Part shown: one piece after another, positions 1 to 64,000 of the stretch
How positions within the stretch are numbered: the stretch's first letter is position 1
Layout: every line of letters begins with the position of its first letter
Origin: Escherichia coli
GTDB taxonomy: Bacteria > Pseudomonadota > Gammaproteobacteria > Enterobacterales > Enterobacteriaceae
DNA length: 64,000 nucleotides
Direction: 5' to 3' (one strand)
Assembly: GCF_003018235.1 (NCBI RefSeq)
Contig: NZ_CP027437.1
Made by a program: the position numbers and the translations under genes
The notes under the pieces: generated by a model
Told to the model about the DNA's origin: nothing
Seen by the model: the letters and a program-made list of their open reading frames with translations, nothing else
The model's database searches: none

Positions 1-573
1 ATGACCGGGGTTAGCCCGTCAATCGGTAAAACCTTTGTCTGCGCCAACCTGGCGGCGGTGATCAGCCAGACCAATAAACGGGTGTTGTTGATCGACTGCG
101 ATATGCGCAAAGGCTACACCCACGAGCTGCTGGGCACTAATAACGTTAAGGGCCTGTCGGAAATTCTGATTGGTCAGGGCGATATTACTACCGCTGCTAA
201 ACCGACCTCTATTGCCAAATTTGACCTGATCCCGCGCGGTCAGGTGCCGCCAAATCCTTCTGAACTGTTGATGAGCGAACGCTTTGCCGAACTGGTGAAC
301 TGGGCGAGTAAAAACTATGACCTGGTGTTGATTGATACGCCGCCGATTCTGGCAGTGACCGATGCGGCAATTGTTGGTCGTCATGTCGGAACCACGTTAA
401 TGGTGGCGCGTTATGCGGTCAACACCTTGAAAGAAGTGGAAACCAGTCTGAGCCGCTTTGAGCAAAACGGTATTCCGGTGAAAGGGGTGATTCTGAACTC
501 CATCTTCCGCCGCGCCAGCGCGTATCAGGATTATGGCTATTACGAATACGAATATAAGTCGGATGCGAAATAA
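1..573 (+). CDS. wzc: Tyrosine autokinase Wzc, C-terminal kinase domain (5' end cut by window edge)
   Basis: ORF open from base 1; P-loop-like GKT motif and tyrosine-rich tail YGYYEYEYKSDAK typical of BY-kinases; immediately followed by wcaA. Confidence 0.9.
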   Translation: MTGVSPSIGKTFVCANLAAVISQTNKRVLLIDCDMRKGYTHELLGTNNVKGLSEILIGQGDITTAAKPTSIAKFDLIPRGQVPPNPSELLMSERFAELVNWASKNYDLVLIDTPPILAVTDAAIVGRHVGTTLMVARYAVNTLKEVETSLSRFEQNGIPVKGVILNSIFRRASAYQDYGYYEYEYKSDAK

Positions 574-576
574 CGA

Positions 577-725
577 CATCCGCTGTCGGATGCGATGCTG
601 ACGCATCTTATCCGACCTACCTTCACGCCGCATCCGGCAAGCAAACCAGCTCCGTAGGCCGGATAAGGCGCTCACGCCGCATCCGGCAACAGAACCCGTA
701 AACAAGCTTATAAACCGGCAGAACA
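577..725. repeat. REP-type extragenic palindromes between wzc and wcaA
   Basis: Imperfect GC-rich palindromes of the gccggatgcggcg / cgccgcatccggca type. Confidence 0.5.
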
Positions 726-750
726 TCTCGACACTCCGGGAGAACAACCT

Positions 751-1590
751 ATGAAAGATAATCCGCTGATCTCAATCTATATGCCAACCTGGAACCGCCA
801 ACAACTGGCGATTCGGGCGATAAAATCGGTCCTGCGCCAGGACTACAGCAACTGGGAGATGATCATCGTGGATGATTGCTCCACCTCCTGGGAACAACTG
901 CAACAGTACGTCACCGCCCTCAACGATCCGCGTATTACCTACATTCACAACGACATTAACAGCGGGGCGTGCGCGGTACGTAACCAGGCGATTATGCTGG
1001 CGCAAGGGGAATACATTACCGGGATCGATGACGATGATGAATGGACGCCCAACCGCCTGAGCGTCTTCCTCGCCCATAAACAGCAACTGGTCACTCACGC
1101 CTTTTTGTACGCTAACGACTACGTATGCCAGGGAGAAGTTTATTCCCAACCGGCAAGCTTACCACTGTATCCCAAATCGCCGTACTCACGCCGCCTGTTC
1201 TATAAACGCAATATCATTGGCAATCAGGTTTTTACCTGGGCGTGGCGTTTCAAAGAGTGCTTGTTCGATACCGAACTGAAAGCAGCACAGGATTACGACA
1301 TCTTCCTGCGGATGGTGGTGGAGTATGGCGAACCGTGGAAAGTGGAAGAGGCGACGCAGATCCTGCATATCAATCACGGTGAAATGCAGATCACCTCGTC
1401 ACCGAAAAAATTCTCCGGGTACTTCCACTTTTACCGCAAGCACAAAGATAAATTTGACCGTGCAAGCAAAAAATATCAGCTGTTTACCCTCTACCAGATC
1501 CGCAATAAACGTATGACCTGGCGCACTTTGCTGACGCTGCTGTCGGTGCGTAACGGCAAACGTCTGGCTGATGGTATTCGGGGGCGCTAA
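751..1590 (+). CDS. wcaA: Colanic acid glycosyltransferase WcaA (GT2)
   Basis: 279 aa ORF with GT2 N-terminal signature (YMPTWNR ... IIVDDCS), position after wzc. Confidence 0.9.
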   Translation: MKDNPLISIYMPTWNRQQLAIRAIKSVLRQDYSNWEMIIVDDCSTSWEQLQQYVTALNDPRITYIHNDINSGACAVRNQAIMLAQGEYITGIDDDDEWTPNRLSVFLAHKQQLVTHAFLYANDYVCQGEVYSQPASLPLYPKSPYSRRLFYKRNIIGNQVFTWAWRFKECLFDTELKAAQDYDIFLRMVVEYGEPWKVEEATQILHINHGEMQITSSPKKFSGYFHFYRKHKDKFDRASKKYQLFTLYQIRNKRMTWRTLLTLLSVRNGKRLADGIRGR

Positions 1591-1592
1591 AG

Positions 1593-2081
1593 ATGCTGGA
1601 AGATCTGCGTGCCAACAGCTGGAGTTTACGCCCGTGCTGCATGGTTCTTGCCTATCGTGTTGCTCATTTTTGTTCGGTGTGGCGCAAAAAGAACGTCCTC
1701 AACAATCTGTGGGCGGCCCCGCTGCTGGTGCTGTATCGCATTATCACCGAATGCTTTTTCGGTTATGAAATCCAGGCTGCCGCGACCATTGGCCGCCGCT
1801 TTACTATCCATCACGGTTACGCCGTAGTGATCAATAAAAACGTGGTGGCGGGGGATGATTTCACCATTCGCCACGGCGTCACTATCGGCAATCGTGGTGC
1901 CGATAACATGGCATGTCCACACATTGGCAACGGCGTCGAACTCGGTGCCAACGTCATTATTCTTGGTGATATCACGCTTGGTAACAACGTCACCGTGGGC
2001 GCGGGCAGCGTGGTGCTCGACTCTGTCCCGGACAACGCGCTGGTGGTGGGAGAAAAAGCGCGAGTGAAGGTAATTAAATGA
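1593..2081 (+). CDS. wcaB: Colanic acid acetyltransferase WcaB (hexapeptide-repeat)
   Basis: 162 aa ORF with left-handed beta-helix hexapeptide repeats, conserved position. Confidence 0.9.
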   Translation: MLEDLRANSWSLRPCCMVLAYRVAHFCSVWRKKNVLNNLWAAPLLVLYRIITECFFGYEIQAAATIGRRFTIHHGYAVVINKNVVAGDDFTIRHGVTIGNRGADNMACPHIGNGVELGANVIILGDITLGNNVTVGAGSVVLDSVPDNALVVGEKARVKVIK

Positions 2082-3295
2082 ATATTCTGCAATTTAATGT
2101 GCGACTGGCGGAAGGCGGGGCGGCAGGTGTGGCGTTAGATCTCCATCAGCGTGCGCTGCAACAGGGGCTGGCGTCACATTTTGTCTACGGCTACGGCAAA
2201 GGCGGCAAAGAGAGCGTCAGCCATCAGAACTATCCGCAGGTCATCAAACATACGCCGCGGATGACCGCGATGGCGAACATTGCGTTGTTTCGTCTGTTTA
2301 ATCGCGATCTGTTCGGCAATTTCAATGAGTTATATCGCACCATTACTCGCACCCCGGGGCCGGTGGTTCTGCATTTTCATGTGCTGCACAGCTACTGGCT
2401 AAATCTTAAGAGCGTGGTGCGCTTTTGCGAAAAGGTGAAAAACCATAAACCGGATGTCACTCTGGTCTGGACGCTGCACGACCACTGGAGCGTTACCGGG
2501 CGCTGCGCCTTTACCGACGGTTGTGAAGGCTGGAAAACGGGCTGCCAGAAATGCCCGACCTTAAATAACTATCCGCCGGTGAAGATTGATCGCGCGCACC
2601 AGCTGGTGGCGGGCAAACGCCAGTTATTTCGTGAGATGCTGGCGCTGGGCTGTCAGTTTATTTCCCCCAGCCAGCATGTGGCTGACGCTTTCAATAGTCT
2701 GTACGGGCCAGGGCGTTGCCGGATTATCAATAATGGTATTGATATGGCAACCGAAGCGATTCTGGCGGACTTGCCTCCGGTGCGCGAAACCCAGGGCAAG
2801 CCGAAAATCGCGGTGGTGGCGCATGACCTGCGTTACGACGGCAAGACTAACCAGCAACTGGTGCGTGAGATGATGGCGCTGGGCGACAAAATTGAACTGC
2901 ATACCTTCGGTAAGTTCTCGCCGTTCACCGCTGGCAACGTGGTTAATCACGGCTTTGAAACCGACAAACGTAAGCTGATGAGCGCGCTCAATCAGATGGA
3001 TGCGCTGGTGTTCAGTTCTCGCGTCGATAACTACCCGCTGATTTTGTGTGAGGCGCTATCGATTGGCGTGCCGGTGATTGCCACCCATAGCGATGCGGCG
3101 CGTGAAGTGCTGCAAAAATCCGGCGGTAAAACCGTCAGTGAAGAAGAGGTGCTGCAACTGGTGCAGTTAAGCAAACCGGAAATCGCGCAGGCGATATTTG
3201 GTACCACGCTGGCTGAGTTCAGCCAACGCAGCCGCGCCGCCTACAGTGGACAACAGATGCTGGAGGAGTATGTCAACTTCTATCAGAATCTGTAG
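2078..3295 (+). CDS. wcaC: Colanic acid glycosyltransferase WcaC (GT4)
   Basis: 405 aa ORF, start overlaps wcaB stop, GT-B type. Confidence 0.9.
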   Translation: MNILQFNVRLAEGGAAGVALDLHQRALQQGLASHFVYGYGKGGKESVSHQNYPQVIKHTPRMTAMANIALFRLFNRDLFGNFNELYRTITRTPGPVVLHFHVLHSYWLNLKSVVRFCEKVKNHKPDVTLVWTLHDHWSVTGRCAFTDGCEGWKTGCQKCPTLNNYPPVKIDRAHQLVAGKRQLFREMLALGCQFISPSQHVADAFNSLYGPGRCRIINNGIDMATEAILADLPPVRETQGKPKIAVVAHDLRYDGKTNQQLVREMMALGDKIELHTFGKFSPFTAGNVVNHGFETDKRKLMSALNQMDALVFSSRVDNYPLILCEALSIGVPVIATHSDAAREVLQKSGGKTVSEEEVLQLVQLSKPEIAQAIFGTTLAEFSQRSRAAYSGQQMLEEYVNFYQNL

Positions 3296-4490
3296 CTACC
3301 TGCTGCTGCCGCTGATCTACCTGCTGGTTAACGTCAAAATCGCCCAGCTTGGTGAAAGTTTCCCCATCACTATCGTCACTTTTTTACCTGTCTTGTTACT
3401 GCTGTTTTTAGAACGCATCAGCGTTAAAAAATTGATGATTGCCTTAGGGATTGGTGCGGGACTCACGGCGTTTAACTATCTGTTTGGTCAGTCGCTGGAT
3501 GCCAGTAAATACGTCACATCAACCATGCTGTTTGTCTATATTGTGATCATTATTGGCATGGTGTGGAGTATTCGTTTTAAAACAATTTCGCCACACAACC
3601 ATCGCAAGATATTACGTTTCTTTTATCTGGTGGTCGGGCTGGTGGTGGCGCTGGCGGCGGTGGAGATGGCGCAAATTATCCTCACCGGCGGCAGCAGTAT
3701 TATGGAGTCGATTTCGAAATATCTGATTTACAGCAACAGCTATGTACTGAATTTCATTAAATTCGGCGGCAAGCGCACGACAGCACTTTATTTCGAACCG
3801 GCATTTTTCGCTCTGGCATTAATCTCAATTTGGCTCAGCATCAAACAGTTTGGTATCAAAACGCCTAAAACCGATGCTATGATTCTCGCAGGGATAATAT
3901 TATCCGGATCGTTTTCAGGGGTTATGACCTTTATCCTGTTTTATTTGCTGGAGTGGGCATTCCAATATCTGAATAAAGAGGCGATTAAGAAAAAGTTACC
4001 GTTAGCATTGATTTCTCTGGCTGTATTCCTGGTTGGTGTGGTAATCGCGTTTCCTTATATTTCCACCCGTCTGGGCGATTTAGGTACGGAAGGATCGTCA
4101 TCGTATTATCGTATTGTCGGTCCGCTGGTGATGGTCGGTTATTCTTTGACCCATATTGACGGTGTAGTCAGATTTGGCTCACTTTATGAATATGTCGCAT
4201 CATTCGGAATATTTAACGGTGCGGATGTCGGAAAAACCATAGACAATGGTTTGTATCTGCTGATTATTTATTTTTCCTGGTTCGCGGTGTTTTTATCGCT
4301 GTGGTACATGGGGAAAGTGATAAAAATGATGATCAACGCTTTTGGTGATAACCGCAATTTTCGCGTGCAATTATATCTTTTTACTCCGGTATCGCTGTTT
4401 TTTACCGGTTCGATATTTAGCCCGGAATATGCATTTTTAATCGTCTGTCCGTTTATTTTGCGAAAAGCGTTAAATATACACCCTAAATAA
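3270..4490 (+). CDS. wcaD: Colanic acid polymerase WcaD (Wzy-like)
   Basis: Polytopic membrane protein; start set at internal ATG 3270 (MSTSIRICSYLLLPL) because the longer track ORF overlaps wcaC. Confidence 0.85.
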   Translation: MSTSIRICSYLLLPLIYLLVNVKIAQLGESFPITIVTFLPVLLLLFLERISVKKLMIALGIGAGLTAFNYLFGQSLDASKYVTSTMLFVYIVIIIGMVWSIRFKTISPHNHRKILRFFYLVVGLVVALAAVEMAQIILTGGSSIMESISKYLIYSNSYVLNFIKFGGKRTTALYFEPAFFALALISIWLSIKQFGIKTPKTDAMILAGIILSGSFSGVMTFILFYLLEWAFQYLNKEAIKKKLPLALISLAVFLVGVVIAFPYISTRLGDLGTEGSSSYYRIVGPLVMVGYSLTHIDGVVRFGSLYEYVASFGIFNGADVGKTIDNGLYLLIIYFSWFAVFLSLWYMGKVIKMMINAFGDNRNFRVQLYLFTPVSLFFTGSIFSPEYAFLIVCPFILRKALNIHPK

Positions 4491-4570
4491 TTCGAGTTGC
4501 AGGAAGTTGGTGAGCGAGGAAAACCAACGCACATGCAGCTTGAAGTATGACGGGGATAACGAGGTAAAAC

Positions 4571-5317
4571 ATGTTGCTTAGCATAATCACTGTCGCGTTT
4601 CGTAACCTCGAAGGGATAGTCAAAACACATGCCTCGCTGGCGCATCTGGCGCAGGCGGAAGATATCAGCTTCGAATGGATTGTTGTCGATGGCGGTTCCA
4701 ATGACGGCACCCGTGAGTACCTGGAAAATCTAAATGGTATCTATAACCTACGCTTTGTCAGCGAGCCAGATAACGGTATCTACGACGCCATGAACAAAGG
4801 CATTGCGATGGCACAAGGCAAGTTCGCGTTGTTTCTCAACTCGGGCGATATTTTTCATCAGGATGCCGCAAATTTTGTCCGTAAGTTAAAAATGCAAAAA
4901 GATAACGTGATGATCACCGGCGATGCGCTGCTGGATTTTGGCGACGGGCATAAAATTAAACGTAGCGCCAAACCGGGTTGGTATATTTATCACAGCCTGC
5001 CCGCCAGTCATCAGGCGATATTTTTCCCGGTATCCGGCCTGAAAAAATGGCGTTATGACCTGGAATATAAAGTTTCTTCCGATTACGCGCTGGCAGCCAA
5101 AATGTATAAAGCCGGTTATGCATTTAAAAAACTCAATGGCCTGGTGTCTGAATTTTCTATGGGTGGGGTATCAACCACCAATAATATGGAATTGTGTGCT
5201 GACGCCAAAAAAGTCCAACGGCAGATATTACATGTACCTGGCTTCTGGGCAGAATTATCCTGGCATTTACGCCAACGTACGACAGGTAAGACTAAAGCCT
5301 TATATAACAAAGTCTGA
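4571..5317 (+). CDS. wcaE: Colanic acid glycosyltransferase WcaE (GT2)
   Basis: 248 aa ORF with GT2 motifs (IITVAFRN ... [10 protein letters not shown]). Confidence 0.9.
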
Positions 5318-5332
5318 ATATAAGGAATACCA

Positions 5333-5881
5333 ATGCAAGATTTAAGCAGTTTCTCGGTGCCGAAAGGGTTCCGGGGCGGCAACGCTATTAAAGTGCAATT
5401 GTGGTGGGCAGTACAGGCAACATTATTTGCCTGGTCGCCACAAGTATTGTATCGCTGGCGGGCATTTTTATTACGTTTATTCGGCGCAAAAATAGGAAAA
5501 AACGTAGTTATTCGTCCGTCAGTAAAAATTACCTATCCGTGGAAATTAACCTTAGGTGATTACGCGTGGGTCGGCGATGACGTCAATTTATATACCCTCG
5601 GTGAAATAACCATTGGCGCATATTCGGTGATATCGCAAAAAAGTTATTTATGCACCGGGAGCCACGACCATGCAAGTCAACATTTCACCATTAACGCCAC
5701 GCCTATTGTGATTGGCGAGAAATGCTGGCTGGCAACCGATGTTTTTGTTGCCCCAGGCGTCACGATTGGCGACGGCACCGTCGTGGGTGCGCGAAGCAGT
5801 GTTTTTAAATCGCTTCCGGCAAATGTGGTTTGCCGGGGGAATCCCGCAGTGGTGATACGCAAACGCGTTGAAACTGAATAA
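5333..5881 (+). CDS. wcaF: Colanic acid acetyltransferase WcaF (hexapeptide-repeat)
   Basis: 182 aa ORF with hexapeptide repeats. Confidence 0.9.
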   Translation: MQDLSSFSVPKGFRGGNAIKVQLWWAVQATLFAWSPQVLYRWRAFLLRLFGAKIGKNVVIRPSVKITYPWKLTLGDYAWVGDDVNLYTLGEITIGAYSVISQKSYLCTGSHDHASQHFTINATPIVIGEKCWLATDVFVAPGVTIGDGTVVGARSSVFKSLPANVVCRGNPAVVIRKRVETE

Positions 5882-5908
5882 ATTCAAAAAAATACAGAGG
5901 AATAAGAC

Positions 5909-7030
5909 ATGTCAAAAGTCGCTCTCATCACCGGTGTAACCGGACAAGACGGTTCTTACCTGGCAGAGTTTCTGCTGGAAAAAGGTTACGAGGTGCATGG
6001 TATTAAGCGTCGTGCATCGTCATTCAACACCGAGCGCGTGGATCACATTTATCAGGATCCGCACACCTGCAACCCGAAATTCCATCTGCATTATGGCGAC
6101 CTGAGTGATACCTCCAACCTGACGCGCATTTTGCGTGAAGTGCAGCCGGATGAAGTGTACAACCTGGGCGCAATGAGCCACGTTGCGGTCTCTTTTGAGT
6201 CACCGGAATATACCGCTGACGTCGACGCGATGGGTACGCTGCGCCTGCTCGAGGCGATCCGCTTCCTCGGTCTGGAAAAGAAAACCCGTTTCTATCAGGC
6301 TTCCACCTCTGAACTGTATGGTCTGGTGCAGGAAATTCCGCAGAAAGAAACCACGCCGTTCTACCCGCGATCTCCGTATGCGGTCGCCAAACTGTACGCC
6401 TACTGGATCACCGTTAACTACCGCGAATCCTACGGCATGTACGCCTGTAACGGTATTCTCTTCAACCATGAATCCCCGCGCCGCGGCGAAACCTTCGTTA
6501 CCCGCAAAATTACCCGCGCAATCGCCAACATCGCCCAGGGGCTGGAGTCGTGCCTGTACCTCGGCAATATGGATTCCCTGCGTGACTGGGGCCATGCCAA
6601 AGACTACGTAAAAATGCAGTGGATGATGCTGCAACAGGAACAGCCGGAAGATTTCGTTATCGCGACCGGCGTTCAGTACTCCGTGCGTCAGTTCGTGGAA
6701 ATGGCGGCAGCACAGCTGGGCATCAAACTGCGCTTTGAAGGCACGGGCGTTGAAGAGAAGGGCATTGTGGTTTCCGTCACCGGGCATGACGCGCCGGGCG
6801 TTAAACCGGGCGATGTGATTATCGCCGTTGACCCGCGTTACTTCCGTCCGGCAGAAGTTGAAACGCTGCTCGGCGACCCGACCAAAGCGCACGAAAAACT
6901 GGGCTGGAAACCGGAAATCACCCTCAGAGAGATGGTGTCTGAAATGGTGGCTAATGACCTCGAAGCGGCGAAAAAACACTCTCTGCTGAAATCTCACGGC
7001 TACGACGTGGCGATCGCGCTGGAGTCATAA
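5909..7030 (+). CDS. gmd: GDP-mannose 4,6-dehydratase
   Basis: 373 aa; N-terminal Rossmann motif [13 protein letters not shown]-type. Confidence 0.95.
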
Positions 7031-7032
7031 GC

Positions 7033-7998
7033 ATGAGTAGACAACGCATTTTTATTGCTGGCCATCGCGGGATGGTCGGTTCCGCCATCAGGCGGCAGCT
7101 CGAACAGCGCGGTGATGTGGAGCTGGTATTACGCACCCGCGACGAGCTGAACCTGCTGGACAGCCGCGCCGTGCATGATTTCTTTGCCAGCGAACGTATT
7201 GACCAGGTCTATCTGGCGGCGGCGAAAGTGGGCGGCATTGTTGCCAACAACACGTATCCGGCGGATTTCATCTATCAGAACATGATGATTGAGAGCAACA
7301 TCATTCACGCCGCGCATCAGAACGACGTGAACAAACTGCTGTTTCTCGGATCGTCCTGTATCTACCCGAAACTGGCAAAACAGCCGATGGCAGAAAGCGA
7401 GTTATTGCAGGGCACGCTGGAGCCGACCAACGAGCCTTACGCCATTGCCAAAATCGCCGGGATCAAACTGTGCGAATCTTACAACCGCCAGTATGGACGC
7501 GATTACCGCTCGGTCATGCCGACCAACCTGTATGGCCCGCATGACAACTTCCACCCGAGTAATTCGCATGTGATCCCTGCATTGCTGCGTCGCTTCCACG
7601 AGGCGACGGCACAGAATGCGCCGGACGTGGTGGTGTGGGGCAGCGGTACACCGATGCGCGAATTTCTGCACGTCGATGATATGGCGGCGGCGAGCATTCA
7701 TGTGATGGAGCTGGCGCATGAAGTCTGGCTGGAGAACACCCAACCGATGCTGTCGCACATTAACGTCGGCACGGGCGTTGACTGCACTATCCGCGAGCTG
7801 GCGCAAACCATCGCCAAAGTGGTGGGTTACAAAGGGCGGGTGGTTTTTGATGCCAGCAAACCAGATGGCACACCGCGCAAACTGCTGGATGTGACGCGCC
7901 TGCATCAGCTTGGCTGGTATCACGAAATCTCACTGGAAGCGGGGCTTGCCAGCACTTACCAGTGGTTCCTTGAGAATCAAGACCGCTTTCGGGGGTAA
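7033..7998 (+). CDS. fcl: GDP-L-fucose synthase
   Basis: 321 aa; GHRGMVGSA Rossmann motif; follows gmd. Confidence 0.95.
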
Positions 7999-8480
7999 TG
8001 ATGTTTTTACGTCAGGAAGACTTTGCCACTGTAGTGCGCTCCACTCCGCTTGTCTCTCTCGACTTTATTGTCGAGAACAGTCGCGGCGAGTTTCTGCTTG
8101 GCAAAAGAACCAACCGCCCGGCGCAGGGTTACTGGTTTGTGCCGGGAGGGCGCGTGCAGAAAGACGAAACGCTGGAAGCCGCATTTGAGCGGCTGACGAT
8201 GGCGGAACTGGGGCTGCGTTTGCCGATAACAGCAGGCCAGTTTTACGGTGTCTGGCAGCACTTTTATGACGATAACTTCTCCGGCACGGATTTCACCACT
8301 CACTATGTGGTGCTCGGTTTTCGCTTCAGAGTCGCTGAAGAAGATCTGCTACTGCCGGATGAGCAGCATGACGATTACCGCTGGCTGACGCCGGACGCGC
8401 TGCTCGCCAGTAACGATGTTCACGCTAACAGCCGCGCCTATTTTCTCGCTGAGAAGCGAGCCGGAGTACCCGGATTATGA
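7998..8480 (+). CDS. gmm: GDP-mannose mannosyl hydrolase (Nudix)
   Basis: 160 aa Nudix-like ORF in the wcaH position. Confidence 0.9.
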
Positions 8481-9700
8481 AAATACTGGTCTACGGCATT
8501 AACTACTCGCCGGAGTTAACGGGCATCGGCAAATACACCGGAGAGATGGTGGAATGGCTTGCGGCACAAGGTCATGAGGTGCGGGTCATTACCGCACCGC
8601 CTTACTACCCGCAATGGCAGGTGGGTGAGAACTATTCCGCCTGGCGCTACAAACGAGAAGATGGGGCCGCCACGGTGTGGCGCTGCCCGCTGTACGTGCC
8701 AAAACAGCTGAGCACCCTGAAACGCTTGTTGCATCTCGGCAGTTTTGCCGTCAGCAGTTTCTTTCCACTGATGGCGCAACGTCGCTGGAAGCCGGATCGC
8801 ATTATTGGCGTAGTGCCAACGCTGTTTTGCACGCCGGGAATGCGCCTGCTGGCGAAGCTCTCTGGTGCGCGTACCGTGCTGCATATTCAGGATTACGAAG
8901 TGGACGCCATGCTGGGGCTGGGCCTTGCCGGAAAAGGCAAAGGCGGCAAAGTGGCACAGCTGGCAACGGCGTTCGAACGTAGCGGACTGCATAACATCGA
9001 TAACGTCTCCACGATTTCGCGTTCGATGATGAATAAAGCCATCGAAAAAGGCGTGGCGGCGGATAACGTCATTTTCTTCCCCAACTGGTCGGAAATTGCC
9101 CGTTTTCAGCATGTTGCAGACGCCGATGTTGATGCCCTTCGTAACCAGCTTGGCCTGCCGGATAACAAAAAAATCATTCTTTACTCCGGCAATATTGGTG
9201 AAAAGCAGGGGCTGGAAAACGTTATTGAAGCTGCCGATCGTCTGCGCGATGAACCGCTGATTTTTGCCATTGTCGGGCAGGGCGGCGGCAAAGCGCGGCT
9301 GGAAAAAATGGCGCAGCAGCGTGGACTGCGCAACATGCAATTTTTCCCGCTGCAATCGTATGACGCTTTACCCGCACTGCTGAAGATGGGCGATTGCCAT
9401 CTGGTGGTGCAAAAACGCGGCGCGGCAGATGCCGTATTGCCGTCGAAACTGACCAATATTCTGGCGGTAGGCGGTAACGCGGTGATTACTGCTGAAGCCC
9501 ACACAGAACTGGGACAGCTTTGCGAAACCTTTCCGGGCATTGCGGTTTGCGTAGAACCGGAATCGGTCGAGGCGCTGGTGGCGGGGATTTGCCAGGCGCT
9601 CCTGCTGCCCAAACACAACACGGTGGCACGTGAATATGCCGAACGCACGCTCGATAAAGAGAACGTGTTACGTCAATTTATAAATGATATTCGGGGATAA
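8477..9700 (+). CDS. wcaI: Colanic acid glycosyltransferase WcaI (GT4)
   Basis: 407 aa GT-B ORF. Confidence 0.9.
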
Positions 9701-9702
9701 TT

Positions 9703-11139
9703 ATGGCGCAGTCGAAACTCTATCCAGTTGTGATGGCAGGTGGCTCCGGTAGCCGCTTATGGCCGCTTTCCCGCGTACTTTACCCCAAGCAGTTTTTATG
9801 CCTGAAAGGCGATCTCACCATGCTGCAAACCACCATCTGCCGCTTGAACGGCGTGGAGTGCGAAAGCCCGGTGGTGATTTGCAATGAGCAGCACCGCTTT
9901 ATTGTCGCGGAACAGCTGCGTCAACTGAACAAACTCACCGAGAACATTATTCTCGAACCGGCAGGGCGTAACACTGCACCGGCCATTGCGCTGGCGGCGC
10001 TGGCGGCAAAACGTCATAGCCCGGAGAGCGACCCGTTAATGCTGGTGCTGGCGGCGGATCATGTGATTGCCGATGAAGACGCATTCCGCGCCGCCGTGCG
10101 TAACGCCATGCCGTATGCCGAAGCAGGCAAGCTGGTGACCTTCGGCATTGTGCCGGATCTACCTGAAACCGGATATGGCTATATTCGTCGCGGTGAAGTG
10201 TCTGCGGGTGAGCAGGATACGGTGGCCTTTGAAGTGGCGCAGTTTGTCGAAAAACCGAATCTGGAAACCGCTCAGGCCTATGTGGCAAGCGGCGAATATT
10301 ACTGGAACAGCGGTATGTTCCTGTTCCGCGCCGGACGCTATCTCGAAGAACTGAAAAAATATCGCCCGGATATTCTCGATGCCTGTGAAAAAGCGATGAG
10401 CGCCGTCGATCCGGATCTCGATTTTATTCGCGTGGATGAAGAAGCGTTTCTCGCCTGCCCGGAAGAGTCGGTGGATTACGCGGTCATGGAACGTACGGCA
10501 GATGCCGTTGTGGTGCCGATGGATGCGGGCTGGAGCGATGTCGGTTCCTGGTCTTCATTATGGGAGATCAGCGCCCACACCGCCGAGGGCAACGTTTGCC
10601 ACGGCGATGTGATTAATCACAAAACTGAAAACAGCTACGTGTATGCCGAATCTGGCCTTGTCACCACCGTCGGGGTGAAAGATTTGGTGGTAGTGCAGAC
10701 CAAAGATGCGGTGCTGATTGCTGACCGTAACGCGGTGCAGGATGTGAAAAAAGTGGTCGAGCAGATCAAAGCCGATGGTCGCCATGAGCATCGGGTGCAT
10801 CGCGAAGTGTATCGTCCGTGGGGCAAATATGACTCTATCGACGCGGGCGACCGCTACCAGGTGAAACGCATCACCGTGAAACCGGGCGAAGGCTTGTCGG
10901 TACAGATGCATCATCACCGCGCGGAACACTGGGTGGTTGTCGCGGGAACGGCAAAAGTCACTATCGACGGTGATATCAAACTGCTTGGTGAAAACGAGTC
11001 GATTTATATTCCGCTGGGGGCGACGCACTGCCTGGAAAATCCGGGGAAAATTCCGCTCGATTTAATTGAAGTGCGCTCCGGCTCTTATCTCGAAGAGGAT
11101 GATGTGGTGCGCTTCGCGGATCGCTACGGACGGGTGTAG
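9703..11139 (+). CDS. cpsB: Mannose-1-phosphate guanylyltransferase
   Basis: 478 aa; N-terminal nucleotidyltransferase motif [15 protein letters not shown] and C-terminal cupin-like region. Confidence 0.95.
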
Positions 11140-11240
11140 CAGTTGAATAATCAACCGGAATAAATCTCCGGCAAATAACGACAAAAACAAAATTGGCCGC
11201 TTCGGTCAGGGCCAACTATTGCCTGAAAAAGGGTAACGAC

Positions 11241-12611
11241 ATGAAAAAATTAACCTGCTTTAAAGCCTATGATATTCGCGGGAAATTAGGCGAAGAACTG
11301 AATGAAGATATTGCCTGGCGCATTGGTCGCGCCTATGGCGAATTTCTCAAACCGAAAACCATTGTATTAGGCGGTGATGTCCGCCTCACCAGCGAAACCT
11401 TAAAACTGGCGCTGGCGAAAGGTTTACAGGATGCGGGCGTCGATGTGCTGGATATCGGCATGTCCGGCACAGAAGAGATCTATTTCGCCACGTTCCATCT
11501 CGGCGTGGATGGCGGCATCGAAGTTACTGCCAGCCATAACCCGATGGATTATAACGGCATGAAACTGGTGCGCGAAGGGGCTCGCCCGATCAGCGGCGAT
11601 ACCGGACTGCGCGACGTCCAGCGTTTGGCTGAAGCCAACGACTTTCCCCCCGTCGATGAAACCAAACGCGGTCGCTATCAGCAAATCAACCTGCGTGATG
11701 CTTACGTTGATCACCTGTTCGGTTATATCAACGTCAAAAACCTTACGCCGCTCAAGCTGGTGATCAACTCCGGAAACGGTGCGGCGGGTCCGGTGGTGGA
11801 CGCCATTGAAGCCCGCTTTAAAGCCCTCGGCGCACCGGTGGAATTAATCAAAGTGCACAACACGCCGGACGGCAATTTCCCCAACGGTATTCCTAACCCG
11901 CTGCTGCCGGAATGCCGCGACGACACCCGCAATGCGGTCATCAAACACGGCGCGGATATGGGCATTGCCTTTGATGGCGATTTTGACCGCTGTTTTCTGT
12001 TTGACGAAAAAGGGCAGTTTATCGAGGGCTACTACATTGTCGGCCTGCTGGCAGAAGCGTTCCTCGAAAAAAATCCCGGCGCGAAGATCATCCACGATCC
12101 ACGTCTCTCCTGGAACACCGTTGATGTGGTGACTGCCGCAGGCGGCACTCCGGTGATGTCGAAAACCGGACACGCCTTTATTAAAGAACGTATGCGCAAG
12201 GAAGACGCCATCTACGGTGGCGAAATGAGCGCCCACCACTATTTCCGTGATTTTGCTTACTGCGACAGCGGCATGATCCCGTGGCTGCTGGTCGCCGAAC
12301 TGGTGTGCCTGAAAGGAAAAACGCTGGGCGAACTGGTGCGCGACCGGATGGCAGCGTTTCCGGCAAGCGGTGAGATCAACAGCAAACTGGCGCACCCCGT
12401 TGAGGCGATTAACCGCGTCGAACAGCATTTTAGCCGTGAGGCGCTGGCGGTGGATCGCACCGATGGCATCAGCATGACCTTTGCCGACTGGCGTTTTAAC
12501 CTGCGCTCCTCCAACACCGAACCGGTGGTGCGGTTGAATGTGGAATCGCGCGGTGATGTGCCGCTGATGGAAGCGCGAACGCGAACTCTGCTGACGTTGC
12601 TGAACGAGTAA
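11241..12611 (+). CDS. cpsG: Phosphomannomutase
   Basis: 456 aa from ATG 11241 ([14 protein letters not shown]); phosphohexomutase active-site region TASHNP. Confidence 0.95.
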
Positions 12612-12665
12612 TGTCGGATCTTCCCTTACCCCATTGCGGGTAAGGGGCTAATAACAGGAACAACG

Positions 12666-14060
12666 ATGACAAATCTAAAAAAGCGCGAGCGAGCGAAAAC
12701 CAATGCATCGTTAATCTCTATGGTGCAACGCTTTTCAGATATCACCATCATGTTTGCCGGGCTATGGCTGGTTTGCGAAGTCAGCGGACTGTCATTCCTC
12801 TACATGCACCTGTTGGTGGCGCTGATTACGCTGGTGGTGTTCCAGATGCTGGGAGGCATCACCGATTTTTATCGCTCATGGCGCGGTGTTCGGGCAGCGA
12901 CAGAATTTGCTCTGTTGCTACAAAACTGGACCTTAAGCGTGATTTTCAGCGCCGGACTGGTGGCGTTCAACAAAGATTTCGATACGCAACTGAAAATCTG
13001 GCTGGCGTGGTATGGGCTGACCAGTATCGGACTGGTGGTTTGCCGTTCGTGTATTCGCATTGGGGCGGGCTGGCTGCGTAATCATGGCTATAACAAGCGC
13101 ATGGTCGCGGTGGCGGGGGATTTAGCCGCCGGACAAATGCTGATGGAGAGCTTCCGTAATCAGCCGTGGTTAGGGTTTGAAGTGGTGGGCGTCTACCACG
13201 ACCCGAAACCGGGCGGCGTTTCTAACGACTGGGCGGGTAACCTGCAACAGCTGGTCGAGGATGCGAAAGCGGGCAAGATTCATAACGTCTATATCGCGAT
13301 GCAAATGTGCGACGGCGCGCGAGTGAAAAAACTGGTCCATCAACTGGCGGACACTACCTGTTCGGTGCTGCTGATCCCCGACGTCTTTACTTTCAACATT
13401 CTCCATTCACGTCTCGAAGAGATGAACGGCGTTCCGGTGGTGCCGCTGTATGACACGCCACTTTCCGGGGTTAACCGCTTGCTAAAACGTGCGGAAGACA
13501 TTGTGCTGGCGACGCTTATTCTGCTGCTGATCTCCCCGGTGCTGTGCTGTATTGCGCTCGCGGTGAAACTGAGCTCACCAGGGCCGGTTATTTTCCGCCA
13601 GACTCGCTACGGCATGGATGGCAAGCCGATCAAAGTGTGGAAGTTCCGTTCCATGAAAGTGATGGAGAACGACAAAGTGGTGACCCAGGCGACGCAGAAC
13701 GATCCGCGCGTCACCAAAGTGGGTAACTTTCTGCGCCGCACCTCGCTGGACGAACTGCCGCAGTTTATCAATGTGCTGACCGGCGGGATGTCGATTGTGG
13801 GTCCACGTCCGCACGCGGTGGCGCATAACGAACAGTATCGCCAGCTCATTGAAGGCTACATGCTGCGTCATAAAGTGAAACCGGGCATTACCGGCTGGGC
13901 GCAGATTAACGGCTGGCGCGGCGAAACCGACACGCTGGAGAAAATGGAAAAACGCGTCGAGTTCGACCTTGAGTACATCCGCGAATGGAGCGTCTGGTTC
14001 GATATCAAAATCGTTTTCCTGACGGTATTCAAAGGCTTCGTTAACAAAGCGGCATATTGA
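12666..14060 (+). CDS. wcaJ: Undecaprenyl-phosphate glucose-1-phosphate transferase WcaJ
   Basis: 464 aa; N-terminal TM helices and C-terminal polyprenyl-phosphate hexose-1-P transferase domain. Confidence 0.95.
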   Translation: MTNLKKRERAKTNASLISMVQRFSDITIMFAGLWLVCEVSGLSFLYMHLLVALITLVVFQMLGGITDFYRSWRGVRAATEFALLLQNWTLSVIFSAGLVAFNKDFDTQLKIWLAWYGLTSIGLVVCRSCIRIGAGWLRNHGYNKRMVAVAGDLAAGQMLMESFRNQPWLGFEVVGVYHDPKPGGVSNDWAGNLQQLVEDAKAGKIHNVYIAMQMCDGARVKKLVHQLADTTCSVLLIPDVFTFNILHSRLEEMNGVPVVPLYDTPLSGVNRLLKRAEDIVLATLILLLISPVLCCIALAVKLSSPGPVIFRQTRYGMDGKPIKVWKFRSMKVMENDKVVTQATQNDPRVTKVGNFLRRTSLDELPQFINVLTGGMSIVGPRPHAVAHNEQYRQLIEGYMLRHKVKPGITGWAQINGWRGETDTLEKMEKRVEFDLEYIREWSVWFDIKIVFLTVFKGFVNKAAY

Positions 14061-14061
14061 T

Positions 14062-15540
14062 ATGAGCTTACGTGAAAAAACCATCAGCGGCGCGAAGTGG
14101 TCGGCGATTGCCACGGTGATCATCATCGGCCTCGGGCTGGTGCAGATGACCGTGCTGGCGCGGATTATCGACAACCACCAGTTCGGTTTGCTTACCGTGT
14201 CGCTGGTGATTATCGCGCTGGCAGATACGCTTTCTGACTTCGGTATCGCTAACTCGATTATTCAGCGAAAAGAAATCAGCCACCTTGAACTCACCACGCT
14301 GTACTGGTTGAACGTCGGGCTGGGGCTTGTGGTGTGCGTGGCGGTGTTTTTGTTGAGTGATCTCATTGGTGACGTGCTGAATAACCCGGACCTGGCACCG
14401 TTGATTAAAACATTGTCGCTGGCGTTTGTGGTGATCCCCCACGGGCAACAGTTCCGCGCGTTGATGCAGAAGGAGCTGGAGTTCAACAAAATCGGCATGA
14501 TCGAAACCAGCGCGGTGCTGGCGGGCTTTACTTTTACGGTGGTTAGCGCCCATTTCTGGCCGCTGGCGATGACCGCGATCCTCGGTTATCTGGTCAATAG
14601 TGCGGTGAGAACGCTGCTATTTGGCTACTTTGGACGCAAAATTTATCGCCCCGGTCTGCATTTCTCGCTGGCGTCGGTGGCACCGAACTTACGCTTTGGT
14701 GCCTGGCTGACGGCGGACAGCATCATCAACTATCTCAATACCAACCTTTCAACGCTGGTGCTGGCGCGTATTCTCGGCGCGGGCGTGGCAGGGGGATACA
14801 ACCTGGCGTACAACGTGGCCGTTGTGCCACCGATGAAGCTGAACCCAATCATCACCCGCGTGTTGTTTCCGGCATTCGCCAAAATTCAGGACGATACCGA
14901 AAAGCTGCGTGTTAACTTCTACAAGCTGCTGTCGGTAGTGGGGATTATCAACTTTCCGGCGCTGCTGGGGCTGATGGTGGTGTCGAATAACTTTGTACCG
15001 CTGGTCTTTGGTGAGAAGTGGAACAGCATTATTCCGGTGCTGCAATTGCTGTGTGTGGTGGGTCTGCTGCGCTCAGTGGGTAACCCGATTGGTTCGCTGC
15101 TGATGGCGAAAGCACGGGTGGATATCAGCTTTAAATTCAACGTATTCAAAACCTTTCTGTTTATTCCGGCGATTGTTATAGGTGGGCAGATGGCGGGCGC
15201 AATCGGCGTCACGCTTGGCTTCCTGCTGGTGCAGATTATCAACACCATTCTCAGTTACTTCGTGATGATTAAACCGGTGCTCGGTTCCAGTTATCGCCAG
15301 TACATCCTGAGTTTGTGGCTACCGTTTTATCTCTCGCTGCCGACGCTGGTGGTCAGTTATGCGCTGGGCATTGTGCTGAAAGGGCAACTGGCGCTGGGGA
15401 TGCTGCTGGCGGTGCAAATAGCCGCGGGCGTGCTGGCGTTTGTAGTGATGATTGTGCTGTCGCGCCATCCGCTGGTGGTGGAAGTGAAGCGTCAGTTTTG
15501 TCGCAGCGAAAAAATGAAAATGCTTTTACGGGCGGGGTGA
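14062..15540 (+). CDS. wzxC: Colanic acid repeat-unit flippase
   Basis: 492 aa polytopic membrane protein of the Wzx/MOP type at conserved position. Confidence 0.9.
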   Translation: MSLREKTISGAKWSAIATVIIIGLGLVQMTVLARIIDNHQFGLLTVSLVIIALADTLSDFGIANSIIQRKEISHLELTTLYWLNVGLGLVVCVAVFLLSDLIGDVLNNPDLAPLIKTLSLAFVVIPHGQQFRALMQKELEFNKIGMIETSAVLAGFTFTVVSAHFWPLAMTAILGYLVNSAVRTLLFGYFGRKIYRPGLHFSLASVAPNLRFGAWLTADSIINYLNTNLSTLVLARILGAGVAGGYNLAYNVAVVPPMKLNPIITRVLFPAFAKIQDDTEKLRVNFYKLLSVVGIINFPALLGLMVVSNNFVPLVFGEKWNSIIPVLQLLCVVGLLRSVGNPIGSLLMAKARVDISFKFNVFKTFLFIPAIVIGGQMAGAIGVTLGFLLVQIINTILSYFVMIKPVLGSSYRQYILSLWLPFYLSLPTLVVSYALGIVLKGQLALGMLLAVQIAAGVLAFVVMIVLSRHPLVVEVKRQFCRSEKMKMLLRAG

Positions 15541-15559
15541 GTTGCTGTTTTCGGTTCCG

Positions 15560-15850
15560 GCAATGGTTGCCGGATGCGGCGTAAAACGCCTTATCCGTCC
15601 TACGGTTCTGTGCTTGGGACTTGTAGGCCTGATAAGACGCGCCAGCGTCGCATCAGGCACTAAATGCCGGATGCGGCGTAAAACGCCTTATCTGTCCTAC
15701 GGTTCTGTGCTTGGGACTTGTAGGCCTGATAAGACGCGTCAGCGTCGCATCAGGCACTGAATGCCGGATGCGGCGTTAACGCCTTATCCGTCCTACGGTT
15801 CTGTGCTCGGATCTTTAGGCATGATAAGACGCGTCAGCGTCGCATCAGGC
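15560..15850. repeat. Three tandem ~96 bp REP-containing units (BIME-like) between wzxC and wcaK
   Basis: Direct repetition of gccggatgcggcg...cttatccgtcctacggttctgtgc...gcctgataagacgcg(c/t)cagcgtcgcatcaggc, three times with few substitutions. Confidence 0.8.
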
Positions 15851-15910
15851 AAAAGCGGCAACGAAAACAACAAACACAGCTTCAGCTGGCATCAAATTTA
15901 TGAGGAAAAA

Positions 15911-17191
15911 ATGAAATTACTTATTCTGGGCAACCACACTTGCGGCAATCGTGGCGACAGCGCCATCCTGCGCGGCTTACTTGATGCCATCAACATCCTC
16001 AATCCACATGCCGAAGTGGACGTGATGAGCCGCTATCCGGTCAGTTCTTCCTGGCTGCTCAACCGCCCGGTAATGGGCGATCCGCTGTTCCTGCAAATGA
16101 AAAAACACAACAGCGCGGCAGGCGTTGTCGGGCGCGTTAAAAAAGTCCTCCGTCGCCGCTACCAGCATCAGGTATTGCTCTCACGCGTCACCGACACTGG
16201 CAAGCTGCGTAATATCGCCATCGCCCAGGGATTCACCGACTTCGTGCGCCTGCTGTCAGGTTACGACGCCATTATTCAGGTCGGCGGATCGTTTTTTGTC
16301 GATCTCTATGGCGTGCCGCAGTTTGAACATGCACTTTGCACTTTCATGGCGAAAAAGCCGCTGTTTATGATTGGTCACAGTGTTGGTCCCTTCCAGGATG
16401 AGCAATTTAACCAACTGGCGAACTATGTCTTTGGTCATTGCGACGCGCTGATCCTGCGCGAATCGGTCAGCCTTGATCTGATGAAACGTAGCAATATCAC
16501 TACCGCAAAAGTTGAACATGGCGTCGATACCGCGTGGCTGGTCGATCACCACACAGAAGATTTCACCGCCAGCTATGCCGTCCAACACTGGCTGGACGTT
16601 GCCGCACAACAGAAAACGGTAGCAATTACCCTGCGCGAACTGGCACCGTTCGACAAACGTCTCGGCACCACTCAACAAGCGTATGAAAAAGCCTTTGCCG
16701 GGGTGGTCAATCGCATTCTCGACGAAGGGTATCAGGTGATTGCGCTTTCCACCTGTACGGGCATCGACAGCTATAACAAAGACGATCGCATGGTGGCGCT
16801 CAATCTGCGCCAGCACATCAGCGATCCTGCCCGTTACCACGTAGTGATGGATGAACTCAACGATCTGGAAATGGGCAAAATTCTCGGTGCCTGTGAACTC
16901 ACCGTCGGTACGCGCCTGCACTCTGCCATTATCTCGATGAATTTTGCCACTCCGGCAATTGCCATCAACTACGAACATAAATCCGCCGGGATTATGCAGC
17001 AGCTGGGACTACCGGAGATGGCAATTGATATCCGTCATTTATTAGACGGCAGCCTGCAAGCGATGGTTGCGGATACCTTAGGCCAACTTCCGGCGCTGAA
17101 CGCACGACTTAGCGAAGCCGTCAGTCGCGAACGTCAGACGGGAATGCAGATGGTGCAATCTGTGCTTGAGCGCATCGGGGAGGCGAAATGA
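15911..17191 (+). CDS. wcaK: Colanic acid pyruvyl transferase WcaK
   Basis: 426 aa from ATG 15911 (MKLLILGNHTCGNRGD) with gaggaaaaa RBS; the longer track ORF starts inside the REP array. Confidence 0.9.
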   Translation: MKLLILGNHTCGNRGDSAILRGLLDAINILNPHAEVDVMSRYPVSSSWLLNRPVMGDPLFLQMKKHNSAAGVVGRVKKVLRRRYQHQVLLSRVTDTGKLRNIAIAQGFTDFVRLLSGYDAIIQVGGSFFVDLYGVPQFEHALCTFMAKKPLFMIGHSVGPFQDEQFNQLANYVFGHCDALILRESVSLDLMKRSNITTAKVEHGVDTAWLVDHHTEDFTASYAVQHWLDVAAQQKTVAITLRELAPFDKRLGTTQQAYEKAFAGVVNRILDEGYQVIALSTCTGIDSYNKDDRMVALNLRQHISDPARYHVVMDELNDLEMGKILGACELTVGTRLHSAIISMNFATPAIAINYEHKSAGIMQQLGLPEMAIDIRHLLDGSLQAMVADTLGQLPALNARLSEAVSRERQTGMQMVQSVLERIGEAK

Positions 17192-18408
17192 AGGTCGGCT
17201 TCTTCTTATTGAAATTCCCGCTGTCGTCAGAAACCTTCGTCCTCAATCAAATTACCGCGTTTATTGATATGGGCTTTGAGGTGGAGATTGTCGCGCTGCA
17301 AAAAGGCGACACCCAGAACACCCACGCGGCATGGACGAAATACAACCTTGCCGCAAGAACCCGTTGGTTACAGGACGAACCTGCGGGCAAAGTAGCGAAA
17401 CTGCGCCACCGCGCCAGCCAGACCTTACGCGGCATTCATCGTAAAAATACCTGGCAGGCGCTCAACCTCAAACGCTATGGCGCAGAGTCGCGGAACCTGA
17501 TTTTGTCTGCCATTTGCGGCCAGGTCGCAACACCATTTTATGCCGATGTCTTTATCGCTCATTTTGGCCCTGCGGGGGTAACAGCAGCAAAACTACGGGA
17601 ACTGGGTGTCATACGCGGCAAAATCGCTACTATCTTCCACGGCATTGATATCTCCAGTCGGGAAGTGCTCAACCACTACACTCCCGAATATCAGCAACTG
17701 TTCCGCCGTGGCGACCTGATGCTACCGATAAGCGATCTGTGGGCCGGAAGGCTGCAAAAAATGGGCTGCCCGAGGGAAAAAATCGCCGTATCGCGCATGG
17801 GCGTGGACATGACGCGCTTTAGCCCGCGTCCGGTGAAAGCGCCTGCAACGCCGCTGGAAATCATTTCCGTCGCACGCTTAACCGAGAAAAAAGGCCTGCA
17901 TGTGGCGATTGAAGCCTGCCGTCAGTTGAAAGAGCAGGGCGTGGCATTTCGCTATCGCATCCTCGGCATTGGCCCGTGGGAACGACGCCTGCGCACCCTC
18001 ATCGAACAATATCAACTGGAAGATGTGGTGGAGATGCCGGGCTTTAAACCGAGCCATGAAGTGAAAGCGATGCTCGACGACGCGGATGTCTTCCTCCTGC
18101 CATCGGTAACGGGCGCGGATGGCGATATGGAAGGTATTCCGGTGGCACTAATGGAAGCGATGGCGGTTGGCATTCCGGTGGTTTCCACTCTGCATAGCGG
18201 AATACCGGAACTGGTGGAGGCCGACAAATCCGGCTGGCTGGTGCCTGAGAACGATGCCCGTGCACTGGCGCAACGACTGGCGGCGTTTAGCCAATTGGAC
18301 ACCGACGAACTGGCACCGGTTGTCAAACGTGCGCGCGAAAAAGTCGAACACGATTTTAACCAGCAGGTGATTAACCGAGAACTCGCCAGCTTGTTGCAGG
18401 CTTTATAG
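17188..18408 (+). CDS. wcaL: Colanic acid glycosyltransferase WcaL (GT4)
   Basis: 406 aa GT-B ORF. Confidence 0.9.
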
Positions 18409-18418
18409 AGGAGAACGC

Positions 18419-19813
18419 ATGACATTTAAAAAACTCTCCCGACGCACCTTCCTGACGGCAAGCTCGGCGCTTGCCTTCCTCCATACGCCTTTCGCTCGCG
18501 CACTTCCCGCCCGACAAAGCGTTAACATTAACGACTACAACCCTCACGACTGGATCGCCTCATTTAAACAAGCCTTCCGCGAAGGGCAAACAGTCGTCGT
18601 GCCTGGCGGATTGGTTTGTGACAATATCAACACCGGCATCTTCATTCCTGCAGGTAAAACGTTACACATCCTTGGAAACTTGCGCGGCAACGGCAGAGGA
18701 AGATTTGTCTTACAGGACGGCAGCCAGGTGACAGGGGAGGATGGCGGCAGTATGCATAACATCACCCTGGATGTGCGTGGTTCTGATTGCACCATCAAAG
18801 GGCTGGCGATGAGCGGCTTTGGCCCAGTAACGCAGATTTATATTGGCGGCAAAAACAAACGAGTCATGCGTAACCTGACCATCGATAACCTGACCGTTAG
18901 CCACGCTAATTACGCCATCTTACGCCAGGGATTTCATAACCAGATTATCGGTGCCAACATCACCAATTGTAAGTTCAGCGACTTACAGGGTGACGCCATT
19001 GAATGGAACGTGGCAATTAACGACCGTGATATTTTGATCTCCAACCACATCATCGATCGCATCAACTGTACTAACGGCAAAATCAACTGGGGCATCGGCA
19101 TAGGCCTTGCGGGAAGCACTTACGATAATAATTACCCAGAAGATCAGGCAGTGAAAAACTTTGTCGTGGCGAATATCACGGGATCAGATTGTCGGCAACT
19201 GATCCATGTTGAAAATGGTAAACATTTTGTTATCCGTAATATCAAAGCTCGTAATATCACGCCGGATTTCAGTAAGAAAGCAGGTATTGATAACGCCACA
19301 GTTGCTATTTATGGTTGTGACAACTTTGTGATTGATAATATTGAAATGAATAATAGTGCCGGGATGTTAATCGGCTATGGGGTAATTAAAGGCAAATATC
19401 TCTCGATACCGCAAAATTTCCGAGTGAATAATATTCAACTGCATAACACCCATCTTGCTTATAAATTGCGCGGCATCCAAATCTCCGCCGGGAATGCTGT
19501 CTCCTTTGTGGCACTGACTAACATTGAGATGAAGCGTGCGTCGCTGGAGTTACACAACAAACCGCAACATCTTTTTATGCGTAATATCAATGTGATGCAG
19601 GAATCCTCAGTTGGATCAGCATTGAGCATGAACTTCGACATGCGCAAAGACGTTCGCGGCGTCTTTATGGCGAAAAAAGAAACACTGCTGTCACTTGCAA
19701 ATGTTCATGCGGTGAATGAAAGAGGGCAAAGCTCCGTCGATATCGACAGGATTAATCACCATATTGTTAATGTGGAAAAGATTAACTTTAGATTGCCGCA
19801 ACGGAGAGAGTAG
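18419..19813 (+). CDS. wcaM: Colanic acid biosynthesis protein WcaM
   Basis: 464 aa with N-terminal Tat/Sec-like signal ([13 protein letters not shown]) and beta-helix-like repeats. Confidence 0.9.
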
Positions 19814-19986
19814 ATTTGCGACCATTCCTGGAAAAATGGAGCCATACTTAGGAACAATGCTACTGCAATCCACAACGAAGCGGCGTAACATCACAAGTAA
19901 TTCAGTAATCAATTCAGGTAATTGATGCTGGCGAAAAAAATCGAACAAGCTATAATTCAGCAACCATTTTACAGGTGGATGAAATA

Positions 19987-20880
19987 ATGACGAATTTAAA
20001 AGCAGTTATTCCTGTAGCGGGTCTTGGGATGCATATGTTGCCTGCCACTAAGGCGATTCCCAAAGAGATGCTACCGATCGTCGACAAACCAATGATTCAG
20101 TACATTGTTGACGAGATTGTGGCTGCAGGGATCAAAGAAATCCTCCTGGTAACTCACGCGTCCAAGAATGCGGTCGAAAACCACTTCGACACCTCTTATG
20201 AATTAGAATCTCTCCTTGAGCAGCGCGTGAAGCGTCAACTGCTTGCGGAAGTGCAGTCCATCTGTCCACCGGGCGTGACCATTATGAACGTGCGTCAGGG
20301 CGAACCTTTAGGTTTGGGCCACTCCATTTTATGTGCACGACCTGCTATTGGTGACAACCCGTTTGTCGTGGTGCTGCCGGACGTTATTATCGATGACGCC
20401 AGTGCCGATCCGCTGCGTTACAACCTGGCTGCAATGATTGCGCGCTTTAACGAAACGGGCCGCAGCCAGGTCCTGGCAAAACGTATGCCGGGCGATCTCT
20501 CTGAATACTCCGTCATCCAGACTAAAGAACCGCTGGATCGTGAAGGCAAAGTCAGCCGCATTGTTGAATTTATCGAAAAACCGGATCAGCCGCAGACCCT
20601 GGACTCAGACATCATGGCCGTTGGTCGCTATGTCCTTTCTGCCGATATTTGGCCGGAGCTGGAACGTACTCAACCCGGTGCATGGGGACGTATACAACTG
20701 ACTGATGCCATTGCAGAACTGGCGAAAAAACAGTCCGTTGATGCAATGCTGATGACCGGCGACAGCTATGACTGCGGTAAAAAAATGGGCTATATGCAGG
20801 CGTTTGTGAAGTATGGGCTACGTAACCTGAAGGAAGGGGCGAAGTTCCGCAAAGGTATTGAGAAGTTGCTCGGGAAATAA
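19987..20880 (+). CDS. galF: UTP-glucose-1-phosphate uridylyltransferase paralogue GalF
   Basis: 297 aa from [14 protein letters not shown]; conserved landmark upstream of O-antigen loci. Confidence 0.95.
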
Positions 20881-21154
20881 TCAAGACAACAGTTTATTTG
20901 AATTGGCAATACTTCATATTAAATGGCAGGAGAAGTCTCGTGGTGCTATCGGTAGGCAGCATGACTCTACTGCCTTTTTTGTGATAAAAATCAAGCAGTA
21001 AAAAACCAATATTCTACCTTTTCTTGTAGCAAAAATCGATTTTTCCTTGTTTCTTGGTGAGATTAATACGACAATATCTGGAATGTTCTGGGGCTAAATG
21101 TGTCAAAATGTAATCGATAATTGGTAGATTGAGCCCCGCAAAAATTGGAGTGTA

Positions 21155-21193
21155 TAGTATGCTGGTAGCTGTTGAGCCAGGGGCGGTAGCGTG
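21155..21193 (+). promoter_or_regulatory. JUMPstart element with ops site (GGCGGTAGCGTG) upstream of the O-antigen operon
   Basis: gctggtagctgttgagccaggggcggtagcgtg read directly; matches the known JUMPstart/ops consensus used by RfaH. Confidence 0.85.
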
Positions 21194-21322
21194 CCTGAAT
21201 AAATTAACATTTCGGTGTTAAAATAAGGTAACGTTATGTTAAAGGCTAACTTACAACAAATATAAGACCAAATAATTGAATACGTAATTAGCATAAAAGA
21301 TTAATACAATTTCGGAGACGTC

Positions 21323-22339
21323 ATGACTATACTTGTAACAGGCGGCGCTGGTTATATTGGTTCACATACCGTTCTACAATTAATTGAGGGCGGGTATGAT
21401 GTTGTTGTGCTTGATAACCTGAGTAATTCATCCCAAGAGTCACTACATCGCGTTGGGTCTTTGGTTTCGAAAAATATTCCATTCATTAAGGCTGATATCA
21501 ACGATAAACAAAAGCTTGAAGAAGTTTTTAAAAACTACGATATTGATGCAGTGATTCATTTTGCAGGTTTAAAATCTGTTGGTGAATCAGTAAAGAAACC
21601 ACTGGAATATTACATTAATAATGTCAGTGGAACCCTTACCCTGCTTGAAGTTATGAAGCAAGCAAATGTTTACAAATTCATTTTTAGTTCGTCTGCGACT
21701 GTTTATGGTAATCATTCTCCGGTTCCCAATCTGGAGGAATATCCTATTGGAAATGCTTCATGCCCCTATGGAACTACTAAAGTCATGCTGGAGCAGGTTT
21801 TATCAGACTATGCGAAGTCAGATGATAAATTAAAAATTATTGCTCTGCGTTATTTTAATCCTACAGGTGCGCATCCTAGTGGTCTTATTGGGGAGGACCC
21901 GAACGGCATTCCAAACAATCTTGTTCCTTATATTTCTCAGGTTGCTATTGGCAAATTAGAAAAACTGTCCGTTTATGGTGGCGATTATGAAACTATTGAT
22001 GGAACAGGAGTACGCGACTTTATCCATGTGGTAGATCTTGCCGCAGGCCATGTTAGTGCTTTAAGGTATATTGATAAATTACAAGGATATGACATTTTTA
22101 ATCTTGGTACTGGCACTGGTGTATCAGTTTTACAAGTAATCGATGCCTTTGAAAAAGCAAGTAATCAGAAAGTTAATTATGAAATTGTCGCCAGACGTGA
22201 GGGCGATATAGGATCTTCTTGGGCTGATGTATCTAAAGCAGAAAGGATTTTAGGCTGGAAATCCAAGTACAATATTGAAGATATGATGGTCCATACCTGG
22301 AATTGGCAAAAACAAAACCCTAATGGCTATGGAAGTTAG
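21323..22339 (+). CDS. gne: UDP-hexose / UDP-N-acetylhexosamine 4-epimerase (GalE/Gne family)
   Basis: 338 aa; Rossmann GGAGYIGSH and SDR catalytic region; first gene after galF. Confidence 0.8.
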   Translation: MTILVTGGAGYIGSHTVLQLIEGGYDVVVLDNLSNSSQESLHRVGSLVSKNIPFIKADINDKQKLEEVFKNYDIDAVIHFAGLKSVGESVKKPLEYYINNVSGTLTLLEVMKQANVYKFIFSSSATVYGNHSPVPNLEEYPIGNASCPYGTTKVMLEQVLSDYAKSDDKLKIIALRYFNPTGAHPSGLIGEDPNGIPNNLVPYISQVAIGKLEKLSVYGGDYETIDGTGVRDFIHVVDLAAGHVSALRYIDKLQGYDIFNLGTGTGVSVLQVIDAFEKASNQKVNYEIVARREGDIGSSWADVSKAERILGWKSKYNIEDMMVHTWNWQKQNPNGYGS

Positions 22340-22372
22340 TACCTATTGATTTAATATTATAATGGCGTATCA

Positions 22373-24589
22373 ATGAATTTATTTTTCATAGTCGATAAGT
22401 TGGATTGGGCATTCGGTAGAATAGCTCAAAATATAGCAACAGAATTAAGTAGCTTTAATGTAAAAATAGTTTGCACCGATGATTTTAAAACTGTGGCAGA
22501 CTTTGCTATGCACATGGATAAAAACGTAAAAGAAAAGAGTATATTACACTTCTTTTGGCGTGATTATCTTATGGAAGTGATGAACTTCACTCAGCGGAAT
22601 CCCCAATATAAAGAAATTTTGATCAGAAATATTATCACAACGCATATTCCTGATCATCTTTTTACTTATGATGATATCGCAAACTATGAGAGAAGAATTC
22701 CTCTTATGAATTTTGTGGATGGGTATTTTGTTACATCCGGAAAATTGAAAGAGCTATATTCTGAACTGTCTGATTTTCCGCCTCCTCATAGCGTTATCTA
22801 TGATAATCCAGAAATTCCTATGAGCGAGGTAAAAAGCTATGATAATCATGATAGAAAAAAAATCGTATGGATTGGCAATAGTAAATGGGGAGAATACCTC
22901 GGTTACCAAGATTATAAAGGCCTGAATACAATAGTTTTGCCGGCTCTAGATAAATTAAAAAAATCTGGATATACATTTGATTATATTGAGTTTGATAGTT
23001 CTAAAGGCAAGACCGATCGTGAGGTAATTCTTAAAACACTTTCTGATGCAGATATTCTACTGATCAGTTCGAAATGTGAAGGTACACCATTGCCACTTCT
23101 TGAAGCAATGGCAAACAGTTGTGCTGTTGTGTCGACAGATGTTGGTATAGCAAATGAAGTATTACCTGAAAAGCAGTTACAGTATATTGTGTCTCGGGAT
23201 GCAGAGGCATTTTATTATTCGTTGAAAGGTCTTCTTGACGATCAACGCGGTCTTGAAGAGTTACAAAGAATGAATTATATAGCGTATCGTCAGCAATTTG
23301 TAGATGATAGCCTTATAGGTGACAAATGGGCATTGTTCTTCAAAGATATGTGTTCAAAATCGCAAAATGAATTTAAGAATATATTCCTTCGCGAGCAGAA
23401 AATTCCATCATTTAAAGAACGATTGATATCAAAAGCTATTTATAATCTAAGCAGACTAGCTCTTCGTTTGAATTTGATGAATACGCTAAAACAATATAGC
23501 CTGCTACGAAAAATATATTATAAGGTTGCAGGAACAACTACAAATCAAGTTGATTATGATTTGTTGGATGAATTTTATAGTAATGCAATATCAGATAAAG
23601 AAGTATTAGCATTTTACTCTGCATATTGGTCTGGTGTTGCCACATCAACAGCTAGTTTCTTTAAAGATGATAGTATCCAATATCCATATTATTCATATGA
23701 GTTCCCACAGGTTTCTAATCATGTCTATCTAAACAGATTAGCAGAAAAACTTGCTGAATCTAAAACACTAAAAAGTGTGATCATGAGCGGTGGAACACAA
23801 TTACAAATGGAACTTGCCAAAAAAATTAAGGCATTAAGTCCGAAAATAAAAATATTTTTTGCATGGCATGGTTCACCTGCTCAGTGGGTTGACTCCTCGC
23901 AATATTCAACGTTTGATGGATGGTATGAACTTTACCGAGAGCGAATTGCTGATGGGGTCATCTCGTTTAAGCCTGAGCTAGATGAAATACTCAATGCTTA
24001 CGGTATTCGTGCATTCTCAGTATCGAATTATGCTGTATCAGGCTCCTCGTTTTCTAAAAAATTAGCTGCACCTGATTCTGCCAATTTCCGCGTAGGTTTG
24101 TTCGCTGCAATGTTCAGTTGGTATAAAAATCCATTTCCTCAATTACTAGCAATTGGTTCATTAAAAGGATGTGAGCTAGTTACAAACTTGCATCTTGAAC
24201 ATAATATGAAGTGGGTTACTTCAAATATCAAGCTTACGACATTATCAGAAAATTTAAATAATAAGCGGTTTATCGAACTGCTATCTCGTTTACATGTTAT
24301 ATGCTATGTAACGAATACGGAATGTTCGCCAATGATAGCGTTGGAATCTGCAAGTGTCGGAACTCCATGCATTGTGGGGCCAGCTGGAAACATATATAAA
24401 GGTTTTCCTGAGTTAGAATTGTATTTGGTTGAAAAAGAGGTTGATAATCCAACTGCAATCAGGAATCGGTTACAATTAGTTCGTGATAATTACGAGGAAA
24501 TTACAGTTTTGCTTAATGCATTTGTTTTGGAATACAATTCCCGGCTAGAATTAATTAAAGAAAAGATGTATAAAGAGTTGAAGCAATGA
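22373..24589 (+). CDS. Two-domain glycosyltransferase (two GT-B modules), candidate O-antigen chain-extending enzyme
   Basis: 738 aa; N-terminal module with GNSKW ... EGTPLPLLEAMA motif, C-terminal module with ECSPMIALESASVGTP; low GC. Confidence 0.65.
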   Translation: MNLFFIVDKLDWAFGRIAQNIATELSSFNVKIVCTDDFKTVADFAMHMDKNVKEKSILHFFWRDYLMEVMNFTQRNPQYKEILIRNIITTHIPDHLFTYDDIANYERRIPLMNFVDGYFVTSGKLKELYSELSDFPPPHSVIYDNPEIPMSEVKSYDNHDRKKIVWIGNSKWGEYLGYQDYKGLNTIVLPALDKLKKSGYTFDYIEFDSSKGKTDREVILKTLSDADILLISSKCEGTPLPLLEAMANSCAVVSTDVGIANEVLPEKQLQYIVSRDAEAFYYSLKGLLDDQRGLEELQRMNYIAYRQQFVDDSLIGDKWALFFKDMCSKSQNEFKNIFLREQKIPSFKERLISKAIYNLSRLALRLNLMNTLKQYSLLRKIYYKVAGTTTNQVDYDLLDEFYSNAISDKEVLAFYSAYWSGVATSTASFFKDDSIQYPYYSYEFPQVSNHVYLNRLAEKLAESKTLKSVIMSGGTQLQMELAKKIKALSPKIKIFFAWHGSPAQWVDSSQYSTFDGWYELYRERIADGVISFKPELDEILNAYGIRAFSVSNYAVSGSSFSKKLAAPDSANFRVGLFAAMFSWYKNPFPQLLAIGSLKGCELVTNLHLEHNMKWVTSNIKLTTLSENLNNKRFIELLSRLHVICYVTNTECSPMIALESASVGTPCIVGPAGNIYKGFPELELYLVEKEVDNPTAIRNRLQLVRDNYEEITVLLNAFVLEYNSRLELIKEKMYKELKQ

Positions 24590-25365
24590 AAGAATCACTA
24601 ACAGATATATATTTGTCAATAAAATCGTGGCATCTTTGGACCACATTAGGTTGGTTAGAGTTAAGACAGAGATATAAAAGATCCATTGTTGGACCATTTT
24701 GGATTACACTAAGTATGGCGGTCCTTATTATTGCCTTAGGGGTGATTTATGGAGAACTATTTAAACTAGAAGTTAAAGAATATCTTCCGATGCTTGCAAT
24801 TGGTTTGGTTTTCTGGAGCTTTATTAGTGGCGTTATAAATGAAGGATGTGTTACTTTCATATCGTCCAGCTCCTTTATAAGTCAATTGCCAACTAAAAAA
24901 TTCATATATATTATGCAAATGCTATGGCGAAATTTTATGATGCTTTGCCATAATATAATAATAGTGATTGGTGTGTTGATTATATTCAACGTTTTTTCGT
25001 TGAGGAATTTCCCTCTTTTTATACTTGGCTTTATGATCGTAGCTGTTAACTTGATCTGGATTGCAACTTTGTTCGCGATGATTTCTGTACGTTTTAGAGA
25101 TTTTCCGCAAATGGTCATGAGCTTTATGCAGGTTGTCTTTTACATAACTCCAATATTATTTTCTGGAACAATGCTGGCTAAATATAGTTTACTGCTGAAG
25201 TTAAATCCATTTGCTTGGTTTATTGAGATTATTCGATCGCCTTTAGTGGGCAAAATGCCAGAGCTATACTGCTATTATAATTCCATTATCTTTGCATGCG
25301 TAGGAACAATTATCTCTCTAATTACATTTGCAAAATGTAGAAACCGCATTGCATATTGGGTGTAA
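24586..25365 (+). CDS. wzm: O-antigen ABC transporter permease
   Basis: 259 aa, six predicted TM helices, ABC-2 type; start overlaps upstream stop. Confidence 0.85.
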   Translation: MKESLTDIYLSIKSWHLWTTLGWLELRQRYKRSIVGPFWITLSMAVLIIALGVIYGELFKLEVKEYLPMLAIGLVFWSFISGVINEGCVTFISSSSFISQLPTKKFIYIMQMLWRNFMMLCHNIIIVIGVLIIFNVFSLRNFPLFILGFMIVAVNLIWIATLFAMISVRFRDFPQMVMSFMQVVFYITPILFSGTMLAKYSLLLKLNPFAWFIEIIRSPLVGKMPELYCYYNSIIFACVGTIISLITFAKCRNRIAYWV

Positions 25366-25371
25366 ATTATT

Positions 25372-26124
25372 ATGTCTCATTTGATTGACTTGAAAGATGT
25401 GGGTGTTGAATTTCCCATTTACGACGCTAAAAGTAGATCGTTTAAATCGCAGGTGGCAAATTTAACCCGTGGTGTAATTTCTTCAAAAAAAGAAAGCAGC
25501 ACAGTTACGGTTAAATCATTGGACGGTTTGACGTTTAGTCTGAAAGAAGGTGATAAACTCGGACTTATTGGAAATAATGGTGCGGGAAAATCTACGCTAC
25601 TGAAACTCTTGGCTGGTATTTATGAACCAACATCCGGCACAATTAAACGAAAGGGTAAGATAGTTCCTCTGTTGGACATCGCTCTAGGGATGGATGATGA
25701 TTCCACAGGATACCAAAATATAAAGCTACGTGGTTTATTACTAGGTATGACGAATGCAGAAATCGAGTCCAAAATAGAAGAGATCGCTTGTTTTACTGAA
25801 CTAGGTGATTATCTGAATCTACCAATTCGTGTCTACTCTACCGGCATGCGCGTGAGATTAGCATTCGCAGTATCAACTTCAGTTGATCCAGATGTACTTC
25901 TACTCGACGAAATTATTGGTACTGGCGATGCTTCCTTCTTAAATAAAGCAAAGAAAAGATTCGAGGAATTGCAGGAGAGGGCAAAGGTAGTTGTGTTGTC
26001 TTCGCATGACAATAATGTCATTCTGAAAACTTGTAATAAAGTCCTGTGGTTAGAGGGCGGTAAACCAAAGATGATTGGAGATCCGGAAGAAGTACTAAAT
26101 AAATATATGGATAGTGTGATTTAA
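25372..26124 (+). CDS. wzt: O-antigen ABC transporter ATP-binding protein (short form, no C-terminal carbohydrate-binding module)
   Basis: 250 aa; Walker A GNNGAGKST, signature YSTGMRVRLAFA, Walker B VLLLDE; protein ends shortly after the NBD. Confidence 0.85.
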   Translation: MSHLIDLKDVGVEFPIYDAKSRSFKSQVANLTRGVISSKKESSTVTVKSLDGLTFSLKEGDKLGLIGNNGAGKSTLLKLLAGIYEPTSGTIKRKGKIVPLLDIALGMDDDSTGYQNIKLRGLLLGMTNAEIESKIEEIACFTELGDYLNLPIRVYSTGMRVRLAFAVSTSVDPDVLLLDEIIGTGDASFLNKAKKRFEELQERAKVVVLSSHDNNVILKTCNKVLWLEGGKPKMIGDPEEVLNKYMDSVI

Positions 26125-26140
26125 AAAACAGGTGGTATGA

Positions 26141-27220
26141 GTGAAAATTGATTATGTCATTACAGGCATGAATGTCGGAGGCGCGGAAATGCAGGTAGTA
26201 GAACTGCTTCTCGAGCTTAAACGGTGTGGGCATTCTGTTCGGTTAATTTCGCTTACACCACCAGTTGATTTGATCGATAGGCTAATTAGAAATAACATCC
26301 CTGTTGTTTCATTGGGGATGAAGTCCAAATTAGGTTTACCATTTGCTGCATTTAAATTAGCCAGGTTGATGAGACAGAATTCTCCAGATATTGTGCATTC
26401 GCATATGTTTCATGCCAATATCCTAGTACGTCTTGTAAGAATATTTTTGGTGGATAGTACATCTATTATTTGTACTGCGCACAGCATTCGTGAAGGTGGC
26501 AGTGCTAGAGACTGGCTTTATCGTTTGACTAATAAATTAAGTGACTTGAATACAGTCGTAAGCGATGCGGCACGGCTGCGGTTTATTAACGACAAAGTAT
26601 TTCCATCAGAGAAAACACTTACTGTTTATAATTGTATCAATATTGATCATTTTCGTATCATTGATAGACAAAGCAGGAAACGATTTCGCTGGGTAACCGT
26701 TGGGCGGCTTGTAAAAGTAAAAAATCAACTTTTGATTTTGCAAGCGATGATGAAGTTGCCACTTAGTGAACTCATCATAATTGGAGAAGGCGAGGAACGA
26801 CTCTCATTACAAACATTTATCGATCAAAATTCTCTAAGCGAGCGAGTTACTCTCTTGGGTAAAAAAGATAATGTTGTTGATTATTATCATGATTCTGATG
26901 CTTTTGTGCTGGCCTCAGACTATGAAGGATTTGCACTTGTCGTGGCCGAAGCTATGGCATGCGGATTGCCAGTTGTCGCAACAAACTGTGGTGGGCCTGC
27001 TGAAATTATTGGAAATGGACAGGATTTTGGCATAACAATTTCGGTTAATGATGTACATCACTTAACCGCTGCGATGCAACAAATTGAATCATTAGATGTT
27101 GAACAGCGTAGAGGAAGTGGCTATCGTGCTCGGAAAAGAGTCATTGAGAAATTTTCTACTAAAAAAATCGTATCTCAATGGGAAGATATCTACCTGCGCA
27201 TACAGAAAAACAGAATTTAG
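26141..27220 (+). CDS. Glycosyltransferase, GT4 family
   Basis: 359 aa; GTG start with aggtgg RBS; GT-B motif region DYEGFALVVAEAMACGLPVVAT. Confidence 0.75.
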   Translation: MKIDYVITGMNVGGAEMQVVELLLELKRCGHSVRLISLTPPVDLIDRLIRNNIPVVSLGMKSKLGLPFAAFKLARLMRQNSPDIVHSHMFHANILVRLVRIFLVDSTSIICTAHSIREGGSARDWLYRLTNKLSDLNTVVSDAARLRFINDKVFPSEKTLTVYNCINIDHFRIIDRQSRKRFRWVTVGRLVKVKNQLLILQAMMKLPLSELIIIGEGEERLSLQTFIDQNSLSERVTLLGKKDNVVDYYHDSDAFVLASDYEGFALVVAEAMACGLPVVATNCGGPAEIIGNGQDFGITISVNDVHHLTAAMQQIESLDVEQRRGSGYRARKRVIEKFSTKKIVSQWEDIYLRIQKNRI

Positions 27221-27229
27221 AATTCACCT

Positions 27230-28384
27230 ATGAAAATAGCATTAATCGGTACTACAGCAGAAAGTCTAATCCAATTCAGAAAAGAACTGATTAATTTATT
27301 ACATAAAAATGGCCATGTTGTGTATGCGTTTGCAATTGATTATGATGATGTAACAAAAGAAAAAGTTAAATCATTTGGTGCTATACCAGTACATTACTGT
27401 TTCAGTCGAACAGGGCTAAATCCATTTTCTGATATTATCAATACCTATAAATTATATAAGATTCTAAAATCACTTAAGTTGGACTTGGTATTTTCATATT
27501 TTTCAAAGCCAGCCATTTTTGGTACTTTAGCAGCAAAATTTGCAAGAATACAGAAGCGTTATGCGATGCTTGAAGGGCTTGGTTTTTTCTTTACCAATTC
27601 TGGAGGGCAGGTTTCATTAAGGAATAAATTACTAAAGAAAATATTAGTATCACTTTACAAATTAAGTTTCAGACATATTGAAAGTCTTATCTTGCTTAAT
27701 GCGGATGATAAGCGAGACCTTTTAGTTAATGCAAAAATTCAAGTCAAAAAGGTTCATATATTAGGGGGGATTGGATTAAATATGTCTGATTACCCCTACT
27801 GCCCACCGCCTGTTGATCCAGTGTCTTTCATTTTTGTCGCTAGATTTTTACAAGAAAAGGGAGTTTATGAATTTATTGAGGCTGCACAAGTAGTCAAAAA
27901 GAAATTTCCTGAAACTCATTTTTGCATGCTGGGTCATCTGGATCTCCATAATCCGGGGAGCTTAACTACAGAGCGGCTTAATGATTTGAAGTGTAATAAC
28001 ATCATTGAGTTACCTGGCCACGTTGATAACGTGCAGGAGTGGCTTGCTAAAGCGAGTGTATTTGTATTGCCTTCCTGGCGTGAAGGGTTTCCGAGGAGTA
28101 CACAGGAGGCGATGGCAATGGGACGTGCTGTCATAACCAGCGATGTGCCAGGCTGCCGAGATACAGTAGTTGATGGTGTTAATGGATTTTTGATTAAGCC
28201 ACGTTCTTCTCATGCGTTAGCGGAAAAAATGCTCTGTTTTTTACATCAACCTGAGCTAATTACCCAAATGGGGAATGCAAGTCACCAAATAGCTTTACAA
28301 CAATTTGACTCATATATAGTTAATTCAAAACTTATGAAAATACTGCGCGTAGATGATGAAAATACAAAGTCTAATGACTGTTAA
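27230..28384 (+). CDS. Glycosyltransferase, GT4 family
   Basis: 384 aa; GT-B motif region SWREGFPRSTQEAMAMGRAVITSD. Confidence 0.75.
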   Translation: MKIALIGTTAESLIQFRKELINLLHKNGHVVYAFAIDYDDVTKEKVKSFGAIPVHYCFSRTGLNPFSDIINTYKLYKILKSLKLDLVFSYFSKPAIFGTLAAKFARIQKRYAMLEGLGFFFTNSGGQVSLRNKLLKKILVSLYKLSFRHIESLILLNADDKRDLLVNAKIQVKKVHILGGIGLNMSDYPYCPPPVDPVSFIFVARFLQEKGVYEFIEAAQVVKKKFPETHFCMLGHLDLHNPGSLTTERLNDLKCNNIIELPGHVDNVQEWLAKASVFVLPSWREGFPRSTQEAMAMGRAVITSDVPGCRDTVVDGVNGFLIKPRSSHALAEKMLCFLHQPELITQMGNASHQIALQQFDSYIVNSKLMKILRVDDENTKSNDC

Positions 28385-28432
28385 ATCATACAAATAAAAC
28401 GTTATAATAAATACAATTTGGTGGGGAATATT

Positions 28433-29581
28433 ATGGAAAGATTAAATTTGAGTGAAAAACCTGCTCACTCTTTACAAGAAGCGGCTATTCATTGTGCCAG
28501 ATATGCTAATATCTTACATCTTGTTAAAGATAAAGTAGTTCTCGACATTGCCTGCGGCGAAGGATATGGCTCAGCACTATTAATGAAAGCTGGTGCTAAA
28601 CGAGTTGTGGGGGTGGACATCTCTCAAGAGTCAATTGAGCACGCAAAGAAACTTTTTGGGGGATATAATGTTGAGTTTATTGTAAGTGATGCATGTACCA
28701 TCTCAGAGCGTTATGGTGAAGATTTTTTTGATATGGTTGTTTCAATAGAGACAATAGAACACATCAATACTCCTGAAGTTTTTCTTAGTGCTATCAAAAA
28801 AACTGCTAAAGAAAATGCGATTTTCTATATAACTTGCCCTAATGATTATTGGTATTATCCAAATGATGAACAATCCAATCCGTACCATGTACGAAAATAT
28901 ACTTTTCAAGAGTTCACCGAACTTAGTACAGTGATTTTGGGAAAGAATGTTCAATGGGCATATGGTTGTTCTGCTTTTGGATTTTGTACAGTCTCAGCAA
29001 ATAATCGAGGTTTTGAAAAAATAGGTTCTTCATGGATGGAAATAAGCGATTCGGAAAATTCAATTACTGTTTTAAATACAGATATTGACGCAGTTAGTGA
29101 AAATAATTGCAGTTTTTTTGTGGGCTTATGGAATGCACCTGAAACAAATTTTAGCAATAGTACATTCCCAATAAGTATGAATGCTTATTCGCGCATGACA
29201 GAAGAGTTCGAGTCGAATGTAAGTCTGGTACTTCGTGAGGAACAGGCAGAAAATAAAAAAGCTATATCAATATTAAAACAAGATATGAAAAAGTTAACAA
29301 TGGACCTGAGAAAATCAAACCTTTTATTATTCGCATTAAAAATCGAAAATGATGCATTGCGTACTAATATTTCCGAATTGCAACAACAGCTTGCCAGGAA
29401 AATTGCGATGTATGATGAAGTAACAAATACAAATAATAATTTAGTAACTACAAATTCATCATTGATGGAAAGAGTGTCACAGATGGAAATTCCATATTAT
29501 CGATACGTAAGGCTATCCGCCCTTCTTCCGGATTTTTTGAAAAAAATGATACTTAAAATTATGCGTTTGATCAGGAAATAA
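28433..29581 (+). CDS. SAM-dependent methyltransferase with C-terminal coiled coil and amphipathic helix (WbdD-like chain terminator candidate)
   Basis: Class I MTase motif VLDIACGEGYGS; heptad-like region around residues 270-350; basic amphipathic C-terminus LPDFLKKMILKIMRLIRK; ATG 28433 with ggtgggg RBS. Confidence 0.7.
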   Translation: MERLNLSEKPAHSLQEAAIHCARYANILHLVKDKVVLDIACGEGYGSALLMKAGAKRVVGVDISQESIEHAKKLFGGYNVEFIVSDACTISERYGEDFFDMVVSIETIEHINTPEVFLSAIKKTAKENAIFYITCPNDYWYYPNDEQSNPYHVRKYTFQEFTELSTVILGKNVQWAYGCSAFGFCTVSANNRGFEKIGSSWMEISDSENSITVLNTDIDAVSENNCSFFVGLWNAPETNFSNSTFPISMNAYSRMTEEFESNVSLVLREEQAENKKAISILKQDMKKLTMDLRKSNLLLFALKIENDALRTNISELQQQLARKIAMYDEVTNTNNNLVTTNSSLMERVSQMEIPYYRYVRLSALLPDFLKKMILKIMRLIRK

Positions 29582-29583
29582 AA

Positions 29584-31665
29584 ATGTCGGCACGTTTAAA
29601 ATTATTACCAGGGGTAAAATCAACTGAATATGTGTATTCAGACCTTCATGCTTTGCTCGATTCTAATGCTGAAAGCTCGTTTGGTCCGAACATTGGTAGT
29701 GATGGTTCTAACCTAACAATAACATGTTTATCGATGAGTAGAGTTTTTCTTACTGAAAAACTTGTTAATTCTATATATCAGCATATACCTAATTTCAAAG
29801 GTGATATCCTGATTGTTGATAACGGCAGTACATTAGAAGAACTTTCAGTTTTACAAACTTTAAGTGATAGGATTCCATTACATATTAGGGTTATCGAACT
29901 TGGTAATAATTTTGGCGTAAGTGGCGGAAGAAATAAAGCGTTAGAGCATATAAAAACAGAATGGGCTATGTTTCTTGATAATGATATTTATTTTATAAAC
30001 AACCCGTTCCCGAGATTGCAAAAGGATATTTCAAAACTTGGCTGTCATTTCATCAATATGCCATTGCTTGATTCTGATGGAGAAACATTATTCGCAAATG
30101 GAGGGAATATTTTCCTCCATATTGATAATGATTCGGTGCATGTTGGTGCAGGAAGTGCATGCGTCCAGGAAAAAATAACTACATATGATGGTGAGGGCTT
30201 CCTTTCTACATTTCTCTTTGGCGGTGCGAGTGTTATTAAAATTGACTCTCTGAAAAGTTTAGGGAAGTACGATGAAAATATGTTCATTGGATTTGAGGAT
30301 ATTGATTTATCGCTTCGTCTTTACCAGTCAGGAATGAAAGTAGGTACATGTGGTGCAATATCTTTAATCCATGATCACCCCAAACCTAGTTCTAATAAAG
30401 ATAAGGATTATGAGAAAATTCGCTTCACGAAAAGTATATTAAAAGAGTCTGCGGATTATCTTGAAAATAAATGGGGAATGGTTTTCTGGTCAGCTCCAGT
30501 TGATGATTGGTTGGAAGAGAAGCAACGTAGTTTTGAACTGATAACTCAAAAAGAAAGTAACTATTCGCAAATTGATGATAATAAACAAAATGTCATTTGT
30601 GATTTTCCAGTAGCAAAACCGAGAATTGCATTGATTATTGATACTGAAAACTGGGCATTCTCAAATATAGCAAATCAAATAGTCAATCATCTGTCAGATT
30701 CGTATGATTTTACAATAATACCAACTGAAATCATTGATAATATCAGTCAGGTTATTATGATGACCAAAAATCATGATATAACTCATTTCTTCTGGCGTGA
30801 ATCGCTTAGACTTATATATGATGAATGCTATATAAACTATAACCGGGCTATTGGATTTGATGAGCTTAGTTTTAAAAAACAATACTTAGATGGAAGGATA
30901 ATAACAAGTAGTGTTTATGATCATCTATTTCTTGATGAACAAGCTATAAAGTTAAGAAAAACATTTTATAATGATTTAATAACTGCTTATACAGTTAGTT
31001 CATCAAAATTATATGATATATACTCATCAATAGCCGAGTATCCTAATCCGTCAGTTCTTGCTGAAGATGGTGTCGATTTAAAACTATTTTATCCTCTCGA
31101 TCTTGAACGCTTTGACAATATTGAGTCGAGAACATTGCGCGTAGGTTGGGCTGGTAATTCTAAATGGGCGGGAGAAGTAGAGGATTTTAAAGGTTACCAT
31201 TCTTTATTAAAGCCAGCAGTTGAGCAATTACAATCAGAAGGATTGAATATAGAGTTAGTCCTTGCTGATCGTCAGCTCGGATTTATTCCTCATGATGAAA
31301 TGGTAAATTATTATAGCCAAATTGATGTCTATGTCTGTCCTTCAAAAATTGAGGGCACACCAAACCCTGTACTCGAATCTATGGCATGTGGCGTTCCCGT
31401 GATAAGTACTGATGTCGGTGTGGTTAATGATGCGTTTGGTGATATGCAAAAAGAATGGATTTTGCCAGTTAGAAGCAAGGATGTTTTGATAGATAAACTT
31501 CGGGATTTTTATAATAGGCGTAACACAGTGGTAAAATGTTTATCTTCAGAAAATCTGCAGCAAATAAAAAAATGGGATTGGAAAGTTAAATCTGAGAACT
31601 TCCGCATTTTTTTCGACAAATTATTAGAATCTAAAAAGCACAGCAAGATAAACACTGAAATGTGA
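29584..31665 (+). CDS. Two-domain glycosyltransferase (N-terminal GT2, C-terminal GT-B module)
   Basis: 693 aa; GT2 signature DILIVDNGST ... FLDNDIYF; C-terminal module with GNSKW ... EGTPNPVLESMACGVPVISTD, paralogous to the N-terminal module of the 738 aa protein. Confidence 0.7.
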   Translation: MSARLKLLPGVKSTEYVYSDLHALLDSNAESSFGPNIGSDGSNLTITCLSMSRVFLTEKLVNSIYQHIPNFKGDILIVDNGSTLEELSVLQTLSDRIPLHIRVIELGNNFGVSGGRNKALEHIKTEWAMFLDNDIYFINNPFPRLQKDISKLGCHFINMPLLDSDGETLFANGGNIFLHIDNDSVHVGAGSACVQEKITTYDGEGFLSTFLFGGASVIKIDSLKSLGKYDENMFIGFEDIDLSLRLYQSGMKVGTCGAISLIHDHPKPSSNKDKDYEKIRFTKSILKESADYLENKWGMVFWSAPVDDWLEEKQRSFELITQKESNYSQIDDNKQNVICDFPVAKPRIALIIDTENWAFSNIANQIVNHLSDSYDFTIIPTEIIDNISQVIMMTKNHDITHFFWRESLRLIYDECYINYNRAIGFDELSFKKQYLDGRIITSSVYDHLFLDEQAIKLRKTFYNDLITAYTVSSSKLYDIYSSIAEYPNPSVLAEDGVDLKLFYPLDLERFDNIESRTLRVGWAGNSKWAGEVEDFKGYHSLLKPAVEQLQSEGLNIELVLADRQLGFIPHDEMVNYYSQIDVYVCPSKIEGTPNPVLESMACGVPVISTDVGVVNDAFGDMQKEWILPVRSKDVLIDKLRDFYNRRNTVVKCLSSENLQQIKKWDWKVKSENFRIFFDKLLESKKHSKINTEM

Positions 31666-31754
31666 TCAAAATATCATTTTAACCTTAACACAGGTTTTTT
31701 ATCATTATCGTGAGTTAATAAGATCGTAGTATCTACACCTGACAGGAGTATGTA

Positions 31755-33161
31755 ATGTCTAAGCAACAGATCGGCGTCATCGGTATGGCAGTAATGGGGC
31801 GCAACTTGGCGCTCAATATTGAAAGCCGTGGTTATACCGTTTCCGTATTCAACCGCTCCCGTGAAAAGACCGAAGAAGTCATTGCTGAGAATCCGGATAA
31901 GAAACTGGTTCCTTATTATACGGTAAAGGAGTTTGTTGAATCACTTGAAACTCCTCGTCGTATCCTGTTAATGGTGAAGGCGGGCGCGGGTACAGATGCT
32001 GTCATTGATTCACTTAAGCCGTATCTGGAAAAAGGTGACATCATCATTGATGGCGGTAATACTTTCTTCCAAGATACTATTCGCCGTAACCGGGAACTAT
32101 CTGCCGAAGGTTTTAATTTCATCGGCACCGGTGTGTCCGGTGGTGAAGAAGGGGCGTTGAAAGGCCCATCTATTATGCCTGGAGGTCAGAAAGAAGCGTA
32201 CGAGTTAGTTGCTCCAATATTGACTAAAATCGCGGCCATTGCTGAAGATGGCGAACCGTGCGTAACTTATATCGGCGCTGATGGTGCAGGCCATTACGTG
32301 AAAATGGTCCACAACGGCATTGAGTACGGCGATATGCAGTTGATTGCTGAAGCCTATTCTCTGCTAAAAGGTGGTCTTAACCTGTCAAACGAAGAGCTGG
32401 CAGACACTTTTACCAAGTGGAATGAAGGTGAGCTCAGCAGTTACCTGATCGACATTACCAAAGACATTTTCACCCAAAAAGATGAAGAGGGTAAATTCCT
32501 GATCGATGTGATCTTGGATGAAGCGGCTAACAAAGGCACTGGTAAATGGACCAGTCAGAGTTCTCTGGACTTGGGCGAACCGCTATCTCTGATTACCGAA
32601 TCTGTATTCGCTCGGTATATCTCCTCCCTGAAAGACCAACGCGTAGCAGCTTCTAAGGTCTTGACCGGACCTAAAGCTCAGCTTGCAGGTGACAAAGTAG
32701 AGTTTATTGAGAAAGTACGTCGTGCATTATATCTGGGGAAAATTGTGTCTTATGCACAAGGATTCTCACAATTGCGTGCTGCATCTGATGAATATAAGTG
32801 GGATCTGCAATACGGTGAGATCGCGAAGATTTTCCGTGCTGGCTGTATCATTCGTGCACAGTTCTTGCAGAAAATCACTGATGCTTATGCTAACAATGAT
32901 AAAATCGAGAACCTGCTCCTGGATCCCTACTTCAAGAATATTGCTGATGAATACCAGCAAGCTCTGCGTGATGTGGTAACCTATGCGGTACAAAATGGTA
33001 TTCCTGTACCGACGTTTGGCGCAGCTGTCGCTTATTATGACAGCTACCGTGCAGCGGTACTACCGGCGAACCTAATACAGGCGCAGCGCGATTATTTTGG
33101 TGCACATACCTATAAGCGTACTGATAAAGAAGGCGTATTCCATACGGAATGGTTGAATTGA
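31755..33161 (+). CDS. gnd: 6-phosphogluconate dehydrogenase (decarboxylating)
   Basis: 468 aa; [12 protein letters not shown]ossmann motif; higher GC than flanks. Confidence 0.97.
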
Positions 33162-33194
33162 ATAATAAATTTTCATATTGTCTATTTTAATAAC

Positions 33195-33225
33195 AAGGCC
33201 ATCTTACAGGGTGGCCTTATTGTCA
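33195..33225 (+). terminator. Possible gnd terminator hairpin
   Basis: Inverted repeat aaggccatcttacagggtggcctt just after the gnd stop. Confidence 0.4.
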
Positions 33226-42971: not shown

Positions 42972-43576
42972 TTACTGATGTCTTTTGCATAAATTCTCAA
43001 TCACCGTCGTCAGGTCTAGGTTCTGATCCTGCAACAGCACCAGCAGGTGATACATCAAGTCCGATGCCTCGTTGGTCAGTTCGAAGCGGTCATGTACTGT
43101 GGCGGCCAGTGCTGTTTCCACGCCTTCTTCGCCCACTTTCTGCGCAATGCGTTTGGTGCCGCTGGCATACAGTTTGGCGGTATAGGAGGTTTCCGGATCG
43201 GCAGATTTACGTTCGGCGAGCAGTTGTTCCAGTTGATACAGGAACAGCCATTGGTGAGCGGTGTCGCCGAAGCAGCTGCTGGTGCCTTTGTGGCAGGTCG
43301 GGCCGATGGGATTCGCCAGCAACAGTAACGTGTCGTTGTCGCAGTCCGGCGTAATATTTACTACGTTGAGGAAATTGCCCGACGTTTCGCCTTTGGTCCA
43401 CAGTCGCTGTTTAGTGCGCGAGAAGAAGGTGACTTTGCCGCTTTCGATGGTTTTATCTAAGGCTTCCGGGTTCATATAGCCCAGCATTAACACTTCACCG
43501 GATACCGCGTGTTGCACAATCACCGGCATAAGTCCGTCGGTTTTTTCCCAGTCCAGTTCGCGGCGTTGTTGTTCTG

Positions 43577-43583
<7 letters not shown>
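42972..43583 (-). CDS. hisI: Bifunctional phosphoribosyl-AMP cyclohydrolase / phosphoribosyl-ATP pyrophosphatase
   Basis: 203 aa, his operon order. Confidence 0.97.
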
Positions 43584-45661
<2,078 letters not shown>

Positions 45662-45662
<1 letters not shown>

Positions 45663-46728
45663 TACAGCACTCCTTTCGACGAGGGCAGGGTGTCGCCTTC
45701 CACGCGGATGGCCTGGCGCAGGGTACGACCAAAGGCTTTGAACAGGCTCTCTACACGGTGATGATCGTTTTTACCTTTGGTTTTCAGGTGTAGCGTCACG
45801 CCCATGGTGTAAGACAGCGAACGGAAGAAGTGCTCGATCATCTCGGTGCTGAGATCGCCGACGCGCTGGTAGGTAAATTCAGCTTTATATTCCAGGTGTG
45901 GGCGACCAGAGATATCCAGCGCACAGCGGGCAAGGCATTCGTCCATCGGCAGCACAAAACCAAAGCGGCAAATACCGCGTTTGTCGCCGAGGGCAATTTT
46001 TAACGCCTCGCCCAGCGCCAAACCGGTATCTTCGACGGTGTGGTGATCGTCGATATAGAGGTCGCCTTTGACATTGATTTCCATGCGGAAACCGCCGTGG
46101 GTGGCGATCTGATCCAGCATGTGATCAAAGAAGCCAACGCCGGTGTTAATCTTGCTGCCACCTTCGCGATCCAGCCACACCTGGACGTCAATTTGCGTCT
46201 CTTTGGTGTTGCGCACTACATGGGCGTAACGGTCTCGTTTAGTGAGTTGCTCGCCAATCATCGGCCAGTTCAGGGTTTCGCGGTCGTAGCGTAAACCATT
46301 AATACCCATGTTTTCAGCTAGTTGAATGTCGGTCGCGCGATCGCCAATCACATAACTGTTGGCGCGATCCATCGCTTGCTCAGCCAGATAACGCTCCACC
46401 AGTTTTACTTTCGGCTTACGGCAGTCGCACTCATCGGCGGGCAGGTGTGGGCAAATCAGCACTTCATCAAACTGCACGCCTTGTGAGATGAAGATCTGCA
46501 TCATCAGGTTGTGCGGGCCATCAAAATCCACCTGCGGGAAACTTTGTGTTCCAAGGCCATCCTGATTAGTGATCATCACCAGTTTGTAGCCCGCTTTTTG
46601 CAGCTTCAGCAGCTCCGGGATCACGCCCGGTTCAAAGGCGAGTTTGTCAAAACGGTCTACCTGAAAATCACTCGGCGGTTCGCTAATCAGGGTTCCATCG
46701 CGATCGATAAAAAGATACTTCTGACTCA

Positions 46729-46729
<1 letters not shown>
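45662..46729 (-). CDS. hisB: Bifunctional histidinol-phosphatase / imidazoleglycerol-phosphate dehydratase
   Basis: 355 aa. Confidence 0.97.
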
Positions 46730-49100
<2,371 letters not shown>

Positions 49101-49105
49101 GGCGA

Positions 49106-50005
49106 TCACTCCATCATCTTCTCAATCGGCAGGACCAGGATTGAACTGGCACCCAGCGCTTTCAGTTTTTCCATCGTTTCCCAGAACAGGGTTTCGCTGC
49201 TGACCATGTGCATCGCTACGCGTTGTTGGTCACCCGCCAGCGGCAGAATGGTTGGGCGTTCGGCACCTGGCAGCAGGGCGATGACTTCATCCAGACGTTC
49301 GGTCGGTGCGTGCATCATGATGTATTTTGATTCGCGCGCCTGGATCACGCCCTGAATACGGGTCAGCAGTTTGTCGATCAGCTGCTGTTTGGATTCTTCC
49401 ATTTCACCATCGCGCTGGATAAGGCAGGCTTTCGAGCGGTAGATAACTTCGACTTCGCGCAGGCCGTTTGCTTCCAGCGTGGCACCGGTGGAAACCAGAT
49501 CGCAAATCGCATCCGCCAGTCCGGCGCGCGGGGCGACTTCAACAGAACCGTTCAGTAAGCAGGATTTAAAAGAGATGCCTTTCTGGTCGAGATAACGCTT
49601 GAGCAGGTGAGGATAAGAGGTGGCGATACGTTTACCGTTTAAGGAGAGCGGGCCGTCCCAGGCTTCATCAACCGGCGTTGCCAGCGAAAGGCGGCAGCCG
49701 CCGAAATCCAGACGACGCAGGGTAAAGTAGCGCGGATCTTCACCCTGGGCTCGGCGGTTAAGCAGCTCTTCTTCCAGCACGTTTTCGCCGATAATCCCAA
49801 GGTCTACCACGCCGTCCATTACCAGACCGGGAATGTCGTCGTCACGCACGCGCAGAATATCAATCGGCATGTTTTCTGCCATCGCGATCAGGCGCTGGGT
49901 GTGAAGATTGATTTTAATGCCACAGCGCGCCAGCAATTCGCGTGAGTCATCACTTAAACGGCCGGATTTCTGCATAGCTATGCGTAAACGAGTGTTGTCT
50001 GTCAT
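49106..50005 (-). CDS. hisG: ATP phosphoribosyltransferase
   Basis: 299 aa from [18 protein letters not shown]; the track ORF has a 13-codon extension. Confidence 0.95.
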
Positions 50006-50053
50006 TTTCTTATTCCTCTTTAAACCTGTCTGAACCGTTATCAACCGCGCAAT

Positions 50054-50090
50054 AAAAAAGCCCCCGGAAGGTGATCTTCCGGGGGCTTTC
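50054..50090 (-). terminator. his attenuator terminator hairpin
   Basis: GC-rich inverted repeat gcccccggaag...cttccgggggc followed by a T-run on the minus strand, between hisL and hisG. Confidence 0.8.
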
Positions 50091-50150
50091 TCATGCGTTC
50101 ATGCACCACTGGAAGATCTGAATGTCTTCCAGCACACATCGCCTGAAAGA

Positions 50151-50201
50151 CTAGTCAGGATGATGGTGATGATGGTGGTGTTTAAATTGAACGCGTGTCA
50201 T
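50151..50201 (-). CDS. hisL: his operon leader peptide (seven consecutive His codons)
   Basis: Minus strand reads ATG ACA CGC GTT CAA TTT AAA CAC CAC CAT CAT CAC CAT CAT CCT GAC TAG = MTRVQFKHHHHHHHPD. Confidence 0.9.
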   Translation of the reverse strand: MTRVQFKHHHHHHHPD

Positions 50202-50446
50202 AAAAGTCTCTGTGAATGTTTATTCAACTGATGTCTTTTAACCTAAACCACTTTCACGTTAGAAAGCAAGGGCTTTTTTATATATTTTATGGCGATGGAT
50301 TTGTTTAATGAATGAGCGGGGAAAGGAGGGGGCTAAGAGGACTGTCCTCTAACCTGACGGCACCAAAAATAGCGAAGCCTGGATTTTCGTCTCACTGACA
50401 ATATCTTGATCTACAAACTAATTAATAAATAGTTAATTAACGCCCA

Positions 50447-50472
50447 TCATTGTACAATGAGCTGTACATAAG
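50447..50472 (+). promoter_or_regulatory. yefM-yoeB operator (adjacent TGTACA palindromes)
   Basis: cattgtacaatgagctgtacata immediately upstream of the yefM RBS. Confidence 0.7.
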
Positions 50473-50483
50473 AGGAGATTGAT

Positions 50484-50735
50484 ATGCGTACAATTAGCTA
50501 CAGCGAAGCGCGTCAGAATTTGTCGGCAACAATGATGAAAGCTGTTGAAGATCATGCCCCGATCCTTATTACTCGTCAGAATGGAGAGGCTTGTGTTCTG
50601 ATGTCACTCGAAGAATACAACTCGCTGGAAGAGACGGCTTATCTACTGCGTTCCCCCGCTAACGCCCGGAGATTGATGGACTCAATCGATAGCCTGAAAT
50701 CAGGCAAAGGAACGGAAAAGGACATTATTGAGTGA
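50484..50735 (+). CDS. yefM: Antitoxin YefM
   Basis: 83 aa ([45 protein letters not shown]...). Confidence 0.95.
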
Positions 50736-50986
50736 AACTAATCTGGTCTGAGGAGTCATGGGATGATTATCTGTACTGGCAGGAAACAGATAAGCGAATT
50801 GTTAAAAAGATCAATGAACTTATCAAAGATACCCGCAGAACACCATTTGAAGGTAAGGGGAAGCCAGAACCCCTGAAACATAATTTGTCAGGTTTCTGGT
50901 CCCGACGCATTACAGAGGAGCACCGTCTGGTATACGCGGTTACCGACGATTCACTGCTCATTGCAGCATGTCGTTATCATTATTGA
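50732..50986 (+). CDS. yoeB: Toxin YoeB (ribosome-dependent mRNA interferase)
   Basis: 84 aa; start overlaps yefM stop. Confidence 0.95.
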
Positions 50987-51068
50987 AGAGATTCATTCAT
51001 AGAATGAATTGTCAGTTTTGATACGCTAGCGTAGCCTTATAGATCTAAGGTGTATCAGGAGATAACGG

Positions 51069-51893
51069 ATGAAAAAGGTCGCAATTGTCGGGTTAGGGTG
51101 GTTAGGCATGCCGCTGGCGATGTCACTTTCAGCGCGAGGCTGGCAAGTCACCGGGAGTAAAACCACACAAGATGGTGTCGAAGCGGCCCGAATGAGTGGC
51201 ATTGACAGCTATCTGCTTCGCATGGAGCCTGAGTTAGTTTGCGATTCTGACGATCTGGATGCCCTGATGGATGCCGATGCGCTGGTCATTACGCTTCCGG
51301 CACGTCGTAGCGGCCCCGGCGATGAGTTCTATTTACAAGCGGTACAAGAGTTAGTGGATAGCGCGCTGGCCCATCGTATTCCCCGAATTATTTTTACCAG
51401 CTCAACGTCTGTCTATGGCGACGCGCAAGGCACGGTGAAAGAAACCACCCCGCGTAATCCGGTGACCAACAGTGGACGAGTATTAGAAGAACTCGAAGAC
51501 TGGTTGCACAATTTACCCGGTACTTCGGTCGATATTCTGCGTCTTGCGGGGCTGGTCGGACCGGGGCGTCATCCCGGACGCTTCTTTGCCGGAAAAACCG
51601 CGCCTGATGGTGAACATGGTGTTAATTTAGTCCATTTAGAAGATGTTATTGGCGCTATCACTCTGTTGTTACAGGCACCTAAAGGCGGACACATCTATAA
51701 TATATGTGCGCCAGCTCACCCTGCGCGTAATGTTTTCTATCCGCAGATGGCCCGTTTACTGGGGCTGGAACCTCCGCAGTTCAGAAATAGTCTGGACAGC
51801 GGCAAAGGTAAGATTATTGATGGCAGTCGGATTTGTAATGAACTGGGATTTGAATACCAGTATCCCGATCCGCTGGTAATGCCGCTGGAGTAA
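51069..51893 (+). CDS. yeeZ: NAD-dependent epimerase/dehydratase family protein YeeZ
   Basis: 274 aa with N-terminal Rossmann motif (VAIVGLGWLG). Confidence 0.85.
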   Translation: MKKVAIVGLGWLGMPLAMSLSARGWQVTGSKTTQDGVEAARMSGIDSYLLRMEPELVCDSDDLDALMDADALVITLPARRSGPGDEFYLQAVQELVDSALAHRIPRIIFTSSTSVYGDAQGTVKETTPRNPVTNSGRVLEELEDWLHNLPGTSVDILRLAGLVGPGRHPGRFFAGKTAPDGEHGVNLVHLEDVIGAITLLLQAPKGGHIYNICAPAHPARNVFYPQMARLLGLEPPQFRNSLDSGKGKIIDGSRICNELGFEYQYPDPLVMPLE

Positions 51894-51938
51894 ACGATCA
51901 CGCCAGCAGGACGCCGCATGCACTGCAAGGGGGCGTGT

Positions 51939-52868
51939 ATGAAACCACTGCTGGATGTGTTGATGATCCTCGATGCCTTAGAAAAAGAAGGCAGTTTTGC
52001 GGCGGCGTCGGCCAAACTCTATAAGACGCCGTCTGCTCTGAGTTACACCGTTCACAAGCTGGAAAGCGACCTTAATATTCAATTGCTTGATCGTAGCGGA
52101 CACCGTGCTAAATTCACCCGCACCGGAAAAATGTTATTAGAGAAAGGGCGGGAAGTTCTGCATACCGTGCGAGAACTGGAAAAGCAGGCTATCAAACTGC
52201 ATGAAGGCTGGGAAAACGAGCTGGTGATTGGCGTGGACGACACGTTTCCTTTTTCTCTGCTTGCGCCACTCATTGAAGCTTTCTATCAACATCATAGCGT
52301 GACGCGCCTGAAGTTTATCAATGGCGTACTCGGTGGTTCCTGGGATGCCCTGACTCAGGGGCGAGCGGATATTATTGTTGGCGCGATGCATGAGCCACCA
52401 TCTTCCAGTGAGTTTGGTTTTTCACGGTTGGGCGATCTGGAACAAGTCTTTGCGGTCGCGCCTCATCATCCGTTAGCCCTGGAAGAAGAACCGTTAAACC
52501 GTCGTATCATTAAGCGATATCGGGCGATTGTGGTGGGGGACACTGCGCAGGCCGGCGCTTCTACGGCCTCACAACTTCTCGACGAACAAGAAGCCATTAC
52601 CGTTTTCGATTTTAAAACCAAGCTGGAGCTGCAAATTAGCGGCCTCGGCTGCGGCTATTTACCCCGTTATCTGGCGCAACGTTTTCTCGATAGTGGCGCG
52701 TTAATCGAGAAGAAAGTGGTCGCCCAAACTCTTTTTGAACCCGTCTGGATTGGCTGGAACGAACAGACCGCAGGACTTGCCAGTGGCTGGTGGCGGGATG
52801 AAATTTTAGCAAATAGTGCGATCGCCGGTGTTTATGCAAAATCTGATGACGGAAAATCAGCCATTTAA
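51939..52868 (+). CDS. yeeY: LysR-family transcriptional regulator YeeY
   Basis: 309 aa from MKPLLDVLMILDAL; N-terminal HTH and LysR substrate-binding domain. Confidence 0.85.
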   Translation: MKPLLDVLMILDALEKEGSFAAASAKLYKTPSALSYTVHKLESDLNIQLLDRSGHRAKFTRTGKMLLEKGREVLHTVRELEKQAIKLHEGWENELVIGVDDTFPFSLLAPLIEAFYQHHSVTRLKFINGVLGGSWDALTQGRADIIVGAMHEPPSSSEFGFSRLGDLEQVFAVAPHHPLALEEEPLNRRIIKRYRAIVVGDTAQAGASTASQLLDEQEAITVFDFKTKLELQISGLGCGYLPRYLAQRFLDSGALIEKKVVAQTLFEPVWIGWNEQTAGLASGWWRDEILANSAIAGVYAKSDDGKSAI

Positions 52869-52949
52869 AGAAAAATTATTATGACAAGCCTCTCATTCTC
52901 TTGTCATTTCCCCCCCATTTAGGCACAATGCGCCGCTGTCAAAAAATGA

Positions 52950-52990
52950 CTAAAAACCGACGTTTCATCAGCGTCGGTTATTTTTTGCTT
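52950..52990 (+). terminator. Rho-independent terminator after yeeY
   Basis: aaaaaccgacgtttcatcagcgtcggtt followed by tattttttg. Confidence 0.6.
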
Positions 52991-53134
52991 CAAACCAATC
53001 ATTCATACCAAGAGGCCGGGCTTCGTACCGGATAGATATTTACTAAAAATCGACAGTTGTTGTCGCTGAGGAATCCAAAAAAATGGGGCAATTTTTTGCT
53101 TACGCGACGGTTATCACCGTAAAGGAGAATGACC

Positions 53135-54493
53135 ATGTCGCATAACGTTACTCCAAACACCTCTCGCGTGGAATTGCGTAAAACGCTTACGTTAGTTCCG
53201 GTTGTAATGATGGGTCTAGCCTATATGCAGCCGATGACGCTGTTTGATACTTTTGGTATCGTTTCAGGCCTCACGGATGGTCATGTGCCGACAGCCTATG
53301 CGTTCGCATTGATTGCGATCCTGTTTACGGCTCTGAGCTACGGGAAGCTGGTTCGCCGCTATCCTTCTGCTGGCTCTGCATACACTTACGCCCAGAAATC
53401 CATTAGCCCGACTGTCGGCTTTATGGTGGGTTGGTCTTCTCTGCTCGACTATCTGTTCGCGCCGATGATCAACATTCTGCTGGCGAAAATCTATTTTGAA
53501 GCTCTGGTGCCTTCCATCCCATCGTGGATGTTTGTGGTGGCGCTGGTGGCCTTTATGACCGCCTTTAACCTGCGTAGTCTGAAATCCGTAGCGAACTTCA
53601 ACACTGTAATCGTCGTGTTGCAGGTAGTGCTGATCGCGGTGATTCTGGGCATGGTTGTTTATGGCGTATTTGAAGGTGAAGGCGCGGGTACGCTGGCGAG
53701 CACTCGTCCGTTCTGGTCTGGCGATGCGCATGTTATCCCGATGATTACCGGGGCGACAATCCTGTGCTTCTCCTTTACCGGCTTTGACGGCATCAGCAAC
53801 CTGTCGGAAGAAACCAAAGATGCAGAGCGCGTGATCCCGCGTGCGATTTTCCTGACCGCGCTGATTGGCGGCATGATCTTCATCTTTGCAACTTACTTCC
53901 TCCAACTGTATTTCCCGGATATCTCTCGCTTTAAAGATCCGGATGCGTCACAGCCTGAAATCATGCTGTACGTTGCGGGTAAAGCGTTCCAGGTTGGCGC
54001 GCTGATCTTCTCCACCATTACCGTACTGGCGTCCGGTATGGCGGCGCACGCAGGCGTAGCGCGTCTGATGTACGTAATGGGTCGTGACGGCGTGTTCCCG
54101 AAAAGCTTCTTCGGTTATGTACACCCGAAATGGCGTACTCCGGCGATGAACATCATCCTGGTTGGCGCGATTGCCCTGCTGGCAATCAACTTCGACCTGG
54201 TAATGGCAACGGCGCTGATTAACTTTGGTGCGCTGGTGGCGTTCACCTTTGTTAACCTGTCGGTCATCTCGCAGTTCTGGATCCGTGAGAAGCGTAACAA
54301 GACGCTGAAAGATCACTTCCAGTATCTGTTCCTGCCGATGTGTGGTGCGCTGACCGTTGGTGCGCTGTGGGTTAACCTGGAAGAAAGCTCAATGGTTCTG
54401 GGTCTGATCTGGGCTGCTATCGGTCTGATTTACCTGGCTTGCGTAACCAAGAGCTTCCGTAACCCGGTTCCGCAGTACGAAGACGTTGCATAA
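53135..54493 (+). CDS. plaP: Putrescine importer (APC family)
   Basis: About 452 aa, twelve TM helices, APC-family amino acid/polyamine permease. Confidence 0.85.
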
Positions 54494-54530
54494 TCTTACA
54501 AGCCGGATGACATAATCATCCGGTAAATCT

Positions 54531-54565
54531 CAAAAAGCCGGAGTTTATCGCTCCGGTTTTTTTGT
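54531..54565. terminator. Bidirectional terminator hairpin between plaP and sbcB
   Basis: aaaaagccggagtttatcgctccggttttttt: stem flanked by A-run and T-run. Confidence 0.7.
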
Positions 54566-54566
54566 T

Positions 54567-55994
54567 TCAGACGATCTCTTCCGCGTACTGCCAAAGCGCT
54601 TTTAACAGCGCCACTTTCTCTTTGTCATCGGCATATTGTTGTGCCAGCATCTGCAATTCATCTGCATAACCCTGCAATAACTCTGGCGTGAAGACCTGGC
54701 GGCGGTGCTCCAGCCAGCGTTGCTGCTCGGCATAATCCAGCGTCCCCGGGAAGTTGCGCGCCCGATAATTGAACAACAGCTTTTCAATTCGTTTATCAAC
54801 AAAAGTGATATCCAGTGCCGGTAAATTACGCGGCTCGGTTTCAAGCACAATTTTCATTGCTGCACGATCGGCGTCACTGAAAAAGCCATTATAAAGCTGT
54901 GCATCCACGTTATCTGAAGGCGTAAACGGTTCGGCTTCCGCGAATATCGCCACCACTTTTTCACGCACTTGCGGATTTTCACGCAGAATTTTCAGGTTAT
55001 CGAGGCAATGCTGACGATTAATTCCCAGTCGGTCGGCATCTTCCGGGCGTAGCGTATTCGCCTGGGCCAGCACCGGACATTTATTGATATGTACCAGCTT
55101 AACCGGAACGGCGGCGTTATCGCCAAGATCGGTTTTTGCGGTATATAAACGCTCGCGCAATGTGTCGCTATCCAGTTCCAGTAATGGCGAAATGTCTCCT
55201 GCCAAATCCACCATAATTACGGCATTGCGATTTTCAGGATGCCACGCCAGCGGTGCCACCCAGCTGGTGTTGCCGCGCCATGCCCCAAACATTCCGGAAA
55301 CGTGCACCAGGGGTTTCATCAGCGGAACATCAATCAACGCCATCAGTTTGTGTTTATTACGATGGGTAAAGAGATAATCAAACAGGCGTGGCTGACGCGT
55401 TTTTACCAGTTTCGCCATCGCAATAGTGGCGTACACATCAGCCATCGCATCGTGGGCGTTGCTATGTTCAATACCATTCGCTTTGGTTAAATGCTCAAGG
55501 CGAAAGCTCGGTAGACCGTCATCATTTTCAGGCCAGTTTATTCCTTCCGGGCGCAGGGCATAACAGGCACGCATAACATCCAGTAAATCCCAGCGCGAGT
55601 TATCATGCTGCCAGCTCCAGGCGTAAGGATCGTAGAAATTACGATAAAAAACGTTGCGTGTGACTTCGTCGTCGAAACGCACATTGTTGTAGCCCAGAAT
55701 ACAGGTCTTCGGTACGGTAAAAAGCGAGTGAATACGGGCGGCAAATGCGGCTTCGTTTTCTCCTTTCGCCCGAGCTTCCTGCGGGGTAATACCGGTAATT
55801 AATACTGCTCCAGGCTGGGGTAAATAGTCATCCGCGGGCTTGCAGTAAAAGACTTCGGGTTCGCCGATGACATTGAATTCGCTATCGGTGCGAATGGCTG
55901 CGAACTGTGCAGGGCGATCTAACGCGGGGTGCGTGCCAAAGGTTTCGTAATCGTGAAACAAAAAGGTAGATTGTTGCTTACCGTCATTCATCAT
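54567..55994 (-). CDS. sbcB: Exodeoxyribonuclease I
   Basis: 475 aa from MMNDGKQQSTFLFHDYETFG (DEDDh exonuclease motif). Confidence 0.95.
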   Translation of the reverse strand: MMNDGKQQSTFLFHDYETFGTHPALDRPAQFAAIRTDSEFNVIGEPEVFYCKPADDYLPQPGAVLITGITPQEARAKGENEAAFAARIHSLFTVPKTCILGYNNVRFDDEVTRNVFYRNFYDPYAWSWQHDNSRWDLLDVMRACYALRPEGINWPENDDGLPSFRLEHLTKANGIEHSNAHDAMADVYATIAMAKLVKTRQPRLFDYLFTHRNKHKLMALIDVPLMKPLVHVSGMFGAWRGNTSWVAPLAWHPENRNAVIMVDLAGDISPLLELDSDTLRERLYTAKTDLGDNAAVPVKLVHINKCPVLAQANTLRPEDADRLGINRQHCLDNLKILRENPQVREKVVAIFAEAEPFTPSDNVDAQLYNGFFSDADRAAMKIVLETEPRNLPALDITFVDKRIEKLLFNYRARNFPGTLDYAEQQRWLEHRRQVFTPELLQGYADELQMLAQQYADDKEKVALLKALWQYAEEIV

Positions 55995-56196
55995 TAGGTT
56001 AAATCCGTTATTTCTGCTGTCTGCCAGAGTATCAAATATCACCGTGCTAATCAGCTTTAGCGCAACAATTTGACAGCGAGTGGCAACAGATCATGTCAGA
56101 TAAAAATGCGAGGGTAGTCACATTTTCTTGCACTTTATTCCAGCCAGTTCATAAGTATTTCCGTAAAAAGAACAGCTATTTGAAACTCCTGAGGGT

Positions 56197-57369
56197 TTGC
56201 TGTTGAAACGCCGTCTTATTATTGCTGCTTCTTTGTTCATTTTTAACTTATCGTCTGGTTTTGCGGCGGAAAACATTCCTTTTTCACCTCAGCCTCCAGA
56301 GATTCATGCCGGGTCCTGGGTATTGATGGATTACACCACCGGTCAGATTCTCACCGCGGGTAATGAGCATCAACAGCGCAATCCCGCCAGCCTGACAAAG
56401 CTGATGACGGGCTATGTCGTGGATCGCGCTATCGATAGTCATCGCATTACGCCAGACGATATTGTCACCGTGGGGCGCGATGCGTGGGCGAAAGATAATC
56501 CAGTGTTTGTCGGTTCTTCACTGATGTTTTTGAAAGAGGGCGATCGCGTATCGGTACGTGATTTAAGCCGTGGTTTAATTGTGGATTCCGGAAATGATGC
56601 TTGTGTTGCTCTGGCTGACTATATTGCCGGTGGGCAACGGCAGTTTGTTGAAATGATGAACAACTATGCCGGGAAGCTGCATCTCAAGGATACGAATTTT
56701 GAAACAGTGCATGGTCTGGATGCACCTGGCCAGCATAGCTCGGCTTATGATTTAGCCGTGCTTTCTCGCGCTATCATCCACGGCGAGCCCGAGTTTTATC
56801 ATATGTACAGTGAGAAAAGCCTCACCTGGAACGGTATCACTCAGCAAAACCGTAACGGGTTATTGTGGGATAAAACCATGAATGTTGACGGCCTGAAAAC
56901 GGGTCATACTTCTGGTGCCGGTTTTAACCTCATTGCTTCGGCTGTGGATGGGCAGCGTCGTCTCATTGCAGTGGTAATGGGGGCTGACAGTGCAAAAGGT
57001 CGTGAGGAAGAGGCAAGAAAATTACTGCGTTGGGGGCAACAAAACTTTACTACGGTGCAAATTTTTCACCGTGGGAAAAAGGTCGGAACGGAACGCATCT
57101 GGTATGGCGATAAAGAAAATATCGCCCTGGGAACGGAACAAGAGTTCTGGATGGTGCTACCGAAAGCCGAAATTCCACATATCAAAGCCAAATATACCCT
57201 TGATGGTAAAGAACTCACCGCGCCAATTAGCGCCCATCAGCGGGTAGGGGAAATTGAACTTTACGACCGTGATAAACAGGTGGCGCACTGGCCGCTGGTT
57301 ACCCTGGAATCTGTCGGGGAAGGCAGCATGTTTTCTCGCCTGAGTGATTATTTCCACCATAAGGCCTGA
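56197..57369 (+). CDS. dacD: D-alanyl-D-alanine carboxypeptidase DacD (PBP6b)
   Basis: Signal peptide, SxxK active site (ASLTKLM) and SGN motif; TTG start, exact start codon uncertain. Confidence 0.9.
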   Translation: MLLKRRLIIAASLFIFNLSSGFAAENIPFSPQPPEIHAGSWVLMDYTTGQILTAGNEHQQRNPASLTKLMTGYVVDRAIDSHRITPDDIVTVGRDAWAKDNPVFVGSSLMFLKEGDRVSVRDLSRGLIVDSGNDACVALADYIAGGQRQFVEMMNNYAGKLHLKDTNFETVHGLDAPGQHSSAYDLAVLSRAIIHGEPEFYHMYSEKSLTWNGITQQNRNGLLWDKTMNVDGLKTGHTSGAGFNLIASAVDGQRRLIAVVMGADSAKGREEEARKLLRWGQQNFTTVQIFHRGKKVGTERIWYGDKENIALGTEQEFWMVLPKAEIPHIKAKYTLDGKELTAPISAHQRVGEIELYDRDKQVAHWPLVTLESVGEGSMFSRLSDYFHHKA

Positions 57370-57487
57370 CCTTTCTTTTGCAGCAGACTGGCAGGAGTGC
57401 GAGTCTGCTTGCATAATCAACACTCATTCCTTGTGGTTTTAATATTGCAACTATACTGTATATAAAAACAGTATTAATGGAGGCGTC

Positions 57488-57961
57488 ATGAACTACGAGA
57501 TTAAGCAGGAAGATAAACGTACCGTTGCAGGTTTCCATCTCGTTGGCCCGTGGGAACAGACGGTAAAGAAAGGCTTTGAGCAGTTGATGATGTGGGTAGA
57601 TAGCAAAAATATTGTGCCGAAGGAGTGGGTTGCTGTCTATTACGACAATCCAGATGAAACACCCGCCGAAAAATTACGCTGTGACACCGTCGTGACGGTA
57701 CCGAATAACTTTACGCTCCCCGAAAACAGTGAGGGCGTCATTCTGACAGAAATTTCAGGTGGTCAGTATGCGGTGGCGGTGGCTCGTGTAGTCGGTGATG
57801 ATTTTGCTAAACCCTGGTATCAGTTCTTTAATAGCCTCTTGCAAGACAGTGCTTATGAAATGTTACCAAAGCCCTGTTTTGAGGTTTATTTGAACAATGG
57901 CGCGGAAGATGGGTACTGGGATATCGAAATGTATGTTGCGGTGCAGCCAAAACATCACTAA
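57488..57961 (+). CDS. sbmC: DNA gyrase inhibitor SbmC (GyrI)
   Basis: 157 aa ([26 protein letters not shown]...). Confidence 0.9.
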
Positions 57962-58159
57962 TTCATCTCAGGGCGGTGTGTTAACGCGATGACCACTCTT
58001 TTTTTTGAAAGCGAAAAGAGTAAGATGCGCCTTTCAATTTTTTCGCTCCTGCCGGGAAATTACACTGTTCCCGGTTTGTCCGTCGGATAATTCAGAGGCG
58101 CGCCTTCTGGCCGACAGATGAGTTATGAGCGCTTTTAATCTTCATTACGGAGTTTCTGC

Positions 58160-64000: not shown

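Follow-up and report, generated by a model that had tools for sequence, protein, structure and literature searches.

The analyzed window, a stretch of 64,000 nt of the Escherichia coli contig NZ_CP027437.1 (RefSeq assembly GCF_003018235.1), contains the genes wzxC and wcaK of the wca operon, which are separated by a spacer of 370 nt (15541-15910). The product of wzxC matches the NCBIfam MOP-flippase equivalog PRK10459 (1-492 of 492, E 4e-251) and the product of wcaK the WcaK equivalog TIGR04006 (1-426 of 426, E 1.8e-282). The RefSeq orthologues of wcaK have a length of 1281 nt, and in every E. coli match the orthologous pair carries the RefSeq names wzxC and wcaK. The flanking genes given by the original prediction, which was made from the sequence alone, are thus confirmed by equivalogs and orthologues. 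The Shine-Dalgarno motif GAGGA in front of wcaK is kept in all BIME-bearing and empty E. coli alleles examined.

By application of the Tandem Repeats Finder, one array was detected in the window (15568-15851), with a period of 97, 2.9 copies, 94% matches, 1% indels and a score of 498. A gap-free repeat finder revealed start-to-start spacings of 97 and 95-97 in three registers. The array was parsed into three head-to-tail units of 97, 97 and 95 nt (15568-15856). It lies wholly inside the wzxC-wcaK spacer and is therefore extragenic. Three nearly identical copies of 96 bp had been predicted at 15560-15850. The three tandem units and, to within a few bases, the coordinates are correct, but the period is 97 and not 96. 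The tandem periodicity, on which the original prediction had been made to depend, is present (period 97).

Each unit joins two imperfect palindromes of opposite orientation, first a REP of the Y type and then, after a linker of 19 nt, an inverted REP of the Z2 type, and is completed by a linker of 5 nt, which reads CTAAA or CTGAA. The Y-type REP has the sequence TGCCGGATGCGGCG...CGCCTTATCCGTCCTAC on the + strand, the inverted Z2-type REP the sequence GTAGGCCTGATAAGACGCG...CGTCGCATCAGGCA. The GTAG/CTAC feet of Y and Z2 face one another across the 19-nt linker. Units 1 and 2 show 2 differences in 92 compared positions. Unit 3 is more diverged, and its Z2 has TTAGGCATG instead of GTAGGCCTG. As sense-strand RNA each REP is predicted to form a hairpin (-13.4 to -21.9 kcal/mol), and the fold of the whole spacer RNA reaches -179.9 kcal/mol (z = -7.2 vs dinucleotide shuffles). 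The left flank of the array contains CGGCAATG at 15558-15565, which resembles the tail of a Y REP, and aligns at 80% with the Z2-tail/Y-start junctions in one repeat family of the gap-free repeat finder. In the MFE fold, CCGGCAA (15557-15563) forms a small hairpin with TTGCCGG (15567-15573) at the start of the first Y REP. The coordinates of all features are listed in Table 1.

Table 1. Features of the wzxC-wcaK junction and of the second REP cluster (positions in the window)
Feature	Position	Strand	Remarks
wzxC, colanic acid repeat-unit flippase	14062..15540	+	stop TGA 15538-15540
Crossing ORF	15526-15660	-	from the ORF list
Left flank of array	15541..15567	+	from the sequence
Crossing ORF	15542-15760	+	from the ORF list
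Y-type REP, unit 1	15568..15603	+	CTAC end 3' on + strand, "iREP" orientation; predicted RNA hairpin -15.6 kcal/mol
Linker, unit 1, 19 nt	15604..15622		GGTTCTGTGCTTGGGACTT; separates Y1 from the first Z2 at their GTAG/CTAC ends; without IHF consensus
Z2-type REP, unit 1	15623..15659	-	inverted vs Y; predicted RNA hairpin -21.9 kcal/mol on + strand transcript
Linker joining units 1 and 2, 5 nt	15660..15664		CTAAA
Unit 2	15665..15761	+	Y 15665-15700, linker 15701-15719, Z2 15720-15756, linker CTGAA 15757-15761
Long wcaK form	from ATG 15761	+	from the ORF list; start inside unit 3
Unit 3, 95 nt	15762..15856	+	Y 15762-15796, linker 15797-15814 (18 nt), degenerate Z2 15815-15851
CGGCAACG, 8 nt	15856..15863	+	direct repeat of left-flank motif CGGCAATG
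Shine-Dalgarno of wcaK, GAGGA	15902..15906	+	4 nt 5' of ATG
wcaK, colanic acid pyruvyl transferase	15911..17191	+	start ATG 15911
Second cluster, REP	~582-621
Second cluster, partial Y tail	~626-641
Second cluster, Y REP	655-691

The second REP cluster of the wca operon (582-691) is located in the spacer before the ORF 751-1590 (presumably wcaA). In addition, the window contains a JUMPstart element downstream of galF (21155-21193) and an O-antigen cluster of the ABC-transporter (wzm/wzt) type with large multidomain glycosyltransferases and a methyltransferase (21323-31665). The interval between gnd (31755-33161) and ugd (39991-41157) contains an additional ~6.4 kb of genes that resemble those of glycosyltransferases and epimerases. 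Fragments of IS3-family transposases were found at 41245-42639, the place where wzzB normally lies. Four other Rfam matches exceed their gathering scores, namely the algC RNA motif just before the manB/cpsG ORF (11187-11236), STnc490 next to the IS3 fragment (42700-42825), the His operon leader (50052-50175) and STnc240 (52914-52988).

The open reading frames that cross the repeat had been regarded as artefacts by the original prediction, and we see practically no chance that they encode real peptides or a longer WcaK. They are open in the window, but they gave no significant family match in NCBIfam or Pfam, and the WcaK model TIGR04006 is complete from ATG 15911. The in-frame ATG 15761 is missing from all 12 other alleles examined. 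Among these, an in-frame upstream ATG occurs only in L002 (O27:H7), at a different position, and 8 of the 12, K-12 included, contain a stop codon in frame, 84 nt before the start of wcaK. The period of 97 nt is not a multiple of 3, thus the reading frame shifts with each added copy. The true start of wcaK is ATG 15911 and not ATG 15761, and the array accounts for the spurious ORFs as well as for the false long form of wcaK.

BIME-2 elements have been defined as y and z2 REPs in inverse orientation, which occur in multiple tandem copies with short linkers and in strain-variable number, and BIME-1 elements as one y/z1 pair separated by a long L linker, in which an IHF site is frequent (Ton-Hoang et al., PMC3333891). 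The array agrees with BIME-2 in every sequence criterion and does not conform to the definition of BIME-1. The Y and Z2 REPs were each matched three times, where they were expected, all Y on the + strand and all Z2 on the - strand. The linkers between them have 5 nt and 19 nt, the latter being shortened to 18 nt in unit 3. The GTAG tetranucleotide, a recognition feature of RayT and also characteristic of BIME-2, is kept in five of the six REPs, the last Z2 having TTAG instead. Beside the 2.9 tandem copies in the window, 0 to 6 copies occur among E. coli genomes. Y and Z2 REPs from other places in the genome can also be aligned with the six palindromes of the array. For E. coli K-12 MG1655, REP144 is listed at 2118467-2118652 in the tandem pair wzxC/wcaK (Harris et al., 2026, bioRxiv 10.64898/2026.03.23.713779, supplementary tables), and a 185-nt BIME-2 interval that was equated with it is contained in Topo-seq tables (Sutormin et al.). 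Judged by its sequence, the array is a BIME-2 at the same locus as REP144 of K-12. The earlier identification as REP/BIME was correct, as seen from the alternating inverted Y and Z2 REPs, the K-12 orthologue REP144 and the similarity of the unit to REP325 (88-89%).

Binding of IHF and gyrase had been attributed to the array as well. The first of these properties belongs to the L linker of BIME-1 (PMC3333891) and does not apply here. The IHF consensus WATCAANNNNTTR is absent from 15541-15910, and its sole match in the window is located at 35469. An assignment of the array to BIME-1 or to the IHF-binding RIP elements was considered and rejected, based on the linkers of 19 and 5 nt, the tandem units and the missing WATCAANNNNTTR. 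Gyrase binding is true of the BIME-2 class, in which cleavage sites are over-represented, preferentially at y REPs and independent of transcription, but only a subset of BIME-2s is cleaved (PMC6379681). At this locus it seems to be weak. The 185-nt interval 2121726-2121911, which was equated with REP144 by its length and the coordinate offset, contained 0, 0, 0 and 1 cleavage sites in four conditions, the single site with oxolinic acid, in experiments in which the wca operon was uninduced (Sutormin et al.). From the behavior of the class it could be supposed that the array is a strong gyrase site, absorbing positive supercoils ahead of the polymerase in the 20-gene operon, or a topological insulator. 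Given the restriction to a subset of BIME-2s and the counts in the matched K-12 interval, we regard this as improbable.

The Rfam model naRNA4 (RF02564) matches the array above its gathering threshold of 59.5 on the minus strand only (15723-15793, 73.1 bits; 15626-15697, 65.7 bits). The plus-strand matches remain below this threshold. Since the model was built from REP325 and the array lies on the opposite strand, scores above the threshold occur only on the minus strand. The two matches might suggest genes for HU-binding, nucleoid-associated small RNAs of the naRNA4 kind on the minus strand, which we consider highly unlikely. Any BIME-2 unit in that orientation matches a model made from REP325 units, and relative to the wca operon the matches are antisense. 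Neither strand showed a promoter-like site, and a scan of 15000-16500 against a shuffled background revealed no sigma70-like promoter. Moreover, the role of HU/naRNA in chromosome compaction was not reproduced in a 2026 preprint (bioRxiv 10.64898/2026.03.23.713779). The matches are to be ascribed to repeat homology and should not be annotated as an sRNA gene.

The copy number of the units was surveyed in 5,426 complete RefSeq E. coli genomes. Only the two gene flanks were used as queries and the gap between their matches was taken as the spacer length; this gap could have been too long for joining in at most 19 of 4,641 genomes. In the fetched example alleles the spacer length tracks whole units. 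Spacers of 70 nt (e.g., ET826), 179 nt, 275 nt (e.g., K-12), 370/371 nt (e.g., the window and O27:H7 B4103-1), 468 nt, 564 nt and 662 nt hold 0, 1, 2, 3, 4, 5 and 6 Y/Z2 pairs, respectively. Small variants comprise a 34-nt deletion inside Z2, a 9-nt duplication and a deletion of 11-12 nt. The copy number was determined in a sample of 118 evenly spaced rows, which are phylogenetically non-independent and include many K-12 or O157 derivatives. Two copies were found in 36 genomes, one copy in 21, four in 16, no copy in 12, five in 11, and three and six copies in 7 genomes each, and 8 genomes (~7%) contain an unrelated spacer of 161 nt. With 7 of 118 genomes, the three-copy state of the window is thus among the rarer alleles. 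The strain-dependent variation that had been anticipated for this spacer was observed, with 0 to 6 units in the sampled genomes. In 691 of the 5,426 genomes no wcaK match was obtained by sensitive blastn, so the distal colanic acid genes are missing from about 13% of the complete E. coli genomes. A plausible cause of this absence would be that group 1 capsule loci have taken their place.

Units 1 and 2 are nearest neighbours within the array of the window (2 differences) and have exact counterparts in L002 (O27:H7). Both resemble unit 1 of K-12, and unit 3 is closer to the terminal unit 2 of K-12 than to its unit 1. This pattern indicates that the third copy of the window arose via tandem duplication of the first unit. 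The array is bracketed by the motifs CGGCAATG and CGGCAACG, and the 0-copy allele (L005:401-470) carries the CGGCAACG motif once only. A target-site duplication was considered for this bracket and rejected, because the motif is the normal tail of an inverted Y REP. Tails of the CGGCAACG type were also found in REP325, in Citrobacter amalonaticus and in the wzc-wcaA REP cluster of the window. Therefore, the bracketing repeat is not readable as a transposition footprint, and a deletion between REP tails explains the 0-copy state equally well as an insertion. The array is presumably a non-autonomous repeat, for which the spacer is a permissive place within the long wca operon. Its expansion and contraction may occur by unequal recombination or slippage between the 97-nt units, or by strand transfer by RayT (TnpA-REP).

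In addition, the same junction was analyzed in other genera by a scan of GTDB species genomes with a degenerate DNA pattern for the N-terminus of WcaK. The scan yielded at least 120 loci; the matches listed include no E. albertii, E. fergusonii or Shigella. Among the matches listed, 71 non-E. coli Enterobacteriaceae have wzxC directly upstream, with a median spacer of 30 nt (range 13-166). Most species listed keep a spacer of 13-60 nt, and the Y/Z2 cores of E. coli were found in none of these 71 spacers. The short spacers free of these cores indicate that the BIME-2 is an acquisition of the Escherichia lineage. Other repeats are present in spacers of at least 100 nt in eleven species among the matches listed. 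An inverted REP pair occurs in Citrobacter amalonaticus and a single REP-like palindrome in Salmonella arizonae. Elements of the type CCCTCTCCC...GGGAGAGGG were found in Lelliottia, Pluralibacter, Kosakonia and others, and C/G-tract inverted repeats are located at the junction in Lelliottia, Pluralibacter, Kosakonia and Huaxiibacter.

The 161-nt spacer of E. coli C41(DE3), a BL21 derivative (L007:401-561), contains a C/G-tract element like that of the Lelliottia group, CCCTCACCCTAACCCTCTCCCC...GGGGCGAGGGG. The same spacer is present in ATCC 11775 and complete in 275 E. coli genomes (~5% of the complete set). The core of its element is found dispersed over the genome, at a median of 14 places, and we take this repeat to resemble "Box C". 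This spacer comes with a different ribosome-binding site of wcaK, GAGGTCATA, as in other genera, and seems to be an imported allele or one of ancestral type. Evidently, the wzxC-wcaK junction is a permissive site which was repeatedly colonised by small repeats.

It had also been suggested that the array may set the relative expression of the distal wca genes. The array would be co-transcribed from the Rcs/RfaH-controlled wza promoter, and within the polycistronic mRNA it is predicted to form six hairpins with energies from -13 to -22 kcal/mol. The expression evidence for the junction concerns the 2-copy allele of K-12 and consists of fold-changes or pooled base means, not of absolute cross-junction measurements. 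In K-12 with the Rcs regulon activated by colicin M, log2 ratios of 7.12 (wza), 4.82 (wcaJ), 4.45 (wzxC), 4.45 (wcaK), 3.63 (wcaL) and 2.71 (wcaM) were reported, so that induction falls smoothly along the operon and shows no step across the BIME (PMC3599342). In uninduced K-12 cells, the DESeq base means are 37.5 for wcaJ and 36.2 for wzxC upstream, and 90.9 for wcaK, 161.5 for wcaL and 144.3 for wcaM downstream (bioRxiv 10.64898/2026.03.23.713779). The values downstream of REP144 are 2.5- to 4.5-fold higher than those of wcaJ/wzxC, which hints at an internal promoter or differential stability. For K-12 the suggested control of the distal genes is therefore without support, as wzxC and wcaK are induced alike and the downstream base means are higher. 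An in vitro binding site of Rho/NusG, antisense to the 3' end of wzxC, abuts REP144 at 2118651-2118749 (bioRxiv 10.64898/2026.03.23.713779).

No convincing intrinsic terminator, i.e., a hairpin with a U tract, was found in 15000-16500 (2 found vs 1.7 expected from shuffled sequence). In the array, the 5-bp inner stem of the second Y REP, followed by TTATCTGT, gave the sole terminator-like match, which does not qualify as an intrinsic terminator. The sense strand of the array is not C-rich (C/G 0.93). According to Liang, Rudd and Deutscher in 2015, REPs near stop codons reportedly stall ribosomes, with a rule of 15 nt; we assume that this rule would not apply here, as the wzxC stop precedes the start of the first hairpin by 17 nt.

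A regulatory function inside the operon would mean that the array stabilises the wza-wzxC mRNA and causes partial Rho termination before wcaK-wcaL-wcaM, with the copy number tuning the ratio of early to late enzymes. Such an activity is known from REP325, a BIME-2 array of the same family in the yjdMN operon, which attenuates the downstream gene about 8-fold, in a partly bicyclomycin-sensitive manner, and stabilises the upstream mRNA (bioRxiv 10.64898/2026.03.23.713779). Genome-wide, tandem gene pairs containing a REP are biased to upstream expression (bioRxiv 10.64898/2026.03.23.713779). The strong predicted structure of the spacer RNA and the drop of the induction ratio toward the end of the wca operon would fit this function, and the other structured repeats which occur independently at the junction, in several genera and in B-type E. 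coli, could mean that a structured element is favoured. However, the K-12 data show neither a step between wzxC and wcaK nor lower base means downstream, and the sense strand lacks the C-richness mentioned above. Rho dependence of REP325 was observed only with the array of 12 hairpins and not with fragments of 2-4 hairpins (bioRxiv 10.64898/2026.03.23.713779). Furthermore, transcription of the wca operon is subject to JUMPstart-RfaH antitermination (PMC9976346), and Rho-dependent attenuation at the array would presumably be weakened by it. Alleles with 0 to 6 copies and the unrelated spacer all persist in nature. Taken together, we consider this regulatory function rather unlikely. We see only a slim chance that selection repeatedly favours a structured element at the junction and that the BIME-2 copy number (0-6) acts as a heritable rheostat for wcaK-wcaL-wcaM vs the upstream genes. 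This reading would start from the independent arrivals at the junction, namely BIME-2 in E. coli, REP pairs in Citrobacter and Salmonella and the unrelated C/G-tract repeat in B-type E. coli and several other genera. In that case, the pyruvylation or the yield of colanic acid would differ between lineages with copy number.

By the best-supported reading, the array is co-transcribed and acts as a structured spacer, for the most part passively, its modulatory effect being modest at most. The K-12 data and the co-existing alleles with 0-6 copies or an unrelated spacer count in its favour. Most likely, its effect would be a small, passive one. Exonucleases acting 3'-to-5' can be slowed by the hairpins, and some Rho-dependent attenuation may result from long arrays. 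The RfaH-modified polymerase probably reads through the array, because no expression step is seen at the junction in K-12. As a whole, we consider it likely that the locus carries a BIME-2 array of three tandem Y-linker-Z2-linker units at the REP144 site, which is non-autonomous, co-transcribed and of small passive effect.

The array is already known as an element and ordinary, namely the REP144 BIME-2, present here as a three-unit allele. There is no sign of a new kind of element, and its importance lies mainly in correct annotation. With 0 to 6 copies at one site, and this in an operon that is inducible and controlled by RfaH, nature offers an allelic series for examining whether attenuation by REP arrays scales with the number of hairpins, a question left by the work on REP325.

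Among the known systems, REP144 of K-12 shares with the window the genes, the unit of Y, 19 nt, Z2 and 5 nt, the flanks and the ribosome-binding site of wcaK. It differs by having two units in a 275-nt spacer instead of three in a 370-nt spacer. In the window, the unit resembling K-12 unit 1 is duplicated, and the last Z2 has two substitutions in the stem and GTAG. BIME-1 (Y-L-Z1), to which the RIP/RIB elements binding IHF belong, is also a pair of inverted REPs, but it occurs in single copy with a long L linker containing an IHF site, in contrast to the tandem array with its Z2 partner and linkers of 19 and 5 nt. The dispersed C/G-tract repeat CCCTCTCCCC...GGGGCGAGGGG of E. coli B/C41(DE3), ATCC 11775 and several other genera is similar to the array in its location at the same junction, its structure and its many genomic sites. 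However, it belongs to an unrelated sequence family, is not tandemly amplified and is accompanied by the wcaK ribosome-binding site GAGGTCATA. In REP325 of K-12 (naRNA1-6, yjdM-yjdN), the model BIME-2, Y and Z2 REPs likewise alternate, the tandem unit of about 100 nt is 88-89% identical over 92 nt, and the location is inside an operon between two co-directional genes, as for the array of the window. In contrast to the wca array, REP325 is made up of six units (12 hairpins), its period is 100 nt, the linker on the non-GTAG side is longer and the orientation with respect to transcription is the opposite one. The attenuator and stabiliser activity was demonstrated for REP325.

Follow-up and report, generated by a model that had tools for sequence, protein, structure and literature searches.

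What polysaccharide is built by the genes lying between galF and gnd in this Escherichia coli strain, and which of the glycosyltransferase (GT) modules encoded there forms which linkage? We addressed these questions on a stretch of 64,000 nucleotides (the window) of contig NZ_CP027437.1, RefSeq assembly GCF_003018235.1. The ORF map of positions 21323-31665 contains eight ORFs, all on the plus strand and placed as in the initial annotation, in the order gne-GT-wzm-wzt-GT-GT-MT-GT (Table 1), which is identical to that of the RefSeq annotation of NCTC10973. The cluster is flanked by galF (19975-20880) upstream and gnd (31755-33161) downstream, and has a GC content of 0.32-0.40 versus ~0.53 for the flanking wca genes. 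Each of the eight ORFs was assigned to a function and neither Wzx nor Wzy was found among them; together with the profile matches of wzm and wzt, this bears out the ABC-transporter route without wzx and wzy that the initial annotation had proposed. No Wzz was found in the locus, and IS elements stand where wzzB would lie, between ugd and hisIE. A match to the ops pattern was located at positions 21182-21189, where the sequence, read directly, is GTATGCTGGTAGCTGTTGAGCCAGGGGCGGTAGCGTG. The ops site is an established marker of long operons that depend on RfaH, and the JUMPstart/ops element upstream of gne marks such an operon. A scan for promoter and terminator consensus sequences across the locus gave no excess over shuffled sequence (45 versus 48 expected; 10 versus 7.3), and we thus claim no internal promoter or terminator signals.

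Table 1. Features of the O-antigen locus and of the adjoining gnd-ugd region, in coordinates of the window.
Feature	Position	Strand	Basis or remark
JUMPstart element with ops site (GGCGGTAGCGTG)	21158..21193	+	upstream of first gene
gne/galE, UDP-hexose/UDP-HexNAc 4-epimerase	21323..22339	+	NCBIfam GalE, E 4e-136, above curated cutoff
werR, 738-aa GT	22373-24589	+	two GT-B modules
WerR N-terminal GT-B module, aa 1-330	22373..23362	+	Pfam Glycos_transf_1 at 212-306, E 1.4e-10
WerR helical linker, aa ~331-406	23363..23590	+	low-confidence helices, pLDDT 48-65 (AlphaFold model)
WerR C-terminal GT-B module, aa ~407-738	23591..24589	+	structure model, hhalign, weak Pfam match
wzm, ABC-2 permease	24586..25365	+	NCBIfam galactan Wzm, E 1.6e-71
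wzt, ATP-binding subunit, 250 aa	25372..26124	+	NCBIfam galactan Wzt, E 1.6e-89
Single-domain GT4, 359 aa (GT359)	26141..27220	+	full-length GT4 profile matches
Single-domain GT4, 384 aa (GT384)	27230..28384	+	GT4 profile matches
Class I SAM methyltransferase	28433..29581	+	profile matches; RefSeq start
werT, 693-aa GT	29584-31665	+	GT2 + GT-B modules
WerT N-terminal GT2 (GT-A, inverting) module	29584..30583	+	Pfam Glycos_transf_2 (PF00535) at 61-157, E 5.7e-13
WerT C-terminal GT-B module, aa ~345-693	30616..31665	+	Pfam Glycos_transf_1 at 565-648, E 8e-17
Seven-ORF module between gnd and ugd, O101/O162-specific	33302..39668	+	NCBIfam matches, translations
ArnC/PgfS-like GT2 of this module	34439-35449	+	nonsense TAA at 34520-34522, relative to NCTC10973

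Over its full length (11 kb), the locus matched five complete genomes at 99.9% identity, and PGAP names their wzm and wzt 'O89/O101/O162 family'; the RefSeq name of wzm is 'O89/O101/O162 family ... permease'. Within 21323-31665, 11 single-base differences separate it from NCTC10973. Its wzm and wzt, the genes used for typing, were 92.7% and 93.6% identical, respectively, to those of the O89m strain 26561, and the published values for the O101/O162 genes against this strain are 92.6% and 93.4% (PMC6128206). No literature was found by strain name for NCTC10973 and the SCPM-O-B strains, which gave the 99.9% matches; we identify the locus as the classical E. coli O101/O162 O-antigen cluster by the names given in annotation, by its gene content and by comparison with published identity values. 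This cluster reportedly constitutes Iguchi group Gp15, with AB812046 and AB812067 as references, and the gene names werR...werT are said to come from Liu et al. 2019. The O101/O162 polysaccharide consists of PS1, ->6)-a-GlcNAc-(1->4)-a-GalNAc-(1->, extended by PS2, ->4)-b-GalNAc-(1->4)-a-GalNAc-(1->, and then by an O-methyl cap, and both its structure and a block-copolymer model have been published (PMC7685785, PMC13168486). With a full-length match to a named serogroup cluster and a published polymer, locus and polymer are already known and the window holds no new system, contrary to the earlier suggestion that the polysaccharide might be uncharacterised. The GalNAc that had been expected in the backbone is found in the published polymer, consistent with gne, a gene named galE in RefSeq and whose role is the supply of UDP-GalNAc (PMC13168486 Fig. 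9; PMC7685785).

The reading that we favour, with a probability of about 70%, is that in this O101/O162 operon WerR polymerises PS1 and WerT adds PS2, in a model that we partly infer at the level of domains. A HexNAc block copolymer would be made in the cytoplasm on Und-PP-GlcNAc, with priming by WecA (encoded elsewhere), and exported via Wzm/Wzt. The two single-domain GT4 enzymes would add adaptor or junction residues, WerR would polymerise PS1 with its two retaining GT-B modules, and some chains would then be extended with PS2 by WerT, whose GT2 module would form the only beta linkage and whose GT-B module would form the alpha-1,4 linkage. The non-reducing end would be capped with an O-methyl group by the coiled-coil methyltransferase. 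The N-terminal module of WerR (WerR-N) and the C-terminal module of WerT (WerT-C) would perform an analogous step, alpha-HexNAc-(1->4) onto GalNAc, which would leave alpha-1,6 GalNAc transfer to the C-terminal module of WerR (WerR-C). This putative assignment of modules to linkages draws on family stereochemistry, on analogy and on published mutant phenotypes; the polymer structure, the order of PS1 then PS2, the need of the methyltransferase for the methyl cap and the disappearance of PS2 with an altered WerT are taken from the literature (PMC7685785, PMC13168486), and the present analysis shows the identity of the locus, the families of the domains, and the paralogy with its depth.

The two largest proteins had been described as multidomain enzymes, and Pfam and AlphaFold agree with this, giving GT-B + GT-B for WerR and GT2 + GT-B for WerT. 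WerR-N is a retaining, GT4-like module with an EX7E motif (E236-x7-E244) and a pLDDT mostly >90 in the AlphaFold model, and it is followed by a linker (residues ~331-406) in which no Pfam match was found. WerR-C contains an EX7E motif (E650-x7-E658) and an HGSPAQW motif and gave a weak Pfam match only (residues 625-676, E 0.023), and a Pfam scan of 29 aligned WerR homologues did not distinguish the matching half. Since Pfam was weak, the fold of the C-terminal half was settled by the structure model, Foldseek and hhalign. The AlphaFold model, with a pLDDT of 87.6 for the whole protein, shows two Rossmann-like halves in this region (pLDDT 85-98), the top Foldseek matches of the model were the retaining GT4 enzymes BshA, MshA, WbnH and PglA, and hhalign paired the N- and C-terminal halves of WerR with a probability of 90.7% (E 1.3e-6), the two EX7E motifs being aligned. 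WerR-C has 484 representative homologues, most of which form the C-terminal part of proteins of ~740 aa; the homologue alignment (A2) shows no variation at E650 and E658, EX7E is invariant in both halves of WerR, and the two-module architecture is kept in >20 distant cluster representatives. A sequence search of the PDB with WerR and WerT turned up no near homologue of solved structure and returned generic GT4/GT2 matches only, with E no better than 2.7e-6. On the structure model, WerR is predicted to be composed of two retaining GT-B domains.

The N-terminal module of WerT also matched Pfam Glyco_tranf_2_2 (PF10111; residues 52-249, E 2e-7) and, in the PDB, TarS (E 8e-6), and it contains the motifs VDNGS (78-82) and DND (DXD; 132-134), while the EX7E motif of WerT-C is E590-x7-E598. 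In the CAZy classification, GT2 enzymes are inverting and GT4 enzymes retaining. Because the polymer contains a single beta linkage, that of PS2, and the GT2 module of WerT is the sole inverting module encoded in the locus, this module would be the one that makes the beta linkage. The long PS2-bearing chains are lost when the last GT carries a point change or is inactivated (PMC13168486). The calculated mass of WerT is 79.0 kDa, and an 80-kDa polypeptide is attributed to Cheah & Manning 1993 in the citation given by PMC13168486.

BLASTP of residues 1-330 of WerR against residues 340-693 of WerT gave a significant alignment (128 bits, 30% identity over 285 residues, E 7e-39), while in the other pairs of GT-B modules in the locus the alignment was confined to 44-95 residues near the nucleotide-binding motif and scored only 25-46 bits. 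This alignment and the domain maps confirm that a homologous GT-B module is fused to different partners, as had been proposed from shared motifs. GNSKW (position 168 of WerR and 524 of WerT) and EGTPxxxxE (236 and 590) were found as described, whereas the motif given as D-x-W-A-F is actually D-x3-W-A-F (VDKLDWAF in WerR and IDTENWAF in WerT), with WAF at positions 12 and 357; HFFWR is located at 59 and 401. WAF, HFFWR and DHLF are invariant within the clade and missing from the other GT4 modules. WerT-C was 66% identical to one standalone protein (P0002) and 41-59% identical to other standalone proteins of ~340 aa, and WerR-N was 34-40% identical to a separate set (P0038, P0041, P0058 and P0062). 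The two modules, which are 26-30% identical to each other, fell in separate subclades of the wider family in a neighbour-joining tree of its members. Each copy is closer to relatives elsewhere (40% and 66%) than to its partner, which argues against a duplication in the locus. Of the proposal that one module was duplicated and recombined, homology therefore stands and recent local duplication is rejected on the pairwise identities and the tree. A recent duplication of the module in the locus, followed by shuffling onto new partners to give a novel polymerase pair and an uncharacterised polysaccharide, would explain why the homology of the two modules extends from end to end, why their partners differ (a second GT-B in WerR, a GT2 in WerT) and why partner domains vary, the WerT-type module being a standalone 345-aa gene in the syntenic locus L006. 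Apart from the identities and the subclades, however, this explanation is faced with a known polysaccharide (PMC7685785, PMC13168486) and a full-length match to a named serogroup cluster, and it is already largely refuted, so that we give it hardly any credence. The data show instead that WerR-N and WerT-C are, as judged from their sequences, ancient paralogues plus domain fusion, from one distinctive GT4-like clade.

Comparison of the subdomains of WerR-N and WerT-C showed 30.3% identity in the N-subdomain (acceptor-side) and 28.3% in the C-subdomain (donor-side). Such paralogues might share a donor and not a linkage, in which case WerR-N would form GalNAc-a-(1->6)-GlcNAc, WerT-C would form GalNAc-a-(1->4)-GalNAc and WerR-C would be the alpha-1,4 GlcNAc transferase. 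Donor specificity is often kept among related GT-B enzymes, the likeness of the donor-side subdomain includes the EGTPxPxxE motif, and the locus must supply two different alpha-GalNAc transferase activities. The acceptor-side subdomain is, however, equally conserved and carries the clade-specific WAF, HFFWR and DHLF. The N-subdomain of GT-B enzymes binds the acceptor, and its conservation and clade motifs point to a shared acceptor or geometry, a weak argument which sequence alone cannot settle; we consider the shared donor with different linkages to be rather unlikely. Returning to the analogous step of the favoured model, we tentatively propose, as a possibility with somewhat less than even chances, that these modules form a separate GT4-like clade whose acceptor-side subdomain (WAF/HFFWR/DHLF, unrecognised by Pfam) specifies alpha-(1->4) transfer of HexNAc onto GalNAc, and that the block copolymer results from a hand-off from WerR, a bifunctional polymerase, to a second such polymerase, WerT, in which this module is re-used.

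The activity of the single-domain enzymes bears on the same question. GT359 gave full-length GT4 matches in NCBIfam to stp2 (2e-45), BshA (3e-34) and PglJ (3.5e-29), all below the curated cutoffs, and GT384, whose RefSeq name is 'glycosyltransferase family 4 protein', gave GT4 matches to EpsE (4e-24) and stp2 (6e-20). By analogy with WbdB/WbdC, we infer that both are adaptor or junction transferases. The roles could be the reverse, with the single-domain GT4 enzymes polymerising PS1 and WerR and WerT serving as adaptor, junction or scaffold enzymes, as the full-length matches of GT359 and GT384 include PglJ/PglH-type alpha-1,4-GalNAc transferases, and PglH is itself a short-range polymerase. 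In characterised ABC-transporter systems, however, it is the multidomain GT that polymerises while the single-domain GT4s are adaptors, as in E. coli O9a with WbdA as polymerase and WbdB/WbdC as adaptors, and the architecture of WerR is conserved beside wzm/wzt in distant loci. Moreover, loss of WerT removes PS2 specifically (PMC13168486), and we regard this reversal of roles as improbable. With WerR and WerT as the polymerases, GT359 or GT384 could still take part in polymerisation, given their resemblance, below cutoffs, to PglJ/PglH-type alpha-1,4-GalNAc transferases. A related locus (L003) contains a GT4, a WerR-like gene, wzm, wzt and a GT4 only, with neither methyltransferase nor WerT, which fits a self-sufficient core to which methyltransferase and WerT would be a terminal add-on.

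The NCBIfam galactan Wzt profile spans residues 5-246 of Wzt, and by this extent the protein is a nucleotide-binding domain only, the C-terminal carbohydrate-binding module being absent. The start of wzm overlaps the stop of werR by 4 nt. The methyltransferase starts at ATG 28433 in RefSeq, the longest ORF starting from TTG 28418; its profile matches span residues ~30-140, and its C-terminus, read directly from the sequence, has a heptad-rich coiled-coil-like stretch and a basic amphipathic tail (...LLPDFLKKMILKIMRLIRK). Terminators of the WbdD type combine a cap-adding domain, an extended coiled coil whose length sets the chain length, and a C-terminal membrane-binding helix, and the methyltransferase, which caps the chain with O-methyl, would have a WbdD-like layout. 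Its coiled coil and amphipathic tail, and the dependence of methylation on its gene, have been reported (PMC13168486). The loss of PS2 in methyltransferase-disrupted strains has also been published; as werT starts only 2 nt past the methyltransferase stop codon, this loss could be simple polarity on werT, with no need for a methyltransferase-GT complex.

Extra genes peculiar to O101/O162 are located between gnd and ugd and were proposed to underlie the O162 side branch (PMC7685785). In the window, these encode, in order, an FAD oxidoreductase, an ArnC/PgfS-like GT2, an NAD(P) oxidoreductase, a TIM-barrel sugar isomerase/epimerase, an ArnF-like SMR protein, a second GT2 and a polytopic membrane protein, a candidate system for a 4-deoxy-arabino-hexose side branch that was present in only 5 of 5426 genomes. 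The window and two of the five genomes carrying the module have an intact first post-gnd gene; in the other three, this gene is disrupted by IS4. An intact first gene corresponds to O162 and an IS-carrying one to O101, and the window, with its intact gene, is thus assigned on sequence to the O162-type genotype downstream of gnd, plus the extra nonsense codon, a Q28-stop change, in the ArnC-like second gene. The 452-aa membrane protein encoded downstream of gnd had no Pfam match even at E 10. The polytopic protein (38298-39668) was considered as a hidden Wzy, which is disfavoured by its position in the side-branch module beside the ArnC-like and ArnF-like genes; it is more likely a GT-C-type periplasmic transferase, though unproven.

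Comparison with known systems showed that the window matches the O101/O162 cluster in chromosomal site, gene order, gene lengths and gnd-ugd genes, with nothing of substance differing within 21323-31665, while the nonsense codon lies in its second post-gnd gene. The Onovel32 / O89m / O89b locus, for example that of strain 26561, has the same eight genes in identical order, with proteins 84-99% identical, but is ~91% identical overall to the window locus at the nucleotide level, the methyltransferase (84% aa) and WerT (90% aa) being the most divergent. This variant usually lies, with IS elements on its flanks, between nfsB and ybdK, and has a truncated gnd without the gnd-ugd module (PMC6128206). 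The E. coli O9a polymannan system also combines a multidomain GT polymerase (WbdA, two GT4), single-domain GT4s and ABC export, and WbdD has a C-terminal coiled coil and membrane-binding tail, as the methyltransferase here probably does. However, WbdD has a kinase domain that is absent from this methyltransferase, the O9a Wzt reads the cap with a C-terminal carbohydrate-binding module that the 250-aa Wzt lacks, and O9a relies on a single polymerase for a single repeat unit, where this locus has two polymerases and two blocks. Klebsiella pneumoniae O1 / O2ac, a comparison also drawn in PMC13168486, likewise makes a block copolymer, with a second repeat unit on the non-reducing end of galactan-I, and its galactan-type Wzm/Wzt without a carbohydrate-binding module are the best NCBIfam matches here. 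It differs in having Gal rather than HexNAc, in its glycosyltransferase families and in the genes for the second polymer, wbbYZ, which are unlinked whereas WerT is encoded inside the operon.

Multidrug-resistant bloodstream isolates of E. coli frequently include strains of the O101/O162 group, most of them with the Onovel32 variant, and antigens of this group are under consideration as conjugate-vaccine targets (PMC13168486), so there is practical value in assigning the blocks of the antigen to the modules that build them. The window provides a clean copy of the classical O101/O162 cluster and lends support to an assignment of domains to linkages that can be tested. In this copy, WerR and WerT, the proposed polymerases, have an old, distinctive transferase module in common.

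The results of a megablast search of positions 21000-32000 against 5,426 complete E. coli genomes showed that this locus is already known and is the E. coli O101/O162 cluster. The query was 99.9% identical over 100% of its length in five genomes, in which wzm and wzt are named 'O89/O101/O162 family' by PGAP, and roughly 91% identical in about 300 further genomes, among them strain 26561, which serves as type example for the O89m/Onovel32 variant (PMC6128206). The wzm and wzt genes of the window were 92.7% and 93.6% identical, respectively, to those of strain 26561, while the published values for the O101/O162 alleles are 92.6% and 93.4% (PMC6128206). The O101/O162 gene organisation in the review of Liu et al. 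(PMC7685785) and in Weerdenburg et al. [quoted passage not shown] The initial annotation had proposed an uncharacterised polysaccharide; instead, the full length of the locus matches a well-characterised serogroup cluster whose polymer structure is published (PMC7685785, PMC13168486). What is new here is confined to how deep the paralogy between two glycosyltransferase (GT) modules runs, the wider family to which they belong, and a testable proposal for which domain makes which linkage.

The ORF map and the profile searches agreed with the annotated gene content, wzm and wzt without wzx or wzy, and with an ABC-transporter pathway served by multidomain enzymes. The eight ORFs are tightly packed in the same direction, with a GC content of 0.32-0.40 compared with ~0.53 in the upstream colanic-acid genes, and the werR stop codon overlaps the wzm start codon (ATGA, 24586-24589). 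No Wzx or Wzy was found among the ORFs of the cluster. The usual site of wzzB is between ugd and hisIE. No chain-length regulator was found in this interval of the window, and the presence of IS elements without such a regulator is common to all five O101/O162 genomes.

Features of the O101/O162 region, with gene families assigned by profile searches
Feature	Position	Description
galF	19975-20880	Flanking gene
JUMPstart element	21158-21193	5' of the first gene; ops sequence GGCGGTAGCGTG
O-antigen cluster	21323-31665	Eight ORFs
Epimerase		GalE/Gne
WerR, 738 aa	22373-24589	Group-1 GT domain, clear at residues 212-306; second, weak, at 625-676
Wzm
Wzt, 250 aa	25372-26124	Galactan-exporter ATPase profile spans entire protein
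Two single-domain GT4 enzymes, 359 and 384 aa		Both full-length matches
Methyltransferase		Class I SAM
WerT, 693 aa	29584-31665	GT2 domain at residues ~46-264, then group-1 GT domain at 565-648
gnd	31755-33161	Flanking gene
gnd-ugd module	33302-39668	Seven ORFs, O101/O162-specific: ArnC-like polyprenyl-P glycosyltransferase, ArnF-like SMR protein, second GT2 (Dpm/AglJ-like), polytopic membrane protein, three redox/isomerase enzymes
First gene after gnd	33302-34417	Intact
Second gene after gnd	34439-35449	ArnC/PgfS-like polyprenyl-phosphate glycosyltransferase
ugd-hisIE interval	41245-42900	IS3-family and IS200/IS605 transposase genes

We then compared the N-terminal GT-B module of WerR (WerR-N, residues 1-330) with the GT-B module of WerT (WerT-C, residues 340-693). 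BLASTP gave 30% identity over 285 residues (128 bits, E 7e-39), which upheld the annotated homology between the two large proteins. All other pairs of GT modules in the locus scored only 25-46 bits over 44-95 residues in an all-against-all comparison, confined to the nucleotide-binding motif, so that the similarity exceeds a generic GT4 resemblance. The motifs WAF, HFFWR, DHLF, GNSKW and EGTPxPxxE(A/S)MA are common to both modules; the motif pattern first described is thus present, although its first element is D-x3-WAF rather than D-x-WAF.

The second half of WerR is also predicted to be a glycosyltransferase module. An AlphaFold2 model made from a 29-sequence alignment (mean pLDDT 87.6) contained two complete GT-B domains, at residues 1-330 and ~410-738, connected by a helical linker that was modelled at low confidence, and Foldseek matched it in the PDB to the retaining GT4 enzymes BshA, MshA, WbnH, PglA and SenB and to a capsular multienzyme. 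When the families of the N-half and the C-half were aligned profile to profile (probability 90.7%, E 1.3e-6), EGTPLPLLE (236-244) fell on ECSPMIALE (650-658), and both glutamates of these EX7E motifs were invariant in the family alignment. Together, these results show that WerR consists of two retaining GT-B modules fused in one protein.

The annotation had suggested a single module duplicated and recombined with different partner domains. A profile made from both modules plus the corresponding Onovel32 sequences (E<=1e-10) retrieved 78 proteins, mostly standalone glycosyltransferases of ~340 aa. In a neighbour-joining tree of the aligned relatives, WerT-C clustered with standalone proteins at 41-66% identity (66% for the relative P0002), while WerR-N clustered separately with four others (P0038, named Brucella sp. 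09RB8910 in its source, P0041, P0058 and P0062) at 34-40%. The two modules were only 26% identical to each other across the trimmed alignment, and we rejected a recent local duplication on the basis of this low mutual identity (26-30%), the closer relatives found elsewhere (40% and 66%) and the separate tree groups. All 1.84 billion representatives were scanned with the WerR C-half, giving 484 relatives, the best being the C-terminal part of ~740-aa proteins; 28 of these aligned with both WerR halves at 16-46% identity (20 of the 28 at 28-46%) and kept the motifs of both modules, which shows that the two-module design is old and widespread. By these comparisons, the split between WerR-N and WerT-C long predates the assembly of the locus, and the history of the module is one of ancient paralogy and fusion to different partners.

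The modularity of the system is directly visible in two related loci. The first, L003 (Logan SRR20674067 contig 5343, 1201-7167), is a minimal relative of the O101/O162 system, with a GT4 gene, a WerR-like gene (744 aa, 46% identity to WerR), wzm, wzt and a second GT4 gene, and with neither methyltransferase nor WerT. Its neighbours are acyltransferase genes, a PglF-like dehydratase gene and a gene for a small Bac_transf initiating transferase. The second, L006 (ENA ERZ27261665 contig k119_41589), lies in another enterobacterial genome, is syntenic at galF-gnd and has the same first seven genes as the window (54-89% amino acid identity). At the methyltransferase/WerT position (9499-11038), it carries an 87-aa ORF matching only the C-terminal tail of the methyltransferase, followed by a standalone 345-aa glycosyltransferase of the WerT-C type (66% identity) without the GT2 domain, an arrangement that reflects either the deletion of both N-terminal parts or the state before the fusion.

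In the methyltransferase, an N-terminal catalytic domain is followed by ~90 heptad-rich residues and by a tail that is basic and amphipathic, a layout like that of WbdD (O9a). In O8/O9a, the cap is read by the C-terminal domain of Wzt. The Wzt of the window, in contrast, has no carbohydrate-binding module within its 250 residues, which the exporter profile fills, even though the polymer is published as ending in an O-methyl cap (PMC13168486). Chain length is bimodal, and disruption of the methyltransferase gene abolishes both methylation and the PS2 repeat, as does a single substitution in the last glycosyltransferase in one isolate (Weerdenburg et al., PMC13168486). An 80-kDa rfb polypeptide was inactivated in Cheah & Manning 1993 (as cited in PMC13168486); the computed mass of WerT is 79.0 kDa. 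Since werT begins 2 nt past the methyltransferase stop codon (29579-29586), disrupting the methyltransferase gene is likely to have a polar effect on werT. We infer that this polarity would explain more simply why PS2 is missing from strains whose methyltransferase gene carries an IS element or a frameshift, a point that matters for how methyltransferase-minus strains have been interpreted in the literature.

Two disaccharide repeats are common to O101 and O162, PS1, ->6)-a-D-GlcNAc-(1->4)-a-D-GalNAc-(1->, and PS2, ->4)-b-D-GalNAc-(1->4)-a-D-GalNAc-(1-> (PMC7685785); GalNAc, which the initial annotation suggested for the backbone with Gal as the alternative, is in both. We infer from these structures a mechanism linking modules to linkages. 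Anomeric configuration is inverted by GT2 and retained by GT4-type enzymes. The locus has a single GT2 module, in WerT, and the polymer a single beta linkage, in PS2, so that this module would make b-GalNAc-(1->4) and WerT-C the alternating a-GalNAc-(1->4). WerT would then be the PS2 polymerase, consistent with the published absence of PS2 from strains with an altered WerT; PS1 persists in such mutants (PMC13168486). WerR would supply the two retaining activities that PS1 requires. In O9a, WbdA is the polymerase and WbdB and WbdC are adaptors; by analogy, the two single-domain GT4 enzymes would make the adaptor on Und-PP-GlcNAc and/or the junction between PS1 and PS2. Identity between WerR-N and WerT-C was 30.3% in the N-terminal, acceptor-side Rossmann half and 28.3% in the C-terminal, donor-side half. 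It is possible that the paralogues share the UDP-GalNAc donor and that WerR-N makes the alpha-1,6 linkage. However, since the acceptor-binding half is conserved as strongly as the donor half, we favour a common acceptor step, in which both would add alpha-HexNAc to O4 of GalNAc: alpha-GlcNAc by WerR-N in PS1 and alpha-GalNAc by WerT-C in PS2. With this common acceptor step, WerR-C would perform the remaining a-GalNAc-(1->6) step.

[quoted passage not shown] The gnd-ugd module, for which six genes are given in the review (PMC7685785) and seven ORFs were found here, looks like a periplasmic, lipid-carrier-dependent side-branch system resembling Gtr, Arn and Klebsiella gmlABC in style, which would fit addition of this sugar after export; its polytopic membrane protein had no Pfam match. 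The first gene after gnd is interrupted by IS4 in three of the five matching genomes and intact in the other two, and the O101 reference has an IS insertion in it (PMC7685785); its intact form in the window is the O162 state. In the second gene, a C to T change at 34520 relative to NCTC10973, one of the five genomes, converts codon 28 from CAA (Gln) to TAA, while all five encode the same intact protein (WP_016241347.1). This change is possibly a sequencing error. If it is real, it may inactivate the pathway for the O162 side branch, and the antigen that the strain displays may resemble O101, though arrived at differently from the O101 reference with its IS insertion.

What the first reader, a model, noticed from the sequence alone, without database searches (positions are those of the whole stretch)
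25372..29581. WbdD-like terminator methyltransferase paired with a short Wzt lacking a carbohydrate-binding module
The protein at 28433..29581 has the architecture of chain-length regulators in ABC-dependent O-antigen systems: catalytic domain, coiled-coil spacer, C-terminal amphipathic membrane helix. In the characterised E. coli O8/O9a systems the terminal modification is read by a C-terminal carbohydrate-binding module on Wzt. Here Wzt is only 250 aa and ends just after the nucleotide-binding domain. So export is either independent of the terminal modification, or the terminator-like protein has a different role such as ruler or scaffold, or recognition is handled by another component.
Basis: partly seen in the sequence, partly recalled or inferred. 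Interest (0 to 1): 0.55.

Follow-up and report, generated by a model that had tools for sequence, protein, structure and literature searches.

The report
E. coli O101/O162 O-antigen capping methyltransferase
This is the known E. coli O101/O162 O-antigen gene cluster: it encodes a ruler-like methyltransferase that caps the sugar chain, next to an exporter that lacks the module normally used to check for that cap, so uncapped chains are exported too.

Summary
The window carries the classical E. coli O101/O162 O-antigen locus (99.9% identical to NCTC10973).

- **Wzt** (25372-26124, 250 aa) is a bare nucleotide-binding domain of the natively CBM-less galactan-exporter lineage.
- **Methyltransferase** (28433-29581, 382 aa) has a class I SAM domain, one roughly 100-114-residue coiled-coil helix, and a basic amphipathic C-terminal helix.
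- **No CBM elsewhere.** A Wzt-CBM profile finds nothing in six frames of the whole window.

The puzzle is largely answered in print. A 2026 paper shows the methyltransferase is needed for a terminal O-methyl and for the PS2 repeat. It also shows that strains lacking the enzyme still display PS1 O-antigen, so export is not gated by the cap.

My comparison adds three points:
- MT plus the downstream GT2+GT4 glycosyltransferase WerT form a conserved cassette. Elsewhere it sits beside CBM-bearing Wzt (15 loci) or CBM-less Wzt (12 loci).
- The WerR/Wzm/short-Wzt core exists alone in Stutzerimonas and Photobacterium.
- The cassette has been swapped between E. coli loci.

The locus therefore looks like a chimera. 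Verdict: already known, modest interest.

The parts
21323..22339 (+). galE/gne, a UDP-hexose 4-epimerase that supplies UDP-GalNAc
   Evidence: NCBIfam GalE 453-463 bits, above cut-off; RefSeq annotation.
22373..24589 (+). werR, a 738-aa dual GT-B (GT4-like) glycosyltransferase belonging to the PS1 core machine
   Evidence: Pfam Glycos_transf_1 at 212-306, with a weak second hit at 625-676. AF2 (pLDDT 86.9) shows two alpha/beta modules joined by a helical linker and no beta-sandwich. It is found with wzm and a short wzt but without MT or werT in Stutzerimonas and Photobacterium.
24586..25365 (+). wzm, the ABC exporter permease (259 aa)
   Evidence: NCBIfam galactan exporter permease 241 bits; RefSeq names it 'O89/O101/O162 family' wzm.
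25372..26124 (+). wzt, the ABC exporter ATPase: 250 aa, nucleotide-binding domain only, no carbohydrate-binding module
   Evidence: Pfam finds ABC_tran only. NCBIfam galactan Wzt/RfbE 299 bits across the whole 244-position profile. Best PDB match is M. tuberculosis RfbE at 265 bits, against 157 bits for A. aeolicus Wzt.
26141..27220 (+). GT4 glycosyltransferase (359 aa)
   Evidence: NCBIfam GT4 families align over residues 3-354, leaving no room for an extra domain.
27230..28384 (+). GT4 glycosyltransferase (384 aa)
   Evidence: NCBIfam GT4 families; RefSeq 'glycosyltransferase family 4'.
28433..29167 (+). Methyltransferase residues 1-245: class I SAM-dependent catalytic domain plus a family-specific extension
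   Evidence: Pfam Methyltransf_31/11/25/23 at residues 30-154. SAM motif VLDIACGEGYG is invariant. AF2 Rossmann fold. Foldseek hits are generic class I methyltransferases.
29177..29518 (+). Methyltransferase residues 249-362: coiled-coil spacer, the putative molecular ruler
   Evidence: Single AF2 helix at 249-362. One heptad register, no Pro/Gly. Poorly conserved and variable in length among homologues. A 14-aa (two-heptad) indel separates it from the Onovel32 allele.
29525..29578 (+). Methyltransferase residues 365-382: basic amphipathic C-terminal helix, the putative membrane anchor or partner-docking region
   Evidence: Hydrophobic moment 0.76, net charge +5, the highest in the protein. 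The motif Y-x-R-Y-x-R-L...P is conserved and the tail is 26 aa in 48 of 92 homologues.
29584..31665 (+). werT, a 693-aa GT2+GT4 dual glycosyltransferase and the inferred PS2 polymerase. It starts 2 bp after the MT stop codon and its RBS lies inside MT
   Evidence: Pfam GT2 at 46-255 and GT4 at 565-648. It is the only inverting-type module in the locus. A werT-like gene lies directly downstream of MT homologues in 34 of 46 family loci. Junction sequence. A published werT point mutant phenocopies MT-.
31755..33161 (+). gnd, the conventional 3' boundary of the O-antigen locus

Best explanation
**What it is.** This is the classical E. coli O101/O162 ABC-transporter-dependent O-antigen locus. I read it as a chimera of two modules.

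**Module 1: ungated core machine.** It comprises werR, wzm, wzt and two GT4 genes, and it builds the all-alpha PS1 repeat. It is exported by a Wzm/Wzt of the natively CBM-less galactan-exporter lineage. That exporter cannot read the chain end, so it exports chains whether or not they are capped.

**Module 2: extend-and-cap cassette.** It comprises MT and werT.
- The methyltransferase is anchored at the membrane by its basic amphipathic C-terminal helix.
- It holds its catalytic domain about 15-17 nm away on a coiled coil.
- It works with WerT, which has one inverting GT2 and one retaining GT4 module. That matches the one beta and one alpha linkage of PS2.
- Chains captured by this complex are extended with PS2. 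They are O-methylated at the non-reducing end once they reach the catalytic domain.

**Expected outcome.** Competition between the ungated exporter and the cassette would give the reported bimodal LPS: short uncapped PS1 chains, and long capped PS1-PS2 chains.

**Basis of each step**
- Shown here: the domain architecture, the absence of a CBM, and the modular and comparative pattern.
- Shown in the literature: MT is required for the methyl cap and for PS2, and O-antigen is still exported without it.
- Inferred: the physical MT-WerT complex, the ruler function of the coil, and the kinetic competition.
For: **Identity.** 99.9% identical over 10.4 kb to NCTC10973 and four other genomes; RefSeq names wzm/wzt 'O89/O101/O162 family'.

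**Architecture of MT.**

**CBM-less Wzt of a distinct lineage**
-.
- The window Wzt scores only 159-197 bits against the Wzt proteins that carry CBMs next to MT homologues. It scores 265-299 bits against galactan exporters.

**No CBM elsewhere**
- A profile built from 30 Wzt CBMs finds nothing below E=1 in six-frame fragments of the whole 64-kb window or of the 13 other CBM-less Wzt loci searched (the near-identical L001 and the 12 short-Wzt family loci). Positive controls score 1e-68 to 1e-79.
- WerR models as two GT-B modules.
- Intergenic gaps in the locus are 2-89 bp.

**Modularity**
- MT homologues with an adjacent CBM-bearing Wzt and a werT-like gene: 15 loci (Comamonas, Pseudomonas, Variovorax, Achromobacter, Bradyrhizobium and others).
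- MT homologues with a CBM-less Wzt: 12 loci.
- The werR-wzm-short wzt-GT4 core occurs without MT or werT in Stutzerimonas and Photobacterium.
- A second E. coli locus shares 90-99% protein identity across galE to GT4b, but only 47% for MT and 43% for WerT, indicating a cassette swap.

**Ruler hint**
- The Onovel32 allele has exactly 14 extra residues in the coil. The paper reports a longer maximum chain length for Onovel32.
- Spacer lengths of close relatives form a ladder of 89, 96, 103, 110, 117, 124, 131 and 138 residues.

**Literature (PMC13168486)**
- MT is required for O-methylation and for PS2.
- MT- strains show unimodal PS1-only O-antigen on LPS.
- Only part of the chains are methylated.
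- A werT point mutant phenocopies MT-.

**Linkage logic.** GT2 enzymes are inverting and GT4 enzymes retaining (established CAZy knowledge).
Against: - Nothing was tested in this strain.
- The published MT- strains are natural frameshift or IS mutants without complementation. werT starts 2 bp after MT with its RBS inside MT, so loss of PS2 could be a polar or translational-coupling effect rather than loss of a protein scaffold.
- In O162-type strains all lipid-linked chains analysed were methylated, and 85% were in the O101 reference. This is compatible with efficient capping, but it does not by itself prove ungated export in this allele.
- WerT was not modelled. A cryptic glycan-binding surface on Wzm, Wzt or a GT cannot be excluded by sequence searches.
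- The heptad-quantisation test is not significant when each distinct length is counted once (p=0.54).
- The oligomeric state of the coil is unknown. The AF2 helix has only moderate confidence (pLDDT 64-89).
- In 3 of the 12 'CBM-less' loci the Wzt lies about 5-9 kb from MT and may belong to another system.
Confidence: 0.72

Rival explanations
1. The cap is still read, but by an unrecognised component: a cryptic glycan-binding surface on Wzm/Wzt, on WerT, or on a protein encoded outside the locus. Under this view, export of the long PS2-containing chains is gated even though Wzt has no Wzt_C module.
For: In O162-type strains every lipid-linked chain analysed carried one methyl group. K. pneumoniae O7 shows that an Ig-like CBM can sit on a protein other than Wzt. 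WerT was not structurally modelled here.
Against: - No Wzt_C-like sequence occurs in any frame of the 64-kb window.
- WerR is all alpha/beta.
- WerT is fully accounted for by GT2 plus GT4.
- MT- strains and unmethylated chains reach LPS.
- The Wzt belongs to the lineage of the K. pneumoniae O2a exporter, which lacks substrate specificity.
Confidence: 0.08
2. The methyltransferase matters mainly as a scaffold, or merely as an upstream translated gene, for WerT. On this view the methyl group is an epitope-level decoration, as in Vibrio cholerae Ogawa or the K. pneumoniae O1b pyruvate. Chain length is set by exporter-to-synthase stoichiometry and not by the coil.
For: - In CBM-less systems, chain length is set by coupling of synthesis and export, and terminal groups can be dispensable.
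- Only 13.7% of Onovel32 chains are methylated, yet a long mode exists.
- The tight MT-werT junction allows polar effects.
Against: - The coil is conserved as a feature while its length varies across a large family.
- The same MT family is paired with CBM-bearing Wzt in 15 loci, where capping is expected to be functional.
- The SAM motif is invariant.
- Methylation is confined to long chains, as expected of a distance-dependent terminator.
Confidence: 0.17
3. The protein is an ordinary small-molecule methyltransferase (the automatic label is UbiG-like) that happens to lie in the locus.
For: The best NCBIfam hits are UbiG and BioC, far below their cut-offs. The structural neighbours are generic class I methyltransferases.
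Against: - It has a 114-residue helix and an amphipathic tail.
- It is syntenic with wzm/wzt and a dual GT in dozens of taxa.
- Terminal O-methylation of the polymer depends on it.
Confidence: 0.01

Closest known systems
E. coli O101/O162 (and Onovel32/O89m) O-antigen gene cluster, as described by Iguchi 2015, Liu 2020 (PMC7685785) and Weerdenburg 2026 (PMC13168486)
   Same: It is this locus: 99.9% nucleotide identity to O101/O162-type genomes, the same gene order, and the same MT and werT.
   Different: Relative to Onovel32: MT is 87% identical and 14 aa shorter in the coil, WerT is 90% identical and Wzt 99%. The window also has a private nonsense codon in a side-branch gene downstream of gnd.
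E. coli O9a/O8 (K. pneumoniae O3/O5) WbdD-WbdA-Wzt(CBM) capped-glycan system
   Same: An N-terminal terminating enzyme, a coiled-coil spacer and a C-terminal amphipathic membrane helix. The partner is a multi-module polymerase encoded next to it. The terminal methyl group is confined to chains of sufficient length.
   Different: - No kinase domain.
- The methyltransferase domain is not orthologous (29 bits, SAM motif only).
- Wzt has no CBM, and uncapped chains are exported.
- The cassette extends a pre-existing different polymer (PS1) and does not make the whole chain.
K. pneumoniae O2a machine with O1/O2ac add-on polymerases (WbbY/WbbZ; WbmVWX)
   Same: A CBM-less exporter of the same lineage. 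A hybrid glycan in which a second repeat is added to the non-reducing end of a core repeat by a dual-GT polymerase. An optional terminal group on long chains that is not needed for export.
   Different: The terminal group there is pyruvate, added by a pyruvyltransferase for which no coiled coil is described in the passages read. The add-on genes are unlinked. Loss of the capping enzyme has little effect on chain length, whereas loss of MT here removes PS2 and the long mode.
Vibrio cholerae O1 Ogawa/Inaba terminal 2-O-methyl (methyltransferase WbeT) with a CBM-less ABC exporter
   Same: A terminal O-methyl cap, an exporter without a CBM, and methyltransferase mutants that still export O-antigen.
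   Different: There the cap is described as an epitope only. To my knowledge WbeT has no coiled-coil ruler (this is from memory, not tested), and no second repeat unit depends on it.

Membership tests
E. coli O101/O162 O-antigen gene cluster | Near-identical sequence and gene order between galF and gnd, including the O89/O101/O162-family wzm/wzt | tested here: met
   99.9% over 10,401 bp to five complete genomes; identical gene order and annotation.
E. coli O101/O162 O-antigen gene cluster | Distinction between O162 and O101: intact side-branch genes between gnd and ugd (the O101 reference has an IS in the first gene) | tested here: inconclusive
   The first gene (33302-34417) is intact, as in O162. 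The second gene, however, carries a private nonsense codon at codon 28. The serological phenotype cannot be predicted.
Coiled-coil glycan chain terminators of capped ABC-transporter systems (WbdD/WbbB type) | Terminating catalytic module at the end distal to the membrane anchor | tested here: met
Coiled-coil glycan chain terminators of capped ABC-transporter systems (WbdD/WbbB type) | Extended coiled coil acting as a spacer | tested here: met
   AF2 helix at 249-362, a single heptad register, no Pro/Gly, and a length-variable spacer in homologues. Ruler function itself was not tested.
Coiled-coil glycan chain terminators of capped ABC-transporter systems (WbdD/WbbB type) | C-terminal amphipathic membrane-association or polymerase-recruitment region | tested here: met
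   Residues 365-382: hydrophobic moment 0.76, charge +5, conserved motif. This is prediction only; binding was not tested.
Coiled-coil glycan chain terminators of capped ABC-transporter systems (WbdD/WbbB type) | The enzyme installs a non-reducing terminal group on the glycan | not testable with these tools
   Published: O-methylation of long chains requires an intact MT gene in O101/Onovel32 strains (PMC13168486).
Coiled-coil glycan chain terminators of capped ABC-transporter systems (WbdD/WbbB type) | Partner Wzt carries a C-terminal CBM that makes export depend on the cap | tested here: not met
   Wzt is 250 aa, ABC_tran only. There is no CBM in any frame of the window. Uncapped chains are exported according to the literature.
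WbdD protein family (sequence homology) | Homologous methyltransferase plus kinase domains | tested here: not met
   Profile against PDB: WbdD at E 6e-6, 29 bits, residues 35-113 only. WbdD is not among the top 50 structural neighbours. No kinase domain is present.
CBM-less O-antigen/galactan ABC exporters (K. pneumoniae O2a Wzt, M. tuberculosis RfbE type) | Nucleotide-binding subunit of about 245-260 aa with no C-terminal extension, and closest similarity to galactan exporters | tested here: met
   NCBIfam NF050108 at 299 bits over the whole profile (below the 400-bit equivalog cut-off, so related but not the same exporter). PDB RfbE at 265 bits.
CBM-less O-antigen/galactan ABC exporters (K. 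pneumoniae O2a Wzt, M. tuberculosis RfbE type) | Export obligatorily coupled to chain extension, with chain length set by exporter-to-synthase ratio | not testable with these tools
   Known for K. pneumoniae O2a. Not examined for O101/O162.

The most novel reading that the evidence does not exclude
'Cap without gate' may be a recurrent operating mode and not a one-off.

- The MT-WerT pair would be a portable extend-and-cap cassette that evolved in CBM-gated systems.
- It has been grafted, and later swapped between E. coli serogroups, onto a self-sufficient ungated WerR/Wzm/Wzt machine.
- In such hybrids the coiled coil sets the length only of the captured sub-population, while the exporter leaks uncapped core chains. 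That would produce bimodal LPS.
- Heptad indels, such as the 14 aa between O101/O162 and Onovel32, would tune the long mode.
- Frequent loss of the cassette (30% of clinical Onovel32 isolates) would be a cheap route to antigenic change, precisely because export does not depend on the cap.
Probability: 0.45. Interest if true: 0.5.

Novelty: already known. Interest (0 to 1): 0.33.

Why it matters
O101/O162-family O-antigens (including Onovel32/O89m) are carried by multidrug-resistant ExPEC lineages such as ST167 and are vaccine candidates. Because the exporter does not check for the cap, loss of the methyltransferase or WerT is viable. It switches the surface antigen from PS1-PS2-OMe to PS1 only, which alters serum recognition and opsonophagocytic antibody function.

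For the field, the locus is a natural example of a ruler-type terminator uncoupled from the CBM checkpoint. The reviews I could read describe that checkpoint as the usual partner of ruler-type terminators. The comparative pattern found here also gives a concrete evolutionary route and ready-made chimeras for testing how much of chain-length control comes from the ruler and how much from the export gate:
- the core machine occurs alone;
- the cassette occurs with a CBM-bearing Wzt;
- the two are fused in enterics and Alcaligenes.

Tried and rejected
- **Structural link to WbdD.** A Foldseek search of the MT model against the PDB returned only generic class I methyltransferases. A profile search found WbdD only at the SAM motif. 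I therefore dropped any claim of orthology.
- **CBM outside Wzt.** The Pfam scans I ran (Wzt, MT, WerR, WerT) and the NCBIfam scan of all eight locus proteins showed none. A purpose-built CBM profile searched in six frames found none, and the WerR AF2 model shows none.
- **Heptad quantisation of spacer length as a statistical proof of a coiled coil.** It was significant when all sequences were counted (p=2e-4) but not on distinct lengths (p=0.54). I report it only as a ladder among close relatives.
- **Key papers not held.** Mann, Kimber & Whitfield 2019 (Glycobiology) and the 2020 JBC O-antigen review could not be read. I cannot say whether they already list O101 as a terminator without a CBM.
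- **Loci without a transporter in range.** 19 of 46 family loci had no Wzt within 10 kb and are uninformative.
- **Truncation hypothesis.** I considered that the short Wzt is a recent truncation and rejected it. Its length is conserved at 247-251 aa from Plesiomonas to Alcaligenes, Stutzerimonas and Photobacterium. The NBD also belongs to a different lineage from the CBM-bearing ones.

Full report
**What is in the window.** The region between galF (19975-20880) and gnd (31755-33161) has low GC content (0.35-0.37, against about 0.52-0.55 in much of the flanking sequence). It holds eight tightly packed plus-strand genes:

| Gene | Coordinates | Product |
|---|---|---|
| galE | 21323-22339 | UDP-hexose 4-epimerase |
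| werR | 22373-24589 | 738-aa glycosyltransferase |
| wzm | 24586-25365 | ABC exporter permease |
| wzt | 25372-26124 | ABC exporter ATPase |
| GT4 | 26141-27220 | glycosyltransferase |
| GT4 | 27230-28384 | glycosyltransferase |
| MT | 28433-29581 | methyltransferase |
| werT | 29584-31665 | 693-aa glycosyltransferase |

A megablast of 21300-31700 against complete E. coli genomes finds five genomes at 99.8-99.9% identity. One is NCTC10973, where RefSeq names wzm/wzt 'O89/O101/O162 family'. A further 313 genomes match at 90-95% (the Onovel32/O89m variant). This is therefore the classical E. coli O101/O162 O-antigen locus.

**Checking the observation: Wzt.** Wzt is 250 aa. Pfam finds only ABC_tran and no Wzt_C. 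It aligns over residues 5-246 with all of the 244-position NCBIfam profile for the galactan exporter Wzt/RfbE, scoring 299 bits. That is below the 400-bit equivalog cut-off, so it is a relative and not the same exporter. Its best solved relative is the CBM-less M. tuberculosis RfbE, at 265 bits. The Aquifex Wzt scores 157 bits. The next gene starts 16 bp after the stop codon, so no CBM remnant is present.

**Checking the observation: the methyltransferase.**
- The start is ATG 28433, preceded by GGTGGGG. The MERL N-terminus is invariant in 32 homologues.
- Methyltransferase domains lie at residues 30-154.
- AlphaFold2 with a 32-sequence alignment (pLDDT 80.6) gives a Rossmann domain to about residue 240, one unbroken helix at 249-362, a break, and a final helix at 367-381. 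P366, within the break, is invariant in the alignment.
- My heptad scan finds one register from about 260 to 378, with 75% hydrophobic a/d positions and no Pro or Gly between 253 and 353.
- Residues 365-382 (LPDFLKKMILKIMRLIRK) have the largest hydrophobic moment in the protein (0.76) and a charge of +5.

**Is there a CBM anywhere else?**
- I built a profile from the C-terminal extensions of 30 Wzt proteins found next to methyltransferase homologues. The three seeds carry Pfam Wzt_C.
- I searched every stop-to-stop fragment of at least 40 aa, in six frames, across the whole 64-kb window and 13 other loci with a short Wzt. Nothing scored better than E=1. Positive controls scored 1e-68 to 1e-79.
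- WerR, the largest poorly annotated protein, models (pLDDT 86.9) as two alpha/beta GT-B modules joined by a helical linker, with no beta-sandwich.
- WerT is accounted for by a GT2 module (46-255) and a GT4 module (565-648) whose half is homologous to WerR's N-terminal module.
- Intergenic gaps are 2-89 bp.

**What the literature already shows.**
- Liu et al. proposed that the methyltransferase genes of O52, O60, O89, O97, O101 and O162 terminate the chain (PMC7685785).
- Weerdenburg et al. 2026 (PMC13168486) report that O101/O162 LPS is bimodal. Long chains are PS1 cores extended by PS2 and can carry one O-methyl group.
- In that study an intact MT gene is required for methylation.
- 30% of clinical Onovel32 isolates have frameshifts or IS insertions in MT. 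These isolates make a unimodal, PS1-only O-antigen that is still on LPS.
- The methylated fraction of chains is 100% in O162, 85% in O101 and 14% in Onovel32.
- A point mutant in the downstream GT (werT) phenocopies MT-.
- The authors propose a WbdD-like ruler in complex with a GT. The paper never mentions a CBM (0 occurrences).
- Papers from the Whitfield laboratory state that terminators are 'typically' accompanied by a CBM on Wzt, and that in all terminated OPS examples a CBM is attached to the transporter's nucleotide-binding domain.
- They also describe caps without gating on CBM-less exporters: the K. pneumoniae O1b/O2c pyruvate and the V. cholerae Ogawa methyl group.

**What comparison adds: a conserved two-gene unit.** The methyltransferase belongs to a large family (4184 hits). 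The family has a conserved 255-aa N-domain, a poorly conserved spacer of variable length, and a conserved tail. A werT-like dual GT lies directly downstream in 34 of 46 family loci. MT plus WerT is therefore a conserved two-gene unit.

**What comparison adds: both kinds of transporter partner.** Among those 46 loci:

| Transporter next to MT | Loci | Examples |
|---|---|---|
| Adjacent Wzt with a profile-confirmed CBM | 15 | Comamonas, Pseudomonas, Variovorax, Achromobacter, Bradyrhizobium |
| CBM-less Wzt | 12 | Plesiomonas, Citrobacter, another E. coli, Alcaligenes; five Firmicutes; three where the Wzt is about 5-9 kb away |
| No Wzt within 10 kb | 19 | uninformative |

**What comparison adds: the core stands alone, and the cassette moves.**
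- The werR-wzm-short wzt-GT4 core occurs without MT or werT in Stutzerimonas stutzeri and Photobacterium leiognathi.
- A second E. coli locus is 90-99% identical in galE, werR, wzm, wzt and both GT4 proteins. It is only 47% identical in MT and 43% in WerT, which indicates a cassette replacement.
- The short Wzt is not a truncated version of the CBM-bearing ones. It scores 159-197 bits against them, compared with 265-299 bits against galactan exporters.

**Mechanism I consider most likely.**
- The locus is a chimera. An ungated core machine makes and exports PS1, which has two alpha linkages and so needs retaining GT4 modules.
- An extend-and-cap cassette is added to it.
- WerT has the only inverting GT2 module in the locus, plus a retaining GT4 module. 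This matches PS2's one beta and one alpha linkage. The inference rests on CAZy stereochemistry rules and the structures quoted.
- The methyltransferase sits on the membrane through its C-terminal helix and probably recruits WerT, as WbdD recruits WbdA. It caps chains that reach its catalytic domain about 15-17 nm away (100-114 residues at 0.15 nm each).
- Because the exporter cannot read the cap, uncapped PS1 chains leak out. That would give the short mode.
- The 14-residue (two-heptad) longer coil of the Onovel32 allele goes with the longer maximum chain length reported for Onovel32. Spacer lengths in close relatives form a 7-residue ladder from 89 to 138.

These last two observations are correlations, not tests. 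The formal quantisation test fails on distinct lengths (p=0.54).

**Open weakness.** werT starts 2 bp after the MT stop codon, with its RBS inside MT. Loss of PS2 in natural MT- mutants could therefore be polar and need not reflect loss of a scaffold. No complemented or catalytically dead allele has been reported in what I could read.

**Comparison with known systems.**
- By architecture the protein works like WbdD. It is not a WbdD homologue (29 bits at the SAM motif, no kinase). The family-defining partnership with a CBM-bearing Wzt was tested and is not met.
- The transporter and the hybrid-glycan logic resemble K. pneumoniae O2a with its O1/O2ac add-ons.
- The dispensable methyl cap resembles V. 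cholerae Ogawa.

**Verdict.** The object is already known, and its central question has largely been answered experimentally. What remains mildly interesting is the explicit uncoupling of a ruler-type terminator from the CBM checkpoint and its modular evolutionary origin.

Noticed in passing
window 34439-35449 (stop codon at 34520-34522): The second gene downstream of gnd encodes an ArnC/PgfS-like membrane GT2, probably a polyprenyl-phosphate glycosyltransferase. It has an in-frame stop at codon 28 (Q28*). The gene is intact in NCTC10973. All five complete RefSeq genomes that carry this region differ from the window by one base in the 161 bp around the site. The mutation could abolish the 4-deoxy-arabino-hexose side branch, giving an O162 genotype with an O101-like phenotype through a lesion different from the IS in the O101 reference.
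   Followed up: partly
window 33302-39668: Seven genes lie between gnd and ugd:
- an FAD oxidoreductase;
- an ArnC-like GT2;
- an NAD(P) oxidoreductase;
- a sugar-phosphate isomerase/epimerase (IolO-like TIM barrel);
- an ArnF/SMR-like 118-aa membrane protein;
- a dolichyl-phosphate-hexose-transferase-like GT2;
- a 456-aa polytopic membrane protein with no family hit.

Together they look like a lipid-linked, periplasmic 'three-component' side-branch glycosylation system with on-lipid sugar tailoring (compare PMC11127046). A similar gene series (first five products of near-identical length, by Pfam; the GT2 and polytopic protein apparently fused into one 718-aa product) follows the cluster in Plesiomonas (L002).
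   Followed up: partly
window 39991-43583: No wzz (wzzB) gene lies between ugd and hisIE. IS3-family transposase remnants (41245-41748 and 42004-42639) occupy that position, as in NCTC10973. This fits an ABC-transporter O-antigen, which does not use Wzz.
   Followed up: no
L088 (NZ_CP075722.1) 16134-17324, compared with window 28433-29581: The Onovel32/O89m allele of the methyltransferase has exactly 14 extra residues (two heptads) inside the coiled coil. The Wzt proteins are 99% identical. In that genome the whole locus sits among IS26, IS903B and other IS copies in the fepA/entD-ybdK-nfsB region, not at galF-gnd. This agrees with Harris et al. 2018.
   Followed up: partly
L003 (Logan SRR3989750) 2902-13144 and 14955-21161: A third E. 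coli variant of the family keeps galE through the second GT4 at 90-99% protein identity. Its MT and WerT are only 47% and 43% identical. It also has a different gene set after gnd: a GT2, an LPG_synthase_TM protein and several unknown proteins. This may be an uncharacterised antigenic variant.
   Followed up: no
L091 (Candidatus Tisiphia endosymbiont) 10001-12301, and proteins P0156-P0164: WerR-type dual GT-B glycosyltransferases (30-35% identity, full length) occur in Rickettsiaceae endosymbionts (Tisiphia, Rickettsia). In the one locus examined (L091) there is no adjacent wzm/wzt.
   Followed up: no
L019, L026, L029, L032, L037: In Firmicutes (Paenibacillus, Lacrimispora and uncultured Bacilli), members of the same methyltransferase family sit near 242-255-aa CBM-less Wzt/TagH-like ATPases: immediately downstream of them in three loci (L019, L026, L029) and about 2-3 kb away in the other two. 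A werT-like gene is nearby in four of the five. These may be capped cell-wall glycans without an export gate in Gram-positive bacteria.
   Followed up: no

Follow-up and report, generated by a model that had tools for sequence, protein, structure and literature searches.

A plaP-sbcB junction without tsuAB in Escherichia coli: a shared predicted terminator and the probable repeated loss of an old thiosulfate-uptake cassette

In the 64-kb stretch of E. coli DNA analysed here (the window), the genes plaP and sbcB face each other across a spacer of 73 bp. The former (also named yeeF; 53135-54493, + strand) encodes a putrescine:H+ symporter of 452 aa and ends with a TAA stop codon at 54491-54493; the latter (54567-55994, - strand) encodes exodeoxyribonuclease I of 475 aa and ends with a TGA (TCA on the + strand) at 54567-54569. 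The mechanical open reading frame (ORF) of plaP starts two codons further upstream, at 53129, and that of sbcB reaches a GTG at 56042. SbcB was called by the NCBIfam profile NF008746 at 811 bits (cut-off 260), and its neighbours DacD, SbmC, YefM, YoeB, and TmaR were called by profile as well. For PlaP no NCBIfam equivalog scored above its cut-off, and matches to APC-family transporters were seen; its identity and extent are taken from the ORF list, from its place in a left-flank alignment to K-12 that is 98.6% identical, and from the RefSeq annotation of matching records. The spacer (54494-54566), delimited by the two ORF ends and by the K-12 alignment, represents the short allele of this junction, i.e. 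the allele without tsuAB. An earlier note on this DNA had described plaP and sbcB as directly convergent and about 70 bp apart, and the distance measured from the ORF ends agrees with that description. Two hairpins are predicted in the spacer (-31.6 kcal/mol for both together; z = -7.7 against shuffled sequences); an Rfam scan of 54200-54900 on both strands at E <= 1 gave no match.

Hairpin 1 (54502-54524, + strand), GCCGGATGA-CATAA-TCATCCGGT, consists of a 9-bp stem without a T-run and folds at -14.4 kcal/mol (z = -6.3). It is kept in the short alleles of E. coli and E. whittamii and is missing from K-12 and from most other genera among the loci compared; judged by these alignments, the predicted structure is confined to the short allele of Escherichia. 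Its 23-mer is found in one copy at up to three mismatches, a count that refers to the 64-kb window and not to the genome. The stem ends resemble the half-sites of REP (repetitive extragenic palindrome) elements, a dispersed repeat family with a palindrome of the GCCGGATG...CATCCGGC type. Possibly, although this is a guess, hairpin 1 acts as a 3'-end stabiliser of the plaP mRNA.

Hairpin 2 (54532-54563) is a predicted intrinsic terminator, recognised by its fold, by a terminator scan, and by its conservation: a GCCGGAG/CTCCGG stem preceded by A5 and followed by T7. On the + strand it reads GCCGGAG-TTTATCG-CTCCGG and then T7 (-17.2 kcal/mol; z = -5.7), and on the - strand it folds at -11.6 kcal/mol (z = -3.7). 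The scan calls the - strand reading (CCGGAGCGATAAACTCCGG followed by CTTTTTGAGA), while the + strand reading is not called by this simple scan despite its strong fold. A G+C-rich stem-loop with a U-tract is present on the plaP (+) transcript and on the sbcB (-) transcript alike, and the bidirectional terminator that had been proposed earlier for this spacer is in structural accord with the predicted folds of both strands and with the scan of the - strand. From the symmetry of A-tract, stem, and T-tract, hairpin 2 is a plausible predicted bidirectional terminator; in the short haplotype it is the sole terminator-like element between plaP and sbcB, and it probably serves both genes. In 73 of 74 Enterobacteriaceae loci, whichever allele they carry, plaP is followed by a perfect hairpin and a T-run, and a homologous hairpin is present in K-12. 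Across the 74 loci its core is nearly always CCGGAG/CTCCGG, and the stem variants ACGGAG/CTCCGT, GCGGAGG/CCTCCGC, and GCCAGC/GCTGGC retain pairing.

Further features of the window lie on either side of this locus. A long O-antigen region (21323-39668) contains genes either side of a 468-aa ORF (31755-33161), which we took to be gnd by its size and position; two of the glycosyltransferases encoded there are very large (738 and 693 aa), further glycosyltransferase and oxidoreductase genes lie between this ORF and ugd, and the layout of the region is reminiscent of ABC-transporter-dependent O-antigen clusters. Between ugd (39991-41157) and hisI lies an IS3-family element (41245-42639) with an HTH transposase ORF (41245-41748) and an rve integrase-core ORF (42004-42639); no ORF of the size of wzzB, the usual E. 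coli occupant of this interval, was seen between ugd and hisI in the window. On the other side, the end of a pdu (propanediol utilisation) operon (59820-63627, - strand; a PduV/EutP-family ORF and its neighbours) adjoins tmaR. E. coli NY1601 likewise has the pdu end beside tmaR, whereas in K-12 this position is held by the CP4-44 prophage.

In K-12 MG1655 the order is sbcB (b2011), tsuB/yeeD (b2012), tsuA/yeeE (b2013), and plaP (b2014), so that the placement of yeeE-yeeD between plaP and sbcB, which the earlier note had given, is right. An alignment of the window with K-12, run by BLAST on the b2011-b2014 region, yields two collinear blocks of 98.6% (left) and 98.2% identity. Homology ends at window position 54495 and resumes at 54569, i.e. 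the breakpoints lie at the stop codons of plaP and sbcB, with ca. 1,520 bp between the two genes in K-12 versus 73 bp in the window. The absence of yeeE/yeeD from the junction, also claimed earlier, extends to the surroundings: tblastn of K-12 TsuA and TsuB against the whole 64-kb window found no homologue (best E-values 0.31 and 0.24, respectively). K-12 TsuA matches PF04143 (Sulf_transp, the YeeE/YedE family) and TsuB matches PF01206 (the TusA family of sulfurtransferases, marked by the CPxP motif); homologues of both are missing from the window. When remnants of tsuAB or of its promoter were sought in the 73-bp spacer by local alignment, only the terminator stem and the T-run matched K-12. 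A marked peak of divergence beside the junction, as expected for old haplotypes, was looked for as well; there is only a weak rise between window and K-12 (at the 3' end of sbcB, 7 mismatches in 200 bp), which we consider uninformative.

The two states of the junction were counted in the complete E. coli genomes of RefSeq, of which 5,424 out of 5,426 carry the locus. A 1.3-kb probe found the direct junction as a contiguous match in 1,214 of the 5,424 genomes (ca. 22%), and the K-12 tsuAB segment is present in 4,209. Since these counts sum to 5,423 of 5,424, the two states are mutually exclusive and the genomes with the short junction have no K-12-like tsuAB elsewhere. The presence/absence polymorphism in a conserved context that had been surmised from the window is thereby borne out: both states occur in E. 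coli, they exclude each other, and their flanks are about 98% identical. With a 181-bp probe the spacer proved to be uninterrupted in 782 of the 1,214 direct-junction genomes; in the remaining ca. 430 the junction is interrupted by some 0.7 kb of inserted DNA, which is IS200C where inspected, namely in one genome, ST131 strain 4433 (L083 860-1580). There the element sits between the T-run of the terminator (...CTTTTTTGTT) and the sbcB stop (TCA), corresponding to window 54566/54567, and this insertion point is the very point that holds tsuAB in other strains. In the window the site is empty and consists of the three bases between T-run and sbcB stop (54564-54566), as located from the position of the inserts in other genomes; elsewhere it is filled by the tsuAB cassette or by IS200C, and the E. 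coli matches to the junction probe end at 54566. An IS621 in one matching genome was considered as a junction insert and dismissed, being located in yeeA. E. coli HH45 (L087 2677-3529) carries a long allele whose internal deletion has reduced tsuA to 111 bp and tsuB to 177 bp, a separate event of partial cassette loss.

Every tested segment of the window is 98-99% identical to the best of the 5,426 complete RefSeq E. coli genomes, and public draft contigs carry the identical SbcB beside the same junction; the two that were compared (one being GCA_053516455.1) are 99.99-100% identical to the window over 7.4 kb. The lineage of the window seems not to be represented among the complete genomes. 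The polymorphism itself is common and already recorded, and the allele of the window is an ordinary one. Strains without yeeD/yeeE at this locus were reported in sequencing of the O157 region (Iguchi et al. 2011, PMC3158064): three O157 strains, two of phylogroup B2 and one of phylogroup A. The phylogroup A strain, an O157:H16, shares its O157 cluster type with the B2 strains, which was explained there by transferred fragments no shorter than 34 kb (PMC3158064). Our own association of the short allele with phylogroup B2 is based on ST131 among the matches listed, together with the strains of Iguchi et al. (2011).

For a wider view, species-representative genomes were scanned for SbcB; 80 Enterobacteriaceae loci were listed, a set that leaves out E. 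coli, E. fergusonii, E. albertii, E. marmotae, and Salmonella, and their alleles were classed by tblastn and by spacer measurement. A direct plaP-sbcB junction of 50-163 bp is found in 46 of the 80 listed loci, including those of E. whittamii, most of the Citrobacter freundii complex, Enterobacter, Lelliottia, Phytobacter, and most Kosakonia. The tsuAB genes are present in 19 of the 80, from about eight genera, among them C. amalonaticus, C. youngae, Kluyvera, Pseudocitrobacter, Superficieibacter, Huaxiibacter, one Kosakonia, and one Trabulsiella. A third allele with ca. 2.8-3.0 kb of other DNA occurs in eight loci of the Klebsiella/Raoultella group (L029, L032, L033, L058, L062, L068, L071, and L073); the sole one inspected (L029 8530-11228) holds the gene for an EF-G paralogue of 700 aa, complete in its five EF-G domains, and an ORF of 145 aa without a Pfam match. 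In all 19 long-allele loci and in K-12 the cassette lies between the T-run of the plaP terminator and the sbcB stop, and it comprises a conserved regulatory region (TAATAACC…TTAGAG…TTTGGTTATTGG), tsuA, tsuB, and a G+C-rich hairpin of its own. The one further Escherichia species whose junction could be read is E. whittamii; it shares the two-hairpin spacer of the window with few substitutions, while its flanks are only ca. 92.5% identical to the window. In Salmonella LT2 sbcB probably adjoins yeeF.

Two side observations were made in this sample. An IS256-like element abuts the sbcB 3' end in one Escherichia lineage, Escherichia sp. MOD1-EC7003 (L003 8474-8757), whose sbcB and dacD are ca. 95% identical to those of the window: a different hairpin lies within about 100 bp after the sbcB stop, followed by the C-terminus of a transposase, within which the contig ends. 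We take this transposase to be IS256-family-like, judging its translation by eye. The PlaP proteins (L004-L082) fall into two classes by their identity to that of the window, 96-100% aa (87-89% DNA) or 85-90% aa (80-84% DNA); these classes cross genus lines, both occurring in Citrobacter, Enterobacter, and Kluyvera, and are independent of tsuAB. The comparison suggests two old plaP allele classes or an old exchange; a recent transfer behind the 96-100% class was discarded, plaP DNA identity there being only 87-89%.

Several comparisons bear on the age of the cassette. In 20 long-allele taxa the pairwise DNA distances of tsuA and sbcB are correlated (Pearson r = 0.90) and have nearly the same means (0.203 and 0.205), which indicates that the cassette co-diverged with its neighbours and did not spread recently; in no pair does the ratio of the tsuA to the sbcB distance fall below 0.6, and there is therefore no sign of a recent cassette transfer. 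K-12 tsuA has 72-79.5% DNA identity to the other sampled cassettes, in line with the flanking genes. On a neighbour-joining tree of sbcB from 75 taxa, 47 of them short, at least 10 changes of state are needed, and the root comes out as short under unordered parsimony; E. coli, the C. freundii complex, Trabulsiella, and Kosakonia each contain both states. One Trabulsiella gives a split TsuA match, which suggests a disrupted gene and, taken together with the partial deletion in HH45, points to loss in progress. Between the short and long alleles of E. coli, the stretch from the plaP stop to the terminator and the terminator loop are unalignable although the flanks are ca. 98% identical, and this excludes that the short allele arose from a K-12-like one by simple deletion in recent times; one of the two E. 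coli haplotypes could have been imported by recombination through the conserved flanks.

The explanation that we hold with considerable confidence is that the window carries a tsuAB-less short haplotype, in which an old cassette has been lost in one of many repeated events, leaving a terminator that probably serves both genes. These comparisons suggest that the cassette probably is old at its site and was lost repeatedly: it would have been at the junction since ancient times in the Enterobacteriaceae and have disappeared time and again by deletion. The short haplotype of E. coli would itself be old rather than a fresh deletion, as it is common to E. whittamii. It would also be able to move between lineages by homologous recombination of large fragments, the junction lying about 10 kb from the O-antigen/his recombination hotspot.

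The direction of change could also have been the reverse, with the short junction ancestral in Escherichia, and perhaps in the family, and tsuAB acquired by the K-12-like lineage (phylogroups A, B1, E, and others) from another enterobacterial carrier of the cassette at the same site, through homologous recombination. We regard such a gain as unlikely, if far from absurd. The short state of E. whittamii and the short root obtained by parsimony speak for it, and so do the unalignable E. coli spacers, which are what a segment swap through conserved flanks is expected to leave, and the documented recombination hotspot in this region (PMC3158064). Yet no close donor is in sight, K-12 tsuA being at most 79.5% identical in DNA to the sampled cassettes and no closer to them than its flanks are; the distances of cassette and sbcB are equal and correlated across genera; and the flank divergence between window and K-12 has no marked peak at the junction.

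That tsuAB was relocated within the source genome instead of being lost is very improbable: only 64 kb of that genome are in view, which leaves room for the genes elsewhere, but the window has no TsuA or TsuB homologue and the 1,214 short and 4,209 tsuAB-bearing genomes nearly exhaust the 5,424 of E. coli. The circumstances under which the earlier note would have had to be given up, namely a different order in K-12 or a tsuAB encoded close by, were not encountered. More improbable still is an assembly artefact or a collapsed region, as the same junction is found in 782 complete genomes and in E. whittamii, and as independent public contigs are 99.99-100% identical to the window. Old age and repeated loss of the cassette remain our preferred reading.

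As to the consequences for the cell, TsuA/TsuB is an alternative thiosulfate importer, and ΔyeeE causes a growth defect on thiosulfate only in a ΔcysPUWA background (PMC11073785). By extension from that study, the strain of the window is predicted to be without the TsuA/TsuB route for thiosulfate and would depend on Sbp/CysP-CysUWA. The absence of tsuAB should be nearly neutral under most conditions; the mild effect is expected because CysPUWA also imports thiosulfate.

Beyond the known polymorphism, this analysis adds three elements: a left boundary fixed at a family-wide terminator, IS200C at the same point, and cross-genus evidence for an old cassette. In practice, tsuAB is not to be counted as part of the E. 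coli core, and the TsuAB thiosulfate route should be removed from metabolic models of lineages with the short allele, ST131 among them. The junction also offers a PCR-sized marker with four states (73 bp; plus 0.7 kb of IS200C; plus 1.5 kb of tsuAB; and partial deletions), and its pattern across genera provides a small and clean case in which a redundant transporter was probably lost time and again from a fixed, terminator-bounded site. A bolder reading, which we put forward as speculative and more doubtful than not, takes the bases from the terminator to the sbcB stop as a hotspot at which small cargo is gained and lost throughout the family, with the hairpin guiding IS200-type insertion or promoting deletion, and with the absence of tsuAB marking lineages of different sulfur nutrition, e.g. 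B2 ExPEC. The contents seen there are none at all, tsuAB, an EF-G paralogue with a small ORF (Klebsiella/Raoultella group), and the ca. 0.7-kb insert (IS200C where inspected).

Compared with the reference loci, K-12 has the same flanking order as the window, with yefM-yoeB, yeeZ, yeeY, and plaP on one side and sbcB, dacD, sbmC, yeeA, and tmaR on the other, and it shares the CCGGAG/CTCCGG stem and T7 of the terminator after plaP. It differs in having in addition the tsuA regulatory region, tsuA, tsuB, and a second hairpin, in lacking hairpin 1, and in the terminator loop and the sequence ahead of the terminator: right after plaP, the K-12 terminator is AAACCGGAG-(16-nt loop)-CTCCGGTTTTTTTATT, versus AAAAAGCCGGAG-(7-nt loop)-CTCCGGTTTTTTTGTT in the window. 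The short alleles of ST131 and NY1601 have the same direct plaP-sbcB junction as the window, the latter with five substitutions in the 73 bp, and the window is free of the IS200C that many short-allele genomes bear at the site. Bidirectional intrinsic terminators between convergent genes are an established general class, and like them hairpin 2 has a G+C-rich stem set between an A-tract and a T-tract and is located between convergent stop codons. This predicted terminator departs from that class in that its - strand U-tract is shorter (CUUUUUGA), and also in that long alleles retain its A-tract, with no convergent gene opposite it there.
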